Positions 1 through 19,024 of a stretch of DNA of 19,024 nt are shown here, piece by piece. Both the position numbers and the translations under genes were made by a program. This stretch comes from Oscillospiraceae bacterium (GTDB lineage: Bacteria > Bacillota > Clostridia > Oscillospirales > Oscillospiraceae). The DNA lies in contig CACXDT010000118.1 in NCBI GenBank assembly GCA_902766405.1, positions 1 through 19,024 of the forward strand, written 5' to 3'. Position 1 is the stretch's first letter; the number at the start of each line of letters is the position of its first letter. The notes under the pieces are model-generated. The model saw nothing but the letters and a program-made list of their open reading frames with translations. It made no database searches and was not told the origin of the DNA.

Positions 1-2424
1 CTTGTGGCGGGCGCGGCATTCCGCCTGATCGGTCTCGCCATGACGCCCATCGGCGCGGCGGCGCTCGGCCTGACGGCACTGACGGCATTAGCTGTCGCCC
101 TGAAAGACCTGAGTGACAGCCGCTTTGCGGAGCAGTTCGGCAGCATGGAGCTGGACAGCGCGGCCCTCGCGGAGCACATCGGCAACATCGGCGAGGGCTT
201 CCGGGAGGCTTACAGCCAGGTTGACAGCTTCACGCAGGCCATGAACGAGGCTGTGCAGAGCTACGAGACTGCAAGCAGCACTTTCAGCGGTACGCTGCTG
301 ACGGATATGCTGACGCACGCGCAGCTCACAGAAACCGACAAGGCGAAGCTGACGCAGCTCGGCACGGACATGTTTACCGCCGTTCAGGAGGCGATCACCA
401 ACAGCACAGAGGCCAGCATAAGCTATTGGCAGACGCTTTTCGGCGGCGACGGCACCGCCGAATACGACCCGGCCTATCAGCAGATCATCGAGCTGACCAA
501 TCAGGCGTATGAGGACGCGATAGCACAGGCCGAAGGGATCAGCGAGGGCTTGCGTAACGCCATGACCAGCGCCTTTGCCGACGGTGAAATCAGTCCGGAA
601 GAGTATCAACAGATTCTCTCCTTTGCGCAGAGCTATAACGACGCCGTTGCGCGTGCAACGGCTGAAGCGCAGAGCGAAGAAGAATACGTCAAGATGCAAA
701 AATGGCTGCATCAGGCGCAAACGGCGAGCCTTGATGAAGTCCAGGAGCTGGCTCAGAGCGCGGCAGCAGAGCGTGACGCTATTCTGGCAGATCAGGAAGA
801 CAGATACCTGTCAGAGCGCTATCGTCTGCAATATCGCGGCGCTGACGAGGCTACGCTGGCCGCGGCAGATCAGCGCTACGCCGCGCAGCGGACACAGACG
901 GAGGCTGCCTACGACGATTTCTTGTTTACGCTATGGGACAGCCAAATCCGGCAGAGCGCCCAGGGTGCAAATTACGAATGGCTGTCCGGGATTGCCGGAG
1001 CGTACCTCAGTGGAGAACTGGCCGGCGACACAGCCCTCTCTATGATAACAAGCGAGCTGGGGAAAAGCGCCTATGCCGGGCAATCCGGTTTCTTTACATC
1101 TGGCACTGACCGCTCCCAGCTCGGCAAAATGATGGGCTTCTGGATCGACAGCATGGGCGGAGAACAGGCTGTTGGAGAACGCATTGCGTATTACGAGGAC
1201 AGCGGCAATCAGGCGATGGCTAACCGTCTCTACCAAATGTACGCAGCAGAGCAGCTTATCAATGGTTTCGAGCAGATTACGCAGACCGGGCGCGCGCCAT
1301 GGGATATAGCTGGATGGACGGGTGATTTCCACACGACCGGCCAGAACGACCACATTTACAGTGCGGTCAATCGCAGCGCGGCAGAAGCCGTATTCAGCGG
1401 TTACACTTCCGATTATTCAGCGGATGCAGCGCGGCGTACTGTGGACATTCTCGGCGGCGACGATGGGATTGTCGGCATGTTCTTCGACACGCTTGGCCGC
1501 GCTTCGACCGGCAGCGCCGCTATGAGCGAGCTCGACCGTGCGTGGAATGCTGTGCGAGGGAATGAGGCAGTCGAAGTCCGTAACATGGTTCAACGGCTTG
1601 CCGGCATCTATGATTTCGACGCCATCCTTGCTGACTTCGGCAACGGAAGTAAACTTGCCTCAGAATACAGCGGGTGGCGAAATGCCTATGCCGCATGGCA
1701 AGTAATGTATGGGATGACGGGAGAGCAAGCCGAAGCCTATCGTGTCTCTGTTATCCCGGAAGTTGACACCGCCGCTATTGAGGGGCAGATCAACCCGATT
1801 TCTATACCGATCACGCCCTATGTCGAGGGGACTGACGCGATGGAGGCCCTGCAAGATCAGGGCGTAGAGGTGAGCGTGAACGGCGACACCGGGCAGCTCT
1901 CCGCGACCATCGACGCCGAGGACGGACAAACGCTGCTCCAGTACGTCAGCGGCGACGCGACCGATCTTCACATGACGATCATGGACGAGGACGGGCAGAC
2001 GCTCCGCGAAAATGTGACGGGCAATCCCGCACAGTTGGAGAGCATCATCCGAAGCTATCAGGGCCGGACGATTACGCTTAATATCTCAGGCCGCCGACTG
2101 TTTGCTGAGGGCGGACGTGCTACAACAGCATCGACCTTCGGCGAGGCCGGGCCGGAATGGGCCATCCCGGAGGAACACAGCGAGAACACGGCGGCGCTGC
2201 TGAACGCAGCCCGCGCGGCATCTGGCTTTACCTGGCCTGATCTTCTCAGCCGCTTCGGCGGTATGAACGCAAACGCGAACAACACAACTACCCTTGTCTA
2301 CAGCCCTGTGATAAACGCGGCGGACGCGCGGGGCGTTGATTTGTCGCTACGTGAGGACAAGAAGCGGCTGGAAAAGTGGTGGGAAGAGAAGAAACTGCGC
2401 GACGCGATGGAGGTTTACTCATGA
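1..2424 (+). CDS. Tail tape measure protein, 5'-partial (continues upstream of window)
   Basis: The frame is open to the window edge: codon 1-3 precedes the listed GTG at 4. It spans at least 807 codons of Ala/Gln/Glu-rich helical sequence, with a hydrophobic stretch LIGLAMTPIGAAALGLTALTALAVAL. It lies immediately 5' of LysM and baseplate genes, the canonical tape-measure position. Its stop TGA (2422-2424) overlaps the next ATG (ATGA). Confidence 0.7.
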   Translation, partial: LVAGAAFRLIGLAMTPIGAAALGLTALTALAVALKDLSDSRFAEQFGSMELDSAALAEHIGNIGEGFREAYSQVDSFTQAMNEAVQSYETASSTFSGTLLTDMLTHAQLTETDKAKLTQLGTDMFTAVQEAITNSTEASISYWQTLFGGDGTAEYDPAYQQIIELTNQAYEDAIAQAEGISEGLRNAMTSAFADGEISPEEYQQILSFAQSYNDAVARATAEAQSEEEYVKMQKWLHQAQTASLDEVQELAQSAAAERDAILADQEDRYLSERYRLQYRGADEATLAAADQRYAAQRTQTEAAYDDFLFTLWDSQIRQSAQGANYEWLSGIAGAYLSGELAGDTALSMITSELGKSAYAGQSGFFTSGTDRSQLGKMMGFWIDSMGGEQAVGERIAYYEDSGNQAMANRLYQMYAAEQLINGFEQITQTGRAPWDIAGWTGDFHTTGQNDHIYSAVNRSAAEAVFSGYTSDYSADAARRTVDILGGDDGIVGMFFDTLGRASTGSAAMSELDRAWNAVRGNEAVEVRNMVQRLAGIYDFDAILADFGNGSKLASEYSGWRNAYAAWQVMYGMTGEQAEAYRVSVIPEVDTAAIEGQINPISIPITPYVEGTDAMEALQDQGVEVSVNGDTGQLSATIDAEDGQTLLQYVSGDATDLHMTIMDEDGQTLRENVTGNPAQLESIIRSYQGRTITLNISGRRLFAEGGRATTASTFGEAGPEWAIPEEHSENTAALLNAARAASGFTWPDLLSRFGGMNANANNTTTLVYSPVINAADARGVDLSLREDKKRLEKWWEEKKLRDAMEVYS

Positions 2425-2654
2425 ATCTGACAGGACAGGTCTATCTATGTAGCGCAGGGGAGACCTTCGACAGCGTGGCTCTCACACTTTACGGGGAAGA
2501 GGCCTATGCTGCCGACCTGCTGAATGCGAATCCCTCCTTATGCAGAAAACCGGTTTTCACCGGTGGAGAGGTTTTGGCTCTTCCAATTGTGGAAATCGTG
2601 GAGAACACAAGCGGAAATACCTATATGCCAGCAAAGGCGCCGTGGAAGGAGTGA
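2421..2654 (+). CDS. LysM-like tail protein (P2 gpX / PBSX XkdP-like)
   Basis: ATG at 2421 sits 8 nt after GGAGG, so the listed 2376 start (inside the tape-measure gene) was rejected. The sequence YLCSAGETFDSVALTLYGEEAYAADLLNANPSL...GGEVLALP fits the LysM/gpX pattern (GDTLD..a...YG....vL.aNP.L......G..l.lP). Confidence 0.7.
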   Translation: MNLTGQVYLCSAGETFDSVALTLYGEEAYAADLLNANPSLCRKPVFTGGEVLALPIVEIVENTSGNTYMPAKAPWKE

Positions 2655-2660
2655 TTACAT

Positions 2661-3350
2661 ATGGCCGAGATCGGCCGCTGGTCGAGCCTGACTTTTCTCG
2701 TCTCAAGCGGAACTGTTCGCAGCTTCGACGGCTTGACTGTTGAGGGCAGCGTAGAGACCAAGGATGTGACGAATGACAGCATAAAGTATGTGGAGAACGT
2801 AGCCAGGCAGCCTACCGAGGTCAGCCTGTCTGTGCATCTGGACGCGCGTCTCGGAAGCGATGTGCGCGACCTTGCTACTACGCTCGTCAGCTATGCCACC
2901 TGGGGGCAGGAGGATTATTTTTATATCGCCAGGAAAAAGCTGGTGCCTTATCGACTGAAGCTTGTAAAGGCGACTGTTAATAAAGTCCAACTGGCAGGGG
3001 ACGGAACATGGATCTGTTGCGATGTACAAATGCAGATGAAACAGAGCGGGATGCCCGACGACTGGACGGCTCAGCCGCCCGCGGCTCCGGCCAGCGGCGG
3101 GAGCAGCCCAAGTGTCACATATCCTGCAGCGCCTAAGTCTCAAAAGCAGACGGTGGCACCGGCAAAATCAACAGCTGCGGCAACTGTTGCGTCTACTTTG
3201 AGCAGTGTCGTTAAGACCGGCGTTTCCAAAGCGCTCACAGCCATAAAAAAAATAGTGACAACCGCGAAGACGGCATCTAAAAGCAAGATCCCGGTTACTA
3301 TCAAAGCTGGTTCAGGCGGCGGCGGGAAAAAGTATATGCCGCTGAATTAG
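2661..3350 (+). CDS. Tail/baseplate-hub-position protein, function unassigned; low-complexity Ala/Ser/Thr/Lys C-terminal tail
   Basis: 229-aa ORF with ATG 6 nt after the previous stop. It occupies the slot between the LysM protein and the gp25-like protein, where XkdQ/gpD-type hub proteins sit, but I recognise no motif. The C-terminal ~90 aa are low complexity (PAAPASGGSSPS...KTASKSK...GSGGGGKK). Confidence 0.6.
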   Translation: MAEIGRWSSLTFLVSSGTVRSFDGLTVEGSVETKDVTNDSIKYVENVARQPTEVSLSVHLDARLGSDVRDLATTLVSYATWGQEDYFYIARKKLVPYRLKLVKATVNKVQLAGDGTWICCDVQMQMKQSGMPDDWTAQPPAAPASGGSSPSVTYPAAPKSQKQTVAPAKSTAAATVASTLSSVVKTGVSKALTAIKKIVTTAKTASKSKIPVTIKAGSGGGGKKYMPLN

Positions 3351-3358
3351 GAGGCACT

Positions 3359-3667
3359 ATGGCGAGATATCAAATTGACAATGTTGCGTCCCCTATTGAC
3401 TTTCAGGAGAGCAACATTGTAATGCGCACGCTTCAAAACGCCAAAAATCTGCTGATGTGCCAGATGGGTGAAGTGCCATACGACCGATACCGGGGCTTTG
3501 ATCCGGCGCTGTATGACCTCCCGATTGACGAGTTTCGGGAACAGCTCTTGCCGGAGCTTGACAGAGTGATGATGTGGGAACCTGACGTTGAAGTAGTTGA
3601 CGCCGAGGCAACGCTACTCGGCAATGGCGAAATCTACATCAAGGTCATTCTTGAATTACCGTTTTAG
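3359..3667 (+). CDS. Baseplate wedge protein, gp25 / GpW-like
   Basis: 102 aa with AGGAGG-type RBS (taggagg) upstream. MGEVPYDRYRGFDPALYDLP and WEPDVEVVDAE...GEIYIKVILE match the GPW/gp25 pattern (GE.p..p.fG ... EPR..v..v ... g.l.i.i). It lies directly 5' of a baseplate J gene. Confidence 0.7.
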   Translation: MARYQIDNVASPIDFQESNIVMRTLQNAKNLLMCQMGEVPYDRYRGFDPALYDLPIDEFREQLLPELDRVMMWEPDVEVVDAEATLLGNGEIYIKVILELPF

Positions 3668-3678
3668 GAGGCGCTGAT

Positions 3679-4773
3679 TTGGACAATACCGAGCTGCATT
3701 ATCTGACCTACAGCGTAGACGAAATATGGGAACAGATAATACTTAACTATGTAGCCGCCGGTGGAGATATCCTTTATCCGGGCGACGAAAAAGAAATCCT
3801 CCTGCGCGGTGTACAGGCGGCTATCGTTCAGGCTTTCGCCTGTGTTGAAAATGGTCTGTGTATGCAGACGCTGCGCTGCGCGGTCGGAGAATATCTGGAC
3901 GTCCTCGGTGAGCAACGGAGCTGCCCGCGCATTGAAGCAACAAAGGCCCGCGCGGCCGTGACGATCACGACGAACGCCACCGGACAGACGGGCACGCTGG
4001 AAGCAGGCACAACCATGACCGCCGATGGCGAGCTGTACTATGAACTGCTGGAGGACTTCACCATTACCGGATATCAACAGACGGCAACGGTCGAGGTCGA
4101 GGCTGTGCGCGCGGGAAGCGCCGGGAACGGCCTGCTTGCCGGTGTGCAGATGCAACTGGCTGTAACTAACTCGGCAATCTACAGCATCCTTTCGGCGTCC
4201 GACGCCAGCGGCGGCAACGAACGAGAGGAGGACGAGACTTACCGCGATAGGATCCGCGAATACGGGCTTGCCAGTATCTCAACCGGGCCGAAGCGCCAGT
4301 ACGAGGCGGCGGCCAAGGCTGTCAGCAGCGAGATTCTGGACGCCAAGGCACTGAATTTAGGCGCCGGGGAGGTGGGAATCTACCTGATTCTCGCAAGCAA
4401 TTCGGGTGCAGCGGCCATCTTGCAGGCCGTAGAGGAGGCTCTTTCCGCCGAGAATGTGCGCCCCCTAACCGACAATGTTACTGTTCATCGCGCGGTTGAT
4501 GTGCCCTATACACTCAACGTACAGTACCGGGCGGACAGCAGCAGTGCCACCAGTACGGCAATTGCCGAGGCCGTCAGGAACTATCAGGAATGGCAGGACA
4601 GCGTAATCGGCAGGGCTTTTAATCCCGACCGTCTGATGGCCGTCATTTACCAGGCGGGCGCTACGCGCGTCCTGTGGGGCGAGGGGAGCACGTTTGACGG
4701 CGGAGCGGTCAAATACACCGAGATCGACGCGACGCAACGGTGTACAGGCAGCATCACGCTCCAAACCATTTGA
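3679..4773 (+). CDS. Baseplate J-like protein (P2 gpJ / T4 gp6 / XkdT-like)
   Basis: 364 aa with a TTG start 7 nt after AGGAGG (3666-3671). The motif SGGNEREEDETYRDRIRE is the typical Baseplate_J signature (GG.d.Esd..lR.R). Size and position between the W-like and I-like genes both fit. Confidence 0.8.
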   Translation: MDNTELHYLTYSVDEIWEQIILNYVAAGGDILYPGDEKEILLRGVQAAIVQAFACVENGLCMQTLRCAVGEYLDVLGEQRSCPRIEATKARAAVTITTNATGQTGTLEAGTTMTADGELYYELLEDFTITGYQQTATVEVEAVRAGSAGNGLLAGVQMQLAVTNSAIYSILSASDASGGNEREEDETYRDRIREYGLASISTGPKRQYEAAAKAVSSEILDAKALNLGAGEVGIYLILASNSGAAAILQAVEEALSAENVRPLTDNVTVHRAVDVPYTLNVQYRADSSSATSTAIAEAVRNYQEWQDSVIGRAFNPDRLMAVIYQAGATRVLWGEGSTFDGGAVKYTEIDATQRCTGSITLQTI

Positions 4774-4785
4774 GGAGGCGGCGAC

Positions 4786-5682
4786 ATGTTTCAATTTCGC
4801 TGCGAGGATTGGGTGCCGCAATTTATCCTGAACGACAAGAACGGCTACGCCCTCGCAAAAGCGATCGAGGCGGCGATACAGTACATGAATGACAAGGTTC
4901 AGCAGGGCTTCGACTGCCTTGTGAACTGTGACACAATGCCGGAGTGGCGGCTTGATGAACTGGCCTGGGAAACGAACTGCCTGTATGACTACAGCGCCGA
5001 TGTGGAAACAAAACGCCGGTGGATCAAAGACGCGATTCCGCTATACCGCTTGTACGGAACACCGCAGGCAGTCTATCAGTTCATCGGCAGCTATTTCGAT
5101 GATATCGACCTTGAAGAAAGCTGGATCTACGACGGCGAGCCCTACCACTTCCGCGTAACGGTAGACGGCAAGTGGACGCCGGAAAATGAGGCATGGGCGC
5201 GCCGGGCCATCGCCACGGCAAAGAACGTGCGCAGTGTGCTCGACAGCCTGCGCATAGGGCAAAAATGCTTTATCGGAATCACGGCGGAAGGAAAGGTTTA
5301 CGGGCGCTTCACCTACCCCATGACCGGCCCGGAAAATTGGGCCGGGCGCTGGCCGCTGGAAGCTACACTGGCCCATATCGACAAGACCGGTGCTGCTGCC
5401 GTGCAGGCGGAGGCGACCGGCCATACTTTCCCCTACCCGGTGGCGGGAACGCGCCCGGAAATCAACACCCTCGGCCGAACCGCCGAGGCGCAATCCGGCG
5501 TAACGGGCGACGCTGCGCCCTATCACTTCCTATATCCCGTCACGGGAGAGGAGCAGCGAGCGGGCACGGTTCCGCAGGAAAGCACCCTGGGAGCCCTTGA
5601 CAAGAAAGGCATCGAAGCCGCGCGGTCAGAAGATCTCTACGCGCGGATTATCTACAAGCTGTGCGGCCAAGATGAAATCTAA
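4786..5682 (+). CDS. Tail protein I-like baseplate protein (P2 gpI / XkdU-like) with repeat-containing C-terminal extension
   Basis: 298 aa with a GAGGAGG RBS. The N-terminal 130 aa (MPEWRLDELAWETNCLYDYSADVETKRRWIKDAIPLYRLYGTPQAV...YHFRVTV) fit the Tail_P2_I pattern (L..LA.e....w......kR..i......yr.kGT..a). Residues ~175-283 form three FxYPxxG...TLG repeats. Confidence 0.7.
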   Translation: MFQFRCEDWVPQFILNDKNGYALAKAIEAAIQYMNDKVQQGFDCLVNCDTMPEWRLDELAWETNCLYDYSADVETKRRWIKDAIPLYRLYGTPQAVYQFIGSYFDDIDLEESWIYDGEPYHFRVTVDGKWTPENEAWARRAIATAKNVRSVLDSLRIGQKCFIGITAEGKVYGRFTYPMTGPENWAGRWPLEATLAHIDKTGAAAVQAEATGHTFPYPVAGTRPEINTLGRTAEAQSGVTGDAAPYHFLYPVTGEEQRAGTVPQESTLGALDKKGIEAARSEDLYARIIYKLCGQDEI

Positions 5683-5702
5683 GCGAAGGAGGAAAAAGCA
5701 GA

Positions 5703-6062
5703 ATGGCGGATGTGTTCACGCTGGATAGTGCATACCTCGCTGCCAAGCGGCAAGAAATCAAGAATGATATCGCCTATGCCCGCTATAAGGTGGGGAGCAC
5801 CTGGTACAACGCCAGCATTCAGAACGCTACCGTTCTGAACGATGGCCGTGTGGAAGTGACTTTTCTGATCGACCATACCGTGAGCGGCAACATCACGGTT
5901 ACGGGCGTGGAACTGTACGACCACAACGGCGTCCGCATCGGGAGCCGGTCGGTTAGCATCCGACGAGCTGACGCGACGGAGGGCATTCTTTATGTGTGCC
6001 GCTTCAGCCTGTTTCAGATCGTGGAGAACACCAGCGGCTCCGGGGCGTATGACAAACTGTAG
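5703..6062 (+). CDS. Hypothetical tail-associated protein
   Basis: 119-aa ORF with an AAGGAGG RBS (5686-5692), co-oriented inside the tail module. No family recognised. Confidence 0.6.
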   Translation: MADVFTLDSAYLAAKRQEIKNDIAYARYKVGSTWYNASIQNATVLNDGRVEVTFLIDHTVSGNITVTGVELYDHNGVRIGSRSVSIRRADATEGILYVCRFSLFQIVENTSGSGAYDKL

Positions 6063-6082
6063 GAAGGAGGAGGCAAAAACCC

Positions 6083-6376
6083 ATGTCCTATAACGCAAGG
6101 ATCAACTGGAAAGACCATGTTGTTGAGAGGCCCCGGACTTACACCGAGAGCGTCAACAGCGACGGCAGCAAGACCTACATCCCCGCACCGGGCGAGGTCA
6201 TCCAGCAGGGAACGCCGCAGAGCGCGACCAACTTCAATGCCATGGAGGAGGCGCTGCAGCACATCTGCATTGCGTATGATATGCTGCTGACCATCGGCCA
6301 GGCGGAGCTTCGGAGCGCAAAGGCAGAGATCGAGACCCTGAAAGCCCAGGTGGCAGCACTCGGAGGTGAAAGCTGA
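6083..6376 (+). CDS. Short tail-fibre-like protein (conserved fibre N-terminal module plus coiled coil)
   Basis: 97 aa with a GGAGGAGG RBS. INWKDHVVERPRTYTE...GEVIQQGTPQSATNFNAMEEAL resembles the N-terminal module I recall from Firmicutes myophage tail-fibre proteins (NWKD...GTP.sA.N.N.mE). The C-terminus is a heptad coiled coil ending ALGG. Confidence 0.55.
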   Translation: MSYNARINWKDHVVERPRTYTESVNSDGSKTYIPAPGEVIQQGTPQSATNFNAMEEALQHICIAYDMLLTIGQAELRSAKAEIETLKAQVAALGGES

Positions 6377-6573
6377 TGGACGAGTTCAAAATCGTAAAAA
6401 GCGGCGGCGGGAGAAGTGAGGATGAAAACCGCTCCGACGTGCTGATTAAGAAAGCAAGCGTAGTAAACAGCCTGCCGGACTATCTCGCACCGGGCAGCAC
6501 AGCCTACACCGCCGACATGAGCTATATCGCTACAAAAGACCTCGACGGTTCATGGAAGCAGATTGGAGGCTGA
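6376..6573 (+). CDS. Hypothetical tail-module protein
   Basis: 65-aa ORF whose ATG overlaps the previous stop (ATGA-type, gctgATGg), consistent with translational coupling. No family recognised. Confidence 0.5.
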   Translation: MDEFKIVKSGGGRSEDENRSDVLIKKASVVNSLPDYLAPGSTAYTADMSYIATKDLDGSWKQIGG

Positions 6574-6577
6574 CGCG

Positions 6578-6877
6578 ATGGATATGCCTACCCTCGGCGC
6601 GGCCATTGCCTTTGCTAAAAAACTTGTGTCCGGCGCAACGGAAGCTGCGGCACGCGCGAACGCAGCAGCAGCGGCAGCGGAAACCGCAGCCACCAAGGCC
6701 AACAACGCAGCCGCAGCGGCGAACACTGCGGCCAGCGGCTATGCCAGCCTGAACGAGTTCGAGATCCACGACCGGCACGCGCTGAATCTCTTGTACACGA
6801 CGACACAAGCGGAGCTTCGGGACAAGGAAAAGAGAATCGCCGCACTGGAGGCCAAGGTCAAGGCCCTGGGCGGCTGA
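6578..6877 (+). CDS. Ala-rich coiled-coil protein (tail-fibre associated)
   Basis: ATG at 6578 lies 8 nt after GGAGG (6565-6569), so the listed TTG at 6563 was rejected. It has a poly-Ala/Asn helical core. The C-terminus AELRDKEKRIAALEAKVKALGG is paralogous to the C-terminus of the 6083-6376 product. Confidence 0.6.
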   Translation: MDMPTLGAAIAFAKKLVSGATEAAARANAAAAAAETAATKANNAAAAANTAASGYASLNEFEIHDRHALNLLYTTTQAELRDKEKRIAALEAKVKALGG

Positions 6878-6914
6878 GGCCACCGGAAACCAAGAACGAT
6901 AGGAGGACTACCCC

Positions 6915-7112
6915 ATGGATGAAAACGAGATCCTGAGCCCCGAGACCCCGGATTTCGACCCGGAGTATTGGGAACGGAAGCGCCGCGAGGAGCAGGAGGC
7001 GCAGCTTGCCCCCTTCCGCGCTCTGCGCGCGCAGCTTAACGAGCACGACGACCTGATGGCCGAAGCGCTTTATGAAATTACGCTCCTTGAAATGGGAGCA
7101 GAGGAGGGCTAA
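6915..7112 (+). CDS. Hypothetical acidic protein
   Basis: 65-aa ORF with a TAGGAGG RBS 8 nt upstream, co-oriented in the tail module. Confidence 0.55.
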   Translation: MDENEILSPETPDFDPEYWERKRREEQEAQLAPFRALRAQLNEHDDLMAEALYEITLLEMGAEEG

Positions 7113-7115
7113 ACA

Positions 7116-7277
7116 ATGGCTTACAATCTGATGCACCGTATCATCACCACCGCAAAGAAAGAGGGAACCATCGGCGAGAAAAAGGCCGGTATCATGGACA
7201 AGCTCGATGCCTTTCTGGCGGCCGACCGTCTCACGGCGGAGCAGTACAGGGAGCTTGTCGCGCTGATCGACGCATGA
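7116..7277 (+). CDS. XkdX-like small phage protein, copy 1 (below the ORF-track size cut-off)
   Basis: Hand translation gives MAYNLMHRIITTAKKEGTIGEKKAGIMDKLDAFLAADRLTAEQYRELVALIDA* (53 aa). The GAGGAGGG RBS lies 7 nt upstream. It is a clear paralogue of 7358-7525 and resembles the XkdX pattern (...fl....IT.eeY.el). Confidence 0.65.
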   Translation: MAYNLMHRIITTAKKEGTIGEKKAGIMDKLDAFLAADRLTAEQYRELVALIDA

Positions 7278-7357
7278 GCGCCCTCGCCACCCGCCTCGCC
7301 GGGTGGATCATCAACCGACGTTTTCAACACGATCTTTCAAGATTGGAGGAATACACC

Positions 7358-7525
7358 ATGACCTATAAACTGATGAAGCGCATCATCGAAAACGGCCTCA
7401 AAAAAGGGAACCTTGACCGCGAGGCCACCTTGCAGAAGCTCGATGTGTTCCTGATGGCCGACCGGATCACGGTCGAGGAGTACCAGGAGCTCGTCGAAAT
7501 GATGGGAGGCGCGGACGATGAATAA
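7358..7525 (+). CDS. XkdX-like small phage protein, copy 2
   Basis: ATG at 7358 lies 7 nt after GGAGGA (7345-7350), so the listed 7274 start was rejected. MTYKLMKRIIENGLKKGNLDREATLQKLDVFLMADRITVEEYQELVE aligns with copy 1. Its 3' end overlaps the start of the DGR target gene. Confidence 0.7.
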   Translation: MTYKLMKRIIENGLKKGNLDREATLQKLDVFLMADRITVEEYQELVEMMGGADDE

Positions 7526-8735
7526 CTCCCCGCTGGAATTTCTGGCGAAGAAGTACGGCAACGTCGTCAAGTATGACGCCGCCGGGAACGTGGCCGGGAT
7601 CTATGTGAAATTCCAGAAGATGAAAAGCTCCGACCTCGTGGCCGGGCTGCCGGAGCGCACGCATCCCGCGTTCATAATCAACGGCGTGGAGCAGGATTAT
7701 ATCTTGCTCGGCAAATACAAGGCCGGAGAAAACGGCGTCAGCGGCGGCGCTCTCGTAAGCGCGCCGAACATTATGCCTGCAAGAAGCCTCGGCGCGGATC
7801 AGTGCCTCTCGCGGATGAAAGCGGCGGGCACCGGCATCACGGGCATGACCGTGGCCGACTACGGCTTTATCAAGCTGCTGGCGCAGAAAGAGGGCTGGGT
7901 GCCGAAGGGTAATACCTATTGGGGCCAGAGCCACAAGGACGCGACGGCCTGGGAGGTCGGCAAGGCGCTGACCGTCGGCGCCGTCCGCGGCTATGAGGGC
8001 TGGCGCTATGAGTGCCTGATCGCGCACACCACCGCCGCCGAGCTGAAGCCGGATATCGCGCCGACCTACTGGAAGAAGCTGAACTTCGTCGGGGGCGTGT
8101 CGCAGGACACCGGCAAAGACGCGAACACTCAGACCGGCTATCGCACGCTCAACGGCACCGGCCCGCTGGACTGGTATCTCGGCAACGACCCCGGCAACCT
8201 GGCGGATATCATCGGTTCCAGCCTGGAGCAGCAGTACGGCTACCGCATCGTGGATTGTGAGCTGCAGATCCTCGAAGATAACAACGCCGCCGACCCGAGC
8301 GCCGACCTCTCCGCAACCTCCGCCGCGTGGAAAGCGATCCTTCCGAACGCCTCCGACGACGGCTATACGCTGGTCGCTCCGGGAACGGCCGGGACGCTGC
8401 ATTGGAATTGGACGGGCACCGCAATCCAGCTCGACACGCAATGCGACGACCTGACCGTAGGTTCGAAAGGGCAGTCGTTCAAGACGCTCACCGCGCACGC
8501 CGAACGCCTCCCCTATGTTCCGAGCATCGTCAAGGAGCTGGGTCTTTTCCCGACAGGTTCGGGCGACAACACCGAGGGCTATTACTACGTCAACTTCGTC
8601 GCGGGAGAGCGTTTTCCCCGGCGTGGCGGCTACTACTACCTCACCAGCAGCGCCGGGCTTGGCTCTGTGCATGCCTACTACGAGCGCGGCTATGCGGCCA
8701 CGAACTATGGCTGCCGCCCGCGCTCCCTTCCCTGA
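7518..8735 (+). CDS. DGR target (variable) protein, C-type-lectin/FGE-sulfatase-like fold; probable receptor-binding protein
   Basis: 405 aa with a GGGAGG RBS 8 nt upstream. The last ~40 codons carry the VR. The C-terminus RRGGYYYLTSSAGLGSVHAYYERGYAATNYGCRP has the typical CLec VR scaffold (GG.w......G......N...GfR). The N-terminal HPAFIINGVEQDYILLGKYKAG...MTVADYGFIKLLA resembles FGE/CLec-type DGR targets. It is the last gene of the tail-fibre region. Confidence 0.85.
   Translation: MNNSPLEFLAKKYGNVVKYDAAGNVAGIYVKFQKMKSSDLVAGLPERTHPAFIINGVEQDYILLGKYKAGENGVSGGALVSAPNIMPARSLGADQCLSRMKAAGTGITGMTVADYGFIKLLAQKEGWVPKGNTYWGQSHKDATAWEVGKALTVGAVRGYEGWRYECLIAHTTAAELKPDIAPTYWKKLNFVGGVSQDTGKDANTQTGYRTLNGTGPLDWYLGNDPGNLADIIGSSLEQQYGYRIVDCELQILEDNNAADPSADLSATSAAWKAILPNASDDGYTLVAPGTAGTLHWNWTGTAIQLDTQCDDLTVGSKGQSFKTLTAHAERLPYVPSIVKELGLFPTGSGDNTEGYYYVNFVAGERFPRRGGYYYLTSSAGLGSVHAYYERGYAATNYGCRPRSLP
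8608..8727 (+). repeat. DGR variable region (VR)
   Basis: Ungapped 120-bp alignment to 9578-9697 (offset 970). There are 13 mismatches, at 8621, 8631, 8637, 8640, 8641, 8650, 8665, 8670, 8676, 8679, 8691, 8697 and 8698, and each faces an A in the TR. It lies in frame at the 3' end of the target CDS. Confidence 0.95.
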
Positions 8736-8766
8736 ATCCCTGACCCCTGGACGCTGAATCCCTGAC
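8732..8766 (+). repeat. 13-bp direct repeat CTGAATCCCTGAC x2 flanking the target-gene stop
   Basis: The copies lie at 8732-8744 (containing the TGA stop 8733-8735) and 8754-8766, separated by 9 nt. They sit between the VR end and the GC hairpin. Confidence 0.8.
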
Positions 8767-8790
8767 GGGGCGGCGCGGTAGCGTCGCCCC
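8767..8790 (+). promoter_or_regulatory. GC-rich hairpin downstream of VR (candidate DGR target-recognition cruciform)
   Basis: GGGGCGGCG-cggtag-CGTCGCCCC forms a 9-bp stem (one G-T pair) with a 6-nt loop, 40 nt after the VR/TR homology ends. No U-tract follows on either strand, so it is not a classical terminator. Confidence 0.5.
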
Positions 8791-9091
8791 TCAAAAGAAA
8801 CTCGCTCCATTCCGTTTCCACGGTTTCCGAAAGAGCCGGGAAAACTGCATATTCGCTCCTTCCTTTTTCGGGCACAAATTCAAACCCGCTTCGCTTGGCT
8901 TTGAATTTGTCAACACAGAGAGGGGGCGCGGCGGGTAGCAATTTGCACAACAGGGAGCAGCACCGACCACGCCAAAACCGCCGGAAAAACTTTCGAAGGG
9001 GTTTTACGCGCGCGGTCTAATCTTCTGAGTATTTATTATATACTCCCCCTTACCCCCAAATCGCCCGATTCGGCAAAATGACGGAGGAACC

Positions 9092-9508
9092 ATGCCGGAA
9101 ATCAAGTACACTGACGCCAACCCAGGCCCTTGCTGCCTGAAGATTGAGGACATGATCGACTATGCCAGGCCGATGCTTCAGCGCTGGCCGCCGTTCTTCC
9201 GATACACACTCGGCGAGGAGATCATGAACGAAATGCTGCTGATGCTGCGCCTGGCGACCAAGGCACGCCTGCGCTATATGAACAAAAGCACGCTGCAAGA
9301 CCTGGACACAAGCAAAGAAATCCTGAAAACCTTGGTCAGATCCGCGAACCGAACCGTTTTCACAGACCGGAACGGAGAAGAAAGGCGTCTGCTCAGTAAC
9401 CACAGCTTCGATGTTTGGAGTGGGTACATTGAAGAGATCGGCAAGCTGATCGGCGGCTGGATCAACGCCGTCAGCGGACGGACGAATCGGGGCGACCCCA
9501 ACAAATAG
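9092..9508 (+). CDS. avd: DGR accessory variability determinant (Avd), four-helix-bundle family
   Basis: 138 aa and basic, predicted all-helical. The RYTLGEEIMNEMLLMLRLATKA...K...L..L......L..L...A and IEEIGKLIGGWI pattern is typical of Avd/S23-ribosomal-like proteins. It lies between VR and TR, as in BPP-1. GGAGG lies 4 nt before the ATG, which is a short spacing. Confidence 0.8.
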   Translation: MPEIKYTDANPGPCCLKIEDMIDYARPMLQRWPPFFRYTLGEEIMNEMLLMLRLATKARLRYMNKSTLQDLDTSKEILKTLVRSANRTVFTDRNGEERRLLSNHSFDVWSGYIEEIGKLIGGWINAVSGRTNRGDPNK

Positions 9509-9577
9509 CCGCCATCTGGCGGTTATCCGGGAACGTGCCGTGATTTGGGTAGCTATAGTTTATCCAAAATGCTCTTT

Positions 9578-9697
9578 AGCGTTTTCCCCGACGTGGCGGC
9601 AACTACAACAACACCAGCAACGCCGGGCTTGGCTATGTGAATGCCAACAACGAGCGCGGCAATGCGAACACGAACTATGGCTGCCGCCCGCGCTCCC
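9578..9697 (+). repeat. DGR template region (TR)
   Basis: Non-coding copy of the VR containing 28 adenines, 13 of which are substituted in the VR. Read in the VR frame it is rich in AAC/AAT codons (NYNNTSNAGLGYVNANNERGNANTNYGC). It has the same orientation as VR and RT and lies 260 nt upstream of the RT start. Confidence 0.95.
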
Positions 9698-9957
9698 AGC
9701 ACACATCAAAAGAGCCGAAAAACCACGAGTTACCGGCCGCAATTCTGATGGGAGGGGCGCGTTTCCGTGGCGGGCCAGGCCCGCCTAAATGAAAATCCCG
9801 CACGGCTCCGGCAAGAACACTCCGGGGCATGGCCGGGCGGGAATCGCTGCGAAGCGCCCGGAAGGGCGTAATGCTCAGCCTGTCAGCAGCTTCCCGGTAG
9901 GGAAAACAGGCTACGCATAACGGGAAACGTCACGCGCAGCAGAACGGAGGCGGTCAC
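9698..9957 (+). ncRNA. TR-RT spacer, probable structured 3' part of the DGR RNA
   Basis: 260 nt with no credible ORF. Local helices visible by eye are GGCGGGC-cag-GCCCGCC (9769-9785), CGCCC-ggaa-GGGCG (9855-9868), and the nested AGCCTGT...TTCCC-ggta-GGGAA...ACAGGCT (9877-9912). In BPP-1 the equivalent spacer is part of the priming RNA. Confidence 0.5.
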
Positions 9958-11259
9958 TTGGAGGGGCTGCACAATCTGAGAGACCGCATCTGCGACTTTG
10001 ATAACCTCATGGGCGCGTACCGTGACGCCGCACGGGATAAGCGATACCGCGAGGAAGTCATAGCCTTTACTCTTAACCTCGGCGAAAATCTGCGTCAGAT
10101 CCAGCGCGAGCTTCTGGACATGACCTACACCGTGGGGCCATACCGGGAGTTCTATGTGCGCTTTCCCAAACCGCGCCTTGTCATGGCGCTGGGCTTCCGG
10201 GACCGCGTGGTACAGTGGGCCATCTATCGGCAGATCAACCCCTACCTGGACAAGCGCTACATCGAGCACAGCTACGGTTGCCGCACCGGCAAAGGCACAC
10301 TGGCCGCCGCCGAGTGCCTTTTCAACTGGCAGCAGCTTATCAGCCGCAAAGACGATGCCGACGAGTGGCAGCTTATCAAGGGCGATATCTCGAAGTATTT
10401 CTACCGCGTCGATCACGGCAAAGTACTGGAAACCTACGGCGAAGTATCAGACGACACCTGGTTTTCGTGGCTGATCGGCACGATCATCCGCAATCCAGAG
10501 GTTCCTTTCGGCCTGCCTGTCGGCATGAAGCCGGACGATTGCCCGCGCAGCCAACGGCTTTTCGAGGTTGGGATGCCAATAGGCAATCTGACGAGTCAGG
10601 AGACGGCAAACCTGTTCCTTGACCGGCTGGATCAGTTTTGCAAGCACACGCTGAAGCTGCACTACTATGTGCGCTATATGGACGACTTCTGCATCTTTGT
10701 CAAGGGCAAGGAGGAGGCCAAACGGGTATACGCTGAGATCGAGCGCTTCTTGCGCGAAACGCTGCTGCTGGATATCAGCCCCAAGAGCCGGATTCAAAAG
10801 GCCACGGCGCCGGTTGAGTTCGTCGGCTACCTGATAACACCGCACGGGATCCGGATGCGGAAGAAAACGACGCGGCATATCAAGCGGAGCCTGCGCTTTA
10901 TTTCGGCGTCCTTTGCGCTGGGCGCAATCGGCTATGAAAAAGCAATGGCATCCGCGATCTGCTACATCGGGATGTGTAAACACTGCGAGGGCTACAATCT
11001 GCTGCGGTGGATCGAGGAGAACTTCACGTTGGAAAGAGGCGATGCAGCCATGAGCCAGCTTGACGGGCCGCCCTGCGGAGGGCGGCGTTTTTATTCCATC
11101 CAGCCAAACGAGGACGGCAGCGTAGACGTATATCTTCGCCCGGATGATACAGGCCTGATCCGCGTCGTGCGCGGCGTAACGCCTTATGACGGTCTGGATG
11201 ATGATATACGGGCGCGGTATGACGCCTGGCGCGAGAGCGCTGAAACAATCTTTCTTTAG
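9958..11259 (+). CDS. DGR reverse transcriptase
   Basis: 433 aa with a TTG start 7 nt after GGAGG (9946-9950). The RT motifs are IKGDISKYFYRVDH (motif 3/A-like), GMPIGNLTSQETANLFL (the DGR-diagnostic [ILV]GxxxSQ) and YVRYMDDFCIF (YxDD box). It lies immediately 3' of the TR. Confidence 0.95.
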   Translation: MEGLHNLRDRICDFDNLMGAYRDAARDKRYREEVIAFTLNLGENLRQIQRELLDMTYTVGPYREFYVRFPKPRLVMALGFRDRVVQWAIYRQINPYLDKRYIEHSYGCRTGKGTLAAAECLFNWQQLISRKDDADEWQLIKGDISKYFYRVDHGKVLETYGEVSDDTWFSWLIGTIIRNPEVPFGLPVGMKPDDCPRSQRLFEVGMPIGNLTSQETANLFLDRLDQFCKHTLKLHYYVRYMDDFCIFVKGKEEAKRVYAEIERFLRETLLLDISPKSRIQKATAPVEFVGYLITPHGIRMRKKTTRHIKRSLRFISASFALGAIGYEKAMASAICYIGMCKHCEGYNLLRWIEENFTLERGDAAMSQLDGPPCGGRRFYSIQPNEDGSVDVYLRPDDTGLIRVVRGVTPYDGLDDDIRARYDAWRESAETIFL

Positions 11260-11271
11260 GAGGAATTGGGT

Positions 11272-11631
11272 ATGGAAAACCTGACCCCGGATCAGCTCCA
11301 AACCACCGTATATGTGATTCTCGCCCTCTTTGGATCTCTTATAACGGTGGATAAGGTGCTTGACATTTTCAAAAAGTGGAGAGCCCCAGCCAAGAATGCC
11401 GCCGAGGATGTGGAAAAAAAATTTTCCAACGATAAGCACCGCCTCGACGACCACGAGCGGGAGCTTGAACAGCAAAAGAGGGATATCGAGAGCCTGAAGG
11501 AGAGCTCCCGCGTCACGTCGGCGGGCGTCATGGCCCTGCTCGATCACGAGCTGCACAATGGCAATGCAGATCAGATGCAGGGCGCCCGCGACGATATCAT
11601 GGCATATCTCCAGGGACTTATGACAAAGTAG
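11272..11631 (+). CDS. N-terminally membrane-anchored coiled-coil protein (possible holin-like/lysis-associated)
   Basis: ATG at 11272 lies 8 nt after AGGAGG (11258-11263), so the listed TTG at 11266 was rejected. It has one predicted TM helix (VYVILALFGSLITV) followed by a charged coiled coil. Function is inferred only from topology and its post-tail position. Confidence 0.55.
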   Translation: MENLTPDQLQTTVYVILALFGSLITVDKVLDIFKKWRAPAKNAAEDVEKKFSNDKHRLDDHERELEQQKRDIESLKESSRVTSAGVMALLDHELHNGNADQMQGARDDIMAYLQGLMTK

Positions 11632-11636
11632 CGCTT

Positions 11637-11678
11637 TCGGTATGTCCGGCAACGGAGGGCAACCATACCGATTTTTTC
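11637..11678 (+). terminator. Putative intrinsic terminator/attenuator
   Basis: TCGGTATG (11637-11644) pairs with CATACCGA (11664-11671) and is followed by TTTTTT. The loop is large (19 nt) but has a possible inner CCG/CGG helix. Confidence 0.45.
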
Positions 11679-11714
11679 AACAATCCATCAACAAATCATC
11701 AGGAGGAAAAGCAA

Positions 11715-12320
11715 ATGAAAAAAATCCTTGTTCTTATGCTCGTGCTGCTTATGGCCGTGATGCTCGCGGCCTGCACCGTGCCCGCCATGCAGAACCCCGA
11801 CGGCACTGATACCGTGGCGGGCGTGGCGATCATGACCGGGCTCGATATCCTGGAAAAGGTCGTCGTTACCGCCCTCGGCATCGCTGGTACAGCATGGGCC
11901 GCCAAATCGAAGGACAATAAGCACATCCAGAACATAGCCCTTGCATTTGACAATGTTTTGAAAGCCACCCGTATAACAGTCGGCGAGCTGAAACAGACCA
12001 CAGTTGACCACTTGAAAGCAGAAAGCGAAGATGGCAAGCTCACCCCGGACGAAATTGCACAGTTAAACAGCGACCTCCTCACGCTCACGCTGAAAAAACT
12101 CGACGAGCCCACGAAAAACCTGTTGGCTGCCGCCGGTGTGGATATATGCGCCCTGATTGCGGGAGCCGGTGAGGATTGGGTACGCGAAACGAAGCTTGGC
12201 GGGGTCGCTGTTCTCGGCCAGATCATGGACGCGACGGACGCCATCACGGAGAACGCCGGTGCAGTTGACGAGGCCGCTGCGGCCATCGAAAAGGCTGCGG
12301 CGGCGATCAAAGGCGAGTAA
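11715..12320 (+). CDS. Putative lipoprotein (possibly LL-H-holin-like or superinfection-exclusion)
   Basis: 201 aa with an AGGAGG RBS. The signal peptide MKKILVLMLVLLMAVMLAAC ends in an L-A-A-C lipobox. The mature part is helical and Ala/Lys/Asp-rich. The functional call is speculative. Confidence 0.6.
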   Translation: MKKILVLMLVLLMAVMLAACTVPAMQNPDGTDTVAGVAIMTGLDILEKVVVTALGIAGTAWAAKSKDNKHIQNIALAFDNVLKATRITVGELKQTTVDHLKAESEDGKLTPDEIAQLNSDLLTLTLKKLDEPTKNLLAAAGVDICALIAGAGEDWVRETKLGGVAVLGQIMDATDAITENAGAVDEAAAAIEKAAAAIKGE

Positions 12321-12328
12321 CTATCACA

Positions 12329-12366
12329 CGAGGCCCGGACGTGTGCCGGGCCTCGGTTGTTTTTTC
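12329..12366 (+). terminator. Rho-independent terminator
   Basis: A perfect 10-bp GC-rich stem CGAGGCCCGG / CCGGGCCTCG with loop acgtgtg is followed by GTTGTTTTTT. It lies 9 nt after the lipoprotein stop. Confidence 0.85.
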
Positions 12367-12404
12367 AGCTTGTTACTTGTCATAATGGGAGGATTGTAAA
12401 ACAC

Positions 12405-13010
12405 ATGAAACTGGTACAGCCTATCCGAGACTTGGACACGCTGCAAAAGTGCTTCGAGATCGCGCGCGAGCATGACGCCCGCCGGAAAACAGGAGAAGTC
12501 TGCTGGGAATTGATATTGCTCGTCGGCCTCAATACCTCGCTGCGCGTGAGCGATTTCCGGCGCTTCAAGGTGTCCGACCTCCGGGGCCGCGACTATGCAC
12601 AGATGCAGGCCAAAAAAACCGGCAAGGAGGCGCGGATCCTGATTAACCCTCAGGCCCGGAAGGAGATCAACCGCCTGCTGGCCGGGAGAAAGCCGGACGA
12701 GTTCATTTTCCAGAGCCGCCAGAAGGACGGCGTTACCCACAAGGCCCGCCCGATTTCCAGACAGCGGTGTTATCAGATCATGAACGTCATCGCCAAGAAA
12801 GCCGGGATTGAGGAACGAATCGGCTGCCATACGCTGCGGAAAACCTTCGGTTACCATTACTACCAGACGACCGGCGATGTGGTGAGCCTGCAAAGGATCC
12901 TGGGCCACTCCTTCCAGCGGGAAACGCTGGTTTATATCGGCGTCGTTCAGGAGAACATCGACGAATCCATGATGAAAATGAACATGCTGACCGGGCGGCG
13001 AGCCCGGTAA
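12405..13010 (+). CDS. Short tyrosine recombinase (phage-integrase catalytic domain only)
   Basis: ATG at 12405 was chosen because the listed 12357 start lies inside the terminator. The catalytic signature is in order: NTSLRVSD (Arg I), KTGKEARI (Lys), HTLRKTF (His-x-x-Arg), LGHS (His) and TLVYI (Tyr). At 201 aa there is no room for a normal N-terminal core- or arm-binding domain. Confidence 0.8.
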   Translation: MKLVQPIRDLDTLQKCFEIAREHDARRKTGEVCWELILLVGLNTSLRVSDFRRFKVSDLRGRDYAQMQAKKTGKEARILINPQARKEINRLLAGRKPDEFIFQSRQKDGVTHKARPISRQRCYQIMNVIAKKAGIEERIGCHTLRKTFGYHYYQTTGDVVSLQRILGHSFQRETLVYIGVVQENIDESMMKMNMLTGRRAR

Positions 13011-13060
13011 CGTGCATGTTTTGAGAAAAGATGCGCGAAATGCGCAGAAAGGACTATACG

Positions 13061-13603
13061 ATGGAAAAGACACGTTTAGAGAGAATCAACGAGTTTATCA
13101 GGATCATGGGGGAAGCGCTCGGGCCCAACACTGCCATTACGCTTGCGGGCGAACTTGAACGGATGGGCTTCTTCGATGCCCCGGCCTCCTCAAAATATCA
13201 TTCTGCCTACCCTGGCGGGCTCTACGATCATTCCAAAGCCATGATGGACGCGCTTTTAAATCTAACCTATGACCTGAATCTTGGATGGAGCCGTCCGGAG
13301 AGCCCGTGCATCGTCGGGATGCTCCATGATCTTTGTAAATGCGATCAGTACAAGCAGGACGAGGACGGCAGCTTTTCGTGGCAACCCGACCAGGTTCTAT
13401 GCGGTCATGGGGATAAGTCTGTGATTCTTGCGCAACAGCTCCTCCCTCTGACCGAGGAAGAAATCTTGTGCATCCGCTGGCACATGGGCGCGTACTGCGA
13501 TAAATCCGATTGGGGCTATCTCGGTGCGGCCATCGAGAAATACCCGAATGTGCTGTACACCCACACCGCCGATATGATTGCATCACGCATCAGGGGAGTA
13601 TGA
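13061..13603 (+). CDS. HD-domain phosphohydrolase (YhaM-like HD fold)
   Basis: PASSKYHSAYPGGLYDHS ... IVGMLHDLCKC ... HGDKS ... HTADMIASR gives the H...HD...H...D metal-ligand series typical of HD hydrolases. The start is ambiguous between 13031 and 13061. I chose 13061 for its AAAGGA RBS 7 nt upstream. Confidence 0.7.
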   Translation: MEKTRLERINEFIRIMGEALGPNTAITLAGELERMGFFDAPASSKYHSAYPGGLYDHSKAMMDALLNLTYDLNLGWSRPESPCIVGMLHDLCKCDQYKQDEDGSFSWQPDQVLCGHGDKSVILAQQLLPLTEEEILCIRWHMGAYCDKSDWGYLGAAIEKYPNVLYTHTADMIASRIRGV

Positions 13604-13613
13604 GGGCCCGACC

Positions 13614-13982
13614 ATGACAGACAACGAAATACGCGCCGTTGTATGCGCTCTGCAGCCGGGCGACCATATCCTCGTGAACGATTGGAACGACACATACACC
13701 GTGCGCGGCGTCTCACAGCATTATGTCGTAGCCGATTATCAGGCGGACACGGAATACCCCTTGTACACCATTCTCGCCAAAGAGCCGACGGAGATCCCGC
13801 GCAACGGCATACCGGCTGGCGCGATGGTATGCGGCCCCGATTCCTGGGTGTTCGGCTATTGGGGCGGCTACAACTTCGAGCAGCCCGACGTAATAGCGGC
13901 CTACCTCGAATCGCTGGAAAGCGGGGAAACGGAAATGTCCCTGCGCCATCGTGCGGAGATCGTGAGCATCAGGAAAGTATGA
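13614..13982 (+). CDS. Hypothetical protein
   Basis: ATG at 13614 lies 7 nt after GAGGG, so the listed 13578 start (overlapping the HD gene) was rejected. 122 aa, no family recognised, followed by a strong terminator. Confidence 0.6.
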   Translation: MTDNEIRAVVCALQPGDHILVNDWNDTYTVRGVSQHYVVADYQADTEYPLYTILAKEPTEIPRNGIPAGAMVCGPDSWVFGYWGGYNFEQPDVIAAYLESLESGETEMSLRHRAEIVSIRKV

Positions 13983-13985
13983 AAA

Positions 13986-14022
13986 ACGCCCTCGGGGATC
14001 CTCCCGGGGGCGTCTATTTTAT
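13986..14022 (+). terminator. Rho-independent terminator (possibly bidirectional)
   Basis: ACGCCCTCGGGG-atcc-TCCCGGGGGCGT forms an ~11-12 bp stem and is followed by CTATTTTATT. On the opposite strand the same hairpin is followed by TTTTTC. Confidence 0.8.
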
Positions 14023-14347
14023 TGCCGTCTTTCTCCCTTTGGGCGCTCTGTTTGACATATTGAGGCGAGGAAAAACACAGGATCGGCGGTTTTTCAAAAA
14101 GCCTTGATTTCAGCGGAAAACAGGCCCGCAAATGAGTTTAACACAACATCCCATTTTGACAAAGCCAGCACCGCGCGCGAGGGCCCTTTTTGGTTGTTGA
14201 CAAATGCAGCGGTTTTCATCCTTTCCGGCGACAGATCGCAGCGGAAACGACCTTATAGGGGCGCACGGATTTGTCAACCATTTCGGCGGCGTCAACGGAA
14301 TGGTTCGACGGCGTTGCACTTTAACTTGCTCGCAATTTGCCACGCGC

Positions 14348-14363
14348 GGTGCAAACTTGCACC
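14348..14363. promoter_or_regulatory. 16-bp palindrome GGTGCAA-ac-TTGCACC (candidate operator)
   Basis: Perfect 7-bp inverted arms. Further TTGCAC/TTGC..GCAA half-sites lie just upstream (14314-14319 and 14326-14335). It sits in the non-coding island between convergent terminators. Confidence 0.5.
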
Positions 14364-14477
14364 AAAGCAGCCTGCTGAGCGGGTTTTCTTACTTGCCTAC
14401 CATTTGCGTGACCTCACGAAAATGATATGAGTTACACTTCCGGGCGGCAAAAAGTGAAACTCATTTCCGAAAGGGCA

Positions 14478-14508
14478 TAAAAAAAGACGCCCCCGCAGAG
14501 CGGGAGCG
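14478..14508 (-). terminator. Rho-independent terminator ending the minus-strand operon
   Basis: The minus strand reads CGCTCCCGC-tct-GCGGGGGCG followed by TCTTTTTTTAT. It lies 27 nt downstream of the TAG stop at 14535-14537. Confidence 0.8.
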
Positions 14509-14534
14509 TGAAAAAGAACAATATATGCCGGATG

Positions 14535-14759
14535 CTAAACGGCTTTTATCTCTACGCTAAAGCGCAATTCGAGTTCGCGGATCCTCGCGACGACCTCCTG
14601 GATTTCCTCTTCGATACTTTTCGGGATCGGATCATTATGACAGCTCTCAATCACTTTTTGGAGCTCCGTACCAGCTTCGTCCTCGCGCTCGCCGTATATC
14701 TTATAGGCGACAATCTTGAAATTGCAAATCGTACCAAAAAGGCCTTCCACCTGGCACAT
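14535..14759 (-). CDS. Hypothetical small acidic protein
   Basis: 74 aa. The ATG is preceded by GAAAGGAG (7 nt spacing) contributed by the conserved junction repeat. It is the last gene before the terminator. I preferred it over the overlapping plus-strand ORF 14508-14780, which has no RBS or operon context. Confidence 0.65.
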   Translation of the reverse strand: MCQVEGLFGTICNFKIVAYKIYGEREDEAGTELQKVIESCHNDPIPKSIEEEIQEVVARIRELELRFSVEIKAV

Positions 14760-14772
14760 GATAATCTCCTTT

Positions 14773-14794
14773 CAAAATGATCGGGCGGCGTTAG
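14773..14794 (-). repeat. Intercistronic junction repeat, copy 1
   Basis: The minus strand reads CTAACGCCGCCCGATCATTTTG and continues into AAAGGAG (RBS). The TAA is the stop of 14791-15330. Confidence 0.9.
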
Positions 14795-15330
14795 TCGTTC
14801 TCGCGGAGCGCAACAAAGGCGACAAACCCCTGCCAGACATACACCGAATAGCGGCCTTGCAGCGTGCGAGACACTGCATCACCGCAATCAAACGTGAAGA
14901 TATTAAATTCTCCGTCGATGATCGTAAAGAAATCCATGATTGAATTGCAAATAAAGTCACTCTCTTTCGTGAACACAGCGACGCGCGTCACGCCGTCACC
15001 CTCGCCGTTCGGAATCAACACGGAAAACTGCTTGTTCCCGACTTTCACGGAACCGGCTTCGCTCTCTGTCTTGAAACACCGTTCGCCAAATTCTTCCCGG
15101 ATGAATTTCCAGCACAGAGCCGGGCGCTCTCGCCGCATCAGCTCTTGATAAAACTGCTTGCTACGCTCCTCCCGGTGCGAGAGATACAGATCGACAAACT
15201 CCTCAACGCTGCGGGACGCTTCAGCGCAGGCATCAACAATGGCCTGGTCAGTTGAAAACTCGTTGTTCATGCAACGACGGAGAAAATTATCTCCGGTCTC
15301 GTGCGGGAAAACAATGCTATCACGGTTCAT
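14791..15330 (-). CDS. Hypothetical protein
   Basis: ATG at 15330 (MNRDSIVF...) lies 8 nt after AAGGAG. The listed TTG at 15348 lies inside the junction repeat and was rejected. 179 aa, and the TAA stop is part of junction repeat copy 1. Confidence 0.7.
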   Translation of the reverse strand: MNRDSIVFPHETGDNFLRRCMNNEFSTDQAIVDACAEASRSVEEFVDLYLSHREERSKQFYQELMRRERPALCWKFIREEFGERCFKTESEAGSVKVGNKQFSVLIPNGEGDGVTRVAVFTKESDFICNSIMDFFTIIDGEFNIFTFDCGDAVSRTLQGRYSVYVWQGFVAFVALREND

Positions 15331-15345
15331 TGTATGGTCTCCTTT

Positions 15346-15367
15346 CAAAATGATCGGGCTGCGTTAG
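15346..15367 (-). repeat. Intercistronic junction repeat, copy 2
   Basis: The minus strand reads CTAACGCAGCCCGATCATTTTG and continues into AAAGGAG. The TAA is the stop of 15364-15708. Confidence 0.9.
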
Positions 15368-15708
15368 CACCATTCGTCGGGAACGATCAGAATACCTCCA
15401 TCGGGGAGATCATAGACGGAGCCAGGCTCGTCATCCTCGCCGCTGTAGATTCTCGGGATATCGCCGTTGTGATCGGATTCGATCACGGCAAACTCGGCAT
15501 CAGGCATGGCATCGACTATATGCGCCACGCGGCACACAGTGCCAGCCATAGCTTCGATAGAGCCAGGAGCGACAGGAAAGCCCACACATCCCGTATAGAA
15601 AAGCTTGGGGATTTGGTCGTCGTCATAGGACGACCAATTATCAACAACGATATTGTTGCCGTAGATGATAATACCGGCTTCGTGCCGGGTCAGTTCTTGC
15701 AGTGTCAT
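15364..15708 (-). CDS. Hypothetical, strongly acidic protein
   Basis: ATG at 15708 (MTLQEL...) lies 9 nt after GGAGG, so the listed 15753 start was rejected. 114 aa with 21 Asp/Glu against 4 Lys/Arg. The TAA stop is part of junction repeat copy 2. Confidence 0.7.
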   Translation of the reverse strand: MTLQELTRHEAGIIIYGNNIVVDNWSSYDDDQIPKLFYTGCVGFPVAPGSIEAMAGTVCRVAHIVDAMPDAEFAVIESDHNGDIPRIYSGEDDEPGSVYDLPDGGILIVPDEWC

Positions 15709-15721
15709 GTTTGTTACCTCC

Positions 15722-15746
15722 GTGATTTGATGGTGATTTGATGGTG
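15722..15746 (-). repeat. Tandem 11-bp repeat (2.3 units) in a 5' leader
   Basis: The plus strand reads gtgatttgatg gtgatttgatg gtg. The minus strand reads CACCATCAAATCACCATCAAATCAC and directly abuts the GGAGG RBS of 15364-15708. Confidence 0.85.
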
Positions 15747-15783
15747 TTATCATACACGATTAGCTGTCCAGAAAAACGGACTT

Positions 15784-15805
15784 TGAAATGATCGGGCGGC
15801 GTTAG
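15784..15805 (-). repeat. Intercistronic junction repeat, copy 3
   Basis: The minus strand reads CTAACGCCGCCCGATCATTTCA. The TAA is the stop of 15802-15984. Confidence 0.9.
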
Positions 15806-15984
15806 TCCTTGCCGCCCTTGAAGGTGTCGAACACGGACGGAACCTGTTGGGAGATCACCACGCGGGGCAGCTCCTCCGGCTCGTTCTCGTGCTCCTCCGG
15901 GTGCCGGTCGATGTGGACGGCGGCAATCGTGCCGATAATCATAAAGCCGCCGAACATCGCCAGGATGGCATAGATCACGCTCAT
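15802..15984 (-). CDS. Small membrane protein (one TM helix plus acidic tail)
   Basis: 60 aa with GGAGG 7 nt upstream. The start lies 4 nt after the RHH gene stop. It has a TM segment VIYAILAMFGGFMIIGTIAAV followed by HPEEHENEPEE. The TAA stop is part of junction repeat copy 3. Confidence 0.65.
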   Translation of the reverse strand: MSVIYAILAMFGGFMIIGTIAAVHIDRHPEEHENEPEELPRVVISQQVPSVFDTFKGGKD

Positions 15985-15987
15985 AGA

Positions 15988-16197
15988 TCAACCTCCGTTC
16001 CGGGCTATGTCCTCCCGGATCAGGCGCTTAATGTAGCGTTGCACACTATCCTCTTTTTGGATCCTCGACAGAATATCAGCGTCGGTCTTGACGTTAAACT
16101 TCATGCTGATGTGCTTTGCGTTCACGGCATCGTACCGCGCCTTTGCTTCGTTCTGCGCGCGGCGCGCCTCGTCGGGCGTGTAGACCGTTTTCGGCAT
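15988..16197 (-). CDS. Ribbon-helix-helix (Arc/CopG/MetJ-type) DNA-binding protein
   Basis: 69 aa with an AAAGGAG RBS 8 nt upstream. The C-terminal KHISMKFNV (beta strand), TDADILSRIQ (helix) and SVQRYIKRLIREDIA (helix) fit the RHH layout. It is the first gene after a near-consensus promoter. Confidence 0.65.
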   Translation of the reverse strand: MPKTVYTPDEARRAQNEAKARYDAVNAKHISMKFNVKTDADILSRIQKEDSVQRYIKRLIREDIARNGG

Positions 16198-16229
16198 GGT
16201 GTTGGCTCCTTTCTTTCGGTGTTACCGTC

Positions 16230-16258
16230 AGTATAATACGACGCGGCGCGCGTGTCAA
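16230..16258 (-). promoter_or_regulatory. Near-consensus sigma-A/sigma-70 promoter
   Basis: The minus strand reads TTGACA (16258-16253), a 17-nt spacer, then TATACT (16235-16230), about 30 nt upstream of the RHH gene RBS. The -35 box is fused to junction repeat copy 4. The spacer contains the palindrome ACGCG-cgc-CGCGT (16241-16253). Confidence 0.7.
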
Positions 16259-16276
16259 ATGATTCGGCGGCGTCAG
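16255..16276 (-). repeat. Intercistronic junction repeat, copy 4 (fused to promoter -35)
   Basis: The minus strand reads CTGACGCCGCCGAATCATTTGA, and its 3' TTGA begins the TTGACA -35 box. Confidence 0.85.
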
Positions 16277-16292
16277 GCCGCGAAATTGTTTT

Positions 16293-16649
16293 TTATCCTT
16301 GCTGCCCCCTCCTCTCGTAGTCATCGCAAGATGTTACCACTTCGTTTTCTTCGTCAAATTCAAGCACGCCGTAGCAGTAGAGTTCGCATCCTGCCGGGCT
16401 CTTGTCGTGATTACAAGTATCACACAAGGATTTCATGGCACAAGCCTCTTGCAGATAGCTCGCATTGATAAGCTTTACACGATGCTCCAGCGCCTTTATA
16501 GCAGGGTCGGGATCGGTGAATGCCTGATCGGGTGTTGTGTAATACACATCTTCCTCCGGCTTTCTCCAAACGATCATAAAGCGATTATTTGCGGCCATCA
16601 AAGCCCAGGTAATACCGCGCTTGTCCTCTATGGGGTGGATAATATTCAT
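16293..16649 (-). CDS. Hypothetical Cys-rich protein
   Basis: ATG at 16649 (MNIIHPIEDK...) lies 8 nt after AAGGAGG. The listed 16829 start would run through the upstream small gene and its junction repeat, so it was rejected. 118 aa, with C-terminal CDTCNHDKSPAGCELYC. Confidence 0.7.
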   Translation of the reverse strand: MNIIHPIEDKRGITWALMAANNRFMIVWRKPEEDVYYTTPDQAFTDPDPAIKALEHRVKLINASYLQEACAMKSLCDTCNHDKSPAGCELYCYGVLEFDEENEVVTSCDDYERRGQQG

Positions 16650-16693
16650 ATACTTGCCTCCTTGCCCGCGTATAAGGCCCACGGGCGGGCGCG

Positions 16694-16715
16694 TGAAATG
16701 ATTTTGCGGCGTTAT
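16694..16715 (-). repeat. Intercistronic junction repeat, copy 5
   Basis: The minus strand reads ATAACGCCGCAAAATCATTTCA. The TAA is the stop of the 46-aa gene. Confidence 0.8.
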
Positions 16716-16852
16716 GCGCCGACTTCCTGCCACTCGGGGATCCGGTCGCCGTCGTCCTCCTCGTTGCCCTCGGCGGCGAGGATGCGCAGCATATTGATAA
16801 CGACGATCAACGTGCCGAACAGGGTGCATCCCCTTTTTCTCTTTCCGGTCAT
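16712..16852 (-). CDS. Micro membrane protein, 46 aa (below the ORF-track cut-off)
   Basis: Hand translation gives MTGKRKRGCTLFGTLIVVINMLRILAAEGNEEDDGDRIPEWQEVGA*. The RBS GAAAGGAG comes from junction repeat copy 6, although the 12-nt spacing is long. The TAA stop is part of copy 5. Its architecture (basic N-terminus, TM helix, acidic tail) parallels 15802-15984. Confidence 0.5.
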   Translation of the reverse strand: MTGKRKRGCTLFGTLIVVINMLRILAAEGNEEDDGDRIPEWQEVGA

Positions 16853-16871
16853 GTGGTGTTGGCTCTCCTTT

Positions 16872-16893
16872 CGGAATGATTTGGCGGCGTTGC
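16872..16893 (-). repeat. Intercistronic junction repeat, copy 6
   Basis: The minus strand reads GCAACGCCGCCAAATCATTCCG and continues into AAAGGAG (RBS). Confidence 0.8.
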
Positions 16894-16939
16894 CGCTGGG
16901 CGGGTTATTTCTATGCCGCCACCCGTGGGGCGGGCTGTG

Positions 16940-17626
16940 TCATGCGTAGGTGGAATAGTCGTAGAGCTTGCCAAACTCGACCGGATGGAGCGTGACGCCG
17001 GCGCTCAACGTGGGATCGAGGATATAAGGCACATCGGGCGAGAAATCTGTAAACTTGCTGCGTACCGTGTACTGCTTATCGTTGCGGAACACGTCGCGGC
17101 GCGGGCGCTTCAGGCCGGTCATGTGAGAATCCTCGCCGGACGCGGCGGCGAGCTCGCGCAGGATCAAGGTGTGCTTGCCGCGCAGGCCCACAACCTGATA
17201 AAAGTCGATGTTGGTCTGCTCCCAGCCCCAGGATGAATACAGGATATCGCCGACGTGGACGCCCTCGGCGTTCTGCGTGGGCTCCTCACGGGAGAGCATA
17301 TAGGCAGATTCAGCGGCGAACTCCTCCGGGGTATAGGTCAAAAGCCTCTCGCGGATCCCGCTGCGCTCGGCGCGCTGATCGGCGTACATTTTGCCGAGCT
17401 TTTCGCGGTGCTGCTCCTGCTCCTCCTCCGTCCAGGCTCCCATGCCGTAGGCCTCAAAGCTGTTAGGCCCGGCGGGCTTTATGGCCTCGATGTAATAATC
17501 CGGGTGACGGGCAAGGAACTGCGAGCGCGCGGCGTCGAGCGCCTCAGCCTCTTCGGCGGTAAAGGTTGTCAGGTGGACGGGGCTTTCCTTGTCGGCCTTG
17601 CGGCCCCAGTGGATGATATAACGCAT
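16940..17626 (-). CDS. Hypothetical protein
   Basis: 228-aa ORF whose ATG is preceded by AGAAAGGA from the 59-bp junction unit. No family recognised. Confidence 0.7.
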   Translation of the reverse strand: MRYIIHWGRKADKESPVHLTTFTAEEAEALDAARSQFLARHPDYYIEAIKPAGPNSFEAYGMGAWTEEEQEQHREKLGKMYADQRAERSGIRERLLTYTPEEFAAESAYMLSREEPTQNAEGVHVGDILYSSWGWEQTNIDFYQVVGLRGKHTLILRELAAASGEDSHMTGLKRPRRDVFRNDKQYTVRSKFTDFSPDVPYILDPTLSAGVTLHPVEFGKLYDYSTYA

Positions 17627-17633
17627 TGTTTTA

Positions 17634-17692
17634 TCCTTTCTGCCCTCGTGACCTCCGGGGCGGGCATGATTTGAAATAATCCGGCGGCGTTA
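17634..17692 (-). repeat. 59-bp junction unit A (contains junction repeat copy 7, 17672-17693)
   Basis: The plus strand reads tcctttctgccctcgtgacctccggggcgggcatgatttgaaataatccggcggcgtta, identical to 17961-18019. On the minus strand it starts with the TAA stop and ends in AGAAAGGA (RBS). Confidence 0.95.
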
Positions 17693-17953
17693 GGCTTCGA
17701 AAAAGCGCGCAGGATCATCCGGGTCTACCAAGCGGCCAAAAATGTTTTTCCCGTCGTTCTGCCAATTCAACAGGGTTTTCCCAAGCTCGCAGCCCTCCGC
17801 CGTCTCGTAGACGGAATACCCGGCAGACATTCTTTCGATTCCGTTGTTTCTCACGCCCTTGAGGAAGAGTATCATTTGATCGAGCCGGTCGATGTCCACT
17901 GTTCCTATCTCCCCCAGCGGATTCAAGGTTTTGCAGTACATGAAGCGGTACAT
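17690..17953 (-). CDS. Hypothetical protein
   Basis: 87-aa ORF bounded on both sides by the perfect 59-bp junction unit. The TAA stop lies inside copy 7. Confidence 0.65.
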   Translation of the reverse strand: MYRFMYCKTLNPLGEIGTVDIDRLDQMILFLKGVRNNGIERMSAGYSVYETAEGCELGKTLLNWQNDGKNIFGRLVDPDDPARFFEA

Positions 17954-17960
17954 AAAGCTT

Positions 17961-18019
17961 TCCTTTCTGCCCTCGTGACCTCCGGGGCGGGCATGATTTG
18001 AAATAATCCGGCGGCGTTA
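17961..18019 (-). repeat. 59-bp junction unit B (contains junction repeat copy 8, 17999-18020)
   Basis: Perfect 59/59 direct repeat of 17634-17692. The flanks diverge immediately on both sides. Confidence 0.95.
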
Positions 18020-19024
18020 ATCCGCCAGGCTCGCGGCGAACTCCTCCGGCGTGAGGGCCGTTTCCTCGTCTGCCCGGCGGACGATCTCGGCATAGGCCGC
18101 TTGCCCCTGCCAGGGGCGCCCGTCGGCGTAGGTCATGTTTGAGGCCGTGTGCTCGTAGGTGACGTTTTTCGGGCCACAGCGCACGACACGCACGACGCCC
18201 CAGCGCTTGACGACGATCAAATCACCCTTTTTCAGATTTTTCCGGCTGAACTCCACGCCGCCCAGCGCGTCAAGCGCGTCCTGATAATAGCCAAGCTTAT
18301 CAAGCTCGACCTCGATCCGGTCAAGCCAGTATTCCAGATTCTCGCGGGCTTTATCAAGGCTGATCGGCTCGCCTGCGTAGTTTTTCAGCTCCTCGCCAGC
18401 TTCCAGACGTGTGACCGTGCGCTCCTGCGCGTCGTAGCTCCTGCGCAGCGCGCGGAGATTTGCTTCACACTCATTGATGCGGCGTTGTATAAAACCCTTG
18501 TCGGTCAGCTCCTTCCCGGCCGCCGTGCGGCGGGCGGTCTCGGCGCGCTCCTGCCAGTATTCCGACTTGCGGAACTCGTCAAAACCACGCTCCCAGGCTG
18601 CAAACATCTTTTCCCGGCGGCGTCCGAACGCCCGGCCCGCGCTGGTGTTCACGATGGGCTGTGTGAAAAAGGCGATATCACCGTGCATTTTCTCGATGGG
18701 GGCTTGCAACTGCTCGCCGCGTTTTTCGGCGGCGTCGGCGCGGGCGTCGTACCTCTCCGCGCGGCGCTCGGCGCGCTCCTGCTTGCGTTCCATCTGCTCG
18801 GCAAAGCTCAGGCGCTCGCCCGTTTGCCCGGCGTCGGCCAGGCCGATGCGCTCCGCACAGCGGCGCGCCCAATGCAAATTAGGCTCTTTGCAGCGGCTGA
18901 TCCAGCAACCGGAATTGCGGCCCCACAAGAAATTGCTCTTGATATCGGCTTTCTGCTCGTCGGTCAGGGCGGAATAAACCGACTTTTCAAAGTGCAGCTC
19001 CAGCTTGCCCGTCTCGCGGTTGAC
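18017..19024 (-). CDS. DUF3560-like protein, 5'-partial (continues beyond window)
   Basis: Hand translation upstream of the listed TTG at 18928 stays open to the window edge (VNRETGKLELHFEKSVYSALTDEQKADIKSNFLWGRNSGCW...). The ...LTDEQKADIKSNFLW....GCW module and FTQPIVNTSAGRAFGRRREKMFAAWERGFDEFRKSEYWQERAE resemble the DUF3560 core as I recall it (GQPILVGHHSE.R.R...). The CDS is firm; the family call is moderate. Confidence 0.6.
   Translation of the reverse strand, partial: VNRETGKLELHFEKSVYSALTDEQKADIKSNFLWGRNSGCWISRCKEPNLHWARRCAERIGLADAGQTGERLSFAEQMERKQERAERRAERYDARADAAEKRGEQLQAPIEKMHGDIAFFTQPIVNTSAGRAFGRRREKMFAAWERGFDEFRKSEYWQERAETARRTAAGKELTDKGFIQRRINECEANLRALRRSYDAQERTVTRLEAGEELKNYAGEPISLDKARENLEYWLDRIEVELDKLGYYQDALDALGGVEFSRKNLKKGDLIVVKRWGVVRVVRCGPKNVTYEHTASNMTYADGRPWQGQAAYAEIVRRADEETALTPEEFAASLAD

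Follow-up and report, generated by a model that had tools for sequence, protein, structure and literature searches.

The window, a 19,024-nt stretch of DNA from an Oscillospiraceae bacterium, carries tail genes followed by the parts of a diversity-generating retroelement (DGR). A sequence-only reading had proposed four co-oriented parts in the order of BPP-1, mtd(VR)-avd-TR-brt. All four were found in place on the + strand, in the order target, avd, template region (TR) and reverse transcriptase (RT), together with the following known or predicted elements:

7518–8735, + strand: DGR target gene, encoding a TaqVP-like variable protein of C-type-lectin (CLec)/FGE fold, 405 aa
7947–8075, + strand: CBM_5_12-like module (aa 144–186 of the target), inserted at the position of TaqVP insert 1'
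8608–8727, + strand: variable region (VR), codons 364–403 of the target gene
8714–8727, + strand: GC-rich 14-mer CCGCCCGCGCTCCC, the same in VR and TR, counterpart of BPP-1 (GC)14
8728–8766, + strand: VR-specific part of the IMH, with five CTG(A/G) motifs
8767–8790, + strand: target-site hairpin/cruciform with a 10-bp GC-rich stem and a 4-nt loop, GGTA, which fits GRNA
9092–9508, + strand: avd (accessory variability determinant), 138 aa
9529–9539, + strand: upstream strand GGGAACGTGCC of a predicted 11-bp long-range RNA duplex bracketing the TR
9578–9697, + strand: non-coding TR; contains 29 adenines and, in frame, 10 AAY codons
9698–9957, + strand: spacer (Sp) RNA, 260 nt, predicted to be structured
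9714–9737, in Sp: candidate Avd-binding stem-loop
9746–9754, in Sp: predicted primer strand TGATGGGAG, pairing with the TR 3' end CTCCCAGCA at 9693–9701
9756–9766, in Sp: predicted stop-duplex strand, pairing with 9529–9539
9769–9785, in Sp: hairpin read by eye, outside the 48 counted pairs, then an A-rich stretch at 9786–9796
9796–9842, in Sp: predicted hairpin
9846–9851 with 9935–9940, in Sp: predicted long-range helix
9854–9869, in Sp: predicted GNRA-capped hairpin
9958–11259, + strand: DGR reverse transcriptase, 433 aa, with a TTG start and a C-terminal extension of ~75 aa

The hallmark of a DGR is that TR and VR differ (almost) only at TR adenines, and an AAY-rich TR cannot create stop codons. 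Here, VR and TR form a 120-nt repeat that is mismatched at 13 positions, each of them a TR adenine; the non-A positions of the VR show zero drift. As the sequence-only reading had it, the TR is a non-coding segment of 120 nt, which we place inside a conserved structured RNA, and the VR takes up the last ~40 codons of the 405-codon target gene. When the TR was converted to a pattern that allows any nucleotide at each adenine, it matched these two sites only within the window, and shuffled sequences gave no matches. A-specificity was likewise 100% in all 10 related loci (13 to 19 mismatches each), and a single VR was found in the window. Eighteen target codons can vary through TR adenines, 10 of them AAY, and a stop codon is possible at none of the 18. 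The ceiling on protein diversity is about 4e16 variants.

The target ORF matched the solved CLec/FGE-type DGR variable protein TaqVP (PDB 5vf4) in a phmmer search of the PDB (E = 2.4e-31), as well as phrog_2889 in PHROG (E = 2e-62). An AlphaFold2 model of the protein (pLDDT 83.7 overall and 74–93 in the VR region) also resembles 5vf4 (Foldseek E = 2e-28, TM scores of 0.71/0.75) and gives weak Foldseek matches to FGE structures (E about 0.05, TM scores of 0.27/0.37). Judged by homology and modeling, the target is a TaqVP homolog of CLec/FGE fold in which the VR is predicted to form the C-terminal ligand-binding surface. We also considered the Mtd family of BPP-1 and rejected it: BLASTP returned no significant alignment with Mtd, and in structure the protein is most like TaqVP, a monomer with a single domain.

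Carbohydrate-binding modules of family 5/12, the chitin-binding type, have a fold of ~45 residues and bind chitin through exposed aromatics. The target scored 27.2 bits against Pfam PF02839 (CBM_5_12), just over the cut-off of 26.2, and the module matched the chitin-binding domain of ChiA1 (1ed7; E = 3e-4) and gave local Foldseek matches with rmsd of 1.2–1.6 Å. Alignment places it between TaqVP residues 157 and 166; in TaqVP, insert 1' contacts the VR. The Trp of the ChiA1 'GWEP' motif is replaced by Leu in the module ('ELKP').

Avd is found in most DGRs. The 138-aa ORF previously read as Avd matched the Pfam family bAvd (PF22296; 1.9e-19, 70.6 bits, cut-off 40) and phrog_3206, 'Avd protein of DGR' (1.6e-23, 84 bits). 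Its score against the NCBIfam equivalog DivGenRetAVD was 69.8 bits, under the cut-off of 80, and in pairwise comparison it resembles BPP-1 Avd only weakly.

The RT begins with TTG, with GGAGG located 8 nt upstream, and contains both motifs reported earlier, IGNLTSQ at aa 208–214 (nt 10579–10599) and YMDD at aa 240–243 (nt 10675–10686). The former carries the DGR signature [I/V/L]GxxxSQ, not QGxxxSP, and R73 and I208 align with R74 and I181 of BPP-1 bRT, the residues linked to adenine mutagenesis. Profile searches matched RVT_1 in Pfam (1.6e-20) and phrog_1423 in PHROG (3e-105, 354 bits). Because other RT classes would have pointed away from a DGR, the RT was compared with them as well: its nearest solved relative is BPP-1 bRT (8ub7; E = 1.2e-36), not a group II or retron enzyme, with group II-type RTs at ~1e-16. 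The 113-aa segment of 8ub7 in the RT alignment is 100% identical to BPP-1 brt. By its motifs and its best solved match, the protein is a DGR-clade reverse transcriptase; its ~75-aa C-terminal extension had zero Pfam or PDB matches. Both refuting checks proposed with the sequence-only reading, one on the RT and one on the target fold and Avd, favored a DGR.

Elements resembling a retrohoming site lie at and beyond the 3' end of the VR. The GC-rich 14-mer, assigned from its sequence following the definition in PMC3240598, is followed by CTG(A/G) motifs starting at 8732, 8740, 8747, 8754 and 8762 (spacing of 8, 7, 7 and 8 nt). The CTG columns are invariant in 9 loci, five CTG were reached by 0 of 20,000 shuffles, and the array is not present in the TR flank. 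The DNA hairpin beyond it is kept in 8 loci, with compensatory changes at 4 of its 10 pairs. It conforms to the published rule of a 7–10 bp stem and a GRNA loop (PMC3240598), and starts 39 nt past the end of VR/TR homology, slightly outside the published range of 4–34 bp.

An IMH built as a CTG(A) array at 7–8 nt spacing was common to most phage DGRs sampled, with the periodic motif present in 43 of 71 VR flanks versus 0 of 71 TR flanks. The 21-bp IMH of BPP-1 also carries the periodic motif, and the array there coincides with the IMH/IMH* mismatches. This array may deserve follow-up.

RNAalifold and pair counts across 10 loci predicted a structured RNA around the TR. Double changes occurred at 28 of 48 pairs, and 94.7% of cells were paired versus 37–51% in slid controls; 0 of 500 shuffles matched this pairing. 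The TR:Sp duplex and the 11-bp stop duplex are predicted in the BPP-1 arrangement, with both helices mostly invariant. The 11-bp duplex would be analogous to the avd:Sp 'cPRT Stop' duplex of BPP-1, and the covariation-supported RNA as a whole appears to copy the BPP-1 cis-priming layout. The Sp primer strand ends in G-A-G-G, versus A as the priming nucleotide of BPP-1. A simple scan found no sigma-70-like promoter site.

For the window's phage, activity was judged from differences between contigs. Among more than 600 homologs, hypervariability is confined to residues templated by TR adenines, and in a family of 119 homologs, no site has an entropy of ~3 bits or above apart from the 10 residues for which TR AAY codons are the template. 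The closest relative, L008, has a TR identical to that of the window and a VR that differs at 14 positions, all 14 of them TR-A positions; the target genes of the two differ by 11.7% in the VR versus 3.2% in the remainder. Two further target proteins (P0121 and P0122) are identical but for four VR residues. Judged from this recent activity in relatives, mutagenic retrohoming is apparently ongoing.

We estimate a probability of about 0.93 that the window contains an intact DGR of the BPP-1 type (target-avd-TR-RT) on a ~56-kb uncultured gut-type phage of Clostridia/Oscillospiraceae-type hosts. The element is complete and apparently active, and what it recodes is the binding tip of a protein from the tail region. 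By analogy with BPP-1, the avd-TR-Sp-RT transcript would fold such that the 11-bp duplex 9529–9539/9756–9766 brackets the TR, while the TR 3' end (9693–9701) pairs with the spacer segment 9746–9754. The RT-Avd complex would then cis-prime cDNA from the spacer, presumably near G9692/C9693, copy the TR with misincorporation opposite its 29 adenines, and halt at the bracketing duplex. The cDNA would replace VR 8608–8727, with homing probably guided by the GC-rich 14-mer, the VR-only CTGA array and the GRNA hairpin. As an outcome, the 405-aa protein would have 18 codons recoded in the ligand-binding face of its C-terminal C-type-lectin fold.

Two alternatives concern the element itself. The RT could belong to another retroelement or defense system (group II intron, retron or DRT/Abi), with the repeat an ordinary duplication; sub-threshold matches to group II, Drt3a, retron and UG models and the IMG tag 'retron-type reverse transcriptase' on one cluster member point this way. 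However, the rival models score 25–119 bits versus 354 bits for phrog_1423, with group II, DRT and retron models all far under curated cut-offs, and among solved structures bRT leads the other matches by 20 orders of magnitude. An Avd gene adjoins, the repeat mismatches are A-specific in 13 of 13 cases, and the locus is without intron RNA, msr/msd or a maturase/endonuclease domain, with an empty Rfam search; we regard this alternative as effectively refuted. A recently inactivated element that has lost mutagenic retrohoming is also very improbable. Some Faecalibacterium phage DGRs do lack an activity signal on sequencing, and the TTG start of the RT, the promoter scan and a target-avd intergenic region ~80 nt longer than in L008 could each be read as signs of decay. 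Yet the TTG start is common to 9 of 10 relatives, every ORF is intact, the residues for catalysis and A-mutagenesis are in place, and the cis elements are all conserved. The undrifted non-A positions of the VR, and the identity of the L008 TR alongside VRs that differ at A positions only, also argue against a fossil.

The third alternative accepts a functional DGR and concerns what the target binds. Upstream of the target gene lie homologs of tape measure, Baseplate_J and Tail_P2_I, consistent with the contractile-tail module that the sequence-only reading had described, and small fiber-region ORFs; no sheath gene was found within the window. The target gene follows these ORFs and precedes a putative lysis/integrase region, in which the integrase is a small tyrosine recombinase, and this position is the same in all relatives. 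Because the gene stands at the distal end of the baseplate/fiber module, and given its fold, the 405-aa protein is most likely the adaptable receptor- or glycan-binding protein of the phage. Alternatively, its ligands might be glycans of the surroundings, for example mucus or polysaccharide, or it might have a role in the lysogen, in which case diversification would tune something besides host range. The protein is a single-domain, TaqVP-like one, without Mtd similarity and without a recognizable fiber/baseplate-attachment domain (profile searches likewise identified no large tail-fiber gene), it has the CBM_5_12-like module, and TaqVP is described as a monomer. Moreover, the DGRs of other gut phages diversify Hoc-like capsid decoration proteins, for which mucus binding has been suggested. 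Against this stands the gene position directly after Baseplate_J/P2-I, which is that of the Mtd-like DGR target in phage FP_Lagaffe, and its conservation in all relatives; we consider a role other than host-receptor binding unlikely, though a good deal less so than the two alternatives above.

Compared with BPP-1, the window's DGR shares the order of genes and repeats, the A-specific TR/VR differences, the Avd family, the RT motifs IGxxxSQ and YMDD, and counterparts of bRT R74 and I181. Also shared is the succession of GC-rich 14-mer, VR-specific IMH with periodic YTGA motifs and GC-rich hairpin with a GRNA tetraloop. The predicted RNA layout would match too, with a TR:Sp duplex beside an 11-bp upstream:Sp duplex, followed by a stem-loop and adenosines. 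It differs in its RT, which is only 29% identical to BPP-1 Brt and has a ~26-aa internal insertion besides the C-terminal extension, and in its spacer (260 nt versus 140 nt), which has extra hairpins. For the predicted stop duplex, the upstream strand is placed in the non-coding DNA that follows avd, whereas in BPP-1 it is part of avd. The IMH has five motifs in 39 nt versus three in 21 nt in BPP-1. It shows no relation to IMH* (by our own count, 7 of 21 positions match), whereas IMH and IMH* of BPP-1 differ at 5 positions. The host, too, differs, being a Gram-positive-type Clostridia bacterium.

TaqVP, from a Thermus aquaticus prophage DGR with BPP-1-like genetic structure, is homologous to the target over its full length and shares its fold, a single CLec domain of FGE type that carries a VR of ~40 residues at its C-terminus. 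Identity is ~25%, and the window's protein differs in having the CBM_5_12-like module in the stretch that corresponds to insert 1'. A described parallel in gene layout is FP_Lagaffe (Lagaffevirus), a Myoviridae-type phage of a high-GC Oscillospiraceae member in which DGR activity was observed in reads (Cornuault et al. 2018). It has the same synteny (tape measure, baseplate, P2 J-like, P2 I-like, small ORFs, FGE-type target, Avd-like, TR and RT), an A-specific TR/VR pair and periodic AATCTG motifs before a hairpin. However, its target, RT and Avd are 29%, 46% and 32% identical to those of the window, its RT is without the C-terminal extension, its hairpin loop is 7 nt long, its integrase is of the IS30 type, and a second VR was reported there versus the one found here. 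The sequence-only reading had also called DGRs in phages of GC-rich Firmicutes little characterized, which overstates the case: publications from 2018 and 2024 describe DGRs of Faecalibacterium phages, and such elements are present in 10 of 18 F. prausnitzii phages. The DGR of the window is a clear yet ordinary case of a system already described in these related phages.

Every feature by which a diversity-generating retroelement (DGR) is defined, and that can be tested in silico, was found at the window locus. As the sequence-only reading had proposed, the ORF map and repeat search revealed four co-oriented parts on the plus strand: a target gene, an avd gene, a non-coding template region (TR), and the gene for a reverse transcriptase (RT). 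The variable region (VR) lies within the target gene and is followed by the VR-specific part of the IMH, the element at the VR 3' end that also includes a GC-rich stretch common to TR and VR.

Features of the DGR in the window
7518-8735, + strand: target ORF, 405 aa (ORF map)
7947-8075 (target aa 144-186), + strand: CBM_5_12-like module (Pfam score barely over the cut-off; local structural matches with rmsd of 1.2-1.6 Å)
8608-8727 (VR) and 9578-9697 (TR), + strand: 120-nt direct repeat, 89% identity, the sole such repeat found in the repeat search
Last 14 nt common to VR and TR: GC-rich 14-mer CCGCCCGCGCTCCC (sequence)
8728-8766, + strand: VR-specific part of the IMH, 39 nt, with CTG(A/G) occurring five times, spaced 8, 7, 7, and 8 nt apart
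8767-8790, + strand: hairpin with a 10-bp GC-rich stem and the loop GGTA
9092-9508, + strand: Avd ORF, 138 aa (ORF map)
Between the Avd and RT ORFs: gap of 449 nt (ORF map)
9958-11259, + strand: RT ORF, 433 aa, TTG start with GGAGG 8 nt upstream
11029-11259 (RT aa 358-433), + strand: C-terminal extension of the RT, ~75 aa, kept in close relatives

The predicted placement of VR at the C-terminal end of the target was confirmed, as it spans codons 364-403 of the 405-aa ORF. The proposed 120-bp TR/VR repeat also shows strict adenine specificity: all 13 mismatches fall at adenines of the downstream copy, the TR, which contains 29 adenines in total. Read in the target frame, TR has 10 AAY codons, and in none of its 18 adenine-bearing codons can mutation of an A produce a stop codon. 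These 18 codons set an upper bound of ~4e16 protein variants. When the window was searched with the TR pattern in which A was replaced by N, the only two matches were VR and TR, and shuffled sequences gave none; neither this pattern nor self-BLAST revealed a second VR in the window.

The RT matched RVT_1 and phrog_1423 (354 bits). Its best solved relative was chain 8ub7_A (E = 1.2e-36), with group II-type RTs next at ~1e-16, and the 113-aa segment of 8ub7_A aligned to the RT is 100% identical to brt of BPP-1, the Bordetella phage carrying the reference DGR (mtd-avd-TR-brt). Matches to models of group II, retron, and DRT enzymes were far under their cut-offs, which argues against membership in these other RT classes. 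The IGNLTSQ motif picked out in the sequence-only reading is present at aa 208-214 and conforms to the DGR signature [I/V/L]GxxxSQ. RT residues R73 and I208 align with R74 and I181 of the BPP-1 RT (bRT), both of which have been demonstrated to promote adenine mutagenesis. The two RTs share 29% identity, and the window RT differs in having an internal insertion and the C-terminal extension, which is missing from both bRT and the RT of FP_Lagaffe, a Faecalibacterium phage with a syntenic DGR. Extensions of this kind occur in ~20% of DGR RTs; Pfam and PDB sequence searches with the C-terminal 80 aa returned no family or structure match. In a related locus from a Clostridia MAG (L001, 6001-7337), the RT match contains stops in single-frame translation and may be frameshifted, degraded, or a segmented match; the TR/VR pair of this locus nonetheless has 16/16 A-specific mismatches.

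The assignment of the 138-aa ORF as Avd was supported by a Pfam bAvd score of 70.6 bits against a cut-off of 40 and by a match to the PHROG "Avd protein of DGR." The ORF falls under the cut-off of the stricter NCBIfam Avd equivalog model.

The target is homologous over its full length to TaqVP (PDB 5vf4), which is the variable protein in the DGR of a Thermus aquaticus prophage and has an FGE-type C-type-lectin (CLec) fold. An AlphaFold2 model of the target built with 71 homologues had a pLDDT of 83.7 and a pTM of 0.85. Comparison of this model with 5vf4 using Foldseek yielded an E value of 2e-28 and TM scores of 0.71/0.75, in agreement with a CLec/FGE-like fold. Formylglycine-generating enzymes were among the weak structural matches of the model, and the target had no detectable similarity to Mtd. 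The CBM_5_12-like module occupies the point in the CLec fold at which insert 1' is placed in TaqVP, where this insert contacts VR. Carbohydrate binding by the module is uncertain because Leu replaces the Trp found in the "GWEP" motif of ChiA1. With its TaqVP-like fold and carbohydrate-binding-type insert, the window target is a naturally occurring version of a scaffold that has been put forward for molecular display.

At the 3' end of VR, CCGCCCGCGCTCCC is the counterpart of the (GC)14 element of BPP-1 (PMC3240598), and beyond it the VR and TR flanks are wholly unlike. The hairpin is kept in eight relatives, with compensatory changes at 4 of the 10 pairs, and every loop conforms to GRNA. A hairpin with a GRNA loop is the rule set for BPP-1-type target sites (PMC3240598). 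At 8793-8930, the target-avd intergenic region is ~80 nt longer than in the closest relative (L008), and the extra sequence includes an AT-rich inverted repeat of 11 bp, ACAAATTCAAA...TTTGAATTTGT.

The periodicity of the VR-specific IMH part was compared across 71 non-redundant phage DGR VR 3' flanks, drawn from the window and from loci retrieved through RT similarity (36-80% identity). Three or more CTG spaced 7-8 nt apart were present in 43 of the 71 VR flanks versus 0 of the 71 TR flanks, and controls yielded such arrays in 2 of 3,465 random windows and 3 of 3,550 shuffles. The array unit is approximately (A/T)(T/C)CTG(A), with a consensus of roughly AATCTGA, and occurs in 3-5 copies between the GC-rich VR end and the hairpin. 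We observed the array in the window (8728-8766), in FP_Lagaffe (L031), in BPP-1 (L112, 1863-1890), and in loci within the set L032-L111. As judged from sequence, the motif is distributed more widely than the window phage family and is kept from BPP-1 to the window Clostridia phage. The 21-bp IMH element of BPP-1 reads TCTGTGA-CCACCTGA-TTCTTGA, and all five mismatches between it and its TR-side counterpart (IMH*) are within the first two of its three TGA-containing motifs. These five mismatches set the direction of transfer.

The CTGA motifs in the window give TGA in all three frames, and the array could thus be read as a provider of three-frame stops. This explanation was rejected as a general one because related DGRs have ATCTG without TGA and because the BPP-1 motifs fall within the ORF. 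The reading we put forward, with a probability of about two in five, is that the VR-specific IMH half is an array of 3-5 motifs rather than arbitrary sequence, and could act as the recognition code for a multimeric homing factor. If true, such a code would bear on the cDNA-integration step, and the periodicity may help explain how cDNA finds its target; DGR papers describe the homing step as still poorly understood. The DGR papers covered, which describe the IMH and hairpin, contain no description of this periodicity; one may exist elsewhere.

A consensus RNA structure was obtained by aligning the avd-to-RT interval of ten loci. In the predicted structure, GGGAACGTGCC (9529-9539), located 5' of TR, forms 11 bp with 9756-9766, and the TR 3' end CTCCCAGCA (9693-9701) pairs with TGATGGGAG (9746-9754), leaving a gap of 1 nt between the two spacer strands. 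A hairpin at 9769-9785 and then an A-rich stretch follow 3' of the duplex strands; this hairpin and its covariation come from reading the alignment by eye, and the hairpin is absent from the RNAalifold prediction and from the count of 48 pairs. Across these 48 pairs, 94.7% of cells were paired and 28 pairs had double changes, none of 500 shuffles was as good, and slid controls were 37-51% paired. Covariation is mostly in accessory hairpins; the two key duplexes hardly vary, and therefore their pairing is backed mainly by conservation and analogy. In the BPP-1 RNP (cryo-EM), a TR:Sp template-primer duplex is followed by two nucleotides, an 11-bp avd:Sp "cPRT Stop" duplex, and then a short stem-loop and adenosines making A-minor contacts, and that study predicted similar elements for many other DGRs. 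The predicted window layout corresponds to this arrangement, with a gap of 1 nt instead of two and a spacer of 260 nt versus 140 nt. The window spacer RNA, as predicted, echoes the cis-priming architecture of BPP-1 in a distant lineage and supports the generality of the mechanism. Rfam gave no match anywhere in the window, a scan for sigma-70 promoters detected none, and terminator-like sites were not above chance.

All related loci examined contain a TR/VR pair of 119-122 nt with 13-19 mismatches, every one at TR adenines. Among 119 target homologues with at least 75% identity, column entropy reached ~3 bits only at the ten AAY-templated residues, and other A-containing codons were intermediate. 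The closest relative, L008, has a TR identical to that of the window, yet the two VRs differ at 14 positions, 14/14 of them A-templated; the difference amounts to 11.7% in VR versus 3.2% over the remainder of the gene. Two database proteins, P0121 and P0122, differ at four VR residues and are otherwise identical. These differences between contigs, as opposed to reads from the window genome, are indirect evidence of activity.

Upstream of the target are a tape measure gene, inside which the window begins, tail-X/LysM-like, gpW-like, Baseplate_J, and Tail_P2_I genes, and seven small ORFs. We take this gene order to resemble PBSX/P2-type contractile-tail modules; a sheath gene is absent from the window. 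For the small ORFs that separate the P2-I homologue from the target, and for ORFs 11266-11631 and 11715-12320, searches gave nothing beyond PHROGs whose function is unknown and Pfam noise below threshold. Directly upstream of the target, the tandem paralogous small genes 7116-7277 (53 aa) and 7274-7525 (83 aa) share a 73-nt core with 75% identity, match phrog_2310 (function unknown), and are also duplicated in relatives. Small ORFs follow the RT, together with the only recombinase in the window, a 217-aa tyrosine recombinase (12357-13010) located ~1.1 kb past the DGR with weak similarity to Xer and FimB/FimE-type invertases. Among the genes on the minus strand, an 87-aa gene (17690-17953) is flanked by the two copies of a perfect direct repeat of 59 nt (17634-17692 and 17961-18019), each made up of a stop codon, intergenic sequence, and the RBS of the gene that follows. 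The 87-aa gene looks like a gene cassette with duplicated intergenic segments at its borders; folding of the repeat was no better than that of shuffles.

The exact target protein is present on contigs of ~56-57 kb, and public metagenomes hold more than 600 target homologues with at least 75% identity. Relatives were found in MAGs labelled Clostridia and Oscillospiraceae, and the window has a G+C content of 57%. With every cis element clean and many natural variants available, the locus makes a good model for comparison.

No GenBank phage matched 7000-12000 in a megablast search, and relatives among deposited phages were found at the protein level only, with target identity of at most 30%. The FP_Lagaffe target (29%, full length) is the best-ranked of several ~28-30%-identical matches in deposited phages. 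The RT of this phage is 46% identical to the window RT, and the phage shares the synteny of the window, starting with the tape measure and ending with the RT. FP_Lagaffe is classed as a Myoviridae-type phage, with an FGE-superfamily target, an Avd homologue, and VR variability in its reads (Cornuault et al. 2018), and 10 of 18 phages of F. prausnitzii have DGRs. The sequence-only reading therefore overstated how little phage DGRs have been characterized in such hosts, as earlier work on the same host group has already described the class to which the window DGR belongs. The window DGR overturns no current understanding and adds one more well-formed example, from a gut-type Clostridia phage lineage that is abundant and uncultured.

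Follow-up and report, generated by a model that had tools for sequence, protein, structure and literature searches.

A phage DGR with adenine-specific differences between VR and TR behind the tail genes of an Oscillospiraceae contig

In a stretch of DNA of 19,024 nucleotides from an Oscillospiraceae bacterium (contig CACXDT010000118.1, assembly GCA_902766405.1; the whole stretch is called the window here) a direct repeat of 120 nt with 89% identity is found at the end of a block of tail and baseplate genes. One copy forms the end of an open reading frame and the other lies between two further genes. This raises the question whether the copies are the variable repeat (VR) and template repeat (TR) of a diversity-generating retroelement (DGR) and, if so, whether this DGR is still able to diversify its target. 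The initial annotation of the window had read the pair as the footprint of mutagenic retrohoming which has actually taken place, and not as a decayed repeat. The analysis presented here supports this reading, as a TaqVP-like target, Avd, reverse transcriptase (RT), structured RNA, and a hairpin all appear intact by sequence. The repeat pair thus very probably represents TR and VR of a DGR which is complete and canonical, and for which a mechanism like that of the Bordetella phage BPP-1 is proposed. The coordinates of all features are collected in Table 1.

Table 1. Features of the DGR locus in the window (positions refer to the window).
Feature	Position	Strand	Remarks
Target (variable protein) gene, 405 aa	7518..8735	+	Open reading frame; closes the tail/baseplate block, VR at the C-terminus
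CBM5/12-like carbohydrate-binding module	7947..8075	+	Residues 144-186 of the target; Pfam PF02839, 27.2 bits (cut-off 26.2)
VR	8608..8727	+	Codons 364-403 of the 405-codon target; A-only differences to TR
Adenine-free GC-rich VR 3' end TGGCTGCCGCCCGCGCTCCC	8708..8727	+	Same in TR; homology stops here
Two copies of CTGAATCCCTGAC	8732..8766	+	Start at 8732 and 8754, period 22; between VR and hairpin
Post-VR hairpin/cruciform	8767..8790	+	DNA fold; 10-bp GC-rich stem with one G.T pair, 4-nt loop GGTA
Avd (accessory variability determinant), 138 aa	9092..9508	+	Pfam bAvd PF22296, 70.6 bits (cut-off 40)
Conserved box GGGAACGTGCC	9529..9539	+	Upstream of TR; 5' strand of the long-range helix around TR
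TR	9578..9697	+	120 nt, 29 adenines; intergenic between avd and RT
TR 3' end CTCCCAGCA with spacer TGATGGGAG	9693..9754	+	9693-9701 with 9746-9754; flanks stem-loop 9712-9738
Remaining structured spacer	9756..9940	+	3' strand of the enclosing helix (9756-9766); stem-loop 9769-9785; 3' domain
A-rich run TAAATGAAAAT	9786-9796	+	Just after stem-loop 9769-9785
Multi-helix 3' domain of the spacer	9796-9940	+	
DGR reverse transcriptase, 433 aa	9958..11259	+	TTG start; GGAGG ribosome-binding site 7 nt upstream

The repeat pair and the genes around it

Ungapped realignment of VR with TR yielded 120 gap-free columns with 13 mismatches, each of them facing an adenine of TR, in agreement with what had been annotated initially. 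That no other position differs was likewise found to be correct, whereas the base counts given with it (28 adenines and 92 other bases) had to be corrected to 29 and 91. Thirteen of the 29 adenine-facing sites of VR therefore differ from TR and none of the 91 others. The edges of the repeat are sharp, with G/T at 8607/9577 and T/A at 8728/9698, and the sequence following the latter is unrelated. In the frame of the target gene 12 of the changes fall on first or second positions of AAC, AAT, and TAT codons, and one is a silent change from CGA to CGG. Ten residues differ between TR and VR (five times N to Y, and once each N to L, N to S, Y to S, N to H, and N to A); on the codons and residues, too, the annotation had been accurate. 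Mutagenesis of the TR adenines is unable to turn any codon into a stop codon. A second VR or a further TR-like copy was not found on either strand of the window when any base was allowed at the A positions. The segment TGGCTGCCGCCCGCGCTCCC at the end of VR may be an IMH-like segment, a role taken from BPP-1 (PMC3240598). The 3' ends of VR and TR are identical and a difference of the IMH/IMH* type is absent within the repeat, which suggests that the basis of directionality sits downstream of it.

The genes in this part of the window encode tape-measure, baseplate J, and gpI-like proteins, directly followed by the target, avd, TR, and the RT. The target protein matches phrog_2889 (2.2e-62) and is homologous to TaqVP, the DGR variable protein of Thermus aquaticus with an FGE-type C-type-lectin fold (PDB 5vf4; E=2.4e-31 with the single sequence and 2.4e-38 with a profile), in an alignment which runs through VR to the C-terminus. 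An AlphaFold2 model of the target, calculated from an alignment of 37 sequences in which all homologues were at least 75% identical, was poor (mean pLDDT 59, below 50 in VR), and the assignment of the C-type-lectin fold is therefore based on the homology to TaqVP. The best Foldseek match is again TaqVP, which is taken as corroboration only since the query was this low-confidence model. As judged from this homology, with which Foldseek agrees, the target is a TaqVP/Mtd-like C-type-lectin protein displaying VR. It is encoded at the end of the tail module and is probably a receptor-binding protein. Its homologue in Faecalibacterium phage Lagaffe carries the annotation 'BPP-1 major tropism-determinant-like'. 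Residues 150-195 of the target are left out by the TaqVP alignment, the CBM5/12-like module being an insertion relative to TaqVP. This module also matches the chitin-binding domain of chitinase A1 (1ed7), with E=3e-4 for the single sequence and 1.4e-5 for a profile.

The protein encoded downstream of the target matches phrog_3206, 'Avd protein of DGR', with 1.6e-23; against the NCBIfam equivalog model DivGenRetAVD it reaches 69.8 bits, which is under the curated cut-off of 80. The RT matches RVT_1 (1.6e-20) and phrog_1423 (3e-105). Reverse transcriptases of DGRs are recognised by a motif (I/V/L)GxxxSQ in domain 4 (PMC3521204). The window protein has IGNLTSQ at this place, which fits the motif, and an intact YMDD catalytic box. 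Judged by motif and profile matches it is an RT of the DGR clade. The TTG codon is the only in-frame start which retains the conserved N-terminus, and the same start is found in the relatives.

Conserved elements downstream of VR and around TR

The two 13-nt copies of CTGAATCCCTGAC are kept in all relatives, and the first one overlaps the stop codon of the target gene. They are possibly part of a target-recognition element. The hairpin which follows them was compared over 15 loci: 95% of the alignment cells of the stem are paired, as compared to 38-63% with the partners slid, and four of the ten pairs change on both sides. According to Guo et al. 2011 (PMC3240598) the hairpins of phage-type DGRs have a GC-rich stem of 7-10 bp and a 4-nt GRNA loop. 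The stem found here obeys this rule, and the loops GGTA, GATA, GGGA, and GGCA of the loci all fit the GRNA consensus. The distance to VR, reported to be 4-34 bp in phage DGRs (PMC3240598), is 39 nt in the window and thus slightly beyond the published range.

The RNA around TR was found to be conserved in its structure as well. For the whole of it 70 pairs were compared, of which 39 change on both sides; 94% of the cells are paired, as compared to about 40% with the partners slid. The long-range helix formed by GGGAACGTGCC and positions 9756-9766 has 11 pairs, with 98.9% of the cells paired and two pairs changing on both sides; by position it would correspond to the duplex called 'cPRT Stop' in the DGR RNA of BPP-1. 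The helix between the TR 3' end and the spacer is invariant in eight of eight loci, and in the stem-loop which it flanks seven of nine pairs change on both sides. From the position of their counterparts in the ribonucleoprotein structure of BPP-1 these two elements are putatively assigned as template:primer duplex and as Avd-binding stem-loop, respectively. Covariation thus supports hairpin, stop duplex, and Avd-binding stem-loop, while the template:primer duplex is invariant. The layout, with a duplex of upstream and downstream strands, a stem-loop after TR, and a duplex between the TR 3' end and the spacer, agrees with that described by Handa et al. A scan of the window against Rfam at gathering thresholds matched no family, which indicates that the DGR RNA is absent from Rfam, and no tRNA or tmRNA was found in the window.

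Relatives, VR turnover, and other explanations

Scans of metagenomes, viral sequences, and genomes with the target protein yielded relatives which were at most 88% identical; close relatives of the window came only from a protein search and from look-ups of the exact protein. Two of these closer lineages (L022/L023 and L035) have a TR 100% identical to that of the window in a background which has diverged by about 3-6%, with 3-10% for the flanking genes. Their VRs differ from the window VR at 14 and 19 positions, respectively, all of which face TR adenines. For the three VR alleles with this same TR, compared as assemblies and not as reads from one population, 23 of the 29 adenine-facing sites vary and none of the 91 others. 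Variation of VR in related genomes had been proposed initially as the check which could refute the retrohoming reading, and it proved to be confined to the sites expected.

A similar pattern is found at other related loci. When the window was pooled with 11 related loci which have their own TR/VR pair, mismatches were found at 163 of 341 TR adenines and at five of 1099 other positions. The latter occur in L014, L018, and L009; four of them lie at the 5' boundary of the repeat and one in L009, a locus with a deleted RT. Nine relatives with their own TRs have the same clean adenine-only pattern. From locus to locus the TRs have 8-14 differences at non-A positions, with the VR in each case following the TR of its own locus. 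Two loci, L001 and L011, share 98.7% identity over 7.2 kb and have identical TRs, with 14 of 14 VR differences facing adenines, and two of the target proteins (P0171 and P0172) are identical apart from four VR residues. The VR of L009 has a 3-nt indel and one non-A mismatch. An ungapped reading of the L009 pair, which gives 13 non-A mismatches, was discarded since a gapped alignment yields a 3-nt deletion instead.

Among the other explanations the one that survives best is a fossil DGR, in which past retrohoming wrote the adenine pattern and the present copy no longer diversifies. It could account for the fact that the exact VR allele of the window, within an identical 405-aa protein, is found on seven contigs, which measure 10 to 57 kb and come from NCBI, Logan, and ENA; if these contigs are independent, the turnover of VR is not rapid. 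Decay does also occur among the relatives, as exemplified by the RT-deleted L009. The window locus, however, has no non-A mismatch or indel between VR and TR, unlike L009, its RT, Avd, RNA helices, and hairpin are intact and match those of the relatives, and its closest relatives with the same TR have different VRs. A fossil is therefore considered unlikely.

The window VR might also be an assembly consensus or a chimera of a mixed VR population and not a single real haplotype. VRs of DGRs are difficult to assemble from metagenomes, and irregularities do exist among the loci, such as a frameshifting 1-nt indel in the VR of L018 and a surplus C close to the 3' end of TR in L026. The recovery of the identical protein including VR on the seven contigs from three sources, the intact frame, and the unaffected non-A sites make this very improbable for the window, and the identity of the element would remain unchanged even if it were true.

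Two further explanations are refuted. An ordinary duplication, with divergence due to drift or to gene conversion among paralogous sequences, finds its sole support in the existence of the direct repeat itself. For 13 randomly placed mismatches the probability that all land on the 29 A positions is 7.7e-10, the same one-sided restriction to one base of one copy is found in 11 relatives, TR is invariant whereas VR varies, and genes dedicated to a DGR are found between the copies and next to them, which leaves this explanation with hardly any credibility. Even less credible is a deamination (base editing) of VR adenines in place of reverse transcription, which would fit the adenine specificity but would yield A to G changes only: the replacement bases are T at six, C at four, and G at three of the 13 sites, a spectrum which rules out simple deamination, and a DGR-type RT and Avd are encoded here and no deaminase.

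Proposed mechanism and relation to known systems

The mechanism of the complete DGR preferred here was modelled by analogy with BPP-1, from which we infer the order of steps and the priming site. The RNA from just past avd through TR and the spacer of about 260 nt would fold into a structure in which TR is enclosed by the long-range helix and has its 3' end paired to the spacer. A complex of RT and Avd would bind this RNA and make cDNA that is primed in cis by the strand of the spacer, with copying to start at about G9692. TR would be copied faithfully except opposite its adenines, where any nucleotide may enter. The cDNA would then be substituted for VR in the 3' end of the target gene. The guides for this would be the GC-rich end without adenines which VR and TR share, and the VR-specific elements downstream, which are the two 13-nt repeats and the hairpin with the GRNA loop. 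In this manner up to 17 codons of a C-terminal ligand-binding surface could be rewritten, so that about 1e16 different proteins are possible; a stop codon cannot arise in this way.

With the prototype BPP-1 DGR (mtd-avd-TR-brt) the window element shares the order target, avd, TR, and RT, the location at the end of the tail module, a target with a C-terminal VR, and adenine-only differences which are concentrated in AAC/AAT codons. Also in common are the GC-rich VR 3' end followed by a hairpin which is rich in GC and has a GRNA loop of 4 nt, the SQ motif of the RT, and the RNA elements, that is, the duplex of upstream and downstream strands around TR, the pairing of the TR 3' end with the spacer, and the stem-loop past TR. 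It differs in that the target is nearer to TaqVP than to Mtd in sequence, Mtd being absent among the matches of the target in a sequence search of the PDB. Two conserved 13-nt repeats separate VR from the more distant hairpin, the IMH/IMH* difference is missing inside the repeat, and the spacer has about 260 nt as compared to 140 nt. The RT starts with TTG and is extended by about 65 aa at its C-terminus, and the likely host is a member of Bacillota and not Bordetella.

The similarity to TaqVP (5VF4) extends over the full length of the protein, including the N-terminal wrap and the FGE-type C-type-lectin core, and both have a C-terminal VR of 40 residues ending in RP(R/A). Identity is about 21-24%, and the window protein has the additional CBM5/12-like insert. 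TaqVP is encoded on the chromosome and believed to be located inside the cell, whereas the window protein is phage-encoded beside baseplate genes. The closest deposited phage is Faecalibacterium phage FP_Lagaffe (MG711461), which has its target likewise upstream of the RT and belongs to the same host group of gut Bacillota. Its RT is 46% identical and its target 29% identical over the full length. It is nevertheless distant kin, with a nucleotide similarity which, in a search of deposited phages, is limited to 272 nt of the RT.

The carrier of the DGR, which stems from a gut or rumen community, is a contractile-tailed phage or a phage-like contig of about 56 kb, and the host of this phage group is probably an Oscillospiraceae-type member of Bacillota. 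The abundance of DGRs in this setting is already established. The window DGR is thus real but of a well-known kind, one more phage DGR.

Outside the window a sister lineage (L006, L026, L030-L033) with a target about 75% identical was observed, which carries a 248-nt group I intron inside TR. Its VRs are free of the intron, yet they vary at sites facing adenines both before and after the exon junction. In the TR of the window the corresponding site, GGCT|ATGTG at 9634|9635, is unoccupied. It seems likely that the window element is the intron-free member of a phage DGR clade and that the intron in the TR of the sister lineage is self-splicing, with diversification of VR going on nonetheless. 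In the searchable literature artificial intron tags were found but no naturally occurring intron within a TR, and scans of viral contigs for exact patterns of the intron yielded nothing beyond the contig already known.

While it is of a familiar type, the window element is an unusually complete example, in that every cis element described for BPP-1 has a locatable counterpart (hairpin, stop duplex, Avd-binding stem-loop, and template:primer duplex). The covariation found in a family distant from the Bordetella phage supports the generality of the BPP-1 mechanism. With dozens of natural VR alleles the family is suited to studying which residues of a TaqVP-like scaffold vary. The intron-bearing sister lineage could matter more than the window element itself. 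If the proposal holds true, it would be the natural counterpart of the intron-tag experiments which showed that the information in DGRs passes through RNA, and it would mean that a TR stays functional with a self-splicing intron inside it, providing a natural marker for the RNA intermediate.

Adenine-restricted variation of the repeats

The gapless alignment of the variable repeat (VR, 8608-8727) with the template repeat (TR, 9578-9697) of this diversity-generating retroelement (DGR) was recomputed and gave the result of the initial annotation, 120 nucleotides with 13 mismatches, all 13 opposite an adenine of the downstream copy. The annotated number of 13 mismatched TR adenines stands, while the totals of 28 adenines and 92 other bases have to be corrected to 29 and 91. 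The substituting bases in the VR are T (six), C (four) and G (three). In the frame of the target gene twelve changes occupy first or second positions of AAC, AAT or TAT codons, the remaining one is a silent CGA to CGG change, and ten residues are altered (N to Y five times, N to L, N to S, Y to S, N to H and N to A), exactly as had been annotated. The homology ends sharply at both edges, and no additional TR-like copy was found on either strand of the window, even with any base permitted at the A positions. Were 13 differences placed at random, all of them would hit the 29 adenines of the TR with a probability of 7.7e-10.

When the window was pooled with 11 related loci carrying their own TR/VR pair, mismatches were found at 163 of 341 TR adenines versus 5 of 1099 other positions. 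Four of these five are the first two pair positions in the loci L014 and L018, where the repeat begins 2 nt later, and the fifth occurs in L009, a locus without reverse transcriptase (RT); L009 and L018 each also have an indel in the VR. The TRs of the loci differ from each other at 8-14 non-A positions and each VR matches its own TR, and therefore information flow from TR to VR is ongoing. In the loci L022/L023 and L035 the TR is 100% identical to the window TR. Relative to the window VR, their VRs show 14 and 19 differences, each opposite an adenine, with about 3% difference in the remainder of the target gene and about 10% in the gene of the accessory variability determinant (Avd). Among these three VR alleles 23 of the 29 adenine-facing sites and none of the 91 others vary. 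In the very close pair L001 and L011 (98.7% identical over 7.2 kb, identical TRs) 14 of 14 VR differences face adenines, at a density tenfold above the flanks, and two related target proteins, P0171 and P0172, differ in four VR residues and are identical elsewhere. As all three comparisons agree (loci with a TR of their own, loci sharing the window TR, and very close pairs), natural VR variation is confined to adenine-facing sites, the pattern that the initial annotation had proposed to look for in related genomes.

The interpretation of the pair as a footprint of actual mutagenic retrohoming is thus supported by the adjoining DGR machinery and by the exclusively adenine-facing VR variation of the relatives. 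That the window copy is a recently inactivated 'fossil' seems improbable; what speaks for it is the identical window VR allele on 7 contigs, which may or may not be independent. An assembly artefact was rejected on account of this recurring allele, deamination on account of the replacement of A by T, C and G alike, and ordinary drift by the probability calculated for the mismatches together with the invariance of non-A sites among alleles sharing a TR.

Two relatives deviate from this picture. In L009 (3332-4330, from the uncultured Clostridiales MAG RUG14340) about 1.2 kb is missing, the RT core with it, the VR shows a 3-nt deletion besides the one non-A mismatch to its own TR, and the N-terminal part of the target gene is different; the locus gives the impression of a DGR in decay and forms a natural contrast with the clean pair of the window. 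In L018 (4591-4711), a human-gut relative, a 1-nt insertion in the VR relative to the TR breaks the frame and the protein match ends at residue 373; either a mixed population of VRs was misassembled here, or the gene is a pseudogene.

Target protein, reverse transcriptase and phage context

The target is homologous over its whole length to PDB entry 5VF4 (E=2.4e-31; 2.4e-38 with a 37-sequence profile), and the alignment extends through the VR to the C-terminus. This entry is the variable protein of the Thermus aquaticus DGR, TaqVP, which has a C-type-lectin fold of the FGE type and a 40-residue C-terminal VR (bioRxiv 10.1101/432187). As the AlphaFold2 model of the target is poor (mean pLDDT 59, VR below 50), the Foldseek top match of this low-confidence model, again TaqVP (E=5e-14, TM about 0.5), is taken as corroboration only. 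In contrast to TaqVP the window target has an insertion, residues 144-186, which resembles a CBM5/12 chitin-binding module, with a Pfam score barely over the cut-off and a match to 1ed7 at E=1.4e-5 with the profile. If this module is real, the target would join a fixed glycan-binding module to a variable lectin surface. Seventeen TR codons are able to change the amino acid and none can become a stop, and the theoretical repertoire computed from the TR codons is about 9.5e15 proteins.

The RT (433 aa) matches RVT_1 and phrog_1423 (3e-105) and contains the YMDD catalytic box and the motif IGNLTSQ, which fits the (I/V/L)GxxxSQ characteristic of the DGR RT clade (PMC3521204). Its sole plausible start is the TTG at 9958 with GGAGG 7 nt upstream, and this start is kept in relatives. 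A C-terminal extension of about 65 residues is left uncovered by the 12 best matches listed from the phage collection, which stop at residue 348-377; its coding sequence is still present in L009, where the RT core is deleted. The Faecalibacterium phage FP_Lagaffe has an RT 46% identical to that of the window, and it encodes the closest deposited phage homologue of the target (29% identical), annotated as 'BPP-1 major tropism-determinant-like protein'.

The target is preceded on its own strand by a contractile-tail module that includes several small ORFs, and the order 3' of the target is Avd, TR, a 260-nt spacer and RT (see table). A 55.9-kb metagenome scaffold in ENA contains the window at 100% identity. 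The contigs of relatives are 54-57 kb long; one of them is placed in the bin of an uncultured Oscillospiraceae MAG, and further ones come from rumen-type and human-gut samples. Scaffold, contig sizes and samples suggest that the source is a phage with a genome of roughly 55 kb whose hosts would be Bacillota of the gut or rumen. Two side observations concern repeats: the paralogous small genes just upstream of the target share a 73-nt repeat of 75% identity, and the motif TAACGCCGCCSGATYATTTYRAA occurs six times at junctions of consecutive leftward genes; five copies begin at the preceding gene's stop codon, and after most of the copies come the next gene's ribosome-binding site and start.

Features of the window and of related template repeats
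Feature	Position	Strand	Remarks
Tape-measure protein	4-2424	+	cut by window edge
Baseplate-hub-like protein	2421-2654	+	
Baseplate wedge protein	3359-3667	+	
Baseplate_J	3679-4773	+	
Tail_P2_I	4786-5682	+	
Paralogous small genes	7116-7277, 7274-7525		both match phrog_2310
Shared 73-nt repeat	7195-7267, 7431-7503		
Target, 405 aa	7518-8735	+	final gene of tail block, VR at its end
CBM5/12-like residues	7947-8075		
Avd, 138 aa			after target; Pfam bAvd 70.6 bits (cut-off 40); phrog_3206 'Avd protein of DGR'
Long-range helix	9529-9539 with 9756-9766		conserved upstream box and spacer; encloses entire TR
TR 3' end:spacer helix	9693-9701 with 9746-9754		invariant, 8/8 loci
Stem-loop	9712-9738		directly after TR; covarying
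Stem-loop with adenosine-rich run after it	9769-9785		
Multi-helix domain	9796-9940		
RT C-terminal extension	11062-11256		residues about 369-433
Tyrosine recombinase, short	12405-13010		downstream of RT
HD-phosphohydrolase-like protein			downstream of RT
Unidentified ORFs			downstream of RT
TAACGCCGCCSGATYATTTYRAA, six copies	14765-18020	-	two (17634-17692, 17961-18019) in a perfect 59-nt repeat
Intron-bearing TR	L006 7790-8157; L026 2017-2385		L006 on same contig as L015, L025; also L030, L031, L032, L033
Intron-less TR alleles	L027 4790-4909; L028 1916-2035		

Cis elements and template RNA

At its 3' end the VR has 20 nt (8708-8727) that are adenine-free, GC-rich and the same in the TR. Between the VR end and a hairpin two copies of CTGAATCCCTGAC are located (8732 and 8754, covering 8732-8766) with a period of 22, the first overlapping the stop codon. 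Repeats and hairpin lie downstream of the VR and are absent from the TR. The CTGAATCCCTGAC pair is conserved in 15 of 15 loci examined and may contribute to how this DGR family recognises its target; no counterpart was found among the BPP-1 target-site elements in the literature consulted. In the hairpin (8767-8790) a GC-rich stem of 10 bp carries the loop GGTA. Across the 15 loci 95% of the cells are paired versus 38-63% with slid partners, four of the ten pairs change on both sides, and the loop is always GGTA, GATA, GGGA or GGCA. Phage DGRs have been described to carry a 7-10 bp GC-rich stem with a 4-nt GRNA loop 4-34 bp after the VR, which is required for homing in BPP-1 (Guo et al. 2011, PMC3240598); the window stem and loop fit this description, whereas the distance to the VR is 39 nt.

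For the template RNA, 9515-9965 was aligned with seven relatives (eight loci) and folded with RNAalifold, yielding 70 pairs outside the TR body, with 94% of cells paired versus about 40% for slid partners and 39 of the 70 pairs changing on both sides. Cryo-EM of the BPP-1 RT-Avd-RNA complex revealed a 'cPRT Stop' duplex with adjacent stem-loop and adenosines, an Avd-binding stem-loop and a TR:spacer template:primer duplex, and similar elements were reported in 207 of 278 Avd-containing DGRs (bioRxiv 10.1101/2023.10.23.563531). The window elements match the positions of both duplexes and of the Avd-binding stem-loop. By analogy they would function as their BPP-1 counterparts, and the cDNA would start near G9692. 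A mosaic divergence is seen in comparison with L022, the avd region (8931-9513) being 90% identical and the region of TR, spacer and RT start (9528-10272) 98.5%, with 100% in the TR; such a pattern points to either recombination inside the cassette or a strong constraint acting on the RNA. By every criterion that can be tested on sequence the element reads as a DGR of the BPP-1 type, and it adds a member to a well-known kind of element.

A group I intron in the template repeat of a sister lineage

In a sister lineage, whose 418-aa target shares about 75% identity with that of the window, exactly 248 nt interrupt the TR. The insert matches the Rfam group I intron RF00028 in full length (78.7 bits, gathering score 50, E=2.4e-20, model positions 1-253), is preceded by the U of the U.G pair of helix P1 and ends with G. 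The exon junction is fixed as GGGT/ATGTC because the intron-less TRs of L027 and L028 match the joined exons at 100% identity. In six intron-bearing loci, which come from different samples, the introns differ at 0-3 positions and the TR exons are identical, save one extra C near the 3' end of the L026 TR. These loci carry five distinct VR alleles, with pairwise 10-17 differences between them, every one facing a TR adenine, and mismatches between a VR and its own spliced TR are restricted to adenine sites, the extra C of L026 excepted. The kilobase upstream of the VR diverges by 0.3-0.7% among L026, L030, L031 and L033. Polymorphic A sites flank the junction (9 of 11 in the 5'-exon part, 14 of 15 in the 3'-exon part), and intron sequence is absent from all VRs of the six loci.

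Since the VRs lack the intron yet vary at sites facing adenines in both exon parts, splicing of the TR RNA before reverse transcription, in an element that is still active, would be the simplest explanation. Horizontal spread of the intron into already diversified phages is less parsimonious, since all 4 fetched members of the "TDSND" subgroup carry it, and the single intron-less member checked (L027/L028) falls in the other subgroup. The searchable literature yielded no account of a TR with a natural intron, which is not proof of novelty. Experiments with intron-tagged TRs exist (PMC5703328), and if the TR RNA is indeed spliced before reverse transcription, the sister lineage would provide their natural counterpart.

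Follow-up and report, generated by a model that had tools for sequence, protein, structure and literature searches.

A short directional repeat recurs at the gene junctions of a phage operon, and it is a real, undescribed junction and leader module. Self-cleaving ribozymes can occupy the same slots, and it is at this module that gene cassettes are acquired, lost or put in a different order. The window, that is, the whole stretch of 19,024 nt that was analysed, belongs to a temperate tailed phage whose hosts are Clostridia of the gut or rumen, and the repeats lie in its accessory operon. We know of no natural equivalent of the motif sequence that has been described.

A pattern search of both strands of the window, allowing up to three mismatches, gave exactly eight matches to (Y)AACGCCGCC-nR-ATCATTT, all on the minus strand, against a chance expectation of 0.03, and none of 200 shuffles reached eight. 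All eight minus-strand copies that the initial annotation had placed at gene junctions were recovered. The same repeat family was returned by an independent repeat finder, which also found a perfect 59-nt duplication (17634-17692 = 17961-18019). The motif is 17-21 bases long, reads Y-A-ACGCCGCC-n-R-AUCAUUU-caa as RNA, and its conservation falls into two blocks of 8 and 7 nt that flank two loosely constrained positions.

The operon, its motif copies and all other junction elements described here are on the minus strand. G1 (18017-19024) encodes a DUF3560 protein; the 5′ end of the gene lies beyond the edge of the window, and the C-terminal tail of the protein, ALTPEEFAASLAD, is encoded at 18020-18058. 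Copy 8 (17999-18019) provides the G1 stop and opens the 59-nt unit 17961-18019 in junction G1/G2, and copy 7 (17672-17692) provides the stop of G2 (17690-17953, an 87-aa cassette) and opens the identical unit 17634-17692 in junction G2/G3. G3 (16940-17626, 228 aa, with an internal TPEEFAA segment) is among the best-conserved genes of these arrays. It is followed by copy 6 (16872-16892, junction G3/G4) in a CAACGCC form with a GCGGC arm upstream, by the 46-aa cassette G4 (16712-16852), and by copy 5 (16694-16714, junction G4/G5), in which TAA is the G4 stop and after which hairpin B is found. Next to the 118-aa cassette G5 (16293-16649), copy 4 (16255-16275, junction G5/G6) has a TGACGCC form, lies 20 nt after the G5 stop and overlaps with its 3′ end the -35 box of the G6 promoter. 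G6 (15988-16197, 69 aa, RHH-like) and G7 (15802-15984, 60 aa, one transmembrane helix) form a coupled pair (15802-16197) with no motif between them. Copy 3 (15784-15804, junction G7/G8) contains the G7 stop and leads into a small hairpin and a 77-nt spacer to the start of the G8 cassette (15364-15708). Copy 2 (15346-15366, junction G8/G9; variant ACGCAGCC) contains the G8 stop, and copy 1 (14773-14793, junction G9/G10) that of G9 (14791-15330); the last cassette is G10 (14535-14759). The claim that TAA is the upstream stop in six copies was thus true for copies 1, 2, 3, 5, 7 and 8, and copies 4 and 6 lie 20-50 nt past the real stop. Copies 1, 2 and 6 each run straight into the SD GAAAGGAG, also as had been described. 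The description of the genes as orphans is fair, because Pfam and PHROG scans gave only DUF3560 for G1 and weak PHROGs of unknown function for G3 and G6. Near the array end, and convergent with the array, there is a small tyrosine recombinase gene (12357-13010).

Eight of the nine window junctions carried the motif, the exception being G6/G7, whose genes are 3 nt apart. The locus L358 is the window's own contig, with identity over 13,037 nt, and in its operon all 13 junctions of at least 30 nt had the motif and five tightly coupled junctions (3-15 nt) were without it. In L358 the motif was not found in 8 kb of structural genes or on the opposite strand, and the structural, DGR and lysis region contained zero copies. 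Strand counts were 174:0 in the array loci of related phages and 131:0 in ten G6-carrying contigs, with no antisense copy in any locus of either set. The junction context was explicit for 122 of the 174 copies, and 16 of the 174 lay inside long open frames. Motif clusters were restricted to phage and prophage contigs of Clostridia, and single matches elsewhere were at chance level. The proposed search of related phages and prophages found the motif in related elements, and the motif did not behave as a generic genomic repeat, being rare in coding sequence, absent from the other strand and no repeat of the host genome. Some junctions held tandem copies 21-28 nt apart. Lineage-specific variants were present, each lineage having its own homogenised form, and these variants fit concerted evolution by recombination alone and co-evolution with a binding factor equally well.

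By comparison of related sequences, the motif copies were shown to mark the recombination points of cassettes. Relatives 92-98% identical differed by whole cassettes, and all breakpoints were inside the motif, which bears out the suggestion of cassette boundaries used for modular exchange. G2 was missing in L174 and L029, with the gap exactly between the two 59-nt units, and a G2 homolog was located elsewhere in L064, behind a type-II hammerhead. The order and presence of G8, G9 and G10 varied in L174, L029, L359 and L366: L174 had G8 and G9 swapped and lacked G10, and L029 lacked G8-G10. Flanking genes also differed between relatives when ten contigs sharing a 100% identical G6 were compared, with different sets of cassettes among them. 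The ACGCAGCC variant travelled with the upstream gene (the A variant with G8 in L174) and the bases 3′ of ATCATTT travelled with the downstream gene, which places the crossover inside the motif. Junction units were also duplicated whole, the 59-nt unit in the window and ~110-nt hammerhead-plus-leader units in L214.

The motif could be a recombination linker and nothing else, with no role in expression. It would then persist and spread solely because repeated short homology allows cassettes to hitch-hike from junction to junction and from phage to phage, while gene conversion homogenises its copies. The breakpoints, the single homogenised variant per lineage and the whole-unit duplications all agree with this, as does the failure to find structural and accessibility signals (see below). 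However, neutral homology would be expected to drift, and the 17-mer was intact in the L145 lineage despite unrelated genes and a lower G+C. The modules also have a fixed order, the motif always coming first, after the stop or cleavage site and ahead of the ribosome-binding site, and the upstream arms covary with the GC block. We consider a linker of this kind possible but unlikely.

The junction slots of relatives contained 37 distinct type-I hammerheads, together with one type-II hammerhead, two pistols and one twister. An alignment of 13 of the 37 hammerheads showed an invariant core and compensatory changes in 8 of 18 pairs. Four hammerheads belong to the same operon as the genes of the window and lie a short way upstream of it (L358 3781, 4073, 4509 and 5216); in the window itself ribozyme matches were absent (Rfam, E ≤ 1). 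Most hammerheads were followed by the motif, which in most of the 37 junctions lay 5-20 nt past the cut. In several junctions the last bases (UUC) of the upstream motif copy were part of hammerhead helix I, and the motif is therefore transcribed. The initial annotation had proposed an RNA processing or stability site. The setting supports this indirectly, by the ribozymes in the same slots and the four hammerheads in the same operon, but hammerhead cleavage leaves the motif within the leader, a point against the motif itself being the cleavage site.

A host or phage endoribonuclease might nevertheless cut in the AU block, with hairpin A or B shielding the new 5′ end, so that a protein would do the job of the ribozymes. 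The AU-rich segment is flanked by GC-rich segments, and where both the gene and its ribosome-binding region were the same, L064 had a type-II hammerhead upstream in place of the motif and hairpin A of the window, its cut leaving a 5′ hairpin that mirrors the position of hairpin A. Against this, a second cut so close to that of the ribozyme would be redundant, and at three junctions of the window no protective hairpin separates the motif from the ribosome-binding site, which it touches directly. Such a nuclease site is improbable. Clustered hammerheads that flank single genes were previously found in prophages, where their proposed function is to divide long transcripts into mRNAs of gene length (Perreault et al. 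2011, PMC3088659). There, too, several hammerheads flank individual varying genes, including anti-restriction genes, in prophage operons, but that study covers ribozymes and not a conserved linear leader that lies beside them and also fills ribozyme-free junctions, such as those of the window.

Other modules were found in the same junctions. The second GC motif, GCCCGCCC, reported for four junctions and again counted in four, was the 5′ part of two separate hairpin modules, each just 5′ of an SD and found in over 130 and 64 phage contexts. Hairpin A (17969-17992; GCCCGCCC-CGGAGGTCACGA-GGGC) has a 4-bp stem and a 12-nt loop, with the SD AGAAAGGA (17961-17968) directly 3′. Its exact core occurred in >120 viral loci, and a second copy (17642-17665) is immediately 5′ of the G3 SD. 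Hairpin B (16664-16690; GCCCGCCCGTGGGCCTTATACGCGGGC) is immediately 5′ of the G5 SD. The J6 insert (16893-16939) consists of small GC hairpins (..AGCCCGCCCCACGGGTGGCGGCATAGAAATAACCCGCCCAGCGGCA), and a J6-type insert upstream of DUF3560 occupied the slot of the relatives' hammerhead (L358 7057-7116 compared to L362 5028-5110). A start-associated module, GAAAGGAGCCAACACC, was located before the G6 ATG (16198-16213) and again before G4 (16853-16872), and it recurs across the phage family. G6-G7 had a sigma-70-type promoter (16230-16258; TTGACA-17-TATACT, 11 of 12 positions) with a palindrome, ACGCG-CGC-CGCGT, in the spacer, and G6 homologs also had promoters of their own. The main operon promoter in L358 and L030 contained an inverted repeat and no motif. 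At the operon end there was an intrinsic terminator (14487-14509), which in relatives was conserved immediately 3′ of a motif copy, and beyond it were two degenerate motif copies (14272-14294 and 14296-14317) whose 3′ halves form the inverted repeat AACCATT..AATGGTT.

Same-orientation, mostly promoterless cassettes separated by repeats, with a tyrosine recombinase gene nearby, are also what would be seen if the motif were a site-specific recombination site for cassette capture, similar to integron attC, or if a phage-specific polymerase or sigma factor used it as a promoter. Dyad symmetry, the GTTRRRY/RYYYAAC core pair and the attI/Pc layout were all absent, and the recombinase gene converges on the array. 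A promoter is contradicted by the position of the motif within hammerhead helix I, hence inside the transcript and not upstream of a start site; the motif has no two-hexamer sigma-70 layout, and real sigma-70 promoters are separate modules. Both functions are very unlikely.

The motif might also be bound by a single trans-acting factor with sequence specificity, either a protein (of phage or host) or an RNA, that controls all cassettes jointly. This factor could act on the mRNA or, as an orientation-dependent roadblock, on the DNA in the manner of cluster A mycobacteriophage stoperators (PMC9283540, PMC6550527). The two-block conservation, the strict orientation and the tandem copies would suit such a factor, and the lineage variants could follow its specificity. 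Stoperators are likewise asymmetric 13-17 bp sites in short intergenic gaps, with one orientation relative to transcription and lineage-specific variants. They are, however, genome-wide, with one copy overlapping the early lytic promoter, whereas all motif copies belong to a single operon, whose main promoter has none, and the lack of any antisense copy also speaks against a common factor. The arrays often encode homologs of the RHH-like G6, and a motif copy touches or overlaps the promoter of G6, but RHH proteins bind symmetric or tandem sites, and the palindrome in the promoter spacer is a likelier operator than the asymmetric 17-mer. The earlier suggestion of the RHH protein as the binder found no support, as G6 is RHH-like by a faint Pfam match in one homolog only (RHH_7, E = 0.02), with no PDB match and an uninformative single-sequence structure model. 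A single factor that reads all copies is, like the pure linker, possible but unlikely.

Pairing of the GC block was then considered. Hammerhead products starting with GCGG were followed by a motif containing CCGC and those starting with ACGGG by variants containing CCCG, a two-class covariation that comprises very few independent events; CCCG variants were also present at hammerhead-free junctions. Copies without a stop had matching arms (GCGGC/GCCGC, GGGCG/CGCCC and CGGGC/GCCCG). In 48-50% of copies, compared to 29-31% of shuffles, there was a helix of at least 4 bp with the 18 nt upstream. In stop-type copies, the GC block paired weakly with the upstream coding sequence (mean z -0.35, p = 0.04, kinship ignored). 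The predicted accessibility of the motif equalled that of composition-matched controls, and junction folds were no more stable than shuffles.

We favour, at about even confidence, the reading that the motif is the core of a modular intercistronic mRNA leader, a role in RNA that we infer, and at the same time the recombination linker that comparison shows it to be. Leaders of this family would be found in the accessory or early operon of a group of temperate phages whose hosts are gut and rumen Clostridia, with the motif transcribed within one long polycistronic mRNA. The motif would come first, after the upstream stop or just past a ribozyme cut, followed by optional modules (hairpin A, hairpin B, a hammerhead or other ribozyme, a sigma-70 promoter, or a terminator), and the ribosome-binding site of the next gene would be the last element. 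The GC block may pair with a short G-rich arm just upstream, which in ribozyme junctions would be the new 5′ end (GCGG.. or ACGGG..) produced by hammerhead cleavage. This pairing would create a 5′-proximal hairpin and leave the AU block as a single-stranded leader before the ribosome-binding site. The hairpin model gives no reason why the AU block (AUCAUUU) should be so strictly conserved.

Synthetic insulators such as RiboJ and Csy4 sites place a ribozyme or hairpin before the ribosome-binding site and thereby uncouple a cistron from upstream sequence; unlike the leader, those parts are engineered. The promoter-early stem-loop (PeSL) mobile regulatory cassettes of T4-type phages (Arbiol et al. 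2010, PMC2839356; PMC4122927) are likewise short composite motifs in plastic regions, where they separate small genes whose function is unknown and reach from one stop codon to the next ribosome-binding site, and recombination between copies explains insertions, deletions and replacements among close relatives. PeSLs are, however, defined by a strong sigma-70 promoter and a terminator-like stem-loop, whereas a promoter was present in only one of the eight motif junctions of the window, and what is conserved is a linear 17-mer. These junctions are transcribed through as a single operon, and self-cleaving ribozymes are among their optional modules. The sequences show no similarity, and the phages infect Clostridia instead of enterobacteria. 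The resemblance that had been noted to the start-associated sequences (SAS/ESAS) of cluster K mycobacteriophages (Pope et al. 2011, PMC3203893) is valid for the layout: an asymmetric short repeat, nearly always in one orientation, at many gene boundaries and next to genes of different families, with an optional inverted-repeat extension upstream and a function thought to be translational. It does not extend to position, since SAS contains the ribosome-binding site immediately 5′ of the start codon, whereas the motif is stop-proximal, lacks that site and is 0 to >60 nt before it; the SAS-like part here is the separate module GAAAGGAGCCAACACC-ATG, and the sequences are unrelated. In halovirus HF2 (PMC8707807), repeated intergenic units also set the expression context of each gene, but those repeats carry promoters.

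Together, the leader, the hairpins and the ribozymes would make each cassette a self-contained expression unit. On the DNA, comparison shows that the leader, which recurs in the same direction at all long junctions, serves as portable short homology at which cassettes are removed, inserted, put in another order and carried from one phage to another.

The plus strand of the window carries tailed-phage genes, including a tape-measure protein, Baseplate_J, a small tyrosine recombinase and a complete DGR (7518-11259). The DGR comprises a target gene (7518-8735) that holds the variable repeat (8608-8727), bAvd (9092-9508), the template repeat (9578-9697) and the reverse transcriptase (9958-11259), all on the plus strand, and the template and variable repeats differ at 13 positions, 13 of 13 being template adenines. 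Convergent with these genes is a minus-strand operon of small genes, G1-G10, which ends at an intrinsic terminator (14509-14487, minus strand) and houses the motif copies; G1 is the only one of the ten with a Pfam family (DUF3560). An exact-protein look-up of G6 led to ERZ914794:scaffold_1003 (L358), the window's own contig, which shares 13,037 identical nt with the window and carries a further 7 kb of the operon on its upstream side. The operon starts there at a sigma-70 promoter near 2945, beside a tRNA attachment region. At L358 1300-1900 the prophage end adjoins a host tRNA (1809-1896), with two more partial copies of the 5' part of the tRNA. About six tandem 29-30-nt repeats lie 5' of the operon promoter (L358 2390-2560), and a similar repeat field is found in the related phage locus L030.

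A search of the window for TAACGCCGCCNNATYATTTYR with up to three mismatches returned eight minus-strand sites, exactly those at which the initial annotation had described a junction repeat. Only 0.03 sites were expected by chance, eight were reached in no shuffle, and the motif family was also recovered by a repeat finder that is independent of the pattern search, thus confirming the eight-copy repeat. Its finer details could likewise be read from the sequence: TAA is the stop codon of the upstream gene in six copies, three copies directly abut GAAAGGAG, and GCCCGCCC, the second GC motif of the annotation, is contained in four junctions. The repeat finder further revealed junctions 7 and 8 to be perfect duplicates of 59 nt (17634-17692 and 17961-18019). 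On L358 the operon has 19 genes; every junction of 30 nt or longer (13 in total) carries the motif, and the five with tight coupling (3-15 nt) are without it. In both the window and L358 the structural, DGR and lysis region, which makes up the other 8 kb of the phage, is free of copies, as is the opposite strand of L358. The motif is followed directly by the ribosome-binding site, or by one of two hairpin modules (hairpins A and B), a promoter or a terminator, and in relatives also by a ribozyme. Two degenerate copies with mutually complementary 3' halves (AACCATT / AATGGTT) lie 3' of the operon terminator (14272-14317, minus strand); they are kept in the related locus L174 and missing from L029 and L064.

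About 15 loci with same-strand motif clusters emerged from an exact scan of viral contigs. When 185,579 species genomes were scanned, single matches occurred in all phyla, compatible with chance given the approximately 550 matches that we estimated by composition-free arithmetic, and clusters were limited to phage-like contigs that had been assigned by binning to Oscillospiraceae, Lachnospiraceae and Clostridiales (L145, L163, L174 and L185). A weight matrix derived from 71 copies at junctions gave 174 matches on the operon strand of the array loci and 0 on the other strand; 122 of the 174 had an explicit junction context, and the 16 in long open frames scored lower. Ten contigs that bear G6 added a further strand count of 131:0. 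The preferred variant of the motif differs by lineage, for example ACGCCYCGAAATCATTT in L215 and ACGCCGCAACAACATTT in L214. The initial annotation had named two outcomes that would speak against the repeat, namely absence from related elements and a generic host repeat lying on both strands and as dense within coding regions. Neither was observed, since the motif clusters in related phage-like contigs, lies on one strand and mostly has a junction context. A REP-like repeat was also rejected on the non-palindromic nature of the motif. No relatives of the window were found among GenBank phages and PLSDB plasmids, where the only matches were a 34-nt match to hairpin A (MT835520.1) and a 100-nt coding match between G3 and conjugative plasmids, and a literature search for the exact motif and hairpin strings found none. 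The junction feature is real, widespread within one phage group and previously undescribed.

The proposal that the repeat marks the boundaries of exchangeable cassettes was borne out by comparing relatives, in which the flanking genes vary and the breakpoints of G2, G8/G9 and G8-G10 fall in the motif. The window is 92-98% identical to L174 and is related to L029 and L064 as well. G2 is missing from both L174 and L029, with the gap exactly between the two 59-nt units, and the G2 homolog of L064 is placed elsewhere. In L174, G9 lies ahead of G8 and G10 is missing, and in L029 G7 is followed directly by the motif and the terminator. Alignment blocks overlap at the motif by 20-25 nt. Because the ACGCAGCC variant keeps with the upstream gene G8 and the bases 3' of ATCATTT keep with the downstream gene, the crossover is placed in the 3' part of the motif. 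Junction modules were swapped too, as the G1|G3 junction has hairpin A in L029 and hairpin B in L174, and among the ten contigs the cassette sets differ on both sides of a 100% identical G6. These comparisons establish, at the level of sequence, that cassettes are exchanged at the motif, which is locked in orientation, junction-specific and the site of the cassette breakpoints.

Functionally, the motif comes closest to the PeSL cassettes of T4-type phages (PMC2839356, PMC4122927). Like these, it separates small genes whose functions are unknown within a hyperplastic region, being present at all long junctions of a variable operon, and recombination between copies explains indels and replacements in close relatives. 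Unlike these, it has no sigma-70-like early promoter, as only junction 4 has a strong promoter, which is a separate module 3' of the motif, and no terminator or attenuator stem-loop, as the motif is linear and hairpins A and B have no T tract. For the PeSL cassettes, mini-circles have been demonstrated as well. In layout, the SAS/ESAS of cluster K mycobacteriophages (PMC3203893) are closest, a likeness already drawn in the initial annotation. It held for orientation and for the varied flanking genes, the motif being asymmetric and strictly on one strand (174:0 and 131:0), but not for position: a SAS is a 13-mer with the ribosome-binding site immediately before the start codon, whereas the motif does not include the ribosome-binding site and lies 15-77 nt from the start codon in the window. 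Since the defining features were not all found for either, we regard the motif as a new variant that belongs to neither PeSL nor SAS/ESAS. Stoperators of cluster A mycobacteriophages (PMC9283540, PMC6550527) are genome-wide sites bound by the immunity repressor, and one copy is the operator at the early lytic promoter. Two observations argue against a stoperator-like role: the motif is confined to one operon, and the operon promoters of L358 (~2945) and L030 (~1010) carry inverted repeats and not the motif.

The second GC motif of the initial annotation is in fact hairpins A and B, which are independent elements spread much wider than the motif. Hairpin A (17969-17992 and 17642-17665, minus strand) reads GCCC-CGGAGGTYACGA-GGGC, then AGAAAGGA, and its loop displays a perfect SD-like GGAGGU. 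Its exact core is almost invariant and was found in more than 120 viral loci (L238-L357) and at least 134 distinct phage gene contexts; no Rfam family and no paper matched it. Hairpin B (16664-16690, minus strand), CCCGCCCGYGGGC-nTnR-TACGCGGG, has a CCC(GC) segment with two alternative pairing partners, and its exact core was found in 58 viral loci (L188-L237) and 64 distinct contexts. Both stems are supported by rare compensatory variants. The hairpins, which lack a T tract, nearly always lie immediately 5' of the ribosome-binding site, and the motif is upstream in just 11 hairpin-A and 20 hairpin-B contexts.

In related phages the junction slots also hold ribozymes. Rfam reported one pistol each in L030 and L214, a twister-like RNA in L030 and a type-II hammerhead in L064. 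Other RNAs in related loci were a group I intron (78.7 bits) and an RT-2 RNA (171.6 bits), at the sites L020 3599-3809 and L185 7425-7641. Type-I hammerheads were found by pattern and confirmed by covariation, not by Rfam, which at E ≤ 1 fails to report those of the relatives and the four on L358. The pattern search gave 37 distinct type-I hammerhead junctions, and an alignment of 13 of them had an invariant catalytic core and compensatory changes in 8 of 18 pairs. The CUGANGA..GAAA..NUH core and three covarying helices of a hammerhead are present in inserts of relatives and of L358 outside the window. The four on L358 (3781-3835, 4073-4127, 4509-4565 and 5216-5272) belong to the operon found in the window, in the part that lies upstream of the window edge, with helix I being CCCGU/ACGGG in two and UCCGC/GCGGA in two. 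No hammerheads were found inside the window, and Rfam on the window returned zero families at E ≤ 1. In most hammerheads the motif is 5-20 nt 3' of the cleavage site. Several have a further copy upstream that contributes its final bases to helix I, which places the motif within the transcript. In several lineages the junctions carry hammerhead-like inserts in which core position 4 is C rather than U (CCGAYGA; L194 6217 and 6938, L214 3395, L145 4154 and L205 5932).

Two junction pairs differ in module, and the junction modules are therefore interchangeable. In L064 the type-II hammerhead separates a stop codon from the ribosome-binding site of the G2 homolog, in the place where the window has the motif and hairpin A, and upstream of DUF3560, L362 has a hammerhead flanked by two motif copies where L358 instead has a 42-nt insert. 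This insert, CGCCCCACGGGTGGCGGCATAGAAATAACCCGCCCAGCGGCA, lies in the window at the G3|G4 junction (J6; 16893-16939, minus strand) and on L358 at 7074-7115 and 3295-3340. It occupies the exact slot between two motif copies, the same slot as the hammerhead in L362, L361 and L364, and a related sequence is found at the end of the operon 5' leader, where L030 has a twister. The J6 insert could be a decayed ribozyme or an unknown ribozyme. The first ten motif bases, UAACGCCGCC (e.g. 17999-18008), equal the 5' segment of the twister-P1 consensus (UAA cleavage site, P2 strand and GCC). A reading of the motif as a twister was rejected because the matching 3' half (P4, P2', GAGGG and P1') is absent from the window junctions; Rfam gave no match at E ≤ 1. 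Clusters of hammerheads around single prophage genes have been described before, with the proposal that they divide long transcripts into mRNAs of gene length (PMC3088659). Ribozymes in the same junction slots support, by context alone, the earlier suggestion that the motif may be an RNA-processing site.

We propose that the GC block of the motif pairs with a short G-rich arm just upstream. Each processed or internal cistron would thereby acquire a 5'-proximal hairpin, with an AU-rich leader left single-stranded ahead of the ribosome-binding site. A few independent events tentatively suggest such pairing: where hammerhead products begin with GCGG the downstream motif contains CCGC, where they begin with ACGGG the downstream variant contains CCCG, and stop-less motif copies carry matching arms (GCGGC/GCCGC, GGGCG/CGCCC and CGGGC/GCCCG). 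About 49% of copies, compared to about 30% of shuffles, can form a helix of 4 bp or more with an upstream arm. A hairpin enclosing the stop codon was rejected as a general feature, the effect being weak. A serious rival is that the motif is bound by a trans-acting factor, and it keeps this standing because the pairing evidence is thin, the folding stability of the junctions gave no signal (z-scores of -1.2 to +0.2) and the conserved AU block is not accounted for by the hairpin model. The predicted accessibility of the motif was the same as that of controls, and the motif itself is linear.

The RHH protein that the initial annotation had offered as such a binder is not supported in that role, as G6 is just faintly RHH-like and a palindrome (ACGCG-CGC-CGCGT) lies in the spacer of its own promoter, a strong sigma-70 promoter of G6-G7 inside the operon (16230-16258, minus strand). 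Pfam gave a faint RHH_7 match in one G6 homolog only, a PDB sequence search with G6 found nothing, and its single-sequence AlphaFold model was all-helical and of low confidence. Homologs of G6 in other loci have their own promoters too, and G6 was 100% identical in at least 21 contigs with varying neighbours. The G6-G7 pair looks like a separately expressed, moron-like regulator pair.

Several further readings were rejected. An integron-like array would have imperfect inverted repeats with RYYYAAC and GTTRRRY cores, where the junctions have neither a GTTRRRY partner nor dyad symmetry, and an intI, attI and Pc directed into the array, where the sole recombinase is a Phage_integrase protein of 201-217 aa that converges on the distal array end. 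A promoter reading was ruled out by anatomy, and a reversed likeness to CRISPR repeats or anti-tags (ATTTCAA and a GC hairpin) was dropped, the motif being antisense to the transcript. ACGCCGCC may be complementary to the 5' region of 16S rRNA, a region buried in the ribosome.

Many unrelated array proteins (93-528 aa) share a common C-terminal end, h-T-P-[E/D]-E-F-A-A-x-h-x-x-stop, found in the window at 18020-18058 and 17313-17332 (minus strand) and also in L030, L029, L174, L194, L215, L219, L233 and others; G1 of the window ends in ALTPEEFAASLAD. In 26 distinct cases the codons vary synonymously, so the tail is conserved at the peptide level. It bears only a loose likeness to ssrA-tag ends. 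In the G3 family the peptide is internal (YTPEEFAAE), with another domain after it, an arrangement that resembles a fusion of two cassettes. Some junctions have the stop codon inside the motif (L030 4731-4747, L194 7924 and L219), with GCC GCC TAA TCA TTC or GCC GCC TGA TTA TTC as a second register of the motif relative to the reading frame, and there the last two alanines of the shared tail are encoded by the GC block.

We consider it very improbable that the junctions form a cassette system at the RNA level, in which RNAs are excised by ribozymes, dock and join at the motif and are copied back to DNA. In such a system, ribozymes sharing helix-I sequences (mostly CCGC/GCGG) may excise single-gene RNAs, any excised 5' end may dock into the ribozyme of another junction or onto the motif, docking may permit ligation into circles or re-joined, permuted transcripts, and phages with a reverse transcriptase, here an active DGR, could copy these RNAs back into DNA. 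If this were true, the copied-back RNAs would yield cassette permutations between relatives, and the motif would be the common docking and joining sequence.

To our knowledge, the question of what role self-cleaving ribozymes have in bacteria and phages has long been without a settled answer. The junctions offer a natural comparison, with the same gene and the same ribosome-binding region preceded by a hammerhead in one phage and by the linear motif and a hairpin in its relative. This swap and the motif-flanked hammerheads make the question testable with reporters and transcript ends. The motif and hairpins A and B are also good handles for finding such plastic regions in metagenomes. By this route gut phages of Clostridia appear to assemble and reshuffle small accessory, probably anti-defence, genes, with a single portable junction sequence providing the expression context as well as the site of crossover.
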